A stretch of 64,000 nucleotides of DNA from an uncultured Lachnospiraceae bacterium. Lineage in GTDB: Bacteria > Bacillota > Clostridia > Lachnospirales > Lachnospiraceae. Numbering within the stretch: the stretch's first letter is position 1; each line of letters opens with the position of its first letter. The stretch is from positions 5,761 through 69,760 of the forward strand of contig CAMJGH010000002.1 in NCBI GenBank assembly GCA_946405185.1, in the 5' to 3' direction. A program made the translations under genes and the position numbers. Positions 1 through 64,000 of this stretch are shown one piece after another. The notes under the pieces were generated by a model. It saw only the letters and a list, made by a program, of their open reading frames with translations. It made no database searches and had not been told where the DNA came from.

Positions 1-2367
1 CTGCCGGACATTCAGGAGCGCGTGGATGCCATCGCCCGCGAGGAGGACCAGGGCGCCACGTTCCACGGGCCTTCACTGTTTGTGCACCGCCCGGAGGATG
101 CCGCCAAAGCCGCTGCCACAGCCGGCCCCCGAAAGGCAGCCGATGAGCCGCCCGTGGCGCTCTCCATCGATGTGGTGGACACCGAGGCCATGCGCAAGCG
201 CCCCAAGACCGACCGTCCCATCACCTGGACCTTCACGGATCTGCCGGTCTTTGACGGCTCACAGGCGCCGTCCGCCGGACCGGACACTTCCGAAAAGCCG
301 GCCCGCACGCGTAAGGCGGCCGACCGCCCGAAGTCTTCCAAGCCGGAAGCCGAGGCGGCTTCTCCCGCGGAGACGCCTGCTTCCCGCCGTGTGAAACCGG
401 CGGATATCCCCATCTTCTTCGGGACCGGTTCCCAGGCCGCCCAGCCTTCTGAAGAGATACCTGCACCTGAAAAGCCCGCAGCGCCCGCGCCCAAAAAGCC
501 GGCCGCCAGGGCAGAGAAGAAGCCCGCTGCCGCGCCGGCCGCCAGGCCGGCTCCCGCACCGGACAACGACATCGACAACCTGCTGCAGGCCTTCTCCGAA
601 GAGGATACCGAGCCGGTCACGCTCTTCCAGGAGGACGATCCGTACGAGCAGGCCTTTGACGATGAGTTTGACGAGCCCGGCATCCCCGAGCAGTTCCTGC
701 CCGGGTACGATGAGAAGGAAGCCGCCGGCAAGGATCTGAACACCTACAACGCCGAGACCGGCGTCAAGCGCGTGGTGACGGCCAGCGGTAAAGTCATCGA
801 GGTGGAGCTGGACGGTGTGCCCGGCGCCCGCAAGATGCCGCCGGCACCGCCCAAGAAAGAGACCGTCAAGCCCGAGGAGATCGTGCCGGTCAAGCCCGTC
901 ATCCTGAAGGATTACGTGCCGCCGAAGCTCAACCTCCTGAAGCTGGCGGACAACAACATCAACCGGCAGGCGCTGGACGCCGAACTGCGGGATACCGCCG
1001 TGAAGCTCCAGGAAACCCTGCAGAGTTTCGGCGTGGGCGTCACCGTGGCCAACGTCACCTGCGGCCCGACGGTCACCCGGTACGAGCTGCAGCCCGAACA
1101 CGGCGTCAAAGTCAGCCGCATCACGTCGCTGGCGGACGACATCAAGCTGAGCCTGGCCGCTGCGGACATCCGCATTGAAGCGCCGGTGCCCGGCAAATCC
1201 GTCATCGGCATCGAAGTGCCCAACCGCGAGAACGTGACGGTCTCGCTGCGCGAACTGCTGGAAACGCCGGAGTTCAAAAACCACCCGTCCAAGCTGGCCT
1301 TTGCGGTGGGCAAGGACATCGGCGGCAAGACCATCATTGGCGATATCGCGCGCATGCCGCACCTGCTGATCGCCGGTGCCACCGGCTCGGGTAAGTCCGT
1401 CTGCATCAACACGCTGATCATCAGCCTCCTGTACCGGGCCAAGCCCGATGAAGTGAAGCTGATCATGATCGACCCGAAGGTCATCGAGCTGCAGGACTAC
1501 AACGGCATCCCGCACCTGCTGCTGCCGGTCATCACGGATCCGAAGAAGGCCGCCGGCGCCCTCAACTGGGCGGTCGCGGAGATGACGCAGCGCTACAAGA
1601 AGTTCGCGGACGTGTCCGTGCGCAACATCGGTGAGTACAACCGCAAGATCGACGACATGGACGATCTGCCGGAAGAGAAGCGCCCCGAGAAGATGCCGTA
1701 TATCGTCATCATCGTGGACGAGCTGGCGGATCTGATGATGACCTGCGGCGGTGAGGTGGAAGACGCCATCATCCGCCTGGCCCAGCTGGCCCGCGCCTGC
1801 GGCATCCATCTGGTCATCGCCACGCAGCGCCCGTCCGTCAACGTCATCACCGGTCTGATCAAGGCCAACATTCCCAGCCGCATCGCCTTCGCGGTCACCT
1901 CCGGTGTGGATTCCCGCACCATCCTGGACCACAACGGCGCCGAGAAGCTGTTGGGCAAGGGCGACATGCTGTACTCGCCCATGGGCATGAACACGCCGCT
2001 GCGCGTGCAGGGCGCGTTTGTGTCCGGCTCCGAAGTGACGGCGGTGGTCGAGTCCATCACCAAACAGGGGGCCGTCAAGGGCAGCGAGCAGAACACCGCC
2101 ATCACGGAGTCGGCCTCTTCGAACGCCCGCGGCGGTGCCGCGGACCGGGACGAACTGTTCATGCAGGCCGCCCAGTTCATCGTGGACAAGGAGAAGGCTT
2201 CCATCGGCGCCCTGCAGCGGATGTTCTCCATCGGCTTCAACCGCGCGGCGCGCATCATGGACCAACTCTGCGATGCCGGCGTGGTCAGCGAGGAGGAGGG
2301 CACCAAGCCCCGCCGCGTGCTGCTGACCAAAGAGCAGTTTGCCGCCTGGCAGGAAGAAAATTTCTGA
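1..2367 (+). CDS. ftsK: DNA translocase FtsK/SpoIIIE (5' end outside window; frame open from nt 1)
   Basis: Pro/Ala-rich linker, then motor domain with Walker A 'GATGSGKS' and Walker B 'IVIIVDELADLMM'. C-terminal gamma winged helix 'ASIGALQRMFSIGFNRAARIMDQL'. No N-terminal TM helices in the window, so the true start is upstream. Confidence 0.93.
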   Translation: MPDIQERVDAIAREEDQGATFHGPSLFVHRPEDAAKAAATAGPRKAADEPPVALSIDVVDTEAMRKRPKTDRPITWTFTDLPVFDGSQAPSAGPDTSEKPARTRKAADRPKSSKPEAEAASPAETPASRRVKPADIPIFFGTGSQAAQPSEEIPAPEKPAAPAPKKPAARAEKKPAAAPAARPAPAPDNDIDNLLQAFSEEDTEPVTLFQEDDPYEQAFDDEFDEPGIPEQFLPGYDEKEAAGKDLNTYNAETGVKRVVTASGKVIEVELDGVPGARKMPPAPPKKETVKPEEIVPVKPVILKDYVPPKLNLLKLADNNINRQALDAELRDTAVKLQETLQSFGVGVTVANVTCGPTVTRYELQPEHGVKVSRITSLADDIKLSLAAADIRIEAPVPGKSVIGIEVPNRENVTVSLRELLETPEFKNHPSKLAFAVGKDIGGKTIIGDIARMPHLLIAGATGSGKSVCINTLIISLLYRAKPDEVKLIMIDPKVIELQDYNGIPHLLLPVITDPKKAAGALNWAVAEMTQRYKKFADVSVRNIGEYNRKIDDMDDLPEEKRPEKMPYIVIIVDELADLMMTCGGEVEDAIIRLAQLARACGIHLVIATQRPSVNVITGLIKANIPSRIAFAVTSGVDSRTILDHNGAEKLLGKGDMLYSPMGMNTPLRVQGAFVSGSEVTAVVESITKQGAVKGSEQNTAITESASSNARGGAADRDELFMQAAQFIVDKEKASIGALQRMFSIGFNRAARIMDQLCDAGVVSEEEGTKPRRVLLTKEQFAAWQEENF

Positions 2368-2405
2368 CGGCCGCCCCGTAAAGGGGAACCGTCCTGGAGA
2401 TCCGT

Positions 2406-3794
2406 ATGAATGCATTGACCGTAAATGAGATCGCGCAGGCCGCCGGCGGCCGCATCCTGTCCGGAAACCCGGAGACAGTGGTGACCAGCCTCGCCATCGA
2501 CTCGCGCGTGGTCACGAACGACTGCCTGTTCATCCCCATCATCGGGGAGCGGACCGACGCGCACCAGTTCCTGCCGGAGGTCTGTGAAGAGGCTGCCGCC
2601 GTGCTCACGAGCGAACATGATGCTGCGCCCGAAAACCCCGGCCGTGCCGCCTGGGTCCGCGTGGACGATACCATCGCGGCCTTATCGGCCATCGGCGCGC
2701 TTTGCCGCAGCCGGGCCATGATCCCGGCCGTGGGCGTGACCGGTTCCGTGGGCAAGACTACCACGCGCGAGCTGATCGCCGCGGCGCTCTCGGCCGGAAA
2801 GACCGTCTACAAGACCAACCGCAACTACAACAGCCGCATCGGCCTGCCCATCACGCTGTCCGAGATGACGAACGATTATGACTGCGCCGTGCTGGAATTG
2901 GGCATGAACGTGCCCGGCGAGCTGACAGACATCGCGAAGCTGGCGAAGCCCGCCTGCTGCGTAGTTACCAACATCGGCGTGGCGCACATGGAGTTTTACG
3001 GCTCGCAGGAAGGCATCTGCCACGAGAAACTCTCCGTGACGCAGGGGATGCTGCCGGGCGGCGTACTCTTTGCCAACGGCGACGATCCCTACCTGCGCAA
3101 ATTCGCACCCGACGTGCCGTTCCCGGTCGTCTTTTTCGGCGAAGGAGAGGACAACGACGTGCGCGCGGTGGATGTGCGCCTGGAAGACGCGCTGGCGCGC
3201 TTTACGGCTGTGCTCGGTGTGGAGCGCGTGCCGGTGTCGCTGTCCGTTCCCGGACGCCACAACGTGCTGAACGCCCTGGCCGCGCTGGCTGTGGCCAGCC
3301 ATTTCGGCGTGGACCTGCACAAGGCCGCCGAAGCCATCGGCGCCTACAAAGGCTATGCCGGGAGGCTTCTGACCACCATCGTGTCCGGTGTGACACTGAT
3401 CGATGACGCCTATAATGCCAGCCCCGCCTCCATGAAGGGCGGCCTGGATATCCTGACCCAGCGCGGCTGTGCGGGCCGCCGCGTCGCGGTGCTGGGCGAT
3501 ATGAAAGAACTCGGTGACCGGACGGATGATTTCCACCGCGAGGTGGGAGACCACGCCGCAGCCCTCCCGCTGGATCTTCTCGTGACCATCGGCAGCAGTG
3601 CCCGATACATCGGTGAAGCGGCCAAAGCCGCCGGCGCCGCGTTTGACGTGATGGGCTTTGAGACCGCCATGGACGCCAAAGACGCGCTGCTTTCGTACGC
3701 AAAGCCCGGGGACATCCTCTACTTTAAAGCCTCCAACAGCATGAAGCTGGGCGCGCTGGCTGCGGCCGTGAAAGACGGCCTGAAAGACGCATGA
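2406..3794 (+). CDS. murF: UDP-N-acetylmuramoyl-tripeptide--D-alanyl-D-alanine ligase
   Basis: Mur ligase P-loop 'GVTGSVGKTTT' and 'DDAYNASPASM' motif. About 460 aa, typical MurF length. Confidence 0.9.
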   Translation: MNALTVNEIAQAAGGRILSGNPETVVTSLAIDSRVVTNDCLFIPIIGERTDAHQFLPEVCEEAAAVLTSEHDAAPENPGRAAWVRVDDTIAALSAIGALCRSRAMIPAVGVTGSVGKTTTRELIAAALSAGKTVYKTNRNYNSRIGLPITLSEMTNDYDCAVLELGMNVPGELTDIAKLAKPACCVVTNIGVAHMEFYGSQEGICHEKLSVTQGMLPGGVLFANGDDPYLRKFAPDVPFPVVFFGEGEDNDVRAVDVRLEDALARFTAVLGVERVPVSLSVPGRHNVLNALAALAVASHFGVDLHKAAEAIGAYKGYAGRLLTTIVSGVTLIDDAYNASPASMKGGLDILTQRGCAGRRVAVLGDMKELGDRTDDFHREVGDHAAALPLDLLVTIGSSARYIGEAAKAAGAAFDVMGFETAMDAKDALLSYAKPGDILYFKASNSMKLGALAAAVKDGLKDA

Positions 3795-6004
3795 TCGCCC
3801 GGTATGCCGGCGTCATCGTGGACGGCAAGGTGGAGGCGCTCGACCGCGTCTTTTCCTACCGCATCCCCGCGGCGCTTGCGGACCGCATCCGGCCGGGCGT
3901 GCGCGTGCGCGTGCCCTTCGGCAAAGGCGATCACGAAAAAGCCGGCTATGTGGTCACGCTTTCGGACCGGACGGATGTGCCGGACGAGAAGATCAAGGAT
4001 CTGCTGGGCGTCAAGGATCTGACGGGCGATGCCGCCGAGATCCGCGTGGCGCTGGCCGCCTGGATGCGCGGCGAGTACGGCTGCACCATGAGCCAGGCCC
4101 TGAAGGTCTGCCTGCCGCCCGCCAAAGCCGCGCAGGTGCGCATCCAGCGCATCCTTCACCTGGCCGCAGACAGGGATCAGGCGAAGGCGCTGCTGGCCGA
4201 AGCGGAGAGGAAGAAACACCACGCCAAGGCCAGACTGATCGCCGCCCTCATCGAAGACCCGTCCGTTCCGCAGTCCGCCGTGACCGGCCGCCTGCAGATC
4301 ACCCGGCCCACCATCGACGCCCTCGTGCGTGACGGCGTCATCCGCGTGGAAGAGCGGGAGATCACCGGCCCCGCGCAGCCGGAGACGGAGCGCGTGAAGA
4401 TCACGCTGAATCCGGACCAGCAGCACATTGCGGATGAGATCTGGCAGGGCTATACGCACGGGGATTCCCGCCCCAGCCTGATCTACGGCATCACCGGCAG
4501 CGGAAAGACCGAGATCTACCTGGAACTGATGGAGCGCGTGATCGCGCAGGGGAAACAGGTGATCCTGCTGATCCCGGAGATCTCGCTGACCTACCAGACG
4601 CTGATGCGCTTTTACCGGCGCCTCGGCCACCGCGTCTCCTACGTGCACTCGCGGCTGACGCCGGCCGAAAAGGCCGAGCAGTTTGCCCGAGCGGCGGACG
4701 GGGAGATCGACGTCATGATCGGCCCGCGCTCGGCGCTCTTCACGCCTTTTGCAAAGCTTGGCTGCATCATCGTGGACGAAGAACACGACGACGCCTACCA
4801 GAGCGATCAGACACCGCGCTACCACGCGGTGGAGACAGCCTTCCATCTGGGAGAACTGACCGGGTCGCTGGTGATTGCCGGTTCCGCCACACCTTCCATA
4901 GACCGGTACGACCGGGCTATGAAAGGCGAACTGCGGCTCTTTTCCCTGACCAGACGCGCCCACGAGGGCGCGCTGCTGCCGGATGTCACCGTCTGCGACA
5001 TGCGCGAGGAGATGAAGAACAAGAACCGTTCCATCTTCTCGGCACCGCTCTGGGAAGCCATCGAAGGGTGCCTGGAGCGCCACGAGCAGATGATGCTGTT
5101 CCTAAACCGCCGCGGCTTTTCCGGATTTGTGTCCTGCCGTTCCTGTGGAACGCCGCTCACCTGCCCGCACTGCGATATCTCGCTGACGGCTCACCGGGAC
5201 GGGCGCCTGCGCTGCCACTACTGCGGCTACACGCGCATCCTCCCGAAACAGTGCCCGGTCTGTGGGTCCGAGTACCTGGCCGGCTTCGGCATGGGCACCG
5301 AGAAGGCCGAAGAGCTGGTGAAGCAGGCTTTCCCCGGTATCCGGACGCTGCGGATGGATGCGGACACCACCTCCGGCAAGGACGGCCACAGCCAGATCCT
5401 GCGCGCCTTCGGCGCCGGGGAGGCCGATGTGCTCATCGGCACCCAGATGATCGTCAAAGGACACGATTTTCCGGCTGTCACGCTGGTGGGCATCCTCATG
5501 GCGGATCTGTCGCTCTACAGTGCGGACTACCGCGCCTCGGAAAAGACCTTCGGGCTGCTCACGCAGGCTGCCGGCCGCGCCGGGCGCGCGGACCTTCCCG
5601 GGCAGGTCATCATCCAGACCTACAACCCGGAGCACTACGCCATCCAGTGTGCCGCCCTGCAGGATTATCCGGCATTCTACGAGCAGGAGATCGCCTACCG
5701 GCAGCTGATGCACTACCCGCCGTGCGGGTATCTGATGAACGTTCAGTTTGCCTCGCCGGATGAGCGCACGGCCGAGCGCGCCGCGGACGACTGCGCCGCG
5801 TTCCTGAAGCGCCAGCCGGAGACATCCGCCTACAAGATGGCCGTCATCGGCCCTGGCTCACCGCACGTGAGCAAGATCAAAGACCAGTACTACCGCCACC
5901 TGATCGTCAAGGCAGAGGACAAGACGGCGCTGGCGGCATTACGGGAAGCCATCCTCCGCCGGGAAGCCGGACCGCGCGTCTGGCTCACCTGTGAGATCCG
6001 ATAA
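3791..6004 (+). CDS. priA: Primosomal protein N' (replication restart helicase PriA)
   Basis: Walker A 'GITGSGKTE', 'VDEEHD' box and Cys-rich zinc module 'CRSCGTPLTCPHCDISLTAHRDGRLRCHYCGY...CPVCGS'. ATGA overlap with the murF stop. Confidence 0.93.
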   Translation: MIARYAGVIVDGKVEALDRVFSYRIPAALADRIRPGVRVRVPFGKGDHEKAGYVVTLSDRTDVPDEKIKDLLGVKDLTGDAAEIRVALAAWMRGEYGCTMSQALKVCLPPAKAAQVRIQRILHLAADRDQAKALLAEAERKKHHAKARLIAALIEDPSVPQSAVTGRLQITRPTIDALVRDGVIRVEEREITGPAQPETERVKITLNPDQQHIADEIWQGYTHGDSRPSLIYGITGSGKTEIYLELMERVIAQGKQVILLIPEISLTYQTLMRFYRRLGHRVSYVHSRLTPAEKAEQFARAADGEIDVMIGPRSALFTPFAKLGCIIVDEEHDDAYQSDQTPRYHAVETAFHLGELTGSLVIAGSATPSIDRYDRAMKGELRLFSLTRRAHEGALLPDVTVCDMREEMKNKNRSIFSAPLWEAIEGCLERHEQMMLFLNRRGFSGFVSCRSCGTPLTCPHCDISLTAHRDGRLRCHYCGYTRILPKQCPVCGSEYLAGFGMGTEKAEELVKQAFPGIRTLRMDADTTSGKDGHSQILRAFGAGEADVLIGTQMIVKGHDFPAVTLVGILMADLSLYSADYRASEKTFGLLTQAAGRAGRADLPGQVIIQTYNPEHYAIQCAALQDYPAFYEQEIAYRQLMHYPPCGYLMNVQFASPDERTAERAADDCAAFLKRQPETSAYKMAVIGPGSPHVSKIKDQYYRHLIVKAEDKTALAALREAILRREAGPRVWLTCEIR

Positions 6005-6024
6005 ACCGAAAGGAAGCAAACACT

Positions 6025-6534
6025 ATGGCACTTCGCAACATCCGTCTGGAAGGAGACCCGCTGCTGCGCAAGACCAGCAAGCCGGTCAAAGAGATCACCG
6101 ACCGCATCCGTACGCTGGCCGAGGACATGCTCGAGACCATGTACGACGCCAACGGCGTAGGCCTGGCCGCCCCGCAGGTGGGCATCTTAAAGCGCATGGT
6201 CACCATCGATGTCTCGGAGGACGGGACGGAACCCATGGTGATGATCAACCCCGTCATCCTGGAGCGGGACGGTGAGCAGACCGGCCCCGAGGGGTGCTTA
6301 AGCCTCCCCGGGCTTCAGGGAACCGTCACCCGCCCGTCGCACGTTAAGGCGGAATACACGGATCTGGACGGCAACCGCTGCACGGTAGAAGGCGATGATC
6401 TGCTGGCCCGCTGCATCTGCCACGAGCTGGACCACCTGGACGGCGTGCTCTACCGCGATGTGGCCGAAGGCCCGCTGGTGCAGGTGAGCGCTTCCGACGA
6501 CGAAAAAGAGGAAGAAGAAGCCGAAGAGGAGTGA
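6025..6534 (+). CDS. def: Peptide deformylase
   Basis: The three canonical motifs 'GVGLAAPQVG', 'EGCLSLPG' and 'HELDHLDG'. Acidic C-terminal tail. Confidence 0.95.
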   Translation: MALRNIRLEGDPLLRKTSKPVKEITDRIRTLAEDMLETMYDANGVGLAAPQVGILKRMVTIDVSEDGTEPMVMINPVILERDGEQTGPEGCLSLPGLQGTVTRPSHVKAEYTDLDGNRCTVEGDDLLARCICHELDHLDGVLYRDVAEGPLVQVSASDDEKEEEEAEEE

Positions 6535-6555
6535 CCTCTTCGAAAGGAGCACGGC

Positions 6556-7497
6556 TTGCGCGTTATCTTTATGGGAACTCCGGACTTTGCGGTGCCGACG
6601 CTGCAGAGTCTGATCAACAGCAAACACGAGGTCTGCGCCGTGGTGACGCAGCCGGACCGCCCGAAGGGGCGTCACGGACAGCCGGTGTTCTCGCCGGTCA
6701 AGGAGACGGCGGCGGCCGCCGGCCTGCCGGTGCTGCAGCCCGCGAAACTCCGTGAGGAAGGCGTGTACGAAGCGCTGGCCGCTTACCACCCGGATGTCAT
6801 CGTGGTGGCCGCGTTCGGGCAGATCGTGCCGGAACGCATCCTCAACCTCCCGCCGTACGGCTGCATCAACGTGCACGGGTCGCTCCTTCCGAAATACCGC
6901 GGGGCTTCTCCCATCCAGTGGGCCATTGCGGAAGGGGAGAAGGAGACCGGCATCACCATCATGCAGATGGCCAAAGGCCTGGATACGGGCGACATGCTGC
7001 TGCAGAAGGCCATCCCGCTGACCGGCACCGAGACAGGCGGGAGCCTGTTCGATGAACTGGCCGGCATGGGCGGTCCGCTGGTGCTGGAAGTGCTGGACGG
7101 CCTGGCCGCCGGTACCGTCACGCCGGTGCCGCAGAATGATGCCGAGGCCACCTACGTGACCATGCTCACCCGGGAGTCCGGCGCCATCAGCTGGAGGGAA
7201 CCGGCCGCTGTCATCGAGCGCAAGGTGCGCGCCTTCAACCCGTGGCCGGCCTGCTATACGGAGCTGGAGGGACAGACGTTGAAGATCTGGGCCGCTCACG
7301 TGGAAGACCGGGATGCCAACGCCCTGCCGGGAACGGTGGTGGACACCGCCGGCGGTGTGCTGCGTGTGCAGACAGGAGAGCACATCCTGGCCGTCACCGA
7401 GCTGCAGCTGGCCGGCAAGAAGCGCATGGACACTGCCAGTTTCCTGCGCGGTTTTGCGGTGAAGCCCGGCACCAGGCTGGGTGAGGCAGACGCATGA
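6556..7497 (+). CDS. fmt: Methionyl-tRNA formyltransferase
   Basis: TTG start 6 nt after 'AAAGGAG'. 'MRVIFMGTPDFAVPTL' and 'HGSLLPKYRGASPIQWAI'. Conserved def-fmt synteny. Confidence 0.93.
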   Translation: MRVIFMGTPDFAVPTLQSLINSKHEVCAVVTQPDRPKGRHGQPVFSPVKETAAAAGLPVLQPAKLREEGVYEALAAYHPDVIVVAAFGQIVPERILNLPPYGCINVHGSLLPKYRGASPIQWAIAEGEKETGITIMQMAKGLDTGDMLLQKAIPLTGTETGGSLFDELAGMGGPLVLEVLDGLAAGTVTPVPQNDAEATYVTMLTRESGAISWREPAAVIERKVRAFNPWPACYTELEGQTLKIWAAHVEDRDANALPGTVVDTAGGVLRVQTGEHILAVTELQLAGKKRMDTASFLRGFAVKPGTRLGEADA

Positions 7498-8825
7498 GCG
7501 CGCCTTCCGCCCGCGAGCTGGCCGTACGCCTTACGCAAAGCGTGCTGGAGGGCGATGCCTTCCTGCAGGATGAACTGACGAAAGCCATGGAGTCCGGTGC
7601 GCTGACGCCCGCCGACAAGCGATTTCTGCAGCGCCTGTCGCGCGGCACGGTGGAGCATGTGATGCTCCTGGACTGGTACATCGGGCAGGTTTCCTCGGTG
7701 CCGGTCCGCAGGATGAAGCCGCGCATCCGCGCCATCCTGCGCGTCACCGCGGAACAGCTTTTCTTCCTGGAGGTGCCGGACCGCGCCGCGGTCAGCGAGG
7801 CCGTCCGTCTGGCGAAGGCCATGGGCATGGCCGGACTGTCCGGCTTCGTGAATGCCGTGAGCCGCAAACTGGCCTCCCAAATAAACACCTTAACACCGCC
7901 AAAAGACCGGGCCACCCGGCATTCCGTGCCGGAGTGGATCCTGAAGGAATACGAAGCCTGCGCCACGGCAGACCGCCTGGACGCAGCGCTTGCCTACCTG
8001 AACGACCCGGACCGCCACGGCATCACCGTGCACCTGCACGAAGATATGCTGCCGGCGGATCAGATCATCACCCGCATGGAGCAGGACGGCCTGACCGTCC
8101 GCCTGCGCGACGATATCCCCGGAGCAGCGGATATCGAAGCCCCCGAAGGCCTCGGGAAGTGCACCTCCTTTGCGAAAGGCCTGTTTACCGTACAGGATGC
8201 CGGCTCCATCGCCGCGTGCCTGGCCGCGGGCATCTGCCCGGGCGATACGGTGCTGGATCTGTGTGCCGCCCCCGGCGGCAAAACGGTCTTTGCCGCCCAT
8301 GCCGCCGGTCCTTCCGGCCACGTGACGGCCAGAGACCTGAGCCGGGACAAGACCGATAAGATCACCGAAAACCTCTGGCGCTGCCGCATGCCGCAGGTAA
8401 AAACGGAAGTGTGGGATGCCACCACACCGGACCCGCGCTGGGTCGATCAGGCGGACGTGGTCATCGCCGACCTGCCGTGTTCGGGCCTGGGCGATATCGC
8501 CCGCAAGCCGGACATCCGCTACCGGCAGACGCCGGAGAGTGTAAAAGACCTGGCGGAACTGCAGCGGCGGATCCTCACCAATGCCGTCACCTACGTGAAG
8601 CCAGGCGGCACGCTGCTGTATGCCACCTGCACCGTCACGGAGGAAGAGAACGCCGGCAACGTGAAGTGGATGCTGGCCAGCTTCCCGGAGTATCATCTGG
8701 AAGAGGCGTCCGTCCCGGGGCTCACGCTCCCGGCCGGCACCAGCACGCCTTACGGTGTGCAGCTCCTTCCCGGTGAACTGGGAGGAGACGGATTCTTTTT
8801 CGCGAGGTTCGTGAGACAACAATGA
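7494..8825 (+). CDS. rsmB: 16S rRNA (cytosine967-C5)-methyltransferase
   Basis: NusB-like N-terminus plus SAM MTase motifs 'DLCAAPGGKT', 'DLPCSGLG' and 'LLYATCT'. Follows fmt as in most Firmicutes. Confidence 0.9.
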   Translation: MSAPSARELAVRLTQSVLEGDAFLQDELTKAMESGALTPADKRFLQRLSRGTVEHVMLLDWYIGQVSSVPVRRMKPRIRAILRVTAEQLFFLEVPDRAAVSEAVRLAKAMGMAGLSGFVNAVSRKLASQINTLTPPKDRATRHSVPEWILKEYEACATADRLDAALAYLNDPDRHGITVHLHEDMLPADQIITRMEQDGLTVRLRDDIPGAADIEAPEGLGKCTSFAKGLFTVQDAGSIAACLAAGICPGDTVLDLCAAPGGKTVFAAHAAGPSGHVTARDLSRDKTDKITENLWRCRMPQVKTEVWDATTPDPRWVDQADVVIADLPCSGLGDIARKPDIRYRQTPESVKDLAELQRRILTNAVTYVKPGGTLLYATCTVTEEENAGNVKWMLASFPEYHLEEASVPGLTLPAGTSTPYGVQLLPGELGGDGFFFARFVRQQ

Positions 8826-9904
8826 AGGGAAAGGACGAACAGACAATCGCATACGGAACGGACGCCCGCTCCCTGAGTCTTCCCGAATGGGAGGCGTATC
8901 TGGCCAAAGCCGGCCTTCCCCGGTACCGCGCCGGGCAGATCTACGGGTGGCTGCACAAGCACGGGGCTGAATCCTATGAGGAGATGACCAACCTGCCGGC
9001 GTCCCTGCGGGAGCGCCTGGCGGGAGACCTTCCCATCGCGCCGGTCACGGAAGCCGCCAGACAGGTCTCGGCGCTGGACGGCACGCAGAAATTCCTGTTT
9101 GAGATGGGCGACGGCAACGCCGTGGAGAGCGTCTTCATGAAGTACCACCACGGCAACTCCGTGTGCATCTCCTCGCAGGCCGGGTGCCGCATGGGGTGCC
9201 GGTTCTGTGCCTCCACCATCGGCGGGCTGGACCGCAACCTCACGCCCGGCGAGATGCTGGGGCAGATCTATCAGATCCGCCGCCTCACGGGCGAAGAGAT
9301 CAGCAACGTCGTGGTCATGGGCACGGGCGAGCCGTTTGACAACTACGACAACCTGATGCGCTTTCTGCACCTCCTGACGGATCCGAAGGGCTTCGGGCTC
9401 TCGGCCCGGTCCGTCACGGTGTCCACCTGCGGCCTGGTGCCGCGCATCTACCAGTTTGCGGAGGAAGGCATCCCGTGCACGCTGGCCATCTCGCTGCACG
9501 CCTCGGACGATGAGACCAGGCGCCGGATGATGCCCATCGCCGAAAAGTATTCCATCGCCGAGATCCTGGCAGCCTGCCGCACGTATTTCGAGAAGACCGG
9601 CCGCCGGGTGACGTTTGAATACAGCCTGGCTGCGGGCGTCAACGACAGCCCGGAGGCCGCGAAAGCCCTGGCCGCGCTGGTAAAAGGCCTCAACTGCCAC
9701 ATCAATCTGATCCCGATCAACCCCGTCCGCGGGCGGGAATTTGCCCCCTCGGCAAGGCCTTCCTGCGAGGCGTTTAAACTTTTACTTGAAAAACAGGCAA
9801 TCCATGTTACGATAAGGAGAGAGCTCGGGCGCGATATCGACGGGGCCTGCGGTCAGCTGCGCCACCGTCAGAAGCTTTCGGCTCACGAAACAGGAGAGGA
9901 ATGA
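8822..9904 (+). CDS. rlmN: 23S rRNA (adenine2503-C2)-methyltransferase, radical SAM
   Basis: Radical-SAM cluster 'CRMGCRFCAS', 'YRAGQIYGWL' N-terminus and 'GACGQL' C-terminus. Confidence 0.93.
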   Translation: MKGKDEQTIAYGTDARSLSLPEWEAYLAKAGLPRYRAGQIYGWLHKHGAESYEEMTNLPASLRERLAGDLPIAPVTEAARQVSALDGTQKFLFEMGDGNAVESVFMKYHHGNSVCISSQAGCRMGCRFCASTIGGLDRNLTPGEMLGQIYQIRRLTGEEISNVVVMGTGEPFDNYDNLMRFLHLLTDPKGFGLSARSVTVSTCGLVPRIYQFAEEGIPCTLAISLHASDDETRRRMMPIAEKYSIAEILAACRTYFEKTGRRVTFEYSLAAGVNDSPEAAKALAALVKGLNCHINLIPINPVRGREFAPSARPSCEAFKLLLEKQAIHVTIRRELGRDIDGACGQLRHRQKLSAHETGEE

Positions 9905-10665
9905 GAAGCATCACCGCAACCGATATCGGGTTGGTGCGCAGCGTCAACCAGGATATGTGCTTCGCGTCGGATGAGCCCGTCGGGCCTCTGCCCAATCTGT
10001 ATCTGCTGGCAGACGGCATGGGCGGTCATTCGGCCGGAGAGTTTGCCTCCAGTTTCACCATCCGCAACTTTGTGCGGCTGGCGGAAACGCGGGAGGCTGG
10101 TTTTGGTGTGCCGCTTCAGACGTACCTGTCCGCCATCGCCATGGAAGTCAACGGCCTGCTCTACCAGGAGTCCTCGCGGCCCGGCGCCTTCCACGGCACC
10201 GGCACCACGCTGGTGGCGGCCACGGTGGCGGAGGGCGTGCTCTACGTCATCAACATCGGCGACAGCCGTCTCTACCGGGTGGGCAAAGAGTTCACGCAGG
10301 TGACACTTGATCACTCCGTCTCGGAGGAGATGGTGCGCCGCGGCGAGACTGAGCGCGGTTCGGACCTCTACTGGGAAAAGAAGAATCAGATCACACGGGC
10401 CGTCGGTCCGGCGCGGACCGTCCTGGTGGATACGTTCGCCCTGCCGCTGCACGAGGGGGAGGGCATCCTCCTGTGCTCGGACGGACTGACCAATATGCTT
10501 TCGGATGAGGAGATCCTGTCCGTCATCCGCGCCTATCCGGGGCGGGATGCCGACAGCCTGGCTCACATCCGCGAAGACCTGCTCGAGGCGGCGAAGGCTG
10601 CCGGCGGCACGGACAACATCACGTTCGTCTATGCCTGGCCCGAGCAGGCGGCAGACCGCGCCTGA
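9901..10665 (+). CDS. prpC: PP2C-family Ser/Thr protein phosphatase (Stp/PrpC)
   Basis: 'LLADGMGGHSAGEFAS', 'CSDGLTN' and 'GGTDNITFV' motifs. Lies immediately upstream of the PASTA kinase. Confidence 0.92.
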   Translation: MRSITATDIGLVRSVNQDMCFASDEPVGPLPNLYLLADGMGGHSAGEFASSFTIRNFVRLAETREAGFGVPLQTYLSAIAMEVNGLLYQESSRPGAFHGTGTTLVAATVAEGVLYVINIGDSRLYRVGKEFTQVTLDHSVSEEMVRRGETERGSDLYWEKKNQITRAVGPARTVLVDTFALPLHEGEGILLCSDGLTNMLSDEEILSVIRAYPGRDADSLAHIREDLLEAAKAAGGTDNITFVYAWPEQAADRA

Positions 10666-10738
10666 CGCCGCGCGTATCAATAGGCGTTCAACCCGGCAGG
10701 GCTTTTCCGGCCTGCCGTCATGATGGAGGAATCACTTC

Positions 10739-13405
10739 ATGTTGCGAAACGGTGCATTTGTGGGAGACCGCTACGAGATCATCAGCCAGATCGGCTCCGG
10801 CGGCATGTCGGATGTCTATAAGGCCAGGGATCACAAGCTTAACCGCCAGGTAGCGATCAAAGTCCTGAAAGACGAATTTTCCAAGAACCAGGCGTTTGTC
10901 ACGCGTTTCCGGGTGGAGGCTCAGGCCGCTGCCAAGCTGTCGCACCCGAACATCGTCTCCATTTACGATGTCGGCGACGAATCGGCGCTGCATTACATCG
11001 TCATGGAGCTGGTCGAAGGCATCACGCTGAAAGACTACATCGCCCACAAGGGCACCCTGGAGAACCGCGAGGCCACCGGCATCGCCATCCAGGTGGCCCA
11101 AGGCCTGGAAGCCGCCCACGCGCAGAAGATCGTCCACCGGGACATCAAGCCGCAGAACATCATCATCAGCCGCGAAGGCAAGGTGAAGGTGATGGACTTC
11201 GGTATCGCCAAGGCGGTCACCGGCGATACCATCAATTCCGAGGCCATGGGCTCCGTGCACTACATCTCGCCGGAGCAGGCCCGCGGCGGGTACTGCGACA
11301 CCCGCAGCGACATCTATTCCCTCGGCATCACGCTGTACGAGATGCTGACCGGCCAGGTGCCGTTTGACGGCGACAACTCCGTCTCCGTGGCGCTGGCCCA
11401 CATCCAGGAGCCCATCGTTCCGCCGCGCATGCTGGTCACCTCCATCACGCCGGCTCTCGAAAAGATCATCCTCAAGTGCACGCAGAAACAGTCGGACGCG
11501 CGCTATCCGAACGTCACCGCCCTGGTGACGGACCTGCGCAAGTCCCTCATTGATCCTACGGGCGCATTTGTGACCCTCAACCCCGCTGGCGCCGCGGCGG
11601 CTGCCGCATCAGCCAGCGCCGTGGACCAGGCAGGCATCGGCCAGGGCGGCACCGGCATCTCGGTGATGCCGACCGTGCAGGCTGCCGGCACCGCAGAGGG
11701 TCCCGCCGTTATCGAAGCGGAAGAGCACGCCGCTCTCTATCAGGAGACGGATGATCCCGCCCCCGCAAACAATGACCGCCGCAACTACGCCGGCATGATC
11801 AACGACGGGGATTACTTCGGAGAACCCGATGACGACGAGGATGAGGACGATGACCGTCCCACCGTCGGCGACCGCGTCACGCTGGTCATGACCATCGTGC
11901 TGGCCGTGGCCATCCTGCTGCTGGCGCTCTACATCATCGGGCGTCTGACCGGCATCATCCCCACCAAATCCACTGTGGTCACCGAGACGGAGAGCCAGAC
12001 GGTCACCACCGAAGAGGCCACGCTGCCCGCCAACCAGACCTACATGCCTGACCTCTCCGGCAACACCGAAGAGGAAGCCCGCCGCGCGCTGAACGAGGCC
12101 GGCCTCGGCATGGAGCCCGCCTACGAGTATAACGATACCGTTCCCAAGGGGACCGTTGTCAGCCAGGATATCCAGGCGGATACCGTGGTGGACAAGAACC
12201 AGCGCATCAAGGTGATCATCAGCAACGGCCCGAACAATGTCCAGATCAACAAGGCGGACCTGCTCGGCAAGACCGAAACCGAAGTAGGCGTGCTGCTGCG
12301 CTCGCAGGGCATCGATCTGGAGGCGCTGGACATCGAGATCATCACCATGAGCCAGTATAACGACGAATATCCGGAAGGCACCGTCTGCGGCGTGCTGCCG
12401 GATTCCGAGACCGGCACCATCACGCTGACGCCCGGCAACAGCATGATCCTGTACATCTCCAGCGGCAAGCGCATCCAGACCTTCCGCATGCCGAACTACG
12501 TGAACCATCAGAACGCGGACGTGGTCAAGCCGACGCTGGAAGAGCGCGGCTGCACCGTGGAGCTGCAGTATCAGTACAGCGAGGATGTGGCCGAAGGCCT
12601 GATCATCTCGCAGAACATCGCCGAAGGCACCGAGGTGTCCGAAGGCACGCACATCGTGTTTGTGGTCAGCCAGGGCAAGCAGCCGTACGAGATGCCGAAC
12701 TACGTTGGCCTGAAGATCGAAGACGTGACCAAGGTGCTGGATGAAGCCGAACTTCCGTATGAGATCCAGTACGAGACCGTCACGGAAGAGGCGCAGGACG
12801 GCATCGTGAGCGCGCAGAGCATTCCGGAAGGCGATAGCTTCACGACCGATCAGACGCTGGTGCTGACGGTGGGCAAACTCAAAGGAGAAGCTAACGTACC
12901 GGATTCTGCCAAACCCGGAAATCTGTGGTCAAATGTATATTCTGATTTTGCCGCTTTACAATTAGATCTTGATATAAAGACTTCTGAACAATATGACGAC
13001 ACTTACAGCACTCCTGGAATGATTGTTTCAATCACTCCTGAAGCTGGCAGTACTATTGAAAGATACGGCACGGTAACGGTAGTTGTAAGTCTAGGACAAA
13101 AGACCACGGCCAACCCTGTAACCGTTGGTATGGATGCTAATGCTGCTCATGATGCACTATTGGCCCTTCAATGGAATTTGAAGATTGTCTTCAAAGACAC
13201 ATCTGGTAATGAGCTGAATAATGATAACGGAGAGCTTGATGGGTGGACTGTTACAACTGTTACTCCCGAAGGACCGTTGGAACATAGCAACACAGTTACC
13301 ATGTTTGTGACTCCGCCTCAAGCACAGCCTGAGCCTCAGACAGAAGGAACAACTGCTGCTACAGAGCCTGCCACAGAACCCCCCGCGGAAGGTGCCAACG
13401 AATGA
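10739..13405 (+). CDS. prkC: PASTA-domain Ser/Thr protein kinase (PrkC/StkP family)
   Basis: Hanks kinase motifs 'GSGGMSDVYKA', 'HRDIKPQNI', 'DFGIA' and 'SPEQA'. Acidic linker, one TM ('VTLVMTIVLAVAILLLALYIIG'), then four clear PASTA repeats plus two PASTA-like repeats in a low-GC 3' segment. Confidence 0.92.
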   Translation: MLRNGAFVGDRYEIISQIGSGGMSDVYKARDHKLNRQVAIKVLKDEFSKNQAFVTRFRVEAQAAAKLSHPNIVSIYDVGDESALHYIVMELVEGITLKDYIAHKGTLENREATGIAIQVAQGLEAAHAQKIVHRDIKPQNIIISREGKVKVMDFGIAKAVTGDTINSEAMGSVHYISPEQARGGYCDTRSDIYSLGITLYEMLTGQVPFDGDNSVSVALAHIQEPIVPPRMLVTSITPALEKIILKCTQKQSDARYPNVTALVTDLRKSLIDPTGAFVTLNPAGAAAAAASASAVDQAGIGQGGTGISVMPTVQAAGTAEGPAVIEAEEHAALYQETDDPAPANNDRRNYAGMINDGDYFGEPDDDEDEDDDRPTVGDRVTLVMTIVLAVAILLLALYIIGRLTGIIPTKSTVVTETESQTVTTEEATLPANQTYMPDLSGNTEEEARRALNEAGLGMEPAYEYNDTVPKGTVVSQDIQADTVVDKNQRIKVIISNGPNNVQINKADLLGKTETEVGVLLRSQGIDLEALDIEIITMSQYNDEYPEGTVCGVLPDSETGTITLTPGNSMILYISSGKRIQTFRMPNYVNHQNADVVKPTLEERGCTVELQYQYSEDVAEGLIISQNIAEGTEVSEGTHIVFVVSQGKQPYEMPNYVGLKIEDVTKVLDEAELPYEIQYETVTEEAQDGIVSAQSIPEGDSFTTDQTLVLTVGKLKGEANVPDSAKPGNLWSNVYSDFAALQLDLDIKTSEQYDDTYSTPGMIVSITPEAGSTIERYGTVTVVVSLGQKTTANPVTVGMDANAAHDALLALQWNLKIVFKDTSGNELNNDNGELDGWTVTTVTPEGPLEHSNTVTMFVTPPQAQPEPQTEGTTAATEPATEPPAEGANE

Positions 13406-14283
13406 TGACCGGTACCATCCTCCGGGGTGTCGGCGGATTCTACTACATTCAGACCGAAACCGGAGACATCTGGTGCTGCCGGGCGCGGGGGATCTTCCGC
13501 AAGCAGGGGGTCCGCCCGCTGCCCGGCGACATCGCCTCCTTTGAGATCACGCACGAGGGGGATGCCGAAGGCAGCATCACGGATATCCATCCGCGCAGAA
13601 GCGAGCTGCTGCGGCCGGCCGTGGCCAACGCGGACCAGTCGCTGGCGGTGTTTGCCATGAAAGATCCGGAGCCGTCGCCCAACCTGATCGACCGGGTGCT
13701 GCTCCATATGAAGACCCGCGAAATGCCGGTGCTGCTAGTGTTCCAGAAACGCGACCTGGCCGGCGCCAAGCGGGAAGCCTACCTGCGGGAGCTCTACGCC
13801 GGGTGCGGTGCGGAGCTGTTCTTTGTGAGCGCCCGGACAGGAGAGGGCGTTGACGCGCTGCGGGAACGTCTGGCGGGCCATATCACCGTGATGGCCGGCC
13901 CTTCCGGCGTGGGCAAATCCACGCTCTTAAACCGCCTGTGCGGCGCCGAGCAGATGGAGACCGGCGGCCTGTCCGAAAAGATCCGCCGCGGCCGCCATAC
14001 CACGCGCTACACGGAGCTGTTCCCGCTTCCCGACGGCGGTTTTCTCTTTGATACCCCCGGCTTTGGATCGCTCATCCTGCCGGAGATGGAGCCGGAAGAC
14101 CTGGCTTCCTGGTATCCCGAATTTCAGAATGAGATCGGATGCTGCCGCTTTGCCGGCTGCGTCCATATGGGTGAGACGGACTGTGGTGTGAAAGATGCCG
14201 TCAGGCTGGGAAGGATCCCGGCGCCCCGATATCAGAATTACCGGATCTTCTTTGAAGAGCTGGAAGCTGCGCGGAGGTATTGA
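13402..14283 (+). CDS. rsgA: Ribosome small-subunit-dependent GTPase A
   Basis: Circularly permuted GTPase with 'VFQKRDL' and 'GPSGVGKSTLLN'. Zinc knuckle 'CRFAGCVHMGETDC'. ATGA overlap with the prkC stop. Confidence 0.92.
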   Translation: MMTGTILRGVGGFYYIQTETGDIWCCRARGIFRKQGVRPLPGDIASFEITHEGDAEGSITDIHPRRSELLRPAVANADQSLAVFAMKDPEPSPNLIDRVLLHMKTREMPVLLVFQKRDLAGAKREAYLRELYAGCGAELFFVSARTGEGVDALRERLAGHITVMAGPSGVGKSTLLNRLCGAEQMETGGLSEKIRRGRHTTRYTELFPLPDGGFLFDTPGFGSLILPEMEPEDLASWYPEFQNEIGCCRFAGCVHMGETDCGVKDAVRLGRIPAPRYQNYRIFFEELEAARRY

Positions 14284-14981
14284 TGAGACCCTTCATACTG
14301 GACCCCTCTCTGTTATCAGCTGATTACGGAAACCTGGCAGCGGATCTGGCCGCTCTGGAGGCTTCCGGCACGCATGCCGTCCATTTTGACATGATGGACG
14401 GTCTCTTTGTGCCCAGCATCTCCATGGGCTTTCCCGTGCTGAAGGCCGTACGGGCCAACACCAGGCTCCCGGTGGATGTGCACATGATGGTCGAAACGCC
14501 CATCCGCTACGTTGACCAGTGTGCAGCCTCCGGTGCCGACTGGATCACCATCCATCACGAAGCCTGTCACGGGCGCGGCAAAGAGACGCTGGCGCACATC
14601 CGCAAGCTCGGGTGCAAGGCCGGTCTGTCCATCAAGCCGGAGACGCCTGTGGAGGTGCTGCGGGATTACCTGGACGACGCGGATCTGTTCCTCATCATGT
14701 GCGTCCAGCCGGGATTCGGCGGCCAGGCGTACATTCCCGAGAGCACGGAACGCATCCGCCAGACCGCAGAGATGATCCGCCAGTCCGGCAAGCCCATCGA
14801 CCTGCAGGTGGACGGCGGCATCAGCAAGAGACGCCTGGCCATGGTCCTGGAAGCCGGTGCCAACGTGGTGGTGGCCGGCACCTGCCTGTTCCGGCATTCC
14901 ATTCCGGCCAACATCAAGGAGTTTTTGACCATCATGGACGACGTGGACCGGAAGCGCCGGAATGCTGCTTCCGCCAACTGA
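14283..14981 (+). CDS. rpe: Ribulose-phosphate 3-epimerase
   Basis: 'HFDMMDGLFVP', 'DVHMMV' and 'VDGGI' motifs. The ATG overlaps the rsgA stop. An in-frame TTG at 14280 is the alternative start. Confidence 0.92.
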   Translation: MRPFILDPSLLSADYGNLAADLAALEASGTHAVHFDMMDGLFVPSISMGFPVLKAVRANTRLPVDVHMMVETPIRYVDQCAASGADWITIHHEACHGRGKETLAHIRKLGCKAGLSIKPETPVEVLRDYLDDADLFLIMCVQPGFGGQAYIPESTERIRQTAEMIRQSGKPIDLQVDGGISKRRLAMVLEAGANVVVAGTCLFRHSIPANIKEFLTIMDDVDRKRRNAASAN

Positions 14982-15084
14982 CCCGCAAAAGATATTTGAA
15001 ATTGCTGCTTTTTTAAAGGACAGTCTGCGGTATACTCCTTTCATTGCATCCCGGACATTCGAATGGATGCGAAAGGAGGGTACC

Positions 15085-15666
15085 ATGGAAAAGAAGAAAG
15101 CGAAACCTGTTATCGTGCTCGTGGAAGCGGCGCTCATTGCGGCTCTGTCCTACGTCGTCTTCACGTTCCTGAAGATCCCGGTGGCTACTGCTGCGGGCAA
15201 GTCCACATACATTCATGTGGGCAATGCGTTTGCCGCACTCGGTGCCTTCCTGATCGGCGGGCCGTGGGGCGGTCTGGCCGCCGGCATCGGCATGGCCTTC
15301 GGCGATCTGTTCCTGGGGGATCCGATCAACGCCGTCAAGACCGTCATCTGCAAGCTGATCATCGGTCTGGTGGCCGGCCTCATCGGCAACCGGCTGCTGA
15401 AAGTCAACTCTGTGGAGAAGGCCGGCGAGCGCACCGTCAAGGTGACCGCAGCCGCTGCCATCGCGCTGCTGGTCAATGTGGTCACCGACCCGTTCCTGGG
15501 GTATCTGCGCAACCGCTATATCTACGAGCTTGACGTGAACGTGTCGTCGATCACCGCCAAGCTGACGAGCGGCATCACGTTCATCAACGCCATCATCAGC
15601 ACCATCGCCGCGGTCCTGCTGTATCAGGCCCTGCGTCCGGCGCTGAAAAAACTGGGATATCTGTAA
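15085..15666 (+). CDS. Polytopic membrane protein, ECF-transporter S-component-like (substrate unknown)
   Basis: ATG 4 nt after 'AAAGGAGGG'. About 5-6 hydrophobic helices with Gly-rich helix faces ('GGPWGGLAAGIGMAFGDLFLG'). Size and pattern resemble ECF S components. No diagnostic motif recognised. Confidence 0.45.
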   Translation: MEKKKAKPVIVLVEAALIAALSYVVFTFLKIPVATAAGKSTYIHVGNAFAALGAFLIGGPWGGLAAGIGMAFGDLFLGDPINAVKTVICKLIIGLVAGLIGNRLLKVNSVEKAGERTVKVTAAAAIALLVNVVTDPFLGYLRNRYIYELDVNVSSITAKLTSGITFINAIISTIAAVLLYQALRPALKKLGYL

Positions 15667-15683
15667 CGGAAGATTCGTTAGGG

Positions 15684-15717
15684 CCTCCTCCGCACAGGTT
15701 CCGGAGGAGGTCTTTTT
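15684..15717 (+). terminator. Rho-independent terminator whose 3' arm contains the maf Shine-Dalgarno
   Basis: Stem 'CCTCCTCCG' (15684-15692) pairs with 'CGGAGGAGG' (15702-15710), followed by 'TCTTTTT'. The maf ATG is at 15718. Confidence 0.6.
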
Positions 15718-16302
15718 ATGAAAAAGCTGATCCTGGCATCCGCCTCGCCCAGACGCCGCGAGCTGCTCGCGCGTCTGACGGCGGATTATACCATCATGAT
15801 CTGTCACGATGAGGAGCATTCCGATGCGGAAGCTCCTTTTCTTCGTGTTCAGGAGCTGGCCGCCCACAAGGCGCGCGCCATCGCCGCCCAGCTGCCGGCG
15901 AAAGAGAAGGCCGTCATCATCGGCTCCGATACGCTGGTGGCAATGGGGCACCGGATCTACGGAAAGCCTTCTGATGCCGACGATGCCTGCCGGATGCTGC
16001 GGGAACTCTCCGGCAAGACCCATCACGTGCACACGGGCGTCTGCCTGATCGACACCGAGACGGGAGAGGAAGACCGCTTCACCGTGTCCACGGCCGTCAC
16101 CTTTGCCGACCTGTCGGAAGAGGACATCCGCCGCTACGTGGCCACCGGCGACCCGCTGGACAAAGCCGGCGCCTACGCCGCGCAGGGGCTTTTCTCCCCC
16201 TATGTGGAGAAGATCGACGGCAATTTCGATGCCGTCGTGGGCCTGCCTATGTGTGAACTGCGCAAACACCTCAAAAACCACGGCCTTCCGGGCTTGTCAT
16301 AA
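15718..16302 (+). CDS. maf: Maf-family nucleoside triphosphate pyrophosphatase
   Basis: 'LILASASPRRRELL', 'GSDT' and 'GAYAAQG' motifs. Confidence 0.9.
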   Translation: MKKLILASASPRRRELLARLTADYTIMICHDEEHSDAEAPFLRVQELAAHKARAIAAQLPAKEKAVIIGSDTLVAMGHRIYGKPSDADDACRMLRELSGKTHHVHTGVCLIDTETGEEDRFTVSTAVTFADLSEEDIRRYVATGDPLDKAGAYAAQGLFSPYVEKIDGNFDAVVGLPMCELRKHLKNHGLPGLS

Positions 16303-16313
16303 AAACCGTTCTT

Positions 16314-17306
16314 TTGTACAATATGACTATGAGATCAAAAACACTTCTCATCGCGATCCTGGTATTCTCACTCCTGGCCGCCTCCTGCGGCAGCCGGGAT
16401 TCTTCGCATGCGGACGTCGGCTTTACGCCCAACGAAGTCTGCGCGCTCGGGCCTCTGTCGCTCACACGTGACGGCGCCGTCTATCTATATGGGTCGATGG
16501 CTGCCTCCAGCGCCTCCTCCTACGGTGCTGCCGTGGGCGAAGGCGAAGCGGAGCGCGCCGCCTATGAACAGTGGCTGCTGACCACCCTGATGCCGGAAGA
16601 GTTTTCGGCGCTGGCCGCTCTGAACGTGATCGCGGCCGAAGAGGGGCTGTCGCTGTCCAACCGGGATGATTCGGCCATCCGCGCTGTCATCACCGAGGAC
16701 ATCGTCCTGACACTCGACGACGGCTCGTTTTATACCGTTCCCAAGGAGACGGTCTGGCAGCTGCTGAAAGCCTACCGCCTGGCGGATATGGCCATTTCCC
16801 GGCTGTCCGAAAACATCTCCATCTCGGTCAGCGACGACGAAGTGCGCGTCATCAGCATAAGGCAGCTTCTGCTGGCGGACTCCGGCGAAGCCATGGGCGT
16901 CTTCACCAGCCTCGAGGAGGGCGAACCGTTTGAAGCGGTAGTCGGTATGTACGCCGGCAGCACCCTGCGGCAGATGACGCTGCGCCGGGGCGGAGAGGAC
17001 AAGGTGCTCGAAGATGCCGCCTTCGCCTTAAAGACCGGCGAGTACAGCATGCCGGTCAACTGCGCGGACGGATGGTGCATCCTGTACTGCGACAGCGAGT
17101 ATGACCCCTCGCTCACCCGCGAGAACCGCAGCCAGCTCCTTCGGGAAGCCCGCGAGAACGCCTGGCTCTCCCGCGTGGAAGAGACGCTGGCCGGGCAGGT
17201 GCTCTACCGCAACGCAGACCTGGCCGACAACCTGGTGCTGGCCGAACCGGCCGCCGAAGACAGCCTCTTTGCGCTGTACCGCCGCGTCTTCCCGGACGCC
17301 GGCTGA
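16314..17306 (+). CDS. Lipoprotein with degenerate parvulin-type (PpiC/PrsA-like) PPIase domain
   Basis: Signal peptide plus lipobox 'LLAASCGS'. C-terminal pattern '[11 protein letters not shown]...[37 protein letters not shown]' resembles a parvulin fold. The start may be one of the downstream Mets (MTMRSK). Confidence 0.55.
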
Positions 17307-17365
17307 CCCCCACGAACCTCATAACAAGTGACCATACAATGCTTATGAACGGAGGGAAGGAAACC

Positions 17366-18862
17366 ATGCCAAACTATGTGATGGCCCTGGACCAGGGCAC
17401 AACGTCGAGCCGCTGCATCCTGTTTGACAAGAGCGGCAATATCTGCAGCATGGCGCAGCGGGAGTTTGAGCAGATCTATCCGCAGCCCGGCTGGGTGGAG
17501 CACGATCCCATGTCCATCTGGTCTTCGCAGATCAGCGTGGCCGCCGAGGCCATGTCGCGCATCAATGCCGAATCCGCGGACATCGCCGCCGTCGGCATCA
17601 CCAACCAGCGCGAGACCACCATCATCTGGAACAAAGAGACCGGCCGGCCCATCTACAACGCCATTGTCTGGCAGTGCCGCCGCACGTCCGAGATGATCGA
17701 CGCCATCGTGGCCAAGGGGTACGGTGACATGATCCGCGAGAAGACCGGTCTCATCCCGGACGCCTATTTCTCCGGCTCCAAGATCCGCTGGATCCTGGAC
17801 CACGTGGAGGGTGCGGACGAGATGGCCAAAGCCGGCAAGCTGCTGTTCGGCACCGTGGAAACCTGGATCATCTGGAACCTGACGAAGGGCCGCGTACACG
17901 TGACGGACTACACCAACGCCTCCCGCACCATGCTCTTCAACATCCATACGCTGGACTGGGACGATGAGATCCTGAAGATCTTTGACATCCCGCGGTGCAT
18001 GCTGCCGGAAGTCAAGCCTTCTTCCTGCATCTACGGCCGTACGGACAGCGAAGCCATCGGCACCGGCATCCCGATCGCCGGCGCGGCGGGAGACCAGCAG
18101 AGCGCCCTGTTCGGGCAGTGCGGCTTTGAAGCCGGCTCCGCCAAGAACACCTACGGCACCGGTTGCTTCCTGCTGATGAACACCGGCAGAGAAGCCGTCA
18201 CCTCGCACAACGGCCTGCTGACCACCATCGCGGCATCGGAGGCCGGCGAAGTGCAGTACGTGCTGGAAGGCAGCGTCTTTGTGGGCGGTGCCTCCATCCA
18301 GTGGCTGCGCGACGAGATGCAGGTCATCCGCCACGCTGCGGAATCCGAACAGCGCGCCCTCGAAGTACCGGATACCGCCGGCGCCTACGTGGTCCCGGCC
18401 TTCACGGGCCTTGGCGCCCCTCACTGGGACCAGTACGCCCGCGGCGCCGTGGTGGGCATCACCCGCGGCTTCGGCGTGAACCACCTGATCCGCGCCACGC
18501 TCGAATCCATCGGCTACCAGGTGGCCGACATCGTGCGCGCCATGGAGGCTGATGCCGGTGTCCCCATCACCAGCCTGAAGGTGGACGGCGGTGCTTCCGC
18601 CAACAACTTCCTGATGCAGTTCCAGGCCGATATCCTCAACACCACCGTGGAGCGCCCGCAGTGCATCGAGACCACCGCGCTCGGCGCCGCCTACCTGGCG
18701 GGCCTGGCCGTCGGCTACTGGAAAGACAAGGATGACATCCGCCAGAACTGGCAGTTGGGCAGGTCCTTCATGCCCACCATGTCGTCCGAAACCCGCATGA
18801 AGCTGATGAACGGGTGGCATAAGGCGGTCAAGCGTTCCTTTGCCTGGGCTTCCGAAGACTGA
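17366..18862 (+). CDS. glpK: Glycerol kinase
   Basis: '[18 protein letters not shown]', 'GITNQRETT' and '[10 protein letters not shown]'. ATG preceded by 'GGAGGGAAGG'. Confidence 0.95.
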
Positions 18863-18881
18863 CGGTCCTTCTGTATAAAAG

Positions 18882-18915
18882 AGGCAGGTTCCTTCCGGCA
18901 AGAAGGAACCTGCCT
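18882..18915 (+). terminator. Terminator-like hairpin after glpK
   Basis: 14-bp stem 'AGGCAGGTTCCTTC' / 'GAAGGAACCTGCCT'. The downstream T tract is weak ('TCCTGTTATTT'). Confidence 0.5.
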
Positions 18916-18986
18916 TCCTGTTATTTATGGGTAACATCACGCATACTGTGGGCATTGTTTTATGCCTTAGCACAGAAAGTGATCCT

Positions 18987-19319
18987 ATGAAAGACCCCCA
19001 GATCATCCGTTTCCTGTTTCGCCTGCACGCCAGTGCACACTACAGCGGCTTTTACCCGATGGCCGAATGCCTGTACCACCTGACCGAGACGGAAGAGGCC
19101 GCCTCCCGCATCATCCGCGATGTCCTGAAGCCGGTCTCCCGGCTGTACGGCATCAGCGAGCACGCCCTCTACCGGCGCCTGGAAACGCTGGTGCGCGTGA
19201 TGTACCGGGAAGCACCGCCGGATATCTGGGACGAACTCATGCTGCCGCTGAAGCGGGAGCCGAGCGTGGGGCAGTTTCTGTCCGCGGCTGCGCTGTACCT
19301 GCTGTATGAAGAAAAGTGA
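18987..19319 (+). CDS. Small stand-alone Spo0A C-terminal (Spo0A_C)-like DNA-binding domain protein
   Basis: Pattern match to the Spo0A effector domain: 'HYSGFYPMAECLY' (cf. H-KGY-Y), 'VLKPVSRLYGISEHALYRRLETLVRVMY' (cf. LYP-IAKK...VERAIRHAI) and 'EPSVGQFLSAAALYL' (cf. KPTNSEFI). No receiver domain. Start uncertain (18927 or 18987). Confidence 0.45.
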   Translation: MKDPQIIRFLFRLHASAHYSGFYPMAECLYHLTETEEAASRIIRDVLKPVSRLYGISEHALYRRLETLVRVMYREAPPDIWDELMLPLKREPSVGQFLSAAALYLLYEEK

Positions 19320-19320
19320 A

Positions 19321-19370
19321 CGCAAAAATACCGGCCGGAAGCCACGTGGTTTCAGGCCGGTATATTTGCG
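19321..19370. terminator. Bidirectional terminator between the Spo0A_C-like gene and lexA
   Basis: 'CGCAAAAATACCGGCC...GGCCGGTATATTTGCG' forms a long hairpin flanked by A/T runs on both strands, between convergent genes. Confidence 0.65.
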
Positions 19371-19371
19371 T

Positions 19372-19992
19372 TTAAGCGAGATAGCGGAAGACGCCGATGA
19401 CGGTGCCCAGCACCTCACAGTGATCCACGATGATGGGATCCATGAAGTCATTTTCGGGCTGCAGGCGGTAATGCCCGTTTTCCTTGTAGAAGCGCTTGAC
19501 GGTGGCGGAATCCTCCACCAGGGCTACGACCACCTCGCCGTTGCGGGCGGTGTGGGCTTCGCGGACGAAGACCTGGTCACCGTCCAGGATGCCGATGTTC
19601 ACCATGCTGTCCCCGTGGACGCGCAGGGCGAAGACGCGGTCCATACCCGTTATGTAGCCGGCGGGAAGCGGGAAGTACTCCTCGATGTTCTGCTCGGCGA
19701 AGATGGGCTCACCGGCGGCCACGCGGCCGATCACCGGAACGGAGACGGTCTCCGTGAAGAGGTCCGGCTCGTTCTCATCGACGATCTCGATGGCGCGGGG
19801 CTTGGTGGGGTCACGGCGTATGTAGCCGTTCTTTTCCAGAGAGGACAGGTGGGCGTGCACCGAAGAGGTGGACTTCAGGCTGACTGCTTCGCAGATCTCA
19901 CGGACCGAGGGCGGATAGCCTTTGGCGCGCACCTGCGCTTTCATGTAATCCAGGATCTCCTGCTGCTTGGGAGTGATGGGACCGTAGCTCAT
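19372..19992 (-). CDS. lexA: LexA repressor (SOS regulator, S24 self-cleaving)
   Basis: Winged-HTH N-terminus '[13 protein letters not shown]...GYPPSVREI', cleavage region 'VAAGEP' and the S24 Ser/Lys domain. AGGAGG lies 8 nt upstream of the ATG. Confidence 0.95.
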
Positions 19993-20015
19993 GGTGATGA
20001 CCTCCTGTCAGGGCA

Positions 20016-20029
20016 CAAACATGTGTTCT
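20016..20029. promoter_or_regulatory. Cheo/LexA box (1 mismatch) just downstream of the lexA -10
   Basis: Minus-strand 'AGAACACATGTTTG' gives GAAC-N4-GTTT against the GAAC-N4-GTTC consensus. Confidence 0.6.
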
Positions 20030-20035
20030 GAACAC

Positions 20036-20064
20036 AGTATAGCACAGCAGAGGGCGGAATGCAA
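20036..20064 (-). promoter_or_regulatory. Putative sigma-A promoter of lexA
   Basis: Minus strand reads TTGCAT (20064-20059), a 17-nt spacer ending in TGC, then TATACT (20041-20036). Confidence 0.55.
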
Positions 20065-20088
20065 ACGTATGTTTCGAAAATATGTTCG
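20062..20088. promoter_or_regulatory. Two abutting LexA-box-like sites
   Basis: 'CAAACGTATGTTTC' (2 mismatches) shares one base with 'CGAAAATATGTTCG' (1 mismatch). Both overlap the lexA -35. Confidence 0.5.
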
Positions 20089-20097
20089 ATTTTCCGC

Positions 20098-20126
20098 TTG
20101 ACAAACGTATGTTCGGGTGCTATTCT
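20098..20126 (+). promoter_or_regulatory. Putative sigma-A promoter of the yneA-like gene with a LexA box in its spacer
   Basis: TTGACA (20098-20103), 17-nt spacer, extended -10 'TGCTATTCT'. The spacer contains 'CAAACGTATGTTCG' (20102-20115, 1 mismatch to the Cheo box). Confidence 0.6.
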
Positions 20127-20140
20127 GTGTTCACAGCCAT

Positions 20141-20154
20141 CGAACAAACGTTCC
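20141..20154. promoter_or_regulatory. Consensus Cheo/LexA box in the yneA-like 5' UTR
   Basis: 'CGAACAAACGTTCC' is a perfect GAAC-N4-GTTC. Confidence 0.75.
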
Positions 20155-20177
20155 CTTCCCTGAAAGGAGGTCCTTAT

Positions 20178-20507
20178 ATGAAAGCTTCTGCCCGTACCCG
20201 CTATGAGAAAATGCACCGCCGCTACGTCATCGGCCTGTTCCTTCTGGTCGCCGTCTGCCTGCTTTTTGCCGCCACGCGCGCCCAGGCCGTCAGCGCCCAC
20301 GCCCGGGAAGACCGCGTCAAGTGCTACACCAGTGTCTGCGTGCAGGAGGGTGACAGCCTCTGGTCCATCGCCGAGGCCCACTTCTCGGAAGAGTATGCCA
20401 GCACCACGGAGCTGGTCGAGGAGATCCGCCGCATCAACCACGTCGGTTCGGATATCCGCTCCGGCGCCTACCTCATGGTGCCGTACTACACCGCCAGCGC
20501 CCAATAA
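20178..20507 (+). CDS. yneA: LysM-domain, single-TM SOS cell-division inhibitor (YneA-like)
   Basis: ATG after 'AAAGGAGG'. N-terminal TM 'VIGLFLLVAVCLLFAA' plus LysM 'VCVQEGDSLWSIAEAH...TELVEEIRRINHVGSDIRSGAYLMVP'. Divergent from lexA and preceded by LexA boxes, as for B. subtilis yneA. Confidence 0.75.
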   Translation: MKASARTRYEKMHRRYVIGLFLLVAVCLLFAATRAQAVSAHAREDRVKCYTSVCVQEGDSLWSIAEAHFSEEYASTTELVEEIRRINHVGSDIRSGAYLMVPYYTASAQ

Positions 20508-20550
20508 CCGGTAATCCATCAGGAGACTCCCCGTTTCCCTGGTTTACAAG

Positions 20551-20586
20551 GCCGCCTGTGTTCCCCTGCACAGGCGGTCTTTTTTG
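20551..20586 (+). terminator. Rho-independent terminator after the yneA-like gene
   Basis: 'GCCGCCTGTG...CACAGGCGGTC' followed by 'TTTTTT'. Confidence 0.8.
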
Positions 20587-20614
20587 TGCCATATCACCGC
20601 AGGGCAGACGTTTG

Positions 20615-20643
20615 CTGACAAATCAGCGCAAACATGGTAAAGT
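20615..20643 (+). promoter_or_regulatory. Putative sigma-A promoter of the DUF1461 gene
   Basis: cTGACA, 17-nt spacer ending in TGG, then TAAAGT. Confidence 0.4.
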
Positions 20644-20697
20644 AGACGCTGTGCGGCTTTTGCGGCCGTCTCTTGAAACGGAAGGAGAGTGGTCCCT

Positions 20698-21372
20698 ATG
20701 GATCCCATGGAAAAACGCAGACCGGTCATCGCCATCCTCCGCAATGTGCTCGGCACGGTGGTGTGCACCGCCCTGATCATCTCGCTCTGTGTCACCCTTA
20801 CCCTGCTGTACCGTCCCCTGTATTTCCGCGATATGCAGCAGATGAAGCTGGCCGAAAGGAACGGTGTGACGGAAGAGGAGATCCTGGCCAATTACAGGAC
20901 GCTCATCACCTACAACACCCTCTTCGGGCCGGACGAGCTGGAATTTCCCACGCTCACACAGTCCGAGACCGGGCGCATCCATTTTGCCGAGGTGAAGAAG
21001 ATCTTTGTCGGCTTCCAGTGGTGCGCCATCGTCTGCCTGCTGCTGTTTTCCAGCCTTCTGGCGCGCTCCCGCGTGGCCAGGGACTTCCGGTGGCTGCGGG
21101 CCACGGCCATCGCCATCGGCGTCATACTGGCCGCCATTGCGGCCGTCTTTCTGATCGGCGGCTGGGACAACGTGTTCGTGTGGTTCCACAAGCTGGTCTT
21201 CAACAACGATTACTGGATCTTTGACTACACCACGGATCCCATCATCAACTTCCTGCCGGATACCTACTTCCTGCACTGCGCGCTGCAGATCCTCATCAAC
21301 GTTCTCATCGGTGCCGGCATCTGCGAGTGGCGCTACCGGGCCACCCGCAAGGAGTTTGCCGCGAAGAAATAA
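20698..21372 (+). CDS. TIGR01906/DUF1461-family integral membrane protein (family of lipoprotein intramolecular transacylase Lit, from memory)
   Basis: ATG 9 nt after 'AAGGAGAG'. Four TM segments and the family-like 'FHKLVFNNDYWIFDYTTDPIINFLPDTYF' block. Confidence 0.6.
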   Translation: MDPMEKRRPVIAILRNVLGTVVCTALIISLCVTLTLLYRPLYFRDMQQMKLAERNGVTEEEILANYRTLITYNTLFGPDELEFPTLTQSETGRIHFAEVKKIFVGFQWCAIVCLLLFSSLLARSRVARDFRWLRATAIAIGVILAAIAAVFLIGGWDNVFVWFHKLVFNNDYWIFDYTTDPIINFLPDTYFLHCALQILINVLIGAGICEWRYRATRKEFAAKK

Positions 21373-21402
21373 GGTATACGCCGGCCTGGACGGCTGATCA
21401 CG

Positions 21403-22923
21403 ATGAAATCCGAACAGATGAGAGAACAAACGGAAAAAAGAGAACAGAGAGGCAGACGGTCCATGGTCACCACCACCCTGGACCGTCTGCCTATGGGCAC
21501 GGCTGAGCTTCTGGCAGAGGAGAGCAGCAAGACCGCCCGTGAGCGCCGCCGTCTTCCGGATGCCGTCAGCAGCCGGGATCTGTACCGCGATGTCATCCGC
21601 ATCGCCTGGCCGTCCATGGTGGAGCTGCTGCTCACCTCCCTGGTCGGCATGGCTGACATGATGATGGTGGGTGCCATTCCCGGAAAAGGGGATCAGGCCA
21701 TCGCGGCGGTCAGCCTTTCCAACCAGCCGAAGTTCATCTTCATCTCGCTGATGATCGCGCTGAACGTGGGCGTGACCGCCGTGGTGGCGCGCTACCGCGG
21801 AGCGGGTGAGCACGAGAAGGCCAACACGGCCCTGCGGCAGGGGCTGTTCTTCTCGTTCCTCTGGACCATTGCGGCCGGCATTCTGGGCACCGTCTTTGCG
21901 GAGCCGCTGGTGCGGTTTATGGCCAATGACGGCTTAAGCGCCGGCACGCTGTCCGACGCCGTGGATTATCTGCGCATTCAGATGATCTTTTTCTTTACCA
22001 TGGGCATCACCGCCACGTTCACGGCGGCGCTGCGCGGCACCGGCAACTCCCGCGTGCCCATGATCTACAACATGACGGCCAACGCCGTCAACATCGTCTT
22101 CAACTATCTGCTGATCAACGGGCATTTCGGCTTTCCGGCACTGGGTGTGCGCGGTGCGTCCATTGCCACCATCATCGGCCAGACCGTGGCCCTCGTGATG
22201 GCCATCCGCGTCAACGCCGGCGGGAAGTATTACTTTACCGTCAAGCCGCTGGATTTCCTGCATTTCCGCCTGGAGCCCGACATCCTCAAAAAGATCGTCA
22301 ACGTCGGCGTGCCGTCGCTTCTGGAACAGCTGATCCTGCGCGTGGGCATCATTTTGTTCACCCGGCAGGTCACGCCGCTGGGGGACCTTTTGTACACCAC
22401 GCATACCATCTGCATGAACATCCAGAGCATGTCGTTCATGCTGGGGCAGGCGCTGGCCGTCAGCTCCACGTCCCTGGTGGGGCAGAGCCTGGGCAAACGC
22501 CGTCCGGATATGGCCGAACACTATTCGCGGCGCTGCGTGTACGTGGGCCTGATCACCTCGGCGGCACTCGGCATCCTGTTCGGCACCCTCGGCAAGTACA
22601 TCGTGGGCTTCTACAGCAGCACTGAAGCGGTACGGCTGGCCTCCATCCCGGTGATGATCATCATCGGCTGTCTGCAGCCCATTCAGGGGCCTACGTTCAT
22701 TCTGGCCGGCAGCCTGCGCGGCGCGGGCGATACCCGCAGCGTGGCGCTGGTGACGGCCATCGGCATCCTGCTGGTGCGCCCCATCATGGGGTGGCTCACC
22801 ATCGAAGTGCTCGCCTGGGGCCTGATGGGCGCCTGGTCGGCCATCAGCGTGGACCAGGCCATGCGGTGCCTGGTGCTTTACGCTCTTTACCGCCGCGGAA
22901 AATGGAAAAAGGTGACGCTCTGA
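21403..22923 (+). CDS. MATE-family efflux transporter
   Basis: 12-TM pattern with 'IAWPSMVELLLTSLVGMADMMMVG' and the duplicated MatE halves. The start is uncertain because the 40-50 aa charged N-terminal leader has no strong RBS. Confidence 0.85.
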   Translation: MKSEQMREQTEKREQRGRRSMVTTTLDRLPMGTAELLAEESSKTARERRRLPDAVSSRDLYRDVIRIAWPSMVELLLTSLVGMADMMMVGAIPGKGDQAIAAVSLSNQPKFIFISLMIALNVGVTAVVARYRGAGEHEKANTALRQGLFFSFLWTIAAGILGTVFAEPLVRFMANDGLSAGTLSDAVDYLRIQMIFFFTMGITATFTAALRGTGNSRVPMIYNMTANAVNIVFNYLLINGHFGFPALGVRGASIATIIGQTVALVMAIRVNAGGKYYFTVKPLDFLHFRLEPDILKKIVNVGVPSLLEQLILRVGIILFTRQVTPLGDLLYTTHTICMNIQSMSFMLGQALAVSSTSLVGQSLGKRRPDMAEHYSRRCVYVGLITSAALGILFGTLGKYIVGFYSSTEAVRLASIPVMIIIGCLQPIQGPTFILAGSLRGAGDTRSVALVTAIGILLVRPIMGWLTIEVLAWGLMGAWSAISVDQAMRCLVLYALYRRGKWKKVTL

Positions 22924-22927
22924 GGCG

Positions 22928-24181
22928 TCACCATTCATCCACGTTCAGTTTCTGTACCTGGGCTTTCTGCTGTTCCTTTTGCAGCTCCGCATAGAACCGC
23001 GCCGTGACCGCCACGCTCTTGTGGTTGAGCTGCTGGCTGGCCAGCTGCACGTTTCCGGTCTGTGACAGGATGCGTGTGGCGCAGGTGGCGCGCAGCTTGT
23101 GCGGCGAGAAGATGTCTTTGTCCGGATAGTCCGGCAGATACGTGCGGACCATTTCCTTGACCATCAGTTCCACCGCGCGCACCGTCATGCGGCCGCCGCG
23201 GGTGGTGATGAACACGGCTTCACAGTTCTTTTTCGGCCCCAGACCGGACCGCCCCTGCCGGCGCATGGCGGAAGCCAGCGCCTCCATATCGCGGTAGAAA
23301 CTCTCGGATTCCTCGGGGTAGGTGTCGCGCACCAGTCTGGCAAAGCCGGCCGTCATGGCGTTCTTCCGGCAGAATTCCAGTTCATCCTCCCCGTACTTTT
23401 CCGTGAGGGAAGAGGGGAGAGACGTACCGTCCAGATACATCTTCAGCGCCTCGGCTACCGCTTCTCCAAAGTACACTTCGTTCTCATCCCCGCCTTTGGT
23501 GACCACCGTAAAACACCCGCGATAGAAGTTGATATCCTGAAGATCCAGCCCCACCAGCTCCGAACACCGCAGCCCGGTGCCCAGAAACGTGCGCAGGATC
23601 GCGTAATTGCGCAACACCAGCCGGTCACGTTTTACCTGCACGGTCTCCGGAATGCTGATGACCACGGGTCTGTCTTCCCCTTCCAGCAGATACTTGTCGT
23701 TGGCCAGCACCCCCGTGAGCAGCCGGGAGGACAGATCCGCATCCAGCCGCACGATCCGGTGGCGGTTCAGCGCCGGATAGGAGAAGAACCGCATGGGGTT
23801 GTGCTCGGTGAAGCCGATGGCGTTCAGGTATTTGTAGAACACCGAGAGCGACGAAAAATACCGCTTGGACGACGCGTTGGTGATCATGCGCACGCGGTGC
23901 AGGTAGTCCCGGTATTCGTTCAGATCCTGGACGGAGAAGACGGTAAACATCTCCATGGGGAAGTCCTTCAGATCCGTTTCCGCCAGCGACGGCACCATTT
24001 CCTTCTCGTATTTCATGAACTCCACCACGTCCGACACGTAGTAGAGCTGCGTCAGCACCTCCTTGGTGCCGCCGGAGATGTGCTGGTAGAACCCCTGCAT
24101 GTAAGAGGGGGCGGTCTTCAGCACACGGCGGATCTTATCTTCAGCCTTGCGGTTCTGTTCATCGCGGTATTCAACAGACAT
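22928..24181 (-). CDS. Tyrosine site-specific recombinase (XerC/D / phage-integrase family)
   Basis: SAM-like N-domain and catalytic-domain residues: 'LRTFLGTGLRCSEL' (Arg), 'HKLRATCATRIL' (H-x-x-R) and 'LNHKSVAVTARFYAE' (His...Tyr). ATG at 24181 follows 'AAGGAGA'. The upstream Met at 24319 has no RBS. Confidence 0.85.
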   Translation of the reverse strand: MSVEYRDEQNRKAEDKIRRVLKTAPSYMQGFYQHISGGTKEVLTQLYYVSDVVEFMKYEKEMVPSLAETDLKDFPMEMFTVFSVQDLNEYRDYLHRVRMITNASSKRYFSSLSVFYKYLNAIGFTEHNPMRFFSYPALNRHRIVRLDADLSSRLLTGVLANDKYLLEGEDRPVVISIPETVQVKRDRLVLRNYAILRTFLGTGLRCSELVGLDLQDINFYRGCFTVVTKGGDENEVYFGEAVAEALKMYLDGTSLPSSLTEKYGEDELEFCRKNAMTAGFARLVRDTYPEESESFYRDMEALASAMRRQGRSGLGPKKNCEAVFITTRGGRMTVRAVELMVKEMVRTYLPDYPDKDIFSPHKLRATCATRILSQTGNVQLASQQLNHKSVAVTARFYAELQKEQQKAQVQKLNVDEW

Positions 24182-24312
24182 GACAGTCTCCTTAAGATTC
24201 AACCCACTGTGACATCGCTTACGGAAGAGGGCAGTTTGATGATAGCACTTCTTCGCATTATGTGCAATACTTCGAAATAATAAATTGATCTGAATCAGAT
24301 ATCCGTTCTTTC

Positions 24313-24341
24313 TTGACAATCTCCCGGATTTCCTTCATACT
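24313..24341 (+). promoter_or_regulatory. Putative sigma-A promoter of the collagen-like gene
   Basis: TTGACA (24313-24318), 17-nt spacer, CATACT (24336-24341). The ORF-track 'start' at 24313 is actually the TTG of this -35. Confidence 0.4.
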
Positions 24342-24399
24342 TTTTCAAGACAAAGATTTTCAGACATTTTTCAATCCTTTATACAGGAGTTATGAACCT

Positions 24400-26433
24400 A
24401 TGAATGACAACACCCCGCATAAGAACCGCACCCGGAAGGGCCTCCTGCTGGCTGCGCTGGCCATCGCCTGCCTGCTGCTGGCTTTCGGCATCGGCACGTT
24501 TGCCGGCGGCCGTGCCGCCAGGAAAGCCGTGCAGAACATCCCGGACACGACCATCAAAGAGGCCGGCGTGAGCGCGGACGGCGATCTGATCATCACACTG
24601 TCTACCGGGAAGACCATTAACGCCGGCCATGTGCTGGGTGCGCCCGGCCGTGACGGCGTTGATGGCAAAAACGGCCAGGACGGCGCTCCCGGCGCCAACG
24701 GTGCAGACGGAAAAGACGGGGCCGACGGCGCTCCCGGTGCTCCCGGAGCCGATGGCCGGAATGGCCTCAACGGTGCCAACGGAGCAGACGGCAAGGATGG
24801 CAGGGATGGCGCAGACGGCAGTGCAGGGCCTGCCGGACCGGCCGGAACCAACGGTACGGACGGGAAAGACGGTGTCGGTGTGTCTTCCGTGACCATCAGC
24901 GCCAGCCAGGAACTGATCATCACCTATACCGATGGTACCGCCCACAACGCCGGCTCTGTGAAGGCCGAAAAAGGCGATACGGGTGCCATAGGCGCGACAG
25001 GAGCCGCGGGAGCAGACGGGACCGGCATCTCCACGGTGGCTGTCAATGACGCCGGTGAACTGGTCCTGACGCTGACGGATGGCTCGGTCCTCAACGTAGG
25101 CCGGGTGGTCGGCCGTGACGGGCAGAATGGCGCCGACGGCAAAGACGGTGCCGATGGCCAGGACGGAAAAGACGGCAGAGATGGCGCGGATGGCCAGGAC
25201 GGAAAAGACGGTGAAAACGGCCAGGATGGCAAAGACGGCAAAGACGGACAGAACGGTGCCGACGGCATAGGCGTTTCGTCTGTCGCCATCTCGGATGATG
25301 GCAGTCTCACCATGACGCTCTCAAACGGGAACAATATAGAACTTGGAAACATCCGGGGAAAGGATGGTGCCCCCGGTGCCAATGGCGCTGACGGCAAGGA
25401 CGGTCAGGACGGCGCAGACGGAAGAGGCATTGAGTCTGCCTCCATCAACGAAGCCGGGGAGTTGGTCTTCACCTTCACGGACGGCTCGACGACGAACCTC
25501 GGCACGGTCGTGGGAAAGGACGGTAAAGACGGAGAGGACGGTGCTGACGGACAGCCCGGAAAGGACGGAAAGAACGGAAACAATGGAAGCAACGGCAAGG
25601 ATGGGGTCGGTATTGAATTGATCCAGAGGATCAATGATGAACTGATCGTAGTACTGACACCCGATTACCGCCCGGTAAACCTCGGCAATATCAAAGGTGA
25701 TAAAGGAGACACCGGAGACACCGGCCGCGGCATTACCGATGTCACTGTAAATGGTGACGGCAATCTGATCATCACCTATACCGACGGGACCACCCAGAAT
25801 GCCGGGCATATTGTCGATAAGAATACCCCCACAGACCCATATGCGATCGGCAGCGTCGTCACGATGGGCAAATACGAGCAGGATAACAACACCTCCAACG
25901 GACCCGAGCCCATTGAATGGATCGTGGTCCAGAATACAGGAAACAAAGCGTTGCTGATGTCCAAATATGTGCTGGAATATATGGCTATGTCGGATTCCCG
26001 GTACATGAGGTCCGCCGTTCGGGAGTTTCTGGAAGGTAATTTTTACTGGAACGCCTTTACCTACGATGAAACGAAAAAGATCCTGGACTCGCATATTCCC
26101 GATCTGAGTGCAGTCACACAAGGCAGAATAAACAATCATGTGTATATCTTCAGTTATGACGAAATAACAGCTCTTTCGCTGAACAACATCGATCTTACCC
26201 CGATTTTCACCCCCTATGTCCTGGCGAGAAACGGCAACAGGGAGGATGACGGCGTCTGGCTGCGGGATGAATATGACGGTTCCGGCAAATCAGGGGGCGG
26301 TAATTGCATCTATCGGACTTATCAAGGGTTCCTGCACATACAAAGTCCGACTGCGTTTACAGTTAACTATGTAATGAAACCAGAGGAGTCCTGCGGCGTC
26401 CGCCCCTCCATGTGGATTTCCATCGAACCGTAA
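24400..26433 (+). CDS. Membrane-anchored mosaic collagen-like (G-X-Y) repeat surface protein with DUF6273-like C-terminal domain
   Basis: ATG 10 nt after 'CAGGAG'. N-terminal TM '[21 protein letters not shown]'. Six G-X-Y runs (by my count about 27, 6, 18, 8, 11 and 4 triplets) alternate with seven ~27-aa modules, e.g. '[27 protein letters not shown]'. C-terminal '[42 protein letters not shown]' resembles DUF6273 (from memory). Confidence 0.8.
24637..25731 (+). repeat. In-frame collagen-triplet / beta-module repeat array (coding)
   Basis: Recurrent 'GGCAAAGACGGn / GACGGCGCn' 9-mers encode GKD/GAD/GQD triplets, interleaved with diverged ~81-nt modules. Confidence 0.85.
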
Positions 26434-26462
26434 CCGCTGAACCATACGATACGGACTCTTTC

Positions 26463-26492
26463 AAGCCGCCCGGCTTTCCAGGCGGCTTTTTT
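26463..26492 (+). terminator. Rho-independent terminator after the collagen-like gene
   Basis: 'AAGCCGCC' cggctttcca 'GGCGGCTT' followed by 'TTTT'. Confidence 0.75.
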
Positions 26493-26612
26493 CATGCGCC
26501 AAAAAAAGCCTTTCTGCCGTCCGTGGCACCACCTCCCCGAACCATCTCCGGTTTACAATACGGCAGATTCCGTCACACCAACTGTCAACTCAAAAAAAAT
26601 ATAATGGATCCA

Positions 26613-26640
26613 TATAACCATTTTCGTTCACGGGGCGTCT
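26613..26640 (+). promoter_or_regulatory. Candidate ECF-type promoter, copy A (TATAACC-N17-GTCT)
   Basis: 'TATAACCattttcgttcacggggcGTCT'. The GTCT ends about 60 nt upstream of the 26700 ATG. One of four copies with identical 17-nt spacing. Confidence 0.55.
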
Positions 26641-26699
26641 CTTATACAGAGGGGCAGTTCTGAACCCCGTCAAAACAATCCATGCAAGGGAGAAAGACA

Positions 26700-28106
26700 A
26701 TGAAGAAGATCAACTGGTTCGTGCTCTTGGTCATGACGGCGCTGCTGGCGCTTGCCGGCTGTGGAGGCGGCAAGACGATCAACCTGAATGACTACGTCAA
26801 GGTGACGTTCACCGGCAGCAACGGCTACGGAAAGCCCGAGCTGTCCCTCGATGAAGCAGGCCTTCAGAATGCCATCGACAAGGCGGCCGGCAAGTCCGAC
26901 GAAGAGAAGCTTGGTGCCGTGTGGGCGGCTTCGGGCGCCATGCAGGGAGAGTGGTCCGCTTCCGAAGGCCTCTCCAACGGGGATACGGTGACGTACCACT
27001 TCACCGCCAGCCAGGAGGAGCTTGCCAAACTCAGCAAGGTGCGTTTCCGCTTCAAGGACATCACCGTGAAGGTGACCGGCCTTCCGGAGCGCGAGGTGTA
27101 CGATCCTTTTTCGGAGATTGAGGTGACCTTCGAAGGCTTTTCCGGGAAAGGGGAGGTGAAGATCCAGACGAAGGAACAGACGGTGAAGGGCCTTACGTTC
27201 AAGGCTTCCCAGCCGGAAGGCCTTTCCAATGGCGACACCGTGACCATCACCTGTGAAGCGCCGAACGGCGATCTGGACGCCTACCTGGCCGAAAGAGGGA
27301 TGGCTGCTGAAAAGAGCAGCTGTGACGTGACCGTCTCCGGGCTTACGGAGATGACATCCTTCGATCCGTTCGAGTATATCACGGTGTCCTTTACGGGCAT
27401 CTCGCCGAACGGCTCCATCCAGGTGGAGCAGGCCGGGATGCCGGTCGGCACGCTGCAGTTCATCTGCGAAGAAAGCGGCCACATCATGACCGGCCAGACC
27501 GTCACGCTGAAGATCGACAGCACCGGATATGGCGACATCGTCGATTTCTGCGCGAAGTACGGCTACACGCCTTCACGCCTTTCCTGTGAGTACACGGCCG
27601 ACAGTCTGAACCGGTATGCGACGTCTTTGGATGACGTGTCGGAAGAGGTTCTGGTGCGCGTGGACCGGGCTGCTGAAGATTTCATGCAGGCGTATGCCAA
27701 CAAAGGCATGTCGGGCTTCCCGAACAGCGATTACTACCGCGGTATGACACGCGTGGGCAGCGCCATCATCAGCCGGAAAGATCTGAAGCCGATGCCCACC
27801 AGGCCGACCACCCGCCTGTATGTGCTTTACGAGGTGTCGATGGAGTATGAGGGTACCGCCATGTCCTACTACTATGTCTTTACCTATGACAACGTCCTGA
27901 CCGACGCGCAGGGGCAGATGCAGCTGGATGCGGAATCGTACCGGTATACCGATAACGGATACTTCAAGATGACGCAGGTTGTGTTCGGCAAGGGGCCCAT
28001 TAAGGGCAACTCCGGCTATGGATTCAAATCCGTGCAGGATTTCCTGGACGCAGAGGTGCTTTCAAAGACGGACGAGTATCAGTACGATACCGACCTTCTG
28101 CCGTAA
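26700..28106 (+). CDS. Lipoprotein with three tandem ~80-aa internal repeats plus C-terminal globular domain; function unknown
   Basis: Signal peptide plus lipobox 'LLALAGCGGG'. Repeats are marked by 'V(T/S)FxG..G.G' and 'GLSNGDTVT' ('MTGQTVT' in the third). ATG follows 'GGGAGAAAG'. Confidence 0.75.
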   Translation: MKKINWFVLLVMTALLALAGCGGGKTINLNDYVKVTFTGSNGYGKPELSLDEAGLQNAIDKAAGKSDEEKLGAVWAASGAMQGEWSASEGLSNGDTVTYHFTASQEELAKLSKVRFRFKDITVKVTGLPEREVYDPFSEIEVTFEGFSGKGEVKIQTKEQTVKGLTFKASQPEGLSNGDTVTITCEAPNGDLDAYLAERGMAAEKSSCDVTVSGLTEMTSFDPFEYITVSFTGISPNGSIQVEQAGMPVGTLQFICEESGHIMTGQTVTLKIDSTGYGDIVDFCAKYGYTPSRLSCEYTADSLNRYATSLDDVSEEVLVRVDRAAEDFMQAYANKGMSGFPNSDYYRGMTRVGSAIISRKDLKPMPTRPTTRLYVLYEVSMEYEGTAMSYYYVFTYDNVLTDAQGQMQLDAESYRYTDNGYFKMTQVVFGKGPIKGNSGYGFKSVQDFLDAEVLSKTDEYQYDTDLLP

Positions 28107-28123
28107 GAAGTTATTTATCTATA

Positions 28124-28152
28124 TTCAATATTTGCCCATCCTGTGCTATGAT
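28124..28152 (+). promoter_or_regulatory. Possible sigma-A promoter ahead of the sigma-fusion gene
   Basis: TTCAAT, 17-nt spacer ending in TGC, then TATGAT. Weak -35. Confidence 0.3.
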
Positions 28153-28208
28153 AAAGGCGGGGCGGTTACAAGCCCTCCTTTCCGACAGAGACCAAAGGAC
28201 GAACGACC

Positions 28209-29744
28209 ATGGACGAAAAGATGCTGCAGCAGGCTGTCACCCGCTTTCAGGCGGGCGATGAGCAAGGCTTCAATATGCTTTACTCCGCGTATTACAACCG
28301 CGTGAAGAGCGGCCTTTACTATATGCTCAATGACGAGCATCTGGCCGAAGACTTCACGCAGGATGCCTTCCTGAAGGTGTACCAATACATCAATCAGCTG
28401 AAAGAACCCGGCAGATTCCCTTACTGGGTAAACAGGATCGCCGCCAACTGCGCGAACGATTATCTGAAGAAAGGCATGGCGACAGAAAAGACGTTCACGT
28501 CGCTGACGCCTGAGGGGGAAGAAGAGTCTGCCTTCCCATCTGACCACTATGTCCGGAATCCGGATGACTATCAGCCGGAGCAGGCCTACAGCCGGCAGGA
28601 GACGCAGCGCCTCATCCGGGAGATCCTGGATGACCTCCCGGATGGCCAGCGCATCTCCGTAACCCTGTACTATTACAACCAGATGAAGGTGAAAGAGATC
28701 GCGGAGATCACCGGCGTCAAGGAGAACGCTGTCAAGCAGTCGCTCTACCAGGCCCGCAAGAAGATCACCGCCAAAGTGGAAGAGTTGGAAAAGAAGGGGA
28801 CGAAGCTGTATTCCCTGGCACCGTTTTCCTTTTTCCTGTGGCTTTTTCACGCCGAGGCCGAAGCCTCCGCACTGGTGGCGGTTTCGGCTGCCGGTGCTTC
28901 CGCGGTGGCAGCTGCAGCCGCTGCTGCGGGAGGCGCCGGTGCTGCGGCCACCGGCAGCGCTGCCATCGGTTCAGCCGGCGGCCTGGGCGCCTGGCTGGCG
29001 GGGCTTCCCGGACTGGCCAAGGCCGGGTTAGGCGTGCTGGTGATGGCTGCCGTCATTGGCGGCGGCATCGGCATTGGCTCTCTGGCCGGGAAAGGAGATC
29101 GACCCCCTTCCCCTGAGACTGTCACCATGATCACCTCGGAAGCCGCCACCGAGTCGTCCACAGCTGAAACCTCCGAAAGCAGCACCGAAGAGACCACACC
29201 GGCCCATGTGCACAACTGGGTGGAAGTGACGGAAACCATCCATCACGACGCGGAGTATGAGGTCATCCCCCACGAAGCAGAAATCAGTACGGAGACGGAG
29301 GTCATCCACCACGACGCGGTGATCCGCACCATCCACCACGAGGCGGAGTATACAGAAGAAACGACGTTCGTCCCAAATGGAGAGACGTACAATATGTACG
29401 CCTGCCCTGCCTGCGGCGCCACGGGGTTCATATATGAAGGCCCCGGCTCTGACATGACGAATCTGCAGAAATATGGCGAGCTCCAACACAATGACGGGTG
29501 CACGGGAAGCGGCGCGCTAGTCCCCGTCACAGGTTACGGGGGAGATTATGAAACCATCCAGGTGCTCCTCCGGGAAGCCTATGACGAAACCGTGCTGGAA
29601 GCGGAGGCCTGGGATGAGACCGTCACCCACACGGTGGTGGAAAAGGAAGCCTGGGATGAGACCGTGCTGGTATCGGACGCGTGGGATGAAACCATAGTCA
29701 CCGGCTGCATCTGCGAGGAGTGCGGCGAGACCAAACCCGACTGA
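28209..29744 (+). CDS. ECF (sigma-70 group 4) sigma factor fused to a TM segment and an extracytoplasmic His/Trp/Cys short-repeat domain
   Basis: Region 2 is 'DAFLKVYQYINQLKEPGRFPYWVNRIAANCANDYLKK'. Region 4 is 'LPDGQRISVTLYYYNQMKVKEIAEITGVKENAVKQSLYQARKKI'. This is followed by an Ala/Gly-rich hydrophobic stretch with TM 'GLGVLVMAAVIGGGIGIGSL', an S/T/E linker and then HHDAEY-type and AWDET-type repeats with two CxxCG motifs. Confidence 0.8.
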   Translation: MDEKMLQQAVTRFQAGDEQGFNMLYSAYYNRVKSGLYYMLNDEHLAEDFTQDAFLKVYQYINQLKEPGRFPYWVNRIAANCANDYLKKGMATEKTFTSLTPEGEEESAFPSDHYVRNPDDYQPEQAYSRQETQRLIREILDDLPDGQRISVTLYYYNQMKVKEIAEITGVKENAVKQSLYQARKKITAKVEELEKKGTKLYSLAPFSFFLWLFHAEAEASALVAVSAAGASAVAAAAAAAGGAGAAATGSAAIGSAGGLGAWLAGLPGLAKAGLGVLVMAAVIGGGIGIGSLAGKGDRPPSPETVTMITSEAATESSTAETSESSTEETTPAHVHNWVEVTETIHHDAEYEVIPHEAEISTETEVIHHDAVIRTIHHEAEYTEETTFVPNGETYNMYACPACGATGFIYEGPGSDMTNLQKYGELQHNDGCTGSGALVPVTGYGGDYETIQVLLREAYDETVLEAEAWDETVTHTVVEKEAWDETVLVSDAWDETIVTGCICEECGETKPD

Positions 29745-29760
29745 AACTCATCACAAACCA

Positions 29761-29788
29761 TATAACCAAAACCCTTTTCAGGCGGTCT
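29761..29788 (+). promoter_or_regulatory. Candidate ECF-type promoter, copy B (TATAACC-N17-GTCT)
   Basis: 'TATAACCaaaacccttttcaggcgGTCT', about 140 nt upstream of the XRE gene start. Confidence 0.45.
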
Positions 29789-29929
29789 TTCCTAACAGGA
29801 GGGGCCGCCTGAACGCATATCAGCACCTGATGGACTGTTTACGATACGGCAACTTTCATAAGCCCAACAGTCACCCTCTTATGAGTACAATTATATAGTT
29901 ATGCCAAAGCCATAAGGAGGTGACAGATT

Positions 29930-30235
29930 TTGGAGCACTTGGCTGAAAAACTGAAGCTGGCGCGTCAAAACGCGCATCTGACGCAGGCCCAGGTGGCTTC
30001 CATGGTCGGACTGAACAAAGCGGCTATCTCTACCTACGAGACCGGCACCAGAAGGCCTTCGTTTGAAGTCTTATGCCGGCTTGCGTCCATATACAAAGTG
30101 AGCGTCGATTACCTGTTTGGACTGTCTGAAAGCAGCTCCATCCAAACGGAAGGCCTGACCGCCGAAGAGACGGAGCTGATCCGTTCACTCATCCGGATCA
30201 TGGAAAAGAAGCACCCGGAGACAGGCGAAAAATAA
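29930..30235 (+). CDS. XRE-family helix-turn-helix transcriptional regulator
   Basis: TTG start 9 nt after 'AAGGAGG'. 'LKLARQNAHLTQAQVASMVGLNKAAISTYETGTRRPSFEVLCRLASIYKVSVDYLFG' is a canonical Cro/C1 HTH. Confidence 0.85.
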   Translation: MEHLAEKLKLARQNAHLTQAQVASMVGLNKAAISTYETGTRRPSFEVLCRLASIYKVSVDYLFGLSESSSIQTEGLTAEETELIRSLIRIMEKKHPETGEK

Positions 30236-30248
30236 TGTCCAGAAACCG

Positions 30249-30276
30249 TATAACCTTTTCCGTTCTCAGGCGGTCT
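30249..30276 (+). promoter_or_regulatory. Candidate ECF-type promoter, copy C (TATAACC-N17-GTCT)
   Basis: 'TATAACCttttccgttctcaggcgGTCT'. The GTCT ends 30 nt before the 30307 ATG. Confidence 0.45.
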
Positions 30277-30306
30277 TTATCTATGAGATCCAAAAGGAGG
30301 ACCATC

Positions 30307-31698
30307 ATGAAAAAACACATCGCCATTCTGACCGTCACCTGTATCATCCTGATCCTTTCCGGCTGCCGGAAAGCCACGCAGGCGGACACGCTGCCGGAAA
30401 CCACCGCTCAGACCGCTGCCGTGGAGACCACAGAAGAGAACACCCCGGCGTCCACCGAAGAAGAGCTTCAAACGGCAGACGAGGCTTCCCGTGAGCCTTC
30501 CACCAGACGTGATCACGCTTACAGACCGACCGGGAAAGCCCTCGCGGTGCATGCCCGGCCCGCCGGAAAGGCCGGCATGACGTCTGAGGCATCCGCCGAG
30601 GCTGACGCCTCCGAAGAAGCCCTCGGGCTTCCGGCTGCGGCGGACGCCGCGGAAAACGTCAATCCCTCTGCCGCTCAGCCGACCGCTCCCACACCGGCAG
30701 AGAACGCCTCTCAGGAAGCACGCGCTGCCGAACCCGCACCGGCGCCCACCGAGACTCCCGCTGCTCCCGCACAGACACCGGCAGCGCAGGAGAGTGCCGC
30801 CCCCGCTCCTGCAGCACCCGCTCCCGCAGAAACCGCTGCTCCCACCGCTCCGGCGCCTGCCTTTACAGAAGGCTTCAACAACGCCAAGGCGTCCGAATTT
30901 GTCCAGCAGCTCAATGCGTTCCGTCAGGCTAACGGCCTTCCTGAAGTGCGTTGGGATGATACGTGCGCACAGGTTTCCGCGGAACTGAGCGCAAAGCGCA
31001 GCACCGGCGTGGCGACGGACGTGACGGAAGAGCACCTGAAGCGGCTGAACTGCAATACGATGCATTACGTCAGCATGTACGGTCCGGCCTCCGAAACCGC
31101 TGCAAAGCATTTCACAGGATTGAAAAACTATCCCGGCGAACCCGAGAAGCTGCTGGATCCGTCCCTCACCCGCATCGGTGTCGCTTTCTACGATCATATG
31201 AGCGCCCAGGGAGAATGGTGCGACGGATATCTGATCCTGGCGCCGGATGCGTTAAGCGCACCCATCTATATACCCGAGACCGAACCGGCACCTGCCTTCG
31301 ATCCGTATTTCGATGAAGCCGCGGCCATGCAGTGCTTTGAACTCACCAACGAGCTGCGCAGAAGCCTGGGACTCCCGGAACTGGTCTGGGACAGTGCCTG
31401 CCTTCAGGTATCCAATGTCAGAGCGCAGCAGCTGCCGGCAAACTGCACCCACGACCTCTTCTGGAGCGAGTTTGTCAAGGTGATGGGAGATCAGACGCCT
31501 TGTGCGGAAAACATCATGCACAGCCGCAGCACCTGTGACGGAGCCGTTGCTTTTGAGGGCTGGAAAAACTCCCCCAGTCACTACGCCGCCATGGTCAATC
31601 CGGCATACACCCGCGTGGCCATCACCATCTACCAGGTGATGTATGAAGGCGTCCCCTCCACCTTCGGCGTGATGATCCTGGCCGGACCCACACCGTGA
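30307..31698 (+). CDS. Lipoprotein with long Ala/Pro/Glu/Thr linker and two CAP/SCP (PR-1, YkwD-like) domains
   Basis: ATG 6 nt after 'AAGGAGG'. Lipobox 'ILILSGC'. The second domain has the CAP hallmarks 'AENIMH' and 'EGWKNSPSHYAAMVNPAYTRVAI'. The first domain is degenerate ('FVQQLNAFRQANGLPEVRWDD'). Confidence 0.75.
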   Translation: MKKHIAILTVTCIILILSGCRKATQADTLPETTAQTAAVETTEENTPASTEEELQTADEASREPSTRRDHAYRPTGKALAVHARPAGKAGMTSEASAEADASEEALGLPAAADAAENVNPSAAQPTAPTPAENASQEARAAEPAPAPTETPAAPAQTPAAQESAAPAPAAPAPAETAAPTAPAPAFTEGFNNAKASEFVQQLNAFRQANGLPEVRWDDTCAQVSAELSAKRSTGVATDVTEEHLKRLNCNTMHYVSMYGPASETAAKHFTGLKNYPGEPEKLLDPSLTRIGVAFYDHMSAQGEWCDGYLILAPDALSAPIYIPETEPAPAFDPYFDEAAAMQCFELTNELRRSLGLPELVWDSACLQVSNVRAQQLPANCTHDLFWSEFVKVMGDQTPCAENIMHSRSTCDGAVAFEGWKNSPSHYAAMVNPAYTRVAITIYQVMYEGVPSTFGVMILAGPTP

Positions 31699-31736
31699 TC
31701 CGCATCCCGTCGAATACAGAGTAAAGGAGAGTCATC

Positions 31737-32240
31737 ATGTTCGTAGCCTACATTCTGGTCTTTATCAGCTTAGGTTTTATCTGGGCATTCTGGAAGATGT
31801 CCTGCAGTTTTCTGTTCAACCTGATCCTGTTGTTTCTAACCTGGCTCTGGGACCACATGAGGATCACCTGCATCGTCCTCGCCATCACCATGGTGCTCGG
31901 TGTGGTCTTCACCGTCTTTTCCATCGGCTGGCGTGATCAGTACCACGAGCTCTTCTATGAGGGCAGCGCCATCGTCCGGTTCTTGGAACTGACGTCCGAG
32001 CCTCACGTGTTGGACTGGTATTCCTCCGGCTTTGAAAGCCTCTTCGGAAAACTGTTTGGCGCAGACTCCGGCACAGACGTGTTTGTCCAGGTGATCGGCA
32101 TCTATCTGGCTGCTTACCTGATACCGGTGATCCTCATGCTCATGATCGTCCTGCTCATGCCCATGTGTTTCATCAAGGTGTTGGCCGCCGCCATCGTACT
32201 GGATCTGATCCTCAAACTCTTTCAGCGCAGAAGAAAATAA
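31737..32240 (+). CDS. Polytopic membrane protein, unknown function
   Basis: ATG after 'AAAGGAGAG'. At least 4 hydrophobic helices. Probably co-transcribed with the CAP lipoprotein gene (38-nt gap, no terminator). Confidence 0.6.
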   Translation: MFVAYILVFISLGFIWAFWKMSCSFLFNLILLFLTWLWDHMRITCIVLAITMVLGVVFTVFSIGWRDQYHELFYEGSAIVRFLELTSEPHVLDWYSSGFESLFGKLFGADSGTDVFVQVIGIYLAAYLIPVILMLMIVLLMPMCFIKVLAAAIVLDLILKLFQRRRK

Positions 32241-32252
32241 GAACCCCAGCAG

Positions 32253-32284
32253 GCGGCCGCTTTATCGCAAAGCGGCCGCTTTTC
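32253..32284 (+). terminator. Rho-independent terminator
   Basis: 'GCGGCCGCTTT' atcgc 'AAAGCGGCCGC' followed by 'TTTT'. Confidence 0.85.
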
Positions 32285-32304
32285 GACAAAAACGGATACA
32301 GACA

Positions 32305-32332
32305 TATAACCATTTTCCTTCTTGAGCCGTCT
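32305..32332 (+). promoter_or_regulatory. Candidate ECF-type promoter, copy D (TATAACC-N17-GTCT)
   Basis: 'TATAACCattttccttcttgagccGTCT'. The GTCT ends about 55 nt before the 32387 ATG. The flanks and leader are homologous to copy A. Confidence 0.55.
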
Positions 32333-32386
32333 TATATACAGAAGGGCCGCACAGGCACTTCAAAACCATCCAGGGAGGAACACAAC

Positions 32387-33514
32387 ATGAAGACCATCAT
32401 CACTTTTCTCTGCAATCTCGGCAACGATCTGGCAGACGCCGCGCAGCGTGCGGCAGAGGCGATGCCCGGCGGCTGGTGGGGCCTCATCGGACTGACCATC
32501 GTCATGCTGGCCGCCAGCACGGCACTTTCGTACCGGTACAACCGGAAGACCACGGAAGTTTCCGGGAAAGAAGCCTGGACCAAAGCAATGACAGATCCCA
32601 TCGCGTGGATCGCAAAGCCGATCCGTAAACTGCTGAAGAAAAGCAACAGCTGGCTTGTACTCATTGTCCTGACACTGCTGATCGCTTCAGCCGGCTGTTC
32701 GGACGGCAATACCGTCACTCCGAATGACGATGTTCACAAGGCCTCCTCCGAGGAGCAAACATCCGCCCCGTCGAAAACCTCTGCGGCTGCTTCCTTCAGA
32801 AAGCAGAAAAAAGCCGCCGCTGCCAGGACATCGGAAGCGAAGGAATCTGAAGGAGCGAAAACCATCCTGGCTCAGAACTACACCGAAGCAGAAGCGGAAC
32901 AGTCGGCTGCTGAAACGGAAATCGCCATGCTGAGTTCTGTTGAAAGCGCAGAAGATACAGCCGAGAACGTCGAAAGTGTCACCACGGTTGCACCGACTGC
33001 TCATGAACACACGTGGGAGGAGATCGGCCATAACGAAAACGTCATGATCCGGGATGCCTATGATGAGCCGATCGTGGCAAAAGCAGCCTGGGATGAGCAG
33101 ATACTCGTAAAGGATGCCTGGGATGAGCAGTTACTGGTCAGCGATGCCTGGGATGAGCAAGTCATGGTGGAAGAGGAATGGGATGAGCCCATATATGAGT
33201 GTCACAGTTTCTGCAATCAATGTGGGATCGATCTGACTGTCAATTGTCCGGGAGAATACGTGAATCATTTGATGGATGTTCACGATGGTGCCGCCGGCTG
33301 GTATTCCAGAAACACTGAAGTTGATTCCATCCATCACGATGCGCAGTATGAGACCGTCCATCATGACGCGGAATACCAGACCGTTCATCATGAAGCTGAG
33401 TACCAGACGGTACATCATGATGCGGAATACGGAACCGTGCATCACGACGCTCAGTATGAACAGCGCTGGATCGTGGACGGATACCGATGCTCCGGGTGCG
33501 GTGAAGTCAAATAA
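32387..33514 (+). CDS. Membrane/lipoprotein carrying a module-swapped paralogue of the sigma-fusion ectodomain (AWDE x5, CxxC, HHDAEY x5, CxxCG)
   Basis: ATG 8 nt after 'GGGAGG'. TM 'WWGLIGLTIVMLAASTAL', then a second hydrophobic segment ending 'LLIASAGCSDG' (lipobox-like). An internal Met at 32588 would give a classical lipoprotein signal peptide. The C-terminal repeat domain is aa 205-375. Confidence 0.75.
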   Translation: MKTIITFLCNLGNDLADAAQRAAEAMPGGWWGLIGLTIVMLAASTALSYRYNRKTTEVSGKEAWTKAMTDPIAWIAKPIRKLLKKSNSWLVLIVLTLLIASAGCSDGNTVTPNDDVHKASSEEQTSAPSKTSAAASFRKQKKAAAARTSEAKESEGAKTILAQNYTEAEAEQSAAETEIAMLSSVESAEDTAENVESVTTVAPTAHEHTWEEIGHNENVMIRDAYDEPIVAKAAWDEQILVKDAWDEQLLVSDAWDEQVMVEEEWDEPIYECHSFCNQCGIDLTVNCPGEYVNHLMDVHDGAAGWYSRNTEVDSIHHDAQYETVHHDAEYQTVHHEAEYQTVHHDAEYGTVHHDAQYEQRWIVDGYRCSGCGEVK

Positions 33515-33524
33515 CAGGTTGTGA

Positions 33525-33728
33525 ATGATCATGCTGACAACTGACAAATTAAAGGAACTGATATGCCTTGGCATCGGATATGGGATGGATCCTCCGGATA
33601 AGGTGGAGGAAAGCTATGCCCGGCTGATGAAACGGGTGAGAGCGGCAGAAGCCTCATCCGGTAAGCGGGAGTTTGTTTCATCAGACATCGAAAAAGCAGA
33701 AGGACATCTGGCAATGCCGACGGGCTGA
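33525..33728 (+). CDS. Small hypothetical protein (67 aa), doubtful
   Basis: ORF 10 nt after the preceding stop. No convincing RBS, no recognisable domain, lower GC than the surroundings. Confidence 0.25.
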   Translation: MIMLTTDKLKELICLGIGYGMDPPDKVEESYARLMKRVRAAEASSGKREFVSSDIEKAEGHLAMPTG

Positions 33729-33797
33729 GTCTGGTTGATGGAAATTCTGTTTTCGCATAACTGCAATACTACGAAAAAGAGCATTTATCCCGAAAAT

Positions 33798-33840
33798 ACC
33801 CCGGAATTGCCTGTATCAGGCCTTTCCGGGGTTCTTTTTC
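33798..33840. terminator. Bidirectional terminator-like hairpin at the lgt 3' end
   Basis: 'ACCCCGGA...TCCGGGGT' stem with 'TCTTTTT' on the plus strand and 'TATTTTC' on the minus strand. Confidence 0.5.
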
Positions 33841-34768
33841 AGGCTTCCGGCTTTTCAGCGGATTCCTCGGTATGGTCGGCTTCCTCGGACGTTTCTTCGC
33901 TGGCAGCCGTCTTGTCTGCAGGTTCTGCTTCAGCTTCATCAGCTGTCTTGTCTGCAGCATCCGTGTCTTTCGTTTCCGCAGCGGCTTTTTCGGCTTCGTA
34001 TTCCGCATCGGCTTCGGCAATGGCGCCGCGTACTGTGCACATCCGGTACAGCACCACGCCCGCAATCAGCGTGAAAATGGCGATGAACTGCGATGTGGAA
34101 AACAGCCAGACGCTCCCGCGCGGATCTCCGCGGAAATACTCCATGGCAAACCGTCCGATGCTGTACAGGATCAGATACAGGCTGCCCACCTGGCCATCGT
34201 AGCGCTTTTTGCGGGCAAAGCCCAGGAGCACGCCGAAATGCAGGAAATTCAGTGCCGAACTCATGAGCTGCGTCGGGATCAGCTTCACATTGTTGGGGGC
34301 AAACTGGGAATTCTTGAACACGATGTGGCAGGCGGACGCGGTCTCTTTGCCGTAGCAGCACCCGGCCAGGAAGCAGCCGATGCGGCCGAACGCCTGTGCG
34401 AGCGCAATGGACGGCATGACCAGATCAAACATCTTAAAGAAATTCAGATGTTTGCGCCGGGTATACAGCCAGCCTGTGAAAATTCCCAGGACGATACCGC
34501 CATAGACCACAAAGCCGTCCGCCACGTTCAGGAACAGCTTCGGGTTGGCCAGATACGTCGGCAGTTCCACGATCCAGTACATGACCTTGGCGCCGACCAG
34601 ACCGCCGATACCGGCCCAAATGCCCAGGTAAAAGACGGTATCTTCATCGGTACCGTACTTTTTGGCGCGCTTCATGGCCACCAGAAACGCTGCCACAATG
34701 CCGACAGCCATCATCAGGCCGTATCCGTAGATGGTGATCGGCCCGATATGCAGCAATTCATTATGCAT
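33839..34768 (-). CDS. lgt: Prolipoprotein diacylglyceryl transferase with ~60-aa acidic low-complexity C-terminal tail
   Basis: 'IGPITIYGYGLMMAVGIVAAF' and 'GRIGCFLAGCCYG' Lgt-like blocks. Tail 'AEADAEYEAEKAAAETKDTDAADKTADEAEAEPADK...'. Confidence 0.88.
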   Translation of the reverse strand: MHNELLHIGPITIYGYGLMMAVGIVAAFLVAMKRAKKYGTDEDTVFYLGIWAGIGGLVGAKVMYWIVELPTYLANPKLFLNVADGFVVYGGIVLGIFTGWLYTRRKHLNFFKMFDLVMPSIALAQAFGRIGCFLAGCCYGKETASACHIVFKNSQFAPNNVKLIPTQLMSSALNFLHFGVLLGFARKKRYDGQVGSLYLILYSIGRFAMEYFRGDPRGSVWLFSTSQFIAIFTLIAGVVLYRMCTVRGAIAEADAEYEAEKAAAETKDTDAADKTADEAEAEPADKTAASEETSEEADHTEESAEKPEA

Positions 34769-34801
34769 TTCGGTTACTCTCCCGCCGGGCGCCGGCCGGC
34801 T

Positions 34802-35440
34802 TTACTTCTCTTCTTTCAGGCGCTTCTGGCGAAGGTATTCCAGGATGATCTCCACGCAGCCGTCGTACCCGATACGCGAGCTGTTCAGGATCAGATCATA
34901 CGAGGAGGCGCTCCCCCAGGTCTTTGAGGTAAAATAGTTGTAGTAATTGGCACGTTTCTTGTCGCTCTTGGCGATCAGATCCGCCGCCTTGTCTTCGGAG
35001 ATGCCGTCGCGCTCGGCGATGCGCTTCACCTTGTCTTCCTTGTCCGCCGTGATGAACACGCTGACCATATGCGGGTTGTCCGACAGCGCATAGTCTGCGC
35101 AGCGCCCGATGATGACGCAGGAGTGATCCTCCGCCACCTTCTTGATGGTGTCAAACTGCGCCAGGAAGACGCGGTGGTTGATGGGAAGCTGCTCCGTGCC
35201 GCCCACGCCGGCTCCCAGCGAGTACGTGTTCATAACGGTGGAAAACAGAAAGCTGCCGACCGGCTTCTCGTCGTAATTCTCAAACAGGTCCTGCACGATG
35301 CCGCTTTCCTTGGCGGCCAGTGCCAGCAGTTCCTTGTCGTAGTACCGGATGCCCAGACGCTCTGCCAGCATCTGCCCGATCTGGTGTCCGCCGCTGCCGG
35401 TCTCCCGTCCGATGGTGATGACTTGCTGTTTGTCTGCCAT
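34802..35440 (-). CDS. Cytidylate kinase-like family protein
   Basis: 'ITIGRETGSGGHQIGQMLAERLGIRYYDKELL' is the typical N-terminus of the cmk-like (AAA_18-type) family. Confidence 0.75.
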   Translation of the reverse strand: MADKQQVITIGRETGSGGHQIGQMLAERLGIRYYDKELLALAAKESGIVQDLFENYDEKPVGSFLFSTVMNTYSLGAGVGGTEQLPINHRVFLAQFDTIKKVAEDHSCVIIGRCADYALSDNPHMVSVFITADKEDKVKRIAERDGISEDKAADLIAKSDKKRANYYNYFTSKTWGSASSYDLILNSSRIGYDGCVEIILEYLRQKRLKEEK

Positions 35441-35541
35441 ATAGTACCTCCTTCCGGTGGTCTCTCTCCCTTTGGAAGGCGACCGCCTTCCCCTCTTCTA
35501 ACAGGATTATACCACAAGTCAGGCACTTTTGTATAGGTGGT

Positions 35542-36474
35542 TCATTTCCGGGCGCGAAGCGCCGTCAGAAGTTCTTCCATTTCATCCGGAAGCGGCGAGG
35601 AAAACACGACCTCTTCGCCGGTTGTGGGGTGAACAAACCCCAGCAGATACGCGTGAAGGCACTGCCCGTGCAGGTTTTTCAGGCTCAAGCCGGCCAGTTT
35701 CCCTTCCGCCGGGCCGTAGACCGTATCGCCCACCAGCGGATGGCCGATCTTCGTCATATGCACGCGGATCTGGTGCGTTCTTCCCGTTTCCAGGCGGCAT
35801 TCGATGTAGGTGCAGTCCCCAAAGCGCTCCAGCACTTTCCAGTGCGTCACGGCTTCCCGTCCGCCCGGCACGACCGCCATCTTCTTGCGGTCCGCAGGGC
35901 TGCGGCCGATGGGCGCGTTGACCGTCCCTTCGTCCTCGCGCAGATTCCCGTAGACGATGGCCCGGTAGCGGCGCTGCAGCGAATGAACCGCCAGCTGCGC
36001 GGCGATGGCTGTATGCGCGGCATCGTTCTTGCAGACCACCAGCAGGCCCGTGGTGTCGCGGTCGATCCGGTGCACGATGCCCGGACGCTCCACGCCGTTG
36101 ATGCCGGACAGATCCGTACAGTGATACAGCAAGGCGTTGACCAGCGTCCCGGTCATGTGGCCGGGTGCGGGATGCACCACCATGCCTTTGGGCTTGTTGA
36201 CCACGATGACATCGGCATCTTCGTAGACGATATCCAGCGGGATGTCCTCGGCGGCGATGGCCACCGGCGTCACTTCGGGCACGCGGATGCGGATGCCGTC
36301 GCCGGCCGCCGGCTCATAGCTGGGCTTGACCGGACGGTCGTTCACCGTCACGTCTCCGGCCGCGATGCGCTTCTGCCAGAACGTCCGTGAGCGCTCGGAA
36401 AAGCGCGCCGCCAGATACCGGTCGAGGCGCGCTTCTTCTTCTCCTTCTTCCACACGGTAGAAAATGTCCGTCAC
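35542..36474 (-). CDS. rluD: RluA-family 23S rRNA pseudouridine synthase (RluD-like)
   Basis: S4 domain 'RLDRYLA' and catalytic 'HRIDRDTTGLLVVCKN'. Conserved lspA-rluD pairing. Confidence 0.9.
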   Translation of the reverse strand: MTDIFYRVEEGEEEARLDRYLAARFSERSRTFWQKRIAAGDVTVNDRPVKPSYEPAAGDGIRIRVPEVTPVAIAAEDIPLDIVYEDADVIVVNKPKGMVVHPAPGHMTGTLVNALLYHCTDLSGINGVERPGIVHRIDRDTTGLLVVCKNDAAHTAIAAQLAVHSLQRRYRAIVYGNLREDEGTVNAPIGRSPADRKKMAVVPGGREAVTHWKVLERFGDCTYIECRLETGRTHQIRVHMTKIGHPLVGDTVYGPAEGKLAGLSLKNLHGQCLHAYLLGFVHPTTGEEVVFSSPLPDEMEELLTALRARK

Positions 36475-37004
36475 TTCTTTTCGTCCCCGTCTGCTTTCGT
36501 ACCCGGCTTCAGGAAGGCCAGATCATCGTCCTTCCTGTAGACAAAAACCATCAGGATGATCAGCAGGATCACGGAGCAGACCACACAGATGTCCGCCACG
36601 TTGAACACCGGGAAGTTGATCAGCGAGAAATACAGGAAATCCACCACATAGCCGTTCATCATGCGGTCCAGGAGGTTTCCCACCGCACCGGCCATCAGGC
36701 CGAACAGGCAGAGGGTGAACAGCGTGTACCGCTTCTCCTCCGGCACCTTGCGGAGAACGCCCACGATCGCGGCCAGCATGATCAGCGTGACCGCCAGGAA
36801 AAAGAAGTTGGCGTTCTGCAGGATGCCGAAAGCCGCGCCCCGGTTCTCCACGTATGACAGTTCAAAGACGCCCGGGATCAGGGGGATGGATGCCGCCTTC
36901 AGCGTGGTGGCCGCCCAGTACTTGGTCAGCTGGTCGATCAGGACCAGCACGGCCATCATCACAAAGCCGGCGGTCTTCATGCGCGGTGTTTTCGTTTGAT
37001 CCAT
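36471..37004 (-). CDS. lspA: Lipoprotein signal peptidase II
   Basis: 'NRGAAFGIL' and 'FPVFNVADI' catalytic Asp blocks. Four TMs. Confidence 0.92.
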   Translation of the reverse strand: MDQTKTPRMKTAGFVMMAVLVLIDQLTKYWAATTLKAASIPLIPGVFELSYVENRGAAFGILQNANFFFLAVTLIMLAAIVGVLRKVPEEKRYTLFTLCLFGLMAGAVGNLLDRMMNGYVVDFLYFSLINFPVFNVADICVVCSVILLIILMVFVYRKDDDLAFLKPGTKADGDEKK

Positions 37005-37025
37005 TCTTCTGAAGGCTCCTTGTGT

Positions 37026-37667
37026 TTAGTAGATCGAGAGATTCAGCGTATTCATGTTGAGGGTATCGTTGACCATCTCGATGAAATCCCCGGACAGATC
37101 CACGGAACCCGGCGCCGCGATGAAGATCTTGTTGGAGATACCCTGCAGGGAGCCGCCGATGGTATAGCAGGCGCCGCCCACGAAATCGATGATGCGCTGC
37201 GCATCCGTCAGACCCACGGCTTCCAGATTCATGACCACCGAACGGCCGCTGATCAGCAGATCCACGATCTGCTCGGAATCCTCGGCGGAGCGGGCGATGA
37301 CCATGGAGACCATGGATTTGCGGCGGGAGCCGTCATCGGACGAAGAAGCGGCTTCCCGGCGCTCCGCAAAGAGCCTGCGGGACGGTTTGGCCGGTGCCGG
37401 CTCGCGCTCGGCACGCGCTTCCGCACGCTCGGCGCGCTCGGCCCGCACGCGCTCACGGCGCGGCGGAACGTAGTCGTCCTCATCCTCCTCGGCCGGCGCG
37501 TCGTCTTCCACCGGTGTCCGGTCTTCTTTCCAGCGGGCAAAGAGACCGCCGCGGTTTTCGCTGGTCACGATCTCGTCGTCTTCTTCGGTGATCTCCTCAT
37601 CCGTTTCGGGCTCATCGTCTTCCACATTGAGGGCCATTGCCTTAAGCATCTTGTCCATTACACCCAT
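37026..37667 (-). CDS. sepF: Cell division protein SepF (long charged N-terminal linker)
   Basis: C-terminal SepF core 'SMVIARSAEDSEQIVDLLISGRSVVMNLEAVGLTDAQRIIDFVGGACYTIGGSLQGISNKIFIAAP'. Confidence 0.88.
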   Translation of the reverse strand: MGVMDKMLKAMALNVEDDEPETDEEITEEDDEIVTSENRGGLFARWKEDRTPVEDDAPAEEDEDDYVPPRRERVRAERAERAEARAEREPAPAKPSRRLFAERREAASSSDDGSRRKSMVSMVIARSAEDSEQIVDLLISGRSVVMNLEAVGLTDAQRIIDFVGGACYTIGGSLQGISNKIFIAAPGSVDLSGDFIEMVNDTLNMNTLNLSIY

Positions 37668-37748
37668 CGTATCTTACCTCCCGATACCGATCATACTTGA
37701 GAGAAGCCTCTCCCCTTTATACTGACTGTAAACAAGTTATTTTCACTT

Positions 37749-39146
37749 TTAATAGATCACATCAAACTCTTTGACACCGCGGTTCTCCTGGACGATGTGA
37801 TCATAGACCGCGAGCCCGTACGGTGTGCCGCTGCGGATCAGCAGCATGTTCTCCGTGTGCTCGAGGATCTCCACCTGGCGGAACACGGCGTAGCCGCGGT
37901 TGATGTTGAACGCCCCCACCAGTTCCCTGGTTTCGGCCACCACGAACGTCTGGTCCGAATCCGGCAGGTAGATGGTATCCCCCGCCGCAAAATCCTTCTG
38001 GTTCACGTAATAGTAGCCATCCGCCGACAGGCTGTAGAACGTCGGCGAGATGAACTCCGGCGTTTCCTCGCCGGCTTTGCGCCGCAGGAAGCCGTACGTG
38101 TTCTGGTTGCCGCCGTACGCCGCGTACTCCTTGGGGATCACGTAGAACGACTGCGTGATCACCGCGGATTCCGGGATCTTCAGGCCTTCCGTCTTCTGCT
38201 TGACCAGCTTGATGTCCAGGAACCGGTCATCGGTGTAGCGGGCGCCGTACTTCGGCACATCCAGCGAGCAGAACTTGGTTCCGTCGGCCGCCGTAAACAG
38301 ATGGAACGGCGCGGACACGTTCTGCCCGGTGGATAAAATGGTAAAGGTCACGCGCTTGTTGGCCGCGGACAGGTCACTGACGGAGAGCTCGTACAGGTCC
38401 TGATAGTCCTCGTCGCTGACCGGCCAGATCAGCGAGAAAGACTGATCCGTGATGGTCTTGAGGATGGGCGTGCCGGCACTCAGCAGCTCACCGCTGCGGT
38501 GGATGGTGCGCGTGTATTCCGAACGGTCAAAACTGGCGGCAGTGATGTCCGCCTCCTTCAGGAACTCATACCCGTCCAGCGCGAAAGACACCAGACCCGA
38601 AACCTCCGCCGTGCCTTCCACGAAGGTCTCGCTGCCGCGCAGGCTGTCCAGCGCGGTCTGGCCGAGCGAGTTGAGCACATCCATCTCCAGGTCCCGGCGG
38701 ATCAGATAGACATCCGAAAACGCCAGGTCATCGTAGCTGGTGCGGAACTCGTAGAGTTCTTTTTTCATCTCCCGCACCGTGGATTCCGGGAAGGAATCCA
38801 TGCCGGCCATGGCCTCATGCAGCTTCTCGGAGAAGGTGCCGTTGACATCGATCGTGTAGAGCGTTTCGCTGCGGTCTGCCATGTCTCCTTCGTTCAGGAA
38901 GAAATCCACGGTGCCGGAGGCGTCCATGCCGCGCACCTGCTCATCCCGCAGGATCAGCGCGGTCACAGTCTCCTCCTGTGTGATGGCACCGGCCTCCACC
39001 TGGTAGAAACGGATCTCCTTGCGGGTCAGATACAGCGTTGTGAGGATGACCAGGTAAACAAAGATAAACAAAAAGAGGGCCAATCCCACATTGACGCGAA
39101 TTGGCCTCTTATAGCGGATGATGTTTTTCTCTTTGCGCGCTGCCAT
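37749..39146 (-). CDS. Membrane-anchored HlyD/barrel-sandwich-like protein, function unknown
   Basis: N-terminal TM 'VGLALFLFIFVYLVILTTLYL'. Blocks of the type 'VEAGAI...' and 'GLKIPESAVI' resemble membrane-fusion-protein folds. No partner transporter is adjacent. Confidence 0.4.
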   Translation of the reverse strand: MAARKEKNIIRYKRPIRVNVGLALFLFIFVYLVILTTLYLTRKEIRFYQVEAGAITQEETVTALILRDEQVRGMDASGTVDFFLNEGDMADRSETLYTIDVNGTFSEKLHEAMAGMDSFPESTVREMKKELYEFRTSYDDLAFSDVYLIRRDLEMDVLNSLGQTALDSLRGSETFVEGTAEVSGLVSFALDGYEFLKEADITAASFDRSEYTRTIHRSGELLSAGTPILKTITDQSFSLIWPVSDEDYQDLYELSVSDLSAANKRVTFTILSTGQNVSAPFHLFTAADGTKFCSLDVPKYGARYTDDRFLDIKLVKQKTEGLKIPESAVITQSFYVIPKEYAAYGGNQNTYGFLRRKAGEETPEFISPTFYSLSADGYYYVNQKDFAAGDTIYLPDSDQTFVVAETRELVGAFNINRGYAVFRQVEILEHTENMLLIRSGTPYGLAVYDHIVQENRGVKEFDVIY

Positions 39147-39157
39147 CCGTACCCGTC

Positions 39158-39577
39158 TTACAGGGAGACGGTCACGTACTTGCGGACGCTCTCGGGAAGG
39201 TCACACTCATCAGCGGAAACGCTTAAGATAAACGTAACCTGATTCTTGGAGCCGATGAAGTTCAGGAAATCAATGACTCCCTCGATCTCGTCAGCTTCAA
39301 TGCGGGCCAGCTTCAGGAAGCTGTCCAGGTAAATCTGCTCAAGATCGTGATCCGAAGCGATGATGCCGGAAATAAAGCCGAAGAAGCGCTCTTTCGAGTC
39401 AATGTGGTAGTCCAGCACGTTGATCAGACGGATGCGGTTGTTCAGCTCATACATGTGGTTGATGGACTTGTCGAGATAAACGATGGAGCCGTCTTTTTCT
39501 TTGACTGCCTTGTTGGCCTGCTCAAGCAGGATCTTGGTTTTGCCTTTGCCTTTATTTCCGGAAATGATCTGTATCAT
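39158..39577 (-). CDS. Small (139 aa) Walker-A-containing protein, function unknown
   Basis: N-terminal 'IISGNKGKGKTKIL' (GxxxxGKT). GC visibly lower than the neighbours. 11-nt gap to the downstream HlyD-like gene. Confidence 0.5.
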   Translation of the reverse strand: MIQIISGNKGKGKTKILLEQANKAVKEKDGSIVYLDKSINHMYELNNRIRLINVLDYHIDSKERFFGFISGIIASDHDLEQIYLDSFLKLARIEADEIEGVIDFLNFIGSKNQVTFILSVSADECDLPESVRKYVTVSL

Positions 39578-39662
39578 AAATCACGTACCTCCTTTTGATG
39601 ATATTATAGGCGAACCACAGGGAAAAGACAACCGCTTTTCACGGAAATCCCTCCGGCGGTCA

Positions 39663-40058
39663 TCATTTGTAGGCTTCGCGCCACTCCATGGCACCGGCCT
39701 CGAGCGACCGGATCAGGAGTTCGGCCGTGGCCAGATTGGTGGCCAGCGGAATGTTGTTGCGGTCGCAGAGGCGGAACAGGTAATCCGCGTCCGGATCCGT
39801 CTTTTTGGGAGCCACCGGCTCCCGCAGGAAGATCAGAAGATCCAGCTCGTTGCTCTCGATCTGCGCGCCGAGCTGCTGCACCCCGCCCAGGTGGCCGGGA
39901 AGGTATTTGTGCACGATGAGATTTGTCTGCTCTTCCACCAGCCGGCCCGTTGTGCCGGTGGCGTACAGGTCGTTCTTCTTCAGGATCCCCTGGTAGGCGA
40001 TGCACAGATTCTGCATCAGCATCTTTTTGGAATCATGAGCGAGCATTCCGATCTTCAT
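39663..40058 (-). CDS. mgsA: Methylglyoxal synthase
   Basis: 'IGMLAHDSKK', 'LYATGTTG' and 'GPLGGDQQ-like HLGGVQQLG' blocks. ATGA overlap with the rodA stop, with GGAGGG upstream. Confidence 0.85.
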   Translation of the reverse strand: MKIGMLAHDSKKMLMQNLCIAYQGILKKNDLYATGTTGRLVEEQTNLIVHKYLPGHLGGVQQLGAQIESNELDLLIFLREPVAPKKTDPDADYLFRLCDRNNIPLATNLATAELLIRSLEAGAMEWREAYK

Positions 40059-41215
40059 ACGACCCTCCAATCATCTTTCTCTTTCTTTTTACGCTGCAAC
40101 CCGACGTTCAGCACGATCCCCAGGCCCACGAAGGCGCTCAGCAGGGAGCTGGTGCCGAAACTGATGAACGGGAGCGGGATGCCGGTATTGGGCATCATTC
40201 CCGTAGCCACACTGATGTTGACGATGGTCTGGAAGCCGATCAGCGCCGCATACCCGGTGCACAGCAGCCGCCCGCACATATCCGGCGCCCGACGGCCCAC
40301 GTTCAGGCACAGGATGATGAACAGCAGCACGCCGCACAGGATGCCGGCCGCTCCCAGAAAGCCCAGTTCCTCTCCCACCACGGCAAACACGAAGTCCGTC
40401 TGCGCTTCCGAGAGGAAGTTGCCGTTCTTGACCGATTCAAATGTGGTGGTGTACAGCCCCTTGCCGGCCAGGCCGCCGGAGCCGATGGCCATCATGGAGT
40501 TCTCCTGCTGGTAGTAAAGATCCGCATACTGCTGCGGCCGGAAGAACGCCAGGATGCGGCGTGCCCAGTAGTGCTTCTCCACCAGTTCCTGCTCGTTGGC
40601 GAACAGATACCAGAAGAACGCGCCGGCCGCCGGCACGATGACACCGAGCACCCCCAGGATCCACTTGTAACTGATCTTGGCCGTATAGATCATGGCCGCG
40701 AACAGCAGCACGCAGACAATGGTGGTGGAGATGTCCGGCTCGCGGAAGATCAAAAACAGCGGAACGGCTGTGGTCCCCACGATGATGCCGACCGCCCAGG
40801 CCTTGTTGATGTCCCGCTCCAGCACCGACATCAGCGATGCCCAGAAGACCACCAGCATGATCTTGCAGAACTCGGACGGCTGGATCTGGCCGATGGCCGG
40901 CAGGATGATCCAGCGCCGGGCGCCGCCGCGGACCACGCCGGCGATCAGCACGTACGCCAGGATGGCTACGATGACGACCCAGATGACCGGGAACAGCTTT
41001 TTGTACAGGTGATAGTCCACCAGCGAGAAGATCACGGCCATGCCCGCGGAAATGGACAGGCCCATGATCTGGCGCTGGTACAGATCCGCGTCCGCGGTGC
41101 CGATGGTGGCGCTGCGGATCACCAGCACGCCGACCACCGACAGTCCGGCTGCCAGGAGCAGCAGGATCACCGGATAATCCCATATTCGATAATCGCGCAG
41201 TCGTTTCAGTGACAT
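40055..41215 (-). CDS. rodA: SEDS-family peptidoglycan polymerase RodA/FtsW
   Basis: 10-TM SEDS pattern with 'QPSEFCKIMLVVF', 'EPDISTT' and 'TDFVFAVVGEELGFLG'. The alternative TTG start is at 41230. Confidence 0.88.
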   Translation of the reverse strand: MSLKRLRDYRIWDYPVILLLLAAGLSVVGVLVIRSATIGTADADLYQRQIMGLSISAGMAVIFSLVDYHLYKKLFPVIWVVIVAILAYVLIAGVVRGGARRWIILPAIGQIQPSEFCKIMLVVFWASLMSVLERDINKAWAVGIIVGTTAVPLFLIFREPDISTTIVCVLLFAAMIYTAKISYKWILGVLGVIVPAAGAFFWYLFANEQELVEKHYWARRILAFFRPQQYADLYYQQENSMMAIGSGGLAGKGLYTTTFESVKNGNFLSEAQTDFVFAVVGEELGFLGAAGILCGVLLFIILCLNVGRRAPDMCGRLLCTGYAALIGFQTIVNISVATGMMPNTGIPLPFISFGTSSLLSAFVGLGIVLNVGLQRKKKEKDDWRVV

Positions 41216-41240
41216 AGACTCTTCTTTCAAAGGACGGGCA

Positions 41241-44111
41241 TCAGTCGTTGAGGTTGTAGGCGCCGCCGAGGTTGAAGGCGTCCAGGCTCATGACTTCGTC
41301 GTAGGACATGGCCCCGTACCAGAATTTGTAGATTTCGTTGGCCGCCAGCGCCGCAAAGGAAGATCCGTACCCGTTGGGGATGGTGACCGCCAGGCTGATC
41401 TCCGGGTTGTCGAACGGCGCATAGCTGATGAAGTGAGCGTGCTCCGAACGCTTCAGGTCCTGCTGCGACGTACCGGATTTGCCGGCCATCGGGAAGCACT
41501 CGATATCGGTGAAGTTCACGCTCTGCGAACCTTCGGTCATGACCAGGCGCATGCCGGTCTGCACTTCGTCCCAGATGGCGTCCGGCAGCTCGATCGTCCG
41601 CACGATCTCGGGCTCAAACACTTCTTTTCTGGTGCCGTCCGCGCTCTCGACCGAGCCCAGCAGGCTTAAGCGGTAGAGGTTGCCGCGGCTGGCGATAGCT
41701 GTGGCATAGCGCCCCAGCGCTGCCGTCGAGTAGGCGTGAGTACCCTGACCGATGGCCGAGGCGATGGCCTCGCGGTCGGAAATGTGCGGTGTGGATTCAG
41801 ACAGCTCGATGCCGGTCTTCTCGGAGAAGCCGAACATCTCCGCATAGGTGCGCAGTTTCTCGACACCCGCGGCCGAGTTCAGCTGTCCCTGGTCGTCGAG
41901 GCTCAGGCGGTAGCCGATCTCGTAGAAATAGATGTTGCACGAGTCCGCGATGGCATCGCGCGCCGCTTCGGGCCCGTGGCCTTCCAGGAACCAGCACGAC
42001 GGCGACGGCGTAACCTTTTCATAGACACCGGTACAGTTCACCTCCTCCGTCATGGTGATGACGTTCTCCTGCAGACCCGCGATCAGCGAGATCATCTTGA
42101 ACGTGGAACCCGGCGCGATGGTGGTCTGCGTGGCGCGGTTGTACAGCGGTGAGGACATGTCCTCGATCAGGCGCGAGTAATAGGTAGCGTCGATGGAACC
42201 CGAGAAATAGTTATTGTCATAGCCGGGGTAGCTGATCATATCCAGCACCTTGCCGGTCTTGACATCCGTCATGACCACGGCGGCCGAGCACGGATCCAGC
42301 GCCAGCTGCTGCGGCGTGAGTTCCAGGCTGCGGATCTTCTCCGACAGGTAGTGGAACACCACTTCGCGCCCGCCGGACTGAATCTGCTGCAGCTCCTCAT
42401 CGGTGTGCTCCAGCACGCCCTGGTACAGCAGCGCAGCCGTGATGTCGTTGCCGGAGATCACGTGGTCCGTGATCAGCTGGCTGTAGAGCAGCTTGTCGAA
42501 ACTGCGGCTCTCCTCCAGGCGGCCCATCAGATCCGCCAGCAGACGGTCGTAGAGTTCGTCCGTGTTGGCGTACTTTTCGTCCGTGTTGACGGCGGACGTC
42601 TCGATCCAGTCGTTGGAGATGGCGGCGCGCAGGAAGTCCTGCAGGGTGACGGACCGCTCGGCCCAGGCCAGGTAGATCTCGCTCTCGCGGTCGATGGCGC
42701 CGCTCTTGAAGATGCCCCAGCTCTGCAGCAGGTCGCTGTAGAGGAAGTCAAAGTAGGCCTGCTCGTTTTCGGAAAGCGTCTCGTAGGGGCGCGCTTCGGG
42801 CGAGGACAGTTCCTGCTCCACCACAGCCAGCGCCTCGGCGCGTTTGGCGGTAAACGCCTCGCGCATGCGCTTTTCGGGCTCCGAAGCATCCGGACGGTCA
42901 AACAGTTCGTAGTCCACCACGTTGTTGCTGATCAGGTTGATCAGCACGGTGCGGATGGGGATCTCCGGGTTCTGCTTCTCTTCCACTTCATCGGCGTCCA
43001 CCAGGTTGGCCAGAATGATACCGGCCAGCATGCGCTCCATCAGATGGTAAGTGCCTATGACTTTTTCAATATCGATCGTCAGGTACACGGAGCTGCCCAT
43101 CTCGGGCTCGGTGCGCTCCACCACGTTCAGGATCTGCCCCTGGCTGTCCAGATAGACGGTCTGCTGGCCCTTGCGGCCCTGCAGATAGCTCTCCATGTTC
43201 TCTTCGATACCGCCGACGCCGATGACATCGCCCGCCTTGTAGCCGGCATCCGGGTAGAGTTCCTGGAGTCTGGCCAGCTCCTCTTCATCCGCCGACTTGG
43301 TGTAGCCGATCAGTGCGGCGCAGTAGCGACCGTACGGATACACGCGCTTGTAGTTCTGCTCGACGGTCAGGCCGGCAATGTCCGAGGCCGCCTCCATGGC
43401 CGCCGCCACCGCCTCGTCCGTCAGATCGGAAGCCAGCGAGATGGACAGATACTTGCTGTAGGCCGTCATGGTGAGTTTGAAGCGGATGTTGAGCACGGCC
43501 AGCGCCGTCTCGTTGTCCGGGTTGACCGGCGTTTTCTTGTCGGCTTCAACCCAGCGGTCAAAGTAGTACTTGGCCTTCATGTAATCGATGACCTGCGTGG
43601 CCGTCCAGGCGTAGACATCCTCACCGTTGTTTGCGCGGCGCTCGATGTAGGTGCGCCCGCACAGGTCGATCAGGAACCGGCGGCGTCTTGCCGGCGAATC
43701 CGTGGACCACACAAAGCCGTACGGCGTGGCTTCGATGGGAATGACCGTGACGAGCGGCTCGCCGATCTGCTGCAGCAGGTGCCAGATCTCGCGGGCGGCC
43801 GTGTTCTTGGCCTGGTGGGTCCGGTAGGCGCCGGTATCCCGGAAGACCAGATCATAGACTACTTCGTTGCCGGCCAGCAGGTTCCCCTTGCTGTCGTAGA
43901 TGTTGCCGCGCACGGAAGGAATGTCCAGCGTGGCCAGCGTCTTCTGGACATAGTTTTCGCGGTATTTATCCCCGTTGACGATCTGCATGGCGTACAGGCG
44001 CCCGATGAGCCCTCCGAACAGCAGGGTAAAGATGATCGCCAGAGGAAACAGGCGGGAGCGGACCAGTTTGTTGAAAAAGGCGCCGATAAGCTCCCAGAAT
44101 TCCCTAGCCAA
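41241..44111 (-). CDS. mrdA: Class B penicillin-binding protein 2 (elongasome transpeptidase), unusually long at 956 aa
   Basis: TM anchor, pedestal 'SVRGNIYDSKGNLLA', and transpeptidase motifs 'STFK', 'SCN' and 'KSGT'. Sits between mreD and rodA. Confidence 0.88.
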   Translation of the reverse strand: MAREFWELIGAFFNKLVRSRLFPLAIIFTLLFGGLIGRLYAMQIVNGDKYRENYVQKTLATLDIPSVRGNIYDSKGNLLAGNEVVYDLVFRDTGAYRTHQAKNTAAREIWHLLQQIGEPLVTVIPIEATPYGFVWSTDSPARRRRFLIDLCGRTYIERRANNGEDVYAWTATQVIDYMKAKYYFDRWVEADKKTPVNPDNETALAVLNIRFKLTMTAYSKYLSISLASDLTDEAVAAAMEAASDIAGLTVEQNYKRVYPYGRYCAALIGYTKSADEEELARLQELYPDAGYKAGDVIGVGGIEENMESYLQGRKGQQTVYLDSQGQILNVVERTEPEMGSSVYLTIDIEKVIGTYHLMERMLAGIILANLVDADEVEEKQNPEIPIRTVLINLISNNVVDYELFDRPDASEPEKRMREAFTAKRAEALAVVEQELSSPEARPYETLSENEQAYFDFLYSDLLQSWGIFKSGAIDRESEIYLAWAERSVTLQDFLRAAISNDWIETSAVNTDEKYANTDELYDRLLADLMGRLEESRSFDKLLYSQLITDHVISGNDITAALLYQGVLEHTDEELQQIQSGGREVVFHYLSEKIRSLELTPQQLALDPCSAAVVMTDVKTGKVLDMISYPGYDNNYFSGSIDATYYSRLIEDMSSPLYNRATQTTIAPGSTFKMISLIAGLQENVITMTEEVNCTGVYEKVTPSPSCWFLEGHGPEAARDAIADSCNIYFYEIGYRLSLDDQGQLNSAAGVEKLRTYAEMFGFSEKTGIELSESTPHISDREAIASAIGQGTHAYSTAALGRYATAIASRGNLYRLSLLGSVESADGTRKEVFEPEIVRTIELPDAIWDEVQTGMRLVMTEGSQSVNFTDIECFPMAGKSGTSQQDLKRSEHAHFISYAPFDNPEISLAVTIPNGYGSSFAALAANEIYKFWYGAMSYDEVMSLDAFNLGGAYNLND

Positions 44112-44631
44112 ATTTCACTTCCTTCTTTCTCTCCCGTGCGGTCAGCCACCCGTCGATGCGCAGGATCAGACCGTAGATAAAGACCAGCAGCACCACGGAG
44201 ACCACGAACTCCGGCAGAAGCTTGGTGGCGGCAAAGCTCATCAGGTTCCGGTCACCTTTGAGCAGGAAGCGGAACACGAACACGTAGAGGCCGTACACCA
44301 GCTCATCCGCCGTAAAGACCACCAGCGGGATGAGCAGCATGTCTTCGGTGATGAATTCCTGCAGCAGGCCGTTGAGATACCCCGCGTACAGGTAGAACAA
44401 GGCAAAGAAACCGATCAGCCCGCCGCCGGTGACGTCCTGCAGCAGCCCGCAGAAAAAGCCTGTGAGCATGCCGAACTTCGGCCCCCGGAGGATGGCGATG
44501 GTCATGGTCACGATGAGCATCAGGTTGGGACAGATGCCGGCCAGAGACGCCGGCAGGATACCCGGCAGCCAGGCCTGGCCCAGATACGCCAGCAGCACGG
44601 CCAGCGCCGTCAGAAGAGCCCGGATGATCAT
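44104..44631 (-). CDS. mreD: Rod shape-determining protein MreD
   Basis: Small 5-TM protein directly after mreC with a 4-nt overlap. Size and context are typical. Confidence 0.75.
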   Translation of the reverse strand: MIIRALLTALAVLLAYLGQAWLPGILPASLAGICPNLMLIVTMTIAILRGPKFGMLTGFFCGLLQDVTGGGLIGFFALFYLYAGYLNGLLQEFITEDMLLIPLVVFTADELVYGLYVFVFRFLLKGDRNLMSFAATKLLPEFVVSVVLLVFIYGLILRIDGWLTARERKKEVKFG

Positions 44632-45581
44632 TCGGCACCTCCTTCCTGCGCTTCACCCTCCGCGGCGGAAGGCGTTTCCGTCTCTGCGGCGGTTTCGGCC
44701 TCCGATCCGGCTTCCGTCTCCCTCTCAATGGGGATGGGCGGCTCGCCGTCGGCCGAAAGCACGACGAGGACATTTTTCAGATGCGCGAAATCCACCGCCG
44801 GGATCAGGCGGGCGCTGTACGAAAGCTTGTCCGCGTTCTGTCTCAGGTCCGTCACGGTGCCGATGGGAATGCCGCAGGCAAACCGGGCGGAAATGTGGCT
44901 GGTGACCAGCTGGATGCCGTTTTCGATGGTGGAATCATTGTCGATGAACGTGACCGGAAGGTACCCCTGCCGGTAGGCGTTTTCATCGCCCTCCACGATG
45001 CAGGTGTCCAGCGTGTCCGGGCGCATGGCCGAGACGTTGGTCTCGTGGTCGATCAGCGTGCGGACAACGGCAAAATTCTTCGCAACGGAAACCACCAGAC
45101 CCACCAGACCGTCTTCGTTGAGCACGGTCTGACCGGTCCGGATGCCGTCGGCCTCCCCCTTGTCGATCATGACGGTATAGTCAAAGTTGGCAAAGCCCGT
45201 GGAGATCACGCTGGCGCCGACCGTCTCGTACCCGCTGTAATAATCCCGGATGCCGGTCAGCTTCCGAAGACGGTCCAGCTCCGCCAGGTCCGTTCCCACC
45301 AGGTCCAGGCGCTCCTGCAGGGCGTCGATCTGCGCCTGCAGCGCCACGTTCTCCGCGGTGAGTTCCCGGACGGTGCGCCGCTCACGGGAAACACCCGACA
45401 GAGCCCGCCCCACCTGGTTGACGCCCGTCTGAAAAGGCACGACAACAGCGCCGACCGCGGTGCGTATGGACACACCGGCCCCGCTGCTGAAATAACTCAC
45501 GATCAGGGAGGCCGCACACACCAGCGTGAGCAGCCCCAGCATGGCGCGTGCGGACAGATTGATCCTTCCGAATTTCTTCAT
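44628..45581 (-). CDS. mreC: Rod shape-determining protein MreC (acidic C-terminal tail)
   Basis: N-terminal TM, coiled coil 'ENVALQAQIDALQERLD', beta-barrel region 'GLVGLVVSV...'. Confidence 0.85.
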   Translation of the reverse strand: MKKFGRINLSARAMLGLLTLVCAASLIVSYFSSGAGVSIRTAVGAVVVPFQTGVNQVGRALSGVSRERRTVRELTAENVALQAQIDALQERLDLVGTDLAELDRLRKLTGIRDYYSGYETVGASVISTGFANFDYTVMIDKGEADGIRTGQTVLNEDGLVGLVVSVAKNFAVVRTLIDHETNVSAMRPDTLDTCIVEGDENAYRQGYLPVTFIDNDSTIENGIQLVTSHISARFACGIPIGTVTDLRQNADKLSYSARLIPAVDFAHLKNVLVVLSADGEPPIPIERETEAGSEAETAAETETPSAAEGEAQEGGAE

Positions 45582-45584
45582 GTT

Positions 45585-46310
45585 CTACAGCAATCCCCGT
45601 TCCCGTAAGCTCACGTACCGCCCGTCACCGATGATCAGGTGGTCCGTCAGCCGGATTCCAACAATATCGGCCGCTTCCCGCACCCGCCTGGTGAGGAGGA
45701 TGTCCTCCTCGGAGGGTTCCGGGTCCCCGCCGGGATGGTTGTGGAGCATCAGGAAGGCGGCCGCGCGGCTGCGCAGCGCTTCCAAAAGGATCTCCCGCGG
45801 GGTGATGACGGATGTGTCGGCCGTCCCGAGTGACACCACGCTCTCCCGCACGAGGCGCAGGCGGGTGTTCAGGAAGACGACCAGCAGCTGCTCCTGCGGC
45901 AGGCGGCGCAGCTGTTCCATGTAGTAGTCGGCGGCTTTGCCCGGTTCGTCCAGTACCAGGTCCCTGGCCGCCTTTTCGCGCGCCAGCCGTCTGGCCAGCT
46001 CCGCAATGCAGACAAGCTGTATGGCCCGCACCCGGCCCACACAGGTCAGCTGCCTCATCTGCGGCACCGACAGAGACAGAAGCTCTGTCAGGCCTTTTGT
46101 CTGCGCCAGGATCTCGCGGGAGACGTCCACGACGTCTTTCCCCTGCATGCCGGTGCGCAGGATGACGGCCAGCAGTTCTTCGTCAGCCAGCACTTCCGGG
46201 CCGAACTGTTCGCAGCGCTCGTACGGGCGGGTCATATCCCCCGCCGCCTGGCTTTTGCTCTTATGTGACAATGTGTCCCTTTCCCACTCTCCAGGTGTTT
46301 TGGAAGACAT
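45585..46310 (-). CDS. radC: RadC-family JAB/MPN domain protein
   Basis: HhH N-terminus 'LADEELLAVILRTG' and JAMM motif 'HNHPGGDPEPSEED'. Confidence 0.88.
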   Translation of the reverse strand: MSSKTPGEWERDTLSHKSKSQAAGDMTRPYERCEQFGPEVLADEELLAVILRTGMQGKDVVDVSREILAQTKGLTELLSLSVPQMRQLTCVGRVRAIQLVCIAELARRLAREKAARDLVLDEPGKAADYYMEQLRRLPQEQLLVVFLNTRLRLVRESVVSLGTADTSVITPREILLEALRSRAAAFLMLHNHPGGDPEPSEEDILLTRRVREAADIVGIRLTDHLIIGDGRYVSLRERGLL

Positions 46311-46355
46311 TTCTCACAAAAGAACGCCCGAAAACGATGCGTAATTGTGGTTATT

Positions 46356-47627
46356 TTAGCATAACGTCAGGCCTTCATCAACCAGTTTCTGAACCGCCAT
46401 CAGCACGCCCGTCTTGGCGTGATACCACGTCAGACCGCCCTGGAAGAACACCGAATACGGTTCTTTTAACGGCCCGTCGGCCGACAGTTCGATGGACGAG
46501 CCCTGCACGAACGCGCCTGCGGCCATGATGACCGGCGCGTCGTACCCGGGCATATCCCACGGCTCCGGCGCCACAAAGCTGTCCACCGGCGCGGCGGCCT
46601 GAATGCCGCGGCAGAAGGCCACCAGCAGCTCCGGCTTGCGCAGGATCACCTGCTGGATGATGTCGTACCTGGGCGTCTCCGGCCGCGGGATGACTTCAAA
46701 GCCCAGCCCCTCAAAGCAGCTGGCCGCAAAGACGGCTCCCTTGATGGCCGAGGCCGTCACGGTCGGTGCCAGGAAAAAGCCCTGGAACATCGAAGGCAGC
46801 AGCCCCAGCGAGGCGCCCACCTCGGCGCCGAGGCCCGGAGCATTCAGCCGGTAGGCACAGCGGTCGATGATGTCCTGCCGCCCCGCCAGATACCCGCCGG
46901 TGGAAGCCAGCCCGCCGCCCGGATTCTTGATCAGCGACCCGACCACCAGGTCCGCGCCCACATCCGACGGCTCGATCTCTTCGGCAAACTCGCCGTAGCA
47001 GTTGTCTACCATGCAGATGACATCCGGCTTCACGGCTTTGACGGCCGCGATGATCTGCCCGATCTTCTCACACGAAAGCGTGGGACGGGACGAATACCCG
47101 CGTGAGCGCTGGATCTCCACCAGCCGGGTGCGCTCGTTGATCCTGCTCACGATGGCCGGGATATCCGGATCCCCGTTCTCATCCGGGTCCGCCTGCGCGT
47201 ACGTGATGCCATACTCCGCCAGCGAACCGGCCGACGGACGGATGCCGATCACTTCTTCCAGCGTGTCGTAGGGCTTGCCCACGGCGGATAAGATCTCATC
47301 GCCCGGGTGCAGGCAGGCCCACAGGCCCACCGTCAGCGCGTGCGTGCCGCAGGTGATCTGCGGGCGCACCAGCGCGGCTTCCGTGTGAAAGGTATCCGCA
47401 TAGACGGCCGCCAGCGTGTCGCGCCCGGCATCGTTGTACCCGTAGCCGGTGGACGTGCCCAGATGGGCTTCCGCCAGGCGGTTTTTCTGCATGGCCGCCA
47501 GCACCTTCAGCTGATTGGCTTCGGCCACCCGGTCGATGGCCGCAAAACGGGCAGTCAGTTCCGCCTCTTTCTTCTCTCCGTATGCCTGTACGGCGGGGGA
47601 AATGCCCACCGTGGAATAATCGATCAT
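46356..47627 (-). CDS. PLP-dependent methionine gamma-lyase-family / aluminium-resistance (YnbB-like) protein
   Basis: 'GYGYNDAGRDTL' and 'SLIKNPGGGLA' blocks are typical of this family. Frequently linked to miaA in Firmicutes. Confidence 0.75.
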   Translation of the reverse strand: MIDYSTVGISPAVQAYGEKKEAELTARFAAIDRVAEANQLKVLAAMQKNRLAEAHLGTSTGYGYNDAGRDTLAAVYADTFHTEAALVRPQITCGTHALTVGLWACLHPGDEILSAVGKPYDTLEEVIGIRPSAGSLAEYGITYAQADPDENGDPDIPAIVSRINERTRLVEIQRSRGYSSRPTLSCEKIGQIIAAVKAVKPDVICMVDNCYGEFAEEIEPSDVGADLVVGSLIKNPGGGLASTGGYLAGRQDIIDRCAYRLNAPGLGAEVGASLGLLPSMFQGFFLAPTVTASAIKGAVFAASCFEGLGFEVIPRPETPRYDIIQQVILRKPELLVAFCRGIQAAAPVDSFVAPEPWDMPGYDAPVIMAAGAFVQGSSIELSADGPLKEPYSVFFQGGLTWYHAKTGVLMAVQKLVDEGLTLC

Positions 47628-48565
47628 ATTGTCTGTTTCCTTTGCCGTTCTTCTTCAAGCTGCGCGATCACCCGTGCGGTGGCGGCCGCATCGCCGCCGT
47701 ATTCATCCACGTCGAGGCGCACCATGCCTTCGGTGTGCCGAAACCACGTCAGCTGCCGCTTGGCAAAATGCCTGGTATTGAGTTTGATGAGCGCACGGGC
47801 TTCGTCCAGCGTGCACTCCCCGGCGCACCAGGCGTACAGTTCCTTGTACCCCAGGCCCTGCATGGCCGTGCTCGTGCGGACAGCCCCCGCATCATACAGC
47901 CGTCTGACTTCTTCTGCAAGCCCTTCGTCAAACATCGCATCCACGCGCTGTTCGATGCGCGCGTAGAGCTTCGCCCGGTCCCGGTCCAGGAAATACATCC
48001 CGGTATCGTAAGGCGACGGGCGCTGCTTTTCTCTCTCATTGTGGGCCGAGATGGGCGTGCCGGTCTGCCGGTAGAACTCCAGCGCCCGGATCAGGCGCTT
48101 TTTGTTGTTGGCATGGATGGCGATGGCACTCTCCGGGTCCACCTCCTCCACCATCCGGTAGAGTTCTTCGGCGGGTTTTTCTTCCAGTTCCCGCCGGTAG
48201 TCCGCATCCTCCGCCGTTTCGGTGAAATCGATATCCCGCAGCAGCGCCTGCAGATAAAACCCCGTGCCGCCGGCCACAATGACCGGCTTGCCGCGCCCGG
48301 CGATGTCTTCCGCCGCCGCCTTGGCCATGGACTGAAAGCGCACCACATCAAACGGCTCCGACGGATCCAGCACGTCGATCATCCAGTGGCGGACGCCTTT
48401 CATCTCTTCTTTTGTCACTTTGGCCGTGCCGATGTCCATGCCGCGGTAGACCTGCATGGAATCCGCGCTGATGATCTCGCCGTCCAGGAGCCTGGCCAGT
48501 TCCACGGAGACCGCCGTCTTGCCCACCGCCGTGGGCCCGGCCACCGCGATCATATGGATGCTCAT
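47624..48565 (-). CDS. miaA: tRNA dimethylallyltransferase
   Basis: 'IAVAGPTAVGKTAVSVELA' and 'EIISADSMQVYRGMDIGTAK'. ATGA overlap with the mutL stop. The upstream-extended ORF (to 48733) overlaps mutL and is rejected. Confidence 0.9.
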   Translation of the reverse strand: MSIHMIAVAGPTAVGKTAVSVELARLLDGEIISADSMQVYRGMDIGTAKVTKEEMKGVRHWMIDVLDPSEPFDVVRFQSMAKAAAEDIAGRGKPVIVAGGTGFYLQALLRDIDFTETAEDADYRRELEEKPAEELYRMVEEVDPESAIAIHANNKKRLIRALEFYRQTGTPISAHNEREKQRPSPYDTGMYFLDRDRAKLYARIEQRVDAMFDEGLAEEVRRLYDAGAVRTSTAMQGLGYKELYAWCAGECTLDEARALIKLNTRHFAKRQLTWFRHTEGMVRLDVDEYGGDAAATARVIAQLEEERQRKQTI

Positions 48566-50625
48566 CACACGATCCTCTTGAATTTCTTGTCCAGCTCGGC
48601 GCGCGTGAACGAGATCAGCGTGGGCCGCCCGTGCGGGCACGCATACGGGTTCTCGCACTGCATCAGCTGGTCGATCAGCGACTGCGCCTCCGCCAGGGAG
48701 TATGTATGGTTGCCTTTGATGGCCGCCTTGCATGACAGCGACGCCGCCTTGTTCAGGATGGTCTCCTGCGACAGCCGCCCTTCGGCCGCCAGGCCGTCGA
48801 GCACTTCCAGGAAGAGCGCACGGGGATCCACCCCCAGGGCGCCGGCCGGCACCGCGCCGATGGCGTACTCGCGCCCGCCGTAATAGGTGATCTCATAGCC
48901 CAGCTTCTCAAACACCTCGCGGTGCGTGCGCAGCACCTCCCCCTCACGCTCGGACACCTGCACGATGACAGGCGGCGAGACCATCTGCGAATCCGGCGCC
49001 TGCTCTTCGGCCAGGCGCTTTACCGTGCGCTCATAGAGGATCTTTTCATGCGCGGCGTGCTGGTCCATGATGTAGAACTTATCGCCCATCTCGATCAGCC
49101 AGAACGTGCCGAACACCTGCCCGATGATGCGGCGGTCCACCGCCGCCTGCTTATCCAGAAAGTGCCCGTCAAAGAGCGTCATCTGCTCCGGCTTCGGAGT
49201 GGGCTTTTCTTCAGGAGCCTGCTCCGGCTGCGGCTGAGGCACCGCCTGCGTTTCCGGAACGTTCTGGTAAGCGGCCGGGTCTTCTGACGGCTGTACAGGC
49301 GCCACGGAAGGTTCCGTCTTCGGCCCGATGCGGTACGGCGTGGCTTCCTCCGAGAAGTTCATGGCGTGCGCGTACGGCGCCCGGAAACTCCCGGAAGAAG
49401 GAGCTGCCGGAGCTGCGTGATACGTTCCGAGCGACCGGTACTGCCCGCCCATAGACGGAGCCGGACGGCCGAAACCCGCCATCTCGCGGACGGCTTCCTG
49501 CGGCGTCTCCGGTGCAGCCGGGCGGATGGGCGCCTGCGGGCGGTTTTCCTTTTCAAACGGCTCCTCGCCGGTGCGCCCGGCGGGCGCTTCCTGACGCACC
49601 TCTTCCGTCAGGGCCACATCGGCGATGAACTCACGGCCGGTCAGGGCGTTCTTCACGGCGCCGTAGACCATGCGGTAGATGGCATCCTCGCTGCGGAAGC
49701 GGATCTCACGCTTGGCCGGGTGCACGTTGACATCCAGATACTCGCCGGGAATACGGATGTCCAGCACCGCGAACGGATACCGGTGCTGCATCATGAACGG
49801 CTTGAAGGCCTCCTCCACGGCGCGGCTGATCATGCCGCTGGTGATGCTGCGGCCGTTGACAAACACCGTCTCATACCCGCGGTTGCCGCGGGCGATGACC
49901 GGCTTTCCCACAAAGCCGGTCAGTTCGGCGCCCAGTTCCTGCGAGCGCCCCTGCACCGGCAGGAGGTTCTCATGGATCTCACGGCCGTAGACCGCGTAGA
50001 TCACGTCTTTCAGTTTTCCGTTGCCGGACGTGTCCAGCTTGGTCTGGCCGTTGACGATCAGGCGGACGGACACCGCCGGATTGGAAAGCGCCAGCTTCTC
50101 GCACACCTCGGTCACGTAGGCACTCTCGGTGGCGGCGGTCTTTAAGAACTTCCGTCTGGCCGGCACCGCGCCAAAGAGGTTCTTCACCAGGAACGTGGTG
50201 CCGTTCGGCGCGCCCACGGCCGACAGGCCTTTTTCTTCACCGTTTTCGATACGGTAGTCGCTCCCCTCCACGGCTTCCGCCGTCTTGGTGATCAGCTCCA
50301 CCTCCGCCACCGATGCGATACTGGACAAGGCCTCTCCGCGGAACCCCAGGCTGGTCACGCCGATCAGATCGGCCGCCGTGCGGATCTTGCTGGTGGCGTG
50401 GCGCGCGAAGGCCAGCTTCACCTGGTCCGCATCGATCCCGCAGCCGTTGTCGGTCACGCGGATCAGCTCGGTCCCGCCGCCTTTGATCTCCACCGTCACC
50501 GCCGTGGCGCCGGCATCGACGGCGTTCTCGGTCAGTTCCTTGACGACCGAAGCCGGCCGCTCGATCACCTCGCCGGCGGCTATCTGGTCGATGGTCTGTT
50601 TGTCCAGCTGTACAATGGTGGGCAT
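48565..50625 (-). CDS. mutL: DNA mismatch repair protein MutL
   Basis: GHKL ATPase 'IAAGEVIERPASVVKELTENAVDAGA', 'GFRGEAL', and C-terminal dimerisation domain 'CPHGRPT'. Confidence 0.95.
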   Translation of the reverse strand: MPTIVQLDKQTIDQIAAGEVIERPASVVKELTENAVDAGATAVTVEIKGGGTELIRVTDNGCGIDADQVKLAFARHATSKIRTAADLIGVTSLGFRGEALSSIASVAEVELITKTAEAVEGSDYRIENGEEKGLSAVGAPNGTTFLVKNLFGAVPARRKFLKTAATESAYVTEVCEKLALSNPAVSVRLIVNGQTKLDTSGNGKLKDVIYAVYGREIHENLLPVQGRSQELGAELTGFVGKPVIARGNRGYETVFVNGRSITSGMISRAVEEAFKPFMMQHRYPFAVLDIRIPGEYLDVNVHPAKREIRFRSEDAIYRMVYGAVKNALTGREFIADVALTEEVRQEAPAGRTGEEPFEKENRPQAPIRPAAPETPQEAVREMAGFGRPAPSMGGQYRSLGTYHAAPAAPSSGSFRAPYAHAMNFSEEATPYRIGPKTEPSVAPVQPSEDPAAYQNVPETQAVPQPQPEQAPEEKPTPKPEQMTLFDGHFLDKQAAVDRRIIGQVFGTFWLIEMGDKFYIMDQHAAHEKILYERTVKRLAEEQAPDSQMVSPPVIVQVSEREGEVLRTHREVFEKLGYEITYYGGREYAIGAVPAGALGVDPRALFLEVLDGLAAEGRLSQETILNKAASLSCKAAIKGNHTYSLAEAQSLIDQLMQCENPYACPHGRPTLISFTRAELDKKFKRIV

Positions 50626-50628
50626 TTC

Positions 50629-53289
50629 TTACCTCTTTTTCAGTCTCGTCTGCAGCGAATAGAGCGCGTTCATGGCTTCAAACGGCGTCATCTGCGCCAG
50701 ATCGTACCGCTTGATCTCTTCGAGCAGGTCGTCCTTCGGCTCCTCCTCAAAAAGCGAGAGCTGCCCGTCGTCGGCCGCCTCTTTGCTCCGCTGTGCTTTT
50801 TTCTTGCCGCCGGCTTCCTGCACCAGCTCGCGGGCGCGCACGTTGATGTCCGCATCGGAGAGCTGTCCGACCAGCTCCTTGGCACGCGTGAGCACCCGCT
50901 CCGGCAGGCCCGCCAGCCGGGCCACCTGGATGCCGTAGCTCTTGTCGGCACCGCCCGTGATGATCTTGCGCAGGAAAACGATCTCCTCCCCCTGCTCCTT
51001 CACGGCGATGCAGTAGTTGTGCACGCCGGGCAGCGTCCCTTCCAGTTCGGTCAGTTCGTGATAGTGGGTGGCAAAGAGCGTCTTAGCCCCCACCAGCTGC
51101 TTGTCGGCAATGTATTCCAGCACCGCCCAGGCGATGCTCATGCCGTCAAACGTGGAGGTGCCGCGGCCGATCTCATCGAGGATCAGCAGCGAGTTGCGGG
51201 TGGCGTTCTTCAGGATGTCCGCCACCTCGTTCATCTCCAGCATGAAAGTGGACTGGCCGCTGGCCAGATCATCCGACGCGCCCACGCGGGTAAAGATGCG
51301 GTCGCAGATGCCGATGTCCGCCTCCGCCGCCGGCACGAAGCTCCCCACCTGTGCCATCAGCACGATCAGCGCGGCCTGGCGCATGTAGGTGGACTTGCCG
51401 GCCATGTTCGGGCCGGTGATGATGGCCACGCGGTTGTCCTTGTTGTCCAGATACGTGTCGTTGGCCACAAACGAGCCGTCGCGCGTCATCTGTTCCACCA
51501 CGGGGTGCCGGCCGTCCTTGATGCGGATGATGCCCTTGTGGTTGATCTGCGGGCGCACGTACCGGTTGGCGGCGGCCACCGCGGCCAGCGAGGCAAATGC
51601 GTCCAGCGACGCCACGGCCTGCGTGGTCTTCGTGATGCGGTCGATCTCGGCCGCCACGGCCTCGCGCACGTCCGTAAACAGCTTGTATTCCAGATCGCCC
51701 AGGCGCTCTTCGGCGCCCAGGATCATCTCCTCCAGTTCCTTCAGACGCGGGGTGATGTAGCGCTCGGCGCCGGTCAGCGTCTGCTTGCGCACGTAGTCCT
51801 CCGGCACCTTGTCCTTGAAGGAGTTGGTCACTTCCAGATAATAGCCGAACACCTTGTTGTAGCGGATGCGCAGCGTCCGGATGCCCGTGCGTTCGCGCTC
51901 GGCGGCTTCCAGCTCGGAGATCCACGTCTTGCCTTCGGTCTGCGAGCGCCGCAGGAGGTCGACTTCTTCGGAATAGCCCGTCTTGATGATGCCGCCGTCT
52001 TTGACCAGCACCGGCGCATCTTCATCGATGGCGCGCGTGATCAGGCTTTCAACATCCGCCAGTTCATCGATCTGCTCCCGGAGGGCGTCCGTGCGCGGAT
52101 GGTGGAACTCCGTCAGCACCCCGCGGATGGGCGGCAGCATGCGCAGCGACTTGGCAAAGGCGATCAGATCCTTCGGGCCCGCCGTGCCGGAGCAGATCTT
52201 CACCGACAGCCGCTCCAGATCGTAGATGGGATTCAGGTACTCCCGCAGTTCCTCGCGGGCCACATACTCGCCCGTCAGGGCTTCCACCGTGTCCAGACGC
52301 TCTTCGATGGCCGCCTGGTCCATGAGCGGCTGCTCCAGCCACGAACGCAGGTGTCTGGCCCCCATGGCCGTGCAGGTCTTATCCAGCACCCACAGAAGCG
52401 ACCCCTTGCGGGTCTTGTCCCGCAGCGTCTCGGTGATCTCCAGGTTCCGTCTGGCCGTCTGGTCCAGCACCATGTAACGGGCCGTCTCGTAGGTGGTCAT
52501 GACGGTCAGGTACCCCAGCGCGGATTTCTGCGTCTGGTGCAGGTACGACAGGAGCGCGCCGGCGGCGAGAGTTCCCATGGGATACTCCGCAAAGCCTTTG
52601 TCGGCCGTCTCTTCGCCGAAATGCTGGGTGATCAGCCGGCGGGCGCGATCCTCCTCGAACGAAGCCGCATCCAGCACACCCTCCGCGAACATCACCCCGC
52701 GGTCCTTCAGGCCGGACAGATCCACGCCGCTCATCGAAAAGGCGGCGTTGTAGACGATCTCCGACGGCGCGTAGCGGCTCACCTCATCGATAAGGCGGGC
52801 GGCATCGCTCACTTCCGTCACAAAGAACGCTCCCGTGGTGATGTCCGTGACCGCCAGACCCAGTGCCCCTTCCAGGAACGCGATGCACATCAGGTAGTTG
52901 TTGCGCGTGGAATCCAGCGCTTCCGACGCCATGATGGTGCCGGGCGTGACCACGCGGGTCACTTCGCGCTTGACCAGGCCTTTCGCAAACCGCGGGTCCT
53001 CCATCTGTTCGCCGATGGCCACCCGGTAGCCGGCCTGCACCATCTTGGTGATGTAGGCATCCACCGCGTGGTACGGCACGCCGCACATAGGCGCCCGGTG
53101 ATCCAGCCCGCACTCCTTGCCGGTCAGCGTCAGCTCCAGCACGCGCGCGCCGATCTCGGCGTCCTCAAAGAACATCTCATAGAAATCCCCCAGACGGTAG
53201 AACAGGATGCAGTCCGGGTATTCCTCTTTGGTCTCCAGGTATTTTTGCATCATCGGAGAAAGCTGTTTTCTCTCCGCCTCTGTCAGCAT
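50629..53289 (-). CDS. mutS: DNA mismatch repair protein MutS
   Basis: 'TPMMQKY', 'FYEMFFEDA', Walker A 'GPNMAGKSTYMRQ' and 'DEIGRGTSTFDG'. Confidence 0.96.
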   Translation of the reverse strand: MLTEAERKQLSPMMQKYLETKEEYPDCILFYRLGDFYEMFFEDAEIGARVLELTLTGKECGLDHRAPMCGVPYHAVDAYITKMVQAGYRVAIGEQMEDPRFAKGLVKREVTRVVTPGTIMASEALDSTRNNYLMCIAFLEGALGLAVTDITTGAFFVTEVSDAARLIDEVSRYAPSEIVYNAAFSMSGVDLSGLKDRGVMFAEGVLDAASFEEDRARRLITQHFGEETADKGFAEYPMGTLAAGALLSYLHQTQKSALGYLTVMTTYETARYMVLDQTARRNLEITETLRDKTRKGSLLWVLDKTCTAMGARHLRSWLEQPLMDQAAIEERLDTVEALTGEYVAREELREYLNPIYDLERLSVKICSGTAGPKDLIAFAKSLRMLPPIRGVLTEFHHPRTDALREQIDELADVESLITRAIDEDAPVLVKDGGIIKTGYSEEVDLLRRSQTEGKTWISELEAAERERTGIRTLRIRYNKVFGYYLEVTNSFKDKVPEDYVRKQTLTGAERYITPRLKELEEMILGAEERLGDLEYKLFTDVREAVAAEIDRITKTTQAVASLDAFASLAAVAAANRYVRPQINHKGIIRIKDGRHPVVEQMTRDGSFVANDTYLDNKDNRVAIITGPNMAGKSTYMRQAALIVLMAQVGSFVPAAEADIGICDRIFTRVGASDDLASGQSTFMLEMNEVADILKNATRNSLLILDEIGRGTSTFDGMSIAWAVLEYIADKQLVGAKTLFATHYHELTELEGTLPGVHNYCIAVKEQGEEIVFLRKIITGGADKSYGIQVARLAGLPERVLTRAKELVGQLSDADINVRARELVQEAGGKKKAQRSKEAADDGQLSLFEEEPKDDLLEEIKRYDLAQMTPFEAMNALYSLQTRLKKR

Positions 53290-54728
53290 GAAGCCACCTC
53301 GCCCATGTAATAAAAGCCTTTCGATTCCGTCAGATGCACCGGAACAATGGTCCCGATCATCGCCGGATCTCCCGGGAAATGCACCATGGTGTTGCCGGAC
53401 AGGCGCCCGGTAACATACCCCTCACGCTCCGCGTCCGCCTCTTCCACCAGGGCTTCCTCAACGGTCCCCACTCTGGCAGCGTTCTTCTCCGCGGCGATCT
53501 CCTGCACCAGCGCGAGCAGCCGGTCAAAGCGCGGCTGCGCTGCTTCCTTGCTCACCTGGTCCGGGAAATCCGCGGCCGGCGTGCCGGAACGGCGGGAATA
53601 CAGAAACGTGAACGCGCTGTCGTAGCGGACCCGGCGCACCACGTCCATGGTCTCTTCAAAGTCTTCCTCGGTCTCGCCCGGGAAGCCCACGATGATGTCC
53701 GTGCTCAGGCTGATGTCCGGAATGGCCGCCCGGATGCGCTCCACCAGTGCCAGATAGGATTCCTTGGTGTAGTGCCGGTTCATGCGCTTTAAGAGCGATG
53801 AGCTGCCGCTTTGCAGCGGCAGATGCAGCTGCCGGCAAACCTTCGGGCACTCCGCCATGGCTTGGATCAGCTCATCGGACAGATCCTTCGGGTGGGAGGT
53901 CATGAAGCGCACGCGCCGGATGCCCTCCACCTCGCAGACCTGTCGCAGCAGCTGCGCAAAGGTGATGGGTTCTTCGAGGCCTTTGCCGTAGGAATTGACG
54001 TTCTGGCCCAGCAGCATCACCTCGGTGACGCCGTCAGCCGCCAGGCGCCGCACCTCGTCCAGGATATCCTCCGGACGGCGGCTCTTCTCACGCCCGCGCA
54101 CGTGCGGCACGATGCAGTAGGTGCAGAAGTTGTCGCACCCGAACATGATGTTCACGCCGGCCTTGAAGCGGTATTTGCGCTCGTTGGGGAGTTCCTCCAT
54201 GATGGTCTTGGAATCCCCCTCGATCTCGATGACACGCGCATGCTCACTTAAGCACTTGTCCAGATACTCCGCAAACTTGTACAGGTTGTGCGTGCCGAAC
54301 ACCAGATTCACCACGCGGTAGTGCGTGCGGATCTCATCGGCGATGCCGTCCTCCTGCGCCAGGCACCCGCAGATGCCCACGACCATCCACGGCCGCTTTT
54401 TCTTGAGGCCGGTCAGCTGGCCCAGCCGTCCGAACACGCGGTTGGCGGCGTTCTCGCGCACCGTGCAGGTGTTCATCAGCACCACGTCGGCCTCAGCCTC
54501 CTCGGTGAGGATGAAGCCGCCCTCCCGCAGGATGCCCGCAAACTTTTCGGAATCCCGGGCGTTCATCTGGCAGCCGAACGTGCGCACGCAGCCGAAAGGC
54601 TTGCGCCCGTGCTCCTCTTCAAACGCCCGCGCGTGCCGGCGGAGCTTTGCGATATAGTAAGCCTGCCTGGCCGGCTCCTTGACGGGAGCTTCCCCGGCCA
54701 GCAGATAATCATCACCCTGAAACGTCAT
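53283..54728 (-). CDS. miaB: tRNA-2-methylthio-N6-dimethylallyladenosine synthase
   Basis: UPF0004 N-domain 'TFGCQMN', radical-SAM 'CDNFCTYCIVP', TRAM C-terminus. 7-nt overlap with the mutS start. Confidence 0.93.
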   Translation of the reverse strand: MTFQGDDYLLAGEAPVKEPARQAYYIAKLRRHARAFEEEHGRKPFGCVRTFGCQMNARDSEKFAGILREGGFILTEEAEADVVLMNTCTVRENAANRVFGRLGQLTGLKKKRPWMVVGICGCLAQEDGIADEIRTHYRVVNLVFGTHNLYKFAEYLDKCLSEHARVIEIEGDSKTIMEELPNERKYRFKAGVNIMFGCDNFCTYCIVPHVRGREKSRRPEDILDEVRRLAADGVTEVMLLGQNVNSYGKGLEEPITFAQLLRQVCEVEGIRRVRFMTSHPKDLSDELIQAMAECPKVCRQLHLPLQSGSSSLLKRMNRHYTKESYLALVERIRAAIPDISLSTDIIVGFPGETEEDFEETMDVVRRVRYDSAFTFLYSRRSGTPAADFPDQVSKEAAQPRFDRLLALVQEIAAEKNAARVGTVEEALVEEADAEREGYVTGRLSGNTMVHFPGDPAMIGTIVPVHLTESKGFYYMGEVASC

Positions 54729-56344
54729 CTTTCCTCCTCTTTTGCGGCGGGCGCGAACCGCATGGCGATGCGTTCAGCCGCCTTGATGCCGTCGATGGCG
54801 GCCGAGGTAATGCCGCCTGCGTATCCGGCGCCTTCCCCGCAGGGGTACAGCCCGGCGATCCGGGTGGATTCCATGTCCTCCCCGCGCACGATGCGCACCG
54901 GGGAAGACGTGCGGGTCTCCACACCCGAGAACACCGCATCCGGCCGGTCAAACCCTTTGATGCGCCGTCCGAAATCCGGCATGGCCGACAGAATGGCCTG
55001 TGAGAACGGTTCCGGCAGCACCTGCCGGAGGTTGGCAAAGCCGGTCAGCCCGCCGGTATCCGGCAGCACCTCCCCGAAGGCTGTGGACAGCACGCCGCTT
55101 TCGAAATCCGCCAGCAGCTGCACCGGCACACGCCCGCCGGCAGCGGCATAGGCGGCGGCTTCCAGCTGCCGCTGCAGGGCCATGCCGGCAAACACGGGAT
55201 CCTCTCCCGCAAAGGCCTGCAGGTCACCATCCAGCACGGCCGCCACGATGGCTGCATTGGCGTTCCGTCCGGCCCGCGCGTGGTCGCTGCACCCGTTGAC
55301 CGCCAGCCGCTCCGGTTCCGAGGAAGCGTTGACCACCTGTCCGCCCGGGCACATGCAGAAGCTGTACACCCCGCGCCCGTCCGGAGCCCGGAAGGTCAGC
55401 TTGTAATCGGCCGCCGGAAACTCACCGCGCTCCCGGCCGTACTGCGAGACATCGATCATCGTCTGCGGATGTTCGATGCGCAGGCCCACCGCAAAGAGCT
55501 TGCGCTCCATCTCCAGGCCTTTCCCGCGCAGCATGGCAAAGGTGTCACGGGCCGAATGGCCAATGGCCAGCACCGCCGCCTCCGCAGGGATCCACTCATG
55601 ATCATTGATCTGCAGCGCTTCCAGCCGCCCGTCTTTTTCCCGGATATCCGTCACCCGCGCGCCGAAGCGGAACGAAGCGCCCATCTCCTCCAGGCGGTGG
55701 CGCATGAAGACGATCACCTTGCGCAGCTCATCCGTTCCGATGTGCGGTTTGGCCATGAAGCGGATCTCTTCCGGCGCGCCGCAGGAGGCAAACACCTCCA
55801 GCATCTTGCCGATGCGCCCCTCGCGGTCCTTGATGCCGCTGGTGAGCTTCCCATCCGAAAACGTACCGGCGCCGCCTTCCCCGAACTGCACGTTGCTCTC
55901 CGGGTTCAGTGCTCCGCCTGCCCAGAACGTCCGGACATCCGCCAGGCGGTCTTCGACCGGCTTGCCGCGCTCGAGGATCAGCGGGGCGTAACCGGTCTCC
56001 GCCAGGATCCAGGCCGCAAACAGGCCGCAGGGCCCCGCGCCCACGATGACGGGACGGTGCGCCAGCGGCTTCGTCCCTTCCGCACGGAACCGGTAGACCG
56101 GCTCCTCCTTCTGCGACAGATGCAGCCGGTCCGCCCGGCGCATCAGCGCCTTCTCCCCGGGCACTTCCACCCACACGGAGAAGACATAGCTGACGTCCGG
56201 CTTGTGGCGCGCATCCACGGAACGCTTGGCCACCTTTACCAGCCGGATATCCTCCGGGCGCTTTGAGAGACGCGAAGCGCAGGCCGCCAGAATGGCCGCC
56301 CGCGACGTATCGCTCCCGGTTTTCAATTCACTGACTAAGATCAT
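54725..56344 (-). CDS. FAD-dependent oxidoreductase (COG2509-like)
   Basis: Dinucleotide fold 'VIVGAGPCGLFAA' and C-terminal 'LYPCGEGAGYAGGI'. The start is placed at the Met after the upstream gene's stop. Confidence 0.7.
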   Translation of the reverse strand: MILVSELKTGSDTSRAAILAACASRLSKRPEDIRLVKVAKRSVDARHKPDVSYVFSVWVEVPGEKALMRRADRLHLSQKEEPVYRFRAEGTKPLAHRPVIVGAGPCGLFAAWILAETGYAPLILERGKPVEDRLADVRTFWAGGALNPESNVQFGEGGAGTFSDGKLTSGIKDREGRIGKMLEVFASCGAPEEIRFMAKPHIGTDELRKVIVFMRHRLEEMGASFRFGARVTDIREKDGRLEALQINDHEWIPAEAAVLAIGHSARDTFAMLRGKGLEMERKLFAVGLRIEHPQTMIDVSQYGRERGEFPAADYKLTFRAPDGRGVYSFCMCPGGQVVNASSEPERLAVNGCSDHARAGRNANAAIVAAVLDGDLQAFAGEDPVFAGMALQRQLEAAAYAAAGGRVPVQLLADFESGVLSTAFGEVLPDTGGLTGFANLRQVLPEPFSQAILSAMPDFGRRIKGFDRPDAVFSGVETRTSSPVRIVRGEDMESTRIAGLYPCGEGAGYAGGITSAAIDGIKAAERIAMRFAPAAKEEER

Positions 56345-56393
56345 ATCACACAGCCATTTCTGTCTGGTATCGTCTTGCAAAAAGCCGCCTGTT

Positions 56394-57629
56394 TCAGGCG
56401 CCGGCCGCGCGTCCGGCCAGAATGCCGCCGGCAAACGCCGCGTGCAGGTTGAACCCACCGCAAAGTCCGGTCACATCCAGCACCTCGCCCGCCAGATAAA
56501 GCCCGGAACAGCGCCGGCTTTCCATGGTCGCCGGGTCCACTTCTTCCACCGGTACCCCGCCGGCTGTCACCTGCGCGTGGGCAAAACCGCCCGTCCCGGT
56601 CAGCCGGAGGGTGAACGCCTTCCCGGTCTGCCACAGGCGTTCAAGCGCTGCCGCATCCGGAGGCGTCTGCCCATCGGAAGCTGCTCCCCGGCAGATCACC
56701 GGGATCAGCTTCGCCGGAAGCAGGCCCGTTAACAGTTCCGCCGCACTCCGTGACGGGAACTGCGCAGCCCGCCGGTAAAAGGCCTCTTCGGACAGTCCCT
56801 CCGGCCAGAAGGAAAGCACGGCCGACACAGCCGCCGGGTCACTTTCCAGTGCGCGGGCCGCCCGGGCACTCACCTGAAAGACCGGAATGCCGGAGATGCC
56901 GTTTTTCGTCAGCTGCAGCTCGCCGGCATCGGAAGCCGCAACGGTCTGCCCGTCTTCTTTCCAGGAAAGTTCCACGCGGCCGTTCACGCGTACGCCGTCC
57001 CACGCTTTGCAGAACGGCGCGGAAGACATCAGGTACGTGAGCGCCGGCACCGGCGCCATCACCGTATGGCCGAGGTGTTTGGCCAATGTATATCCACTCT
57101 CCGTCCCGCCCAGAGCCGGCCCGGCCGGCCCGCCGCAGGCGATGACCACCCGGTCCGCGGAAAACCCGCTGCCAAGGCTGTCACCGTTCAGAACAAACTT
57201 TCCGGAAGCCTCCCGACGGATGTCCGCCACGGCGCACCCGGCATGGACCGTCACGCCGTTCTCTTCCAGTGCCAGACGCAGCGCTTCCACCACCGTGGCC
57301 GCCTGATTGGTGGCCGGGTACACATAGCCGCTGCGGCAGACGGAAGCCACGCCAAGCCCCTCAAACCAGGCCCGCAGCTCATCCGGTGTCACGCGTCCGG
57401 CCAGTTCCCCGGCAAACGCCGCGCCGTCCGTGTAATCAGCCGCCGTGACGGTCGCATGGGTGAAGTTGCACCGCCCGTTGCCGGTAGCAGCCAGTTTCCG
57501 CCCGATGCGGTCATTCCGGTCAAAGAGATGCACCGAGGCGCCCGCGCGCGCGGCTTCCACGGCCGCCGCCATGCCGGCAGCGCCCGCTCCGATGACCGCG
57601 ATCACCTTTCGGGTTCCCTCTGAACGCAT
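56394..57629 (-). CDS. NAD(P)/FAD-dependent oxidoreductase, HI0933/BaiN-like family
   Basis: 'VIAVIGAGAAGMAAA' and C-terminal 'LYLAGEVLDVTGLCGGFNLHAAFAGG'. Confidence 0.75.
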   Translation of the reverse strand: MRSEGTRKVIAVIGAGAAGMAAAVEAARAGASVHLFDRNDRIGRKLAATGNGRCNFTHATVTAADYTDGAAFAGELAGRVTPDELRAWFEGLGVASVCRSGYVYPATNQAATVVEALRLALEENGVTVHAGCAVADIRREASGKFVLNGDSLGSGFSADRVVIACGGPAGPALGGTESGYTLAKHLGHTVMAPVPALTYLMSSAPFCKAWDGVRVNGRVELSWKEDGQTVAASDAGELQLTKNGISGIPVFQVSARAARALESDPAAVSAVLSFWPEGLSEEAFYRRAAQFPSRSAAELLTGLLPAKLIPVICRGAASDGQTPPDAAALERLWQTGKAFTLRLTGTGGFAHAQVTAGGVPVEEVDPATMESRRCSGLYLAGEVLDVTGLCGGFNLHAAFAGGILAGRAAGA

Positions 57630-57695
57630 CTCCCAGCCACTCCTCACTAACAGAAAGCAGCGCTTTCCGACAAGAAGAAAGCGCCGCAACGTTTC

Positions 57696-59348
57696 TTACT
57701 GCAAAAGTCCCAGTTTTCTGGCCAGACGGGCGATCCGCCCGCCCATCGGGAAATCGGCCAGTTCGCGCTCGGTCACCGCGCCGGACAGCAGCAGCGCCGC
57801 CGCATAGACCGCCACACCGGCCAGCACGCCGATCAGCACCGTCACCGCGTTGCTGTGGAACAGCGACGTCAGCAGCAGCTTTAACGCAAAGACCACGATG
57901 CCCATGATCACTGCGCACAGCCCCGGCAGGATCAGGATCTTCATCAGATCCGGGCGGGCGATGTGCTCCCGCAGGATGGTCATGCCGTTCAGCAGGCTCA
58001 TGCACAGGGCAAACAGCGCGTAGCTGATGATCACGGCTTCAATGCCCATATGCATGCCCCACAGCAGCACCGCCATGACACCGGTGTGGATGGCCAGCGA
58101 GATCAGCGCGTGGATGACCGGCACCCGCAGCCGCCCCACCCCCTGCAGGATGGCGTTCATCACCGTGGACAGCGACATGAAGATGATGGACACTGCCCCG
58201 AGGTGCAGGAACGCGGCCGCGTCCGCCGTCTCCCCGGAACGGGAGAACAGCAGCGCCATGACGGGTGAAGCCAGCACCGCCAGGCCCACCGCCGACGGCA
58301 CGGCGATCAGCATGGCAAACTGCAGCGCCAGGCCCACGCGCGCCGAAACGGCTTTCTGGTCACCCTTCGTGTGGGCCGCCGTAACGGACGGCATGAGCGA
58401 TACGGCGATGGCCGAGGAAAACGACACCGGCACGTGGATGAGCGTCAGCACCATGCCGCTGTACGCGCCCCACACGGATTCATACGTGTCCGCCGCTTCC
58501 GTGCGGGTGATGTAATTGCCGAACACCGCATTATCCACCAGGTCGATGATGTTGTACGAGGCGGTGCTGGCGATGATGGGCAGGACCGTGAGTGCCAGCG
58601 CCGTCAGGATCTCCTGTGTGTCCTCACGGTGCTTCGTGCGGTCTTTTTTGAGCAGTTTCACAAACTGCGGCCGGAAGGCCGTATACAGCATGAGCACAAA
58701 GATGAGGGCCGTTAAAGCGCCCATCGTGGTGCCCAGTGTCCCGCCGGCTGCTCCCAGGGAATGCGCCCGTTCGGCACTCCCCGCTCCGCCGGCCGTACCC
58801 ATCCCCACACGGAACAGATACCACGCGGCCGCCACGCTGACGACGGCATTGACGATCTGCTCGGCCAGCTGGCTTACCGCCGTGGGGAGCATGGTCCGCA
58901 GGCCCTGGAAGAACCCGCGCAGCACCCCGAGAAACGCCATGACAAACACCGCGGGAGCCAGCACGCGCAGGGCCGGCGCCGCCGCAGGCATCCGCAGGAT
59001 GCGGCCCGCAAAGAAACCTGCCCCCGCGAAGGTGATCAGCCCGAAGACCGTGCCGATGACTGCGGCCGCCAGAAACGCCGTCCGCATCAGGCGGCAGGCG
59101 TTGCGGTATTCCTTCAGCGCCATGCGCTGCGAGATCATGCGGGAAATGGCCGCCGGCATACTGTACGAAGAGATCAGCAGCATCACGTTGTACACCTGGA
59201 AGGCCCCCGAATAGTAGGCCATGCCCTCGCGGCCGATGATGTTGACCATCGGGATGCGGTATAACAGCCCGATGATGCGCACCACAATGGCCGTAATCGC
59301 CAGGATGCTTCCGTGTAAGAGAAAACTGCTGTTTGATTTCTTCGCCAT
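57696..59348 (-). CDS. MOP-superfamily flippase (MurJ/SpoVB-type polysaccharide/lipid II exporter)
   Basis: About 14 TMs. The N-terminus 'GSILAITAIVVRIIGLLYRIPMVNIIGREGMAYYSGAFQVYNVML' is typical of the SpoVB/MurJ family. Confidence 0.75.
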   Translation of the reverse strand: MAKKSNSSFLLHGSILAITAIVVRIIGLLYRIPMVNIIGREGMAYYSGAFQVYNVMLLISSYSMPAAISRMISQRMALKEYRNACRLMRTAFLAAAVIGTVFGLITFAGAGFFAGRILRMPAAAPALRVLAPAVFVMAFLGVLRGFFQGLRTMLPTAVSQLAEQIVNAVVSVAAAWYLFRVGMGTAGGAGSAERAHSLGAAGGTLGTTMGALTALIFVLMLYTAFRPQFVKLLKKDRTKHREDTQEILTALALTVLPIIASTASYNIIDLVDNAVFGNYITRTEAADTYESVWGAYSGMVLTLIHVPVSFSSAIAVSLMPSVTAAHTKGDQKAVSARVGLALQFAMLIAVPSAVGLAVLASPVMALLFSRSGETADAAAFLHLGAVSIIFMSLSTVMNAILQGVGRLRVPVIHALISLAIHTGVMAVLLWGMHMGIEAVIISYALFALCMSLLNGMTILREHIARPDLMKILILPGLCAVIMGIVVFALKLLLTSLFHSNAVTVLIGVLAGVAVYAAALLLSGAVTERELADFPMGGRIARLARKLGLLQ

Positions 59349-59371
59349 CGATGATCACATCTTCCTGTCAG

Positions 59372-60574
59372 TTATTCAGCGCGCAGCTCGATCGAACCCT
59401 CTCTCGACTTCATGACGATGCACACCCAGGTCTTGCCGGGGTTCATCTCGATCTCGGTGCCGTCCAGATAATAGTAATGCGTGATCCCCCACTCCCAGTC
59501 TTTCTCCCAGTGGATGGGCACGGCCACACCGTTGGTGCAGTAATATCCGGTGCCGTTCTTGTCCATGACATCAAAGTACAGATACGGAGAACCGCCGATG
59601 TGCTCGCACGGCTGGGCCAGGATCAGGATGTTCTTGACCGCCAGCTGGTCACCGCTCTCGGTCACATGCGGGCCGCCGTACTGGAAGCGCTTGTACTGTC
59701 CCGAAGCCTCATCGTACGTAAACCACGGCTCATTGATGGGATACCCCGGCACCACCGTTTTGGCCGGAACGGCATCCGCGCGCTCCGACAGCTGCGTGCC
59801 GCCTTCCTTGTGATTGAAATGGAACGTACCGTTGTACGGATAGCTGCCGTCCCAGTAGGACATCCAAGGGTTGTAGCCCATGTACTCCATGCCCTTCTGG
59901 ACGCCGGACGCACTGGCATAGGCATTGTGCGGGCTCGGACGGTCCGTGGTGCGGTAATAGACCAGACCGCCTTCCTTGCCGAGGCCGTTCAGGTTGTCAC
60001 AGAACACGGTATCCAGATACATCTGGGCGTGAATGGCCTGCCCAAAGTGGCAGAAAATGGCCCTGAACTCCGCCTGATAGTAGACGAAATACGTGCGCGC
60101 GCTGCGCATGGAGCCGATCTTTTCCAGACCGGTGATGTTCTCGAAGATACCCATCAGGCGGTTGATGCCGCCCTCGCAGGGCGCTTCGTAAATGACGCCG
60201 GCTTTTTCCAGACCGCTCTGCGGCACAGCCGCCTTGACGTTGTTGAGCATGAAGGCGTACGGGCGCATCTCGGTGACGAGTTTATCAACCACTTCGCCTG
60301 TCAGCCAGGAAAACGCTTCATCCTCCGCCAGGCCATAATCCTCCTCGGTCTCCGTCTCGGTTTCCGTTTCGGTTTCCGTCTCGGTCTCCGACTCGGTCTC
60401 GGTCTCCGTCTCAGACATCGTCTGGGTCTCGGTTTCCGATTCCGTCACTTTGGTGATCTGTTCCGTTGCCTCTTCGGTGCTTTCAGGAGCCTTCTTCTTG
60501 CAGCCCGCCAGTGAAAAGACCATGACCATGGCCAGCATCAGGGCCGCCAGTCTGAACAACGTGTTTTGCTTCAT
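59372..60574 (-). CDS. DUF3048-family (YerB-like) lipoprotein with (Thr-Glu)n linker
   Basis: Lipobox 'FSLAGC'. 'TESETETQTMSETETETESETETETETETETETEED' linker. Core 'GVIYEAPCEGGINRLMGIF' and 'SMRSARTYF'. Confidence 0.8.
   Translation of the reverse strand: MKQNTLFRLAALMLAMVMVFSLAGCKKKAPESTEEATEQITKVTESETETQTMSETETETESETETETETETETETEEDYGLAEDEAFSWLTGEVVDKLVTEMRPYAFMLNNVKAAVPQSGLEKAGVIYEAPCEGGINRLMGIFENITGLEKIGSMRSARTYFVYYQAEFRAIFCHFGQAIHAQMYLDTVFCDNLNGLGKEGGLVYYRTTDRPSPHNAYASASGVQKGMEYMGYNPWMSYWDGSYPYNGTFHFNHKEGGTQLSERADAVPAKTVVPGYPINEPWFTYDEASGQYKRFQYGGPHVTESGDQLAVKNILILAQPCEHIGGSPYLYFDVMDKNGTGYYCTNGVAVPIHWEKDWEWGITHYYYLDGTEIEMNPGKTWVCIVMKSREGSIELRAE
60344..60446 (-). repeat. Imperfect hexanucleotide (GAGACS/GAAACS)n coding repeat
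   Basis: The plus strand shows 'ctcggtctccgtctcggtttccgtttcggtttccgtctcggtctccgactcggtctcggtctccgtctc...'. This encodes the TE/SE run of the DUF3048 protein. Confidence 0.85.
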
Positions 60575-60595
60575 GTTTTATCCCCCATTCCCCGG

Positions 60596-61099
60596 TCAAG
60601 CCGGATCCCTTGTGATACCAAGTGCCTGCAGGATCTCCTCCTGCCGCCGCTCCATGTCCTGCCGTTCCCCGTCCTCCATGTGGTCATACCCCAGCAGATG
60701 GAGGCAGCTGTGTGCCACCAGGAACGCCACTTCGCGCTGCAGCGAGTGCCCGTAGGCCTTCGCCTGTGCGGCGGCGTGCTCGGTGGAGATGACGATATCC
60801 CCCAGCAGCAGTTCCCCCGTGTCCGGGTGGAAGCAGTCATAGTCTTCTTCCAGGCGGTCGTAGTCCGCCGGCGCATCCCACTCGATCATGGGAAAGGACA
60901 GCACGTCCGTAGCAGCGTCGATGCCGCGGTTCTCGCGGTTCATCTCGTGAATGCCGGCATCGTCCGTGAACAGCACGGACACGTCGCACTCGTAGGGGCA
61001 CTCTTCGTAGTCCACAGCCCCTTCGACCACCCGGCGCACCAGCGCTTCGTACGCTTCTTTATCGGGAAGATCCGCTTCCCAGTCGATGGTTACGGTCAT
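60596..61099 (-). CDS. ybeY: rRNA maturation endoribonuclease YbeY
   Basis: Zinc motif 'HSCLHLLGYDH'. Conserved phoH-ybeY pairing. Confidence 0.93.
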   Translation of the reverse strand: MTVTIDWEADLPDKEAYEALVRRVVEGAVDYEECPYECDVSVLFTDDAGIHEMNRENRGIDAATDVLSFPMIEWDAPADYDRLEEDYDCFHPDTGELLLGDIVISTEHAAAQAKAYGHSLQREVAFLVAHSCLHLLGYDHMEDGERQDMERRQEEILQALGITRDPA

Positions 61100-62133
61100 A
61101 CCTGACGCCTCCTGGAAGGATCATAACGGCGCTCCTGCGGACGCTGCGGGCGGGCATCCGGCGGCCGGTGGGAGGCCTGACGCGCTTCGTACGCCTCGTA
61201 GGCTTCCACGATGCGCTGCACCAGCGGATGGCGCACCACGTCTTTGTTGGTCAGCGTGACGGTCCTGATGCCTTCCACATCCCGCAGCACGCGCAGCGCC
61301 ACGTCAAGCCCCGACAATTGTCCTGCGGGCAGGTCCTTCTGCGTCTGGTCACCGGTGATGATCACCTTGCTGCCGAAGCCGATGCGGGTGAGGAACATCT
61401 TCATCTGGGCGGGCGTGGTGTTCTGCGCCTCATCCAGGATGATGAACGCGTTGTCCAGCGTCCGGCCGCGCATGTAGGCGAGCGGCGCCACTTCAATGAG
61501 TCCTTTTTCGGAGTTGTGCTGGAAACTGTCCGCGCCCATGATCTGGTAGAGCGCGTCGTACAGCGGCCGCAGGTACGGATCGATCTTCTGCTGCAGGTCA
61601 CCCGGCAGGAAGCCCAGGTTCTCACCGGCTTCAATGGCCGGGCGCGTGAGGATGATGCGGCTCACCTCGCCGTCCTTGAACGCCTGAATGGCCATGGCCA
61701 TGCCCAGATACGTCTTGCCGGTGCCGGCAGGCCCCACGCCGAAGACGATCATGTTCTCGCGGATGGCTTTGATGTAGTCCATCTGGCCCAGCGTCTTGGG
61801 TTTGACAGGCCGCCCGGAAATGGTGCGGCAGATGATGTCCTTGTCCATCTCCAGCACGGCGTCTTCCGCGCCTTCCATGGACAGCGCCAGCGCATAGTCC
61901 ACATTCTGCTCCGTGATCTCGTTGCCGCGCTGCGACAGCTCGATCAGGTTCGTCAGGACGCGCTTCGCCCGGCCGGCTGCCACCTCGGTGCCGATGATCT
62001 TAAGGGAATCATCGCGTGAGATCAATGACACATGCAGTGTCCGCTCCACTTTCTTGAGGTGCTCATCCAGCCTGCCGAAGACGTTGGCCTGATGTTCGGT
62101 TGGTATATTGACAATGGATTCGATCGCGCTCAA
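61096..62133 (-). CDS. phoH: PhoH-family ATPase (basic C-terminal tail)
   Basis: Walker A 'GPAGTGKTYLGMA' and 'ILDEAQN'. TTG start (MSAIESIV...) is preceded by GGAG. The 450-aa upstream extension has no support. Confidence 0.85.
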   Translation of the reverse strand: MSAIESIVNIPTEHQANVFGRLDEHLKKVERTLHVSLISRDDSLKIIGTEVAAGRAKRVLTNLIELSQRGNEITEQNVDYALALSMEGAEDAVLEMDKDIICRTISGRPVKPKTLGQMDYIKAIRENMIVFGVGPAGTGKTYLGMAMAIQAFKDGEVSRIILTRPAIEAGENLGFLPGDLQQKIDPYLRPLYDALYQIMGADSFQHNSEKGLIEVAPLAYMRGRTLDNAFIILDEAQNTTPAQMKMFLTRIGFGSKVIITGDQTQKDLPAGQLSGLDVALRVLRDVEGIRTVTLTNKDVVRHPLVQRIVEAYEAYEARQASHRPPDARPQRPQERRYDPSRRRQV

Positions 62134-62240
62134 TCCGTTTCTCCATTCCTGTTTCACAAGGGATGCCGGCCGCCCGTAAGGGGCCTTCGCATACAGGGAA
62201 AAGTATAGCATTTTTGTGGATGAGAGTAAAGCGACATCTC

Positions 62241-62268
62241 TTGCATTTTCCGTCCGCTCTGCTATACT
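62241..62268 (+). promoter_or_regulatory. Putative sigma-A promoter of the DUF1858 gene
   Basis: TTGCAT, 16-nt spacer, TATACT. Confidence 0.45.
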
Positions 62269-62301
62269 GAGACGCGAAGGCTTTTGAAAGGAGTTCTCAA
62301 A

Positions 62302-62514
62302 ATGGCACAGATTACGAAAGATATGACCATGGGCGAGATGCTCATGGTGGATGAAGGCATCGCATACATCCTCATGCAGTGCGGCATGCACTGCATCGGC
62401 TGCCCGTCTTCCATCGGGGAGACTCTGGAGCAGGCCTGCCTGGTGCACGGTCTTGACGCCGATGCCGTCATGGACTACATCAACGAGTACCTGGGGCAGA
62501 AGGACGAGGCGTAA
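62302..62514 (+). CDS. DUF1858 / hybrid-cluster-protein-associated redox disulfide domain protein
   Basis: 'ITKDMTMGEML...GMHCIGCPSSIGETLEQACLVHGLD' with its CxxC. ATG follows 'GAAAGGAG'. Confidence 0.75.
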   Translation: MAQITKDMTMGEMLMVDEGIAYILMQCGMHCIGCPSSIGETLEQACLVHGLDADAVMDYINEYLGQKDEA

Positions 62515-62543
62515 AAAGCGCTTCCGGCGTCCATGAAAACAGC

Positions 62544-62586
62544 AGGCACGCGGTTCTTTAACAGATCCGTGTGCCTGTTTTTTTTG
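62544..62586 (+). terminator. Rho-independent terminator
   Basis: 'CAGGCACGCGG...CCGTGTGCCTG' followed by a T9 run. Confidence 0.85.
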
Positions 62587-62640
62587 CCATTACCCGCAAA
62601 AAAACCGGCTGAGCATCTGCCCAGCCGGCCTCTTTTTGAT

Positions 62641-62817
62641 TTAGTTGTATTTGCGCTTTCTGGCAGCCTCGCTCTTTTTCTTTCTCTTCACGCTCGGCTT
62701 CTCATAGTGCTCGCGCTTGCGGATCTCCTGCTGGATACCGGCCTTGGCGCAGTTCCTCTTGAACCGGCGAAGGGCGCTGTCCAGGCTCTCGTTCTCCTTG
62801 ACAATGACACTTGACAT
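62641..62817 (-). CDS. rpsU: 30S ribosomal protein S21 (58 aa; below the ORF-track size cutoff)
   Basis: My own translation of the minus strand gives '[58 protein letters not shown]'. GGAGGG RBS lies upstream. Confidence 0.9.
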
Positions 62818-62867
62818 TCTGTTTTCACCCCCTCCGGATTATCGTCGCGCTTTGCGCGCGCCAAATC

Positions 62868-62895
62868 ATTATAGCACAACCGCCTGCGGCGTCAA
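62868..62895 (-). promoter_or_regulatory. Strong sigma-A promoter of rpsU
   Basis: Minus strand reads TTGACG (62895-62890), a 16-nt spacer ending in TGC, then TATAAT (62873-62868). Confidence 0.65.
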
Positions 62896-62905
62896 GCGGA
62901 TTTTA

Positions 62906-64000
62906 TCACGCCTTCAGCTGCTCCGCGGCGCATTCCTGCGCTTTCTTCAGCGCGTCCGCCACGCCTGCCGGGTTCTTGCCGCCGGCCTGGGCCATGTTCG
63001 GACGTCCGCCGCCGCCACCGCCGACCATCGGCGCGATGGCCTTGATCAGATTGCCGGCATGGGCACCCTTCTTCACGGCGCCATCGGTTGCGGACACCAC
63101 CAGGTTCACCTTGCCGTCGGCCACGGAAGCGGCCACCACCAGGCTCTCGCCCAGCTTGTCCTTCAGCTGGTCGGCCAGCGTGCGCAGGCCGTTCATATCC
63201 TGGTCAGGCACGGAGACGGTCAGCACCTTCACGCCGTTCATCTCCACGGCGCTTTCGGCGGCGTCGCCCACGGCACCGGAAGCCAGTTTGCTCTTCAGGC
63301 TTTCGTTCTCGGCATTCAGGGCCTTGATCTCTTCCTGCAGGCCGGCCACGCGCTTCATCAGCTCGGCCGGTGTGGTCTTCAGCTTGCCGCACACGGCAGC
63401 CAGTTCCTCTTCCACGCCGCGGTAGTAAGCGGACAGGCCGTCAGCCGTCAGCGCCTCGATACGGCGCACACCGGCCGCGATGCCGGACTCGGACAGGATC
63501 CTGAAGCTGCGGATCTTGCCGGTATCCTTCACGTGCGTACCGCCGCACAGTTCGATGGAGAAGTCGCCCATGCGCACCACGCGCACTTCATCGCCGTACT
63601 TCTCGCCGAACAGCGCCATGGCGCCGGTCTTGCGGGCCTCATCCAGGCTCATGATATCCGTGACAACGGGCAGATCTTCTTCGATCTTCGCGTTGACGAT
63701 GTCTTCCACCTTCGCGATCTCTTCGGCCGTCATCGGCGAGAAATGCGTGAAGTCAAAGCGCAGACGCTCGCCGTCCACGTAGGAGCCCTTCTGCTCCACG
63801 TGCGTGCCCAGCACTTCGCGCAGGGCCTTCTGCAGCAGGTGGGTGGCGGAGTGGTTTTTGGCCGTGGCGGAACGGTTCTTTTCGTCCACCTTCAGGGTGA
63901 CGGTCTCACCCACGGTGAACATGCCGCGGGTCATCACGCCCACATGGCCTACTTTGCCGCCCAGCAGATGGATGGTATCCGTCACGGTAAAGCTGCCCTT
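62906..64000 (-). CDS. alaS: Alanine--tRNA ligase, C-terminal part (5' end beyond window)
   Basis: Editing-domain 'HSATHLLQKALREVLG', coiled-coil linker, and C-terminal DHHA1 'GGGGGRPNMAQAGG'. The frame is open to nt 64000. Confidence 0.93.
   Translation of the reverse strand, partial: KGSFTVTDTIHLLGGKVGHVGVMTRGMFTVGETVTLKVDEKNRSATAKNHSATHLLQKALREVLGTHVEQKGSYVDGERLRFDFTHFSPMTAEEIAKVEDIVNAKIEEDLPVVTDIMSLDEARKTGAMALFGEKYGDEVRVVRMGDFSIELCGGTHVKDTGKIRSFRILSESGIAAGVRRIEALTADGLSAYYRGVEEELAAVCGKLKTTPAELMKRVAGLQEEIKALNAENESLKSKLASGAVGDAAESAVEMNGVKVLTVSVPDQDMNGLRTLADQLKDKLGESLVVAASVADGKVNLVVSATDGAVKKGAHAGNLIKAIAPMVGGGGGGRPNMAQAGGKNPAGVADALKKAQECAAEQLKA

Follow-up and report, generated by a model that had tools for sequence, protein, structure and literature searches.

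The DNA analyzed here is a stretch of 64,000 nucleotides (referred to as the window), in which two + strand genes located 2.6 kb apart carry the only two copies of a repeat-built protein module. The first encodes a 511-aa ECF sigma fusion (28209-29744) composed of sigma regions 2 and 4, a TM segment, a linker and the module (nt 29202-29741), with HH-type repeat units outgoing and WDE-type units returning. The second, referred to as gene B (32387-33514), runs from ATG 32387 to a stop codon at 33512-33514 and encodes 375 aa. All gene B features and promoters given below are on the + strand. Base composition and the closest matches tentatively point to a high-GC, Oscillospirales-like member of Clostridia as the source. 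The open reading frame, its coordinates and all gene B motifs quoted in a preliminary description of this DNA were recovered from the sequence.

An intrinsic terminator of the upstream membrane-protein gene was read from the sequence at 32252-32285 (stem GGCGGCCGCTTT / AAAGCGGCCGC, then TTTT), and given that it separates that gene from gene B, the latter was considered its own transcription unit. A Shine-Dalgarno sequence, GGGAGGA (32373-32379), lies 7 nt 5' of ATG 32387. GC3 was 0.76 in 32387-32587, which marks this interval as coding, and composition was flat further upstream. The same start is used by gene calls in two independent assemblies, including that of strain L080. ATG 32387 was favored as the start of gene B based upon the Shine-Dalgarno sequence, the GC3 periodicity, and the terminator and promoter just upstream.

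Kyte-Doolittle hydropathy of the encoded protein predicted a TM helix in hydrophobic segment 1 (aa 30-49, WWGLIGLTIVMLAASTALSY; 32474-32533). This is followed by a basic loop (aa 50-88; 32534-32650) containing 10 K+R with a net charge of +7, for which the positive-inside rule predicts a cytoplasmic location. Hydrophobic segment 2 (aa 89-103; 32651-32698) ends in a lipobox-like ASAG-C104 and may be either a second TM helix or an internal signal-peptidase II site. An acidic low-complexity linker (aa 105-204; 32699-32998; net charge −9), for which no homologues were found beyond its own species, then leads to the module. The predicted topology would comprise a short outside tail, TM1, the basic loop in the cytoplasm, TM2, a disordered linker and a 171-aa extracytoplasmic module. 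Both module regions, that of gene B and that of the sigma fusion, almost certainly lie outside the cytoplasm, as judged from homologues that possess SLH domains, transmembrane anchors, or signal peptides of the lipoprotein or Sec type. [quoted passage not shown]

Repeat arrays of gene B and the sigma fusion

The gene B module opens with a base (32999-33052) made up of the opener AHEHTW and a first strand, in which H206, H208 and W210 are family-invariant (alignment A3). The outgoing arm (aa 223-272; 33053-33202) contains five WDE-type decamers, in order DAYDEPIVAK, AAWDEQILVK, DAWDEQLLVS, DAWDEQVMVE and EEWDEPIYEC. Between the two arrays lies the tip (aa 273-314; 33203-33328), with C276-x2-C279-G (a knuckle reading CNQCG) and then a helix with H294 and H299. 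The returning arm (aa 315-359; 33329-33463) contains five HH-type nonamers of the form xHH(D/E)A(E/Q)Yxx, and a closing strand and terminal clasp (RWIVDGYRCSGCGEVK; 33464-33511) with the invariant C368 and C371 end the protein in CSGCGEVK. Both the HxHxW opener and the CxxCG-x-K closer are invariant in alignments A3 and A1. Tandem Repeats Finder reported a 30-nt array at 33062-33159 and a 27-nt array at 33330-33450.

In the sigma fusion, aa 332-511 read AHVHNW, four HH-type units (one of which, IPHEAEIS, is degenerate), CPACG, four WDE-type units and CEECGETK. BLASTP of gene B against the sigma ectodomain returned two separate local alignments in swapped order, one between the WDE arrays (E 2e-13, 39% identity) and one between the HH arrays (E 9e-13, 45% identity). 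This similarity is far above chance, and the arrays are also alike at the DNA level (64-85% identity over 27-58 nt; families D3-D5). The swapped array order, the HxHxW opener and the terminal CxxCG-x-K that the preliminary description had noted in both proteins were thus borne out. Its count of five plus five units applies to gene B, the sigma fusion having four plus four, and the term "circular" does not describe the swap. Both proteins keep one constant scaffold (HxHxW, array 1, CxxCG tip, array 2, CxxCG-x-K), and since opener, tip and closer hold their positions, only the arm types are exchanged and no circular permutation is involved. The arms are of similar length in the two proteins (62 and 67 residues), and the tip sequences are unrelated.

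ECF sigma factors with regulatory C-terminal extensions have been described previously (Casas-Pastor et al. 2021, PMC7826278). The sigma fusion of the window resembles these in having regions 2 and 4 with a long extension and no separate anti-sigma gene, and differs in that an extension of one TM segment plus a hairpin ectodomain is not described in the portions of that paper drawn on here.

Module family and mirror rule

The module belongs to an unannotated family of 1535 clusters at 50% identity, found in Clostridia, Erysipelotrichia, Coriobacteriia, Bifidobacterium and other actinobacteria, many of them from gut and rumen. The family-wide invariant residues comprise two His and one Trp at the base, two Cys, one Gly and one His in the tip, and two Cys and one Gly at the end. 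Searches of Pfam and NCBIfam with the whole gene B protein and 18 module sequences gave no match above threshold, and a Chi-conotoxin match on a gene B hydrophobic segment was discarded as noise. A PDB sequence profile search and Foldseek searches against PDB and BFVD returned no significant match to the module. A literature search on the module motif strings yielded only noise, with the specific strings absent from all papers listed. With no match found, the module with exchangeable arms appears to be previously undescribed.

Repeat units were assigned using a regex-based parser. The arrays follow a mirror rule, whereby unit i of array 1 and unit n+1-i of array 2 are always of different types. 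Unit number is equal on both arms in 182 of 209 homologues (1-7 units), a redundant set of which 125 share one architecture, and unit types are opposite in 802/802 cases in antiparallel register versus 530/802 in parallel register. Exact mirrors make up 34 of the 61 parsable representatives at 50% identity, whereas sets with shuffled partners averaged 2.9 and never exceeded 10 (5000 trials), and sets with unit order shuffled within an arm averaged 16 and never exceeded 25. Mixed-type arms occur in 23 of these 34, and most of the 27 non-redundant proteins that are not exact mirrors differ by one or two units. Arm lengths are correlated (Spearman 0.85). Arm order is WDE-first in 36 representatives, HH-first in 19 and mixed in 6.

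Written as unit strings, gene B reads wwwww / hhhhh and the sigma fusion hhhh / wwww, both of which are equal-number mirrors. The sigma fusion also carries mirrored compensating insertions, in which TETEV of the HH arm faces VTHT of the WDE arm, as does P0145. Variant units of the HH type tend to face variant units of the WDE type (odds ratio 9.4, Fisher p 5e-6), a covariation that was given little weight because relatedness and tip-proximal degeneration could explain it. No inverted repeats linking the two arrays were detected in either module region. The mirror rule therefore acts at the protein level, and a DNA palindrome was ruled out as the origin of array complementarity. A short local palindrome in the sigma tip (29418-29447) was the sole inverted repeat found. 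Given that HH and WDE units are complementary, either type would fit either arm, or both could be mixed, provided that the mirror rule is kept. The swapped order therefore satisfies the same repeat grammar equally well and does not stem from a rearrangement within this locus.

Predicted fold and putative zinc sites

Both ectodomains were modeled using AlphaFold2. For gene B, mean pLDDT was 90.5 (94-97 in the outgoing arm and 91-97 in the returning arm); the strands span ectodomain residues 6-72 and 101-164, and the tip helix spans residues 85-92. For the sigma fusion, mean pLDDT was 79.8, with the arms above 90 and strands at residues 6-67 and 107-171. The pTM values were only 0.40 and 0.38, which is usual for rods and is still not reassuring. 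Taken together with the mirror grammar, the models predict one very long two-stranded antiparallel beta-hairpin in both proteins, whichever the arm order. In gene B, the stalk would have arms of ~60 residues and five rungs, each pairing an outgoing WDE-type decamer with a returning HH-type nonamer. The sigma-fusion ectodomain would share this fold with four rungs and exchanged arm types.

The base of the stalk is probably closed by a zinc site formed by the N-terminal HxH and the C-terminal CxxC (putative His2Cys2 from H206, H208, C368 and C371). The tip would be a small zinc-knuckle-plus-helix cap (CxxC...H...H/C), with a putative C2H2-like site at C276, C279, H294 and H299. Residue conservation suggests these sites and the exact strand register. 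In the tip, C276, C279, G280 and H294 are invariant, H299 is Cys in most homologues, and the tip cysteines are wholly missing in some family members (P0143, P0221). The tip resembles C2H2 zinc fingers and zinc ribbons in its C-x2-C ... H-x4-H (or C) with a short helix, and it gave weak profile matches to eukaryotic C2H2 fingers (PDB, E 0.016-0.3), to TFIIS-type ribbons, and to Pfam zf-C2H2 and zinc-ribbon models (best E 0.0044-0.12). All of these matches fall below curated (gathering) thresholds, and unlike such fingers, the module knuckle is predicted to cap a beta-hairpin outside the cell.

The best Foldseek shapes, none significant (E 0.1 or higher, TM-score 0.24 or lower), were lysenin/aerolysin toxin stems and phi29/Andhra phage tail knobs, which likewise contain two-stranded antiparallel hairpins of great length. 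The hairpins of these proteins differ in being amphipathic barrel staves that form on oligomerization, whereas the module sequence is highly charged, repeat-built and predicted to be zinc-clasped. An architectural parallel is offered by the streptococcal Antigen I/II adhesins (SpaP, SspB), in which alanine-rich A repeats pair with proline-rich P repeats. There, as in the predicted module stalk, two repeat arrays of matched number flank a tip and pair into a long, thin stalk that holds the tip at a distance from the cell. The two are not known to be related in sequence. Antigen I/II pairs an alpha-helix with a polyproline-II helix in an LPXTG wall-anchored adhesin, whereas the module would pair beta strand with beta strand through 9-10 aa repeats, with putative zinc sites and interchangeable arms.

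Promoters and the putative regulon

Gene B is preceded by an ECF-type promoter at 32306-32332 (ATAACC-N16-CGTCT, then the conserved TATACAGAAGGGC), which fits the ECF pattern of AAC in the −35, CGT in the −10 and a spacer of ~16-17 nt. It is 82% identical over 45 nt to 26611-26655 (family D7), which contains the ECF-type promoter (26614-26640) of the lipoprotein gene at 26682-28106 and the sigma-fusion operon. The region immediately upstream of the sigma fusion itself has a sigma-70-like extended −10, not the ECF motif. A third copy, a GGTCT variant, lies at 29762-29788, 5' of an XRE HTH gene at 29930 (family D12). The fourth (30250-30276) is located 5' of a Shine-Dalgarno AAGGAGG and ATG 30307 of a CAP-domain lipoprotein, whose start agrees with a 463-aa gene call in L080. 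Across the 64 kb, ATAACC-N16-(C/G)GTCT has 4 matches, all on the + strand and all inside this locus, against a chance expectation of 0.42; none of 100 shuffles reached 4. All four sites are kept in strain L080.

Scanning 73 loci with the exact motif of the window gave one isolated match only. By using a looser pattern, a related motif (AAAACC-N16-CGTCT-xATATACAGxAGGGG) was found in two other sigma-fusion loci (L076 and L077), both 5' of their own operon and 5' of a downstream lipoprotein gene. The sigma domains of these fusions are 43-47% identical to that of the window, and the gene at 26682 in the window encodes a homologue of the downstream lipoprotein (E 4e-16). Because this promoter type is found in front of the sigma operon as well as in front of genes of related sigma-fusion loci, gene B is probably in the regulon of the adjacent ECF sigma fusion, and a functional link between the two genes is supported. 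The assignment to this sigma was made from motif statistics and synteny, and these promoters could also be read by another ECF sigma.

Role of gene B

Our preferred reading, which we regard as probable, is that gene B is a separately transcribed, membrane-anchored hairpin-stalk protein, most likely induced by a tethered sigma factor that bears the same fold. The lipoprotein, the XRE regulator and the CAP-domain lipoprotein would be induced along with it.

The preliminary description had proposed that the gene B ectodomain acts as a physical partner of the sigma ectodomain (a decoy, co-sensor or ligand shuttle) and so modulates release of the tethered sigma, for example by negative feedback, with gene B competing for the same ligand or protease. 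This is possible, although we think it considerably less probable than the preferred reading, and an interaction or competition between the two stalks as feedback is speculative. The common module, the similar arm lengths and the proximity of the sole two copies in the window are all consistent with partnership. Feedback is also plausible because gene B and the sigma operon share a promoter type, and a negative regulator is commonly encoded within an ECF regulon itself. Against this, the tips, likely the specificity elements, are unrelated in sequence, and under the mirror grammar each hairpin would already supply the partners for its own HH and WDE units. Nor is the pairing conserved across genomes, as the proposal had implied. 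Of 58 module loci, only 4 contain two copies, the module-bearing sigma fusions of L027 and L072 have no second copy nearby, and those of L076 and L077 have no ectodomain paralogue. A jackhmmer search for sigma domains in 71 module loci, the sensitivity of which was perhaps limited, identified L027 only, and a metagenome scan with the sigma fusion recovered only a same-species fragment and an unrelated ECF sigma. A contig look-up with the exact sequence of gene B gave no record. The module was present in only 2 of 85 related sigma fusions examined (the window's own and P0365), and the ectodomain is swappable among relatives of the sigma fusion.

On a par with partnership in our estimate, and likewise a minority view, is that gene B is surface stalk cargo of an integrated island, with a role in surface architecture or adhesion and no mechanistic tie to sigma sensing. 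A tyrosine recombinase is encoded at 22928-24319, GC is 0.53-0.58 across 24-34 kb versus 0.59-0.65 in the flanks, the region is flanked by housekeeping genes (lit, MatE, lgt, lspA), and the right end of the putative island differs between strains. In 21 loci elsewhere, a module gene lies directly 5' of a gene for a giant surface protein that contains TQ-ester and SpaA domains and reaches 2,500 aa or more in the largest cases. Genes for relaxase, topoisomerase III and integrase are located near these loci, and related sigma fusions occur in elements with integrase, Xis and Mob_Pre. No convincing att-site direct repeats were found for the putative island, and the 64-kb window contains no tRNA gene. 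The common promoter motif, restricted to this locus, argues instead that gene B is co-regulated with the sigma operon, which would be compatible with a surface role.

We consider it unlikely that the HH- and D/E-rich ribbon is a high-capacity surface for metal (zinc, nickel, iron) or pH, such that the sigma fusion senses metal and gene B buffers it. Each ectodomain does contain ten or more His and many Asp/Glu that are invariant within units, and the streptococcal polyhistidine triad proteins, His-rich surface lipoproteins that bind zinc, offer a precedent. Multi-His sites within one hairpin would nevertheless be improbable, given that neighboring strand His face opposite sides and rungs are ~3 nm apart. 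Structural pairing explains the strict HH/WDE mirror rule more simply, and the locus is without metal-homeostasis genes.

A lipoprotein form of gene B, produced either from a start at Met68 or from a full-length precursor that receives its lipid at Cys104 and is processed by signal peptidase II, seems similarly doubtful. Clear lipoproteins are numerous among the homologues. Like Lgt/LspA-substrate lipoproteins, gene B has a short (15-residue) hydrophobic stretch at aa 89-103, here preceded by a K/R-rich region and followed by A-S-A-G-C, whose residue classes fit the permissive PROSITE lipobox pattern. The hydrophobic segment ending in IASAGC (aa 89-104) that had been pointed out previously is present, but it is not a textbook lipobox. 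Its −3 residue is Ser, outside [LVI], and its Cys is residue 104 when counted from the supported start or 37 from Met68, beyond the usual window of 35 or fewer residues, so that gene B fails the pattern [LVI][ASTVI][GAS]C with Cys within ~35 residues. Unlike in such lipoproteins, the motif is internal and follows a TM helix and the basic loop. The internal Met (nt 32588), from which a textbook signal peptide had been suggested to begin, falls in that loop and has no Shine-Dalgarno sequence, in contrast to the strong one before ATG 32387. The coding signal of 32387-32587, the promoter position and both independent gene calls also favor the upstream start.

A more far-reaching version of the stalk model, which we consider less likely still, is that the family forms a previously undescribed class of stalks on Gram-positive surfaces, built as zinc-clasped, two-stranded beta-ribbons of programmable length (1 to >20 rungs, tens of nanometers), and that the local sigma induces an arm-swapped copy of its own sensor stalk, both of which zip edge-to-edge as feedback on sigma release. 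Carriers of such stalks would be lipoproteins, S-layer-anchored proteins, partners of adhesins encoded on conjugative elements, and membrane-tethered sigma factors. The exchanged arm polarity would let both stalks join in a defined orientation.

Least credible is the earlier alternative of shuffling within this locus, taken here as a recent duplication that gave rise to the arm swap, for although the two copies lie <5 kb apart and their arrays are alike at the DNA level, the gene B module is nearer to P0002 and P0003, which come from other organisms (52-53% identity), and the sigma module to P0130 and P0131 (43-44% over 99% of its length) than they are to each other (39-45%, partial alignments), both arm orders and mixed arms are common family-wide, and the tips are unrelated.

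Implications

If the prediction is true, gene B and the sigma fusion would represent a widespread protein module that has gone without annotation. One-to-one pairing of repeats across a hairpin would constitute a simple, readable code, and because the two repeat types pair one-to-one, stalk length would be set by repeat number and arm order would be free. Such a module would provide a model for the co-evolution of complementary repeats and a designable rigid spacer. It would also offer a lead to what the membrane-tethered ECF sigma factors of gut Firmicutes sense. This locus is in addition a compact candidate regulon, with four promoters of the same type, one sigma fusion and one putatively induced copy of the sensor fold.

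Module organization and arm order

Gene B is read on the + strand from an ATG at 32387 to a stop codon at 33512-33514. The last 171 of its 375 amino acids open with AHEHTW and five decamers of the WDE type; CNQCG and some 35 linker residues separate these from five nonamers of the HH type, and CSGCGEVK closes the module. In the C-terminal part of the ECF sigma fusion (28209-29744; Sigma70_r2 and Sigma70_r4_2 domains in Pfam/NCBIfam scans), AHVHNW precedes four HH-type units, CPACG and a linker lead on to four WDE-type units, and CEECGETK is terminal. The gene B arrays were also detected in DNA using Tandem Repeats Finder (periods of 30 and 27 nt), and their resemblance to those of the sigma fusion was visible at this level too (repeat families D3-D5). 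These are the only two module copies in the 64-kb window, and the module is unrecognised by Pfam and NCBIfam.

Pairwise comparison of the two ectodomains using BLASTP returned two separate local alignments (E 2e-13 and 9e-13), whose order differs between the proteins, confirming the claim of the preliminary description that the same building blocks occur in both proteins with their order exchanged. The origin it had offered, domain shuffling within the locus, fared less well. The gene B module is 52-53% identical to those of P0002 (a sigma fusion of another organism) and P0003, the module of the sigma fusion is 43-44% identical to those of P0130 and P0131, and the two can be aligned with each other in parts only (39-45% identity). 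Because each module has closer relatives elsewhere, these identities argue that the arm swap was not created within this locus.

Mirror grammar and predicted structure

Across homologues the scaffold is constant (HxHxW, array 1, a tip containing CxxCG, one conserved His and a His/Cys, array 2, CxxCG-x-K), and variation is limited to array composition, where it is rule-bound. Array 1 and array 2 were equal in unit count (1 to 7) in 182 of 209 homologues, and the lengths of the two arms were correlated (Spearman 0.85). In equal-array proteins, 802/802 units faced a unit of the opposite type in mirrored register, as against 530/802 in parallel register. Mixed arrays of HH-type (h) and WDE-type (w) units also follow this rule (hhhw/hwww, hhww/hhww, hhhhww/hhwwww, hwwww/hhhhw). 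Exact mirrors made up 34 of the 61 parsable representatives (50% identity), compared to a mean of 2.9 and a maximum of 10 with random partners (5000 shuffles), and a mean of 16 and a maximum of 25 when unit order was shuffled within arms. Insertions are mirrored as well: in the sigma fusion, TETEV lies between HH units 2 and 3 and VTHT between the corresponding WDE units, and the homologue P0145 has mirrored insertions likewise. No inverted repeat linking the two arrays was found in the DNA of either module region, which argues that the mirror rule acts on the protein.

Under this grammar, the two arrays should pair with each other antiparallel, each rung matching one HH unit with one WDE unit, and the AlphaFold2 models agree. 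The gene B module (mean pLDDT 90.5) was modelled as near-continuous strands (ectodomain residues 6-72 and 101-164) with a short helix at the tip, and the sigma ectodomain as strands 6-67 and 107-171 (pLDDT > 90 in the arms, ~50 at the tip). DSSP breaks coincide with a "DA" dipeptide in every unit of both arms. Values of pTM were low (0.40 for gene B, 0.38 for the sigma ectodomain), as is usual for rod-shaped proteins. With HH and WDE units as partners, either arm order would give the same fold, and the swap is thus best described as an exchange of arms inside a fixed scaffold, not the circular rearrangement initially proposed.

At the base of the predicted hairpin, the invariant H-x-H (start) and C-x2-C (end) would come together, and the tip carries C-x2-C plus H...H/C. 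From these invariant His and Cys residues we infer two putative zinc sites, one at the base and one at the tip; like the fold, they are predictions. Foldseek searches against PDB and BFVD gave nothing significant, the nearest shapes (E ≥ 0.1) being long hairpins from the stems of lysenin and aerolysin and from phage tail knobs. A sequence profile search of PDB gave weak C2H2-finger matches to the tip and nothing else.

Family distribution and anchors

Homologue searches returned > 1600 matches for gene B (90% clustering) and 430 for the sigma ectodomain. Among 1.84 billion representatives, 1535 clusters at 50% identity were obtained at E ≤ 1e-3 and 518 at E ≤ 1e-10. The module occurs in Lachnospiraceae, Oscillospiraceae, Erysipelotrichaceae, Coriobacteriia, Bifidobacterium and other actinobacteria (one genome per species), with arrays WDE-first in 36, HH-first in 19 and mixed in 6 members of the non-redundant set. 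It sits C-terminally in proteins whose anchors vary widely (a lipoprotein signal peptide, one transmembrane segment, SLH domains or another N-terminal domain); attachment to an ECF sigma factor is rare. Since homologues carry such anchors, the module is assigned an extracytoplasmic location.

Individual homologues depart from the simple hairpin. In the extreme member, P0367 (1126 aa), HEHTW is followed by > 25 HH units, a Cys tip, and a returning arm with a ~450-aa globular insert, then ~25 WDE units and CSSCG; this stalk could reach many tens of nanometres, one arm bearing an inserted domain. P0248 (578 aa), the closest sigma-fusion relative (36% identity), keeps one HH and one WDE unit flanking a ~170-aa globular insert, a one-rung stalk with a large tip domain. 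In the actinobacterial-type P0389 and P0414, both arms are built of alternating HH and WDE units, the tip is Cys-poor, the ending WVEPxGHWE(W/Y)R is conserved, and HxHxW and CxxC clasps are absent, so zinc clasps would not be universal in the family. P0371 (736 aa) has SLH domains, several zinc-ribbon-like CxxCG...GHxW repeats and then an 11-rung hairpin, an arrangement hinting that the HxHxW/CxxCG clasp is related to this separate repeated Cys/His motif, which is common in Clostridia surface proteins.

Start and predicted membrane anchor of gene B

The ATG at 32387 is favoured as the start of gene B by several features: GGGAGGA at proper distance before it, a GC3 of 0.76 in 32387-32587 (like true genes here) next to 146 compositionally flat nt upstream, a terminator of the upstream gene at 32252-32285 (strong hairpin and T-run), and the same 375-aa product called in a second assembly (98%-identical strain). 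The protein would then comprise a tail (aa 1-29), a hydrophobic segment (aa 30-49), a basic loop (aa 50-88, net charge +7) and a short hydrophobic segment (aa 89-103) followed by Cys104 and an acidic linker. By the positive-inside rule, the loop is predicted to be cytoplasmic and the module outside. Of the textbook lipoprotein signal peptide envisaged earlier from the internal ATG 32588, the ASAG-C motif stands; it is lipobox-like (Ser at -3, internal position), and ATG 32588 has no SD. Lipidation is possible and is not the favoured reading.

Promoter motif and candidate regulon

The motif ATAACC-N16-(C/G)GTCT has four sites in the window, all on the + strand and within this locus (chance expectation 0.42; 0/100 shuffles reached four). 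They precede the operon of the lipoprotein and sigma fusion (26614-26640), an XRE gene (29762-29788), a CAP lipoprotein (30250-30276) and gene B (32306-32332), and all four are conserved in the 98%-identical strain. The motif contains AAC (-35) and CGT (-10) cores, which are typical of ECF promoters. Two subtypes can be distinguished: the 26611 and 32303 sites are 82% identical over 45 nt, and the 29752 and 30240 sites 79%. The longest ORF of the CAP-domain protein (30235-31698) is overextended at its 5' end; from its likely start, ATG 30307 behind AAGGAGG, it encodes a 463-aa lipoprotein (ILILSGC) with two CAP/YkwD-like regions.

At the loci of two related sigma fusions, P0301 and P0318 (sigma domains 43-47% identical), AAAACC-N16-CGTCT-xATATACAGxAGGGG precedes the operon and recurs ahead of the following gene, whose product is a lipoprotein with homology (E 4e-16) to that of the window's gene at 26682. 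This recurrence indicates a promoter type that travels with the sigma-fusion family. Given the shared motif, gene B is therefore most simply a member of the sigma fusion's regulon. In silico, this small regulon would consist of gene B, the sigma operon with its lipoprotein gene, and the genes for the XRE regulator and the CAP lipoprotein; the membrane protein gene that follows the last of these may also belong to it. The P0301 and P0318 loci (L076/L077) are small elements with an integrase, Tn916-type Xis, Mob_Pre relaxase and XRE gene, in which a 46-aa ORF precedes the sigma gene and the sigma fusion is followed by the lipoprotein homologue, with a conserved promoter before each unit.

Genomic context and generality of the pairing

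The locus is probably an integrated island. It adjoins a tyrosine recombinase gene (22928-24319, -), GC content is 0.53-0.58 over ~24300-33800 versus 0.59-0.65 in the flanks, and lit and MatE lie on one side with lgt and lspA on the other. No att repeats or tRNA gene were found for it in the window. Its right end differs between strains: in the locus of the 98%-identical strain (L080), a 1.4-kb insertion (7842-9255) lies between gene B and lgt (window ~33709), so this end is variable. The inserted product (459 aa) has HTH_3 and a faint HipA_C match. Three lipoprotein-maturation genes, lit (intramolecular transacylase; 20689-21372), lgt (33839-34768, -) and lspA (36471-37004, -), flank the island, placing it in a lipoprotein-biogenesis neighbourhood, and the island encodes at least two clear lipoproteins. 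At 24313-26433, a 706-aa protein is encoded in which collagen-like GXY triplet repeats are interrupted by copies of a beta-rich segment and a DUF6273 domain lies at the C-terminus; the DNA carries long 9-nt-period repeats (family D1).

A juxtamembrane motif is conserved in the sigma-fusion family, and the ectodomains vary greatly; of 85 relatives examined, two carry the hairpin, namely P0365 and the sigma fusion of the window itself (under its cluster representative P0126). Gene B had been cast as a decoy, co-sensor or ligand-shuttling partner of the sigma ectodomain, and the co-occurrence check across genomes went against a general pairing of the two genes. A second module gene lies within 8 kb at only 4/58 module loci, no ectodomain paralogue was found near the module-bearing sigma fusions of L027 and L072 or the related ones of L076-L079, and gene B and the sigma fusion were seen together only in near-identical strains. 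Judged from these loci, pairing with a module paralogue is not general. A common alternative context was seen at 21 loci (L003, L004, L006-L011, L039 and others), where the module gene lies 54-500 bp directly upstream of, and on the same strand as, a giant surface protein gene (T-Q ester-bond and SpaA domains; largest examples ≥ 2,500 aa). Proteins of this module subfamily are ~440-550 aa long with an unannotated N-terminal domain, and genes for a MobA/MobL relaxase, topoisomerase III and an integrase often lie close by.

Proposed role

Gene B would encode a sigma-induced, membrane-anchored, zinc-clasped beta-hairpin stalk displaying a small tip domain outside the cell, and the sigma factor would sense through a stalk of the same kind, its arms exchanged and its tip different. 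Direct contact between the stalks, or competition between them for a ligand or protease, we consider rather unlikely. The closest known functional analogy is the antigen I/II stalk of streptococci, where a tip domain stands between two unlike repeat arrays that likewise pair, forming a long fibril; those proteins are unrelated, and their pairing is of an alpha-helix with a polyproline-II helix.

No paper containing the repeat motif strings was found in a literature search. C-terminal extensions of ECF sigma factors are a regulatory mode (Casas-Pastor et al. 2021, PMC7826278), and passages of that paper on such extensions do not describe a sigma factor with a hairpin ectodomain. The finding is more interesting structurally than could be seen at first, and less specific to this locus than was proposed.
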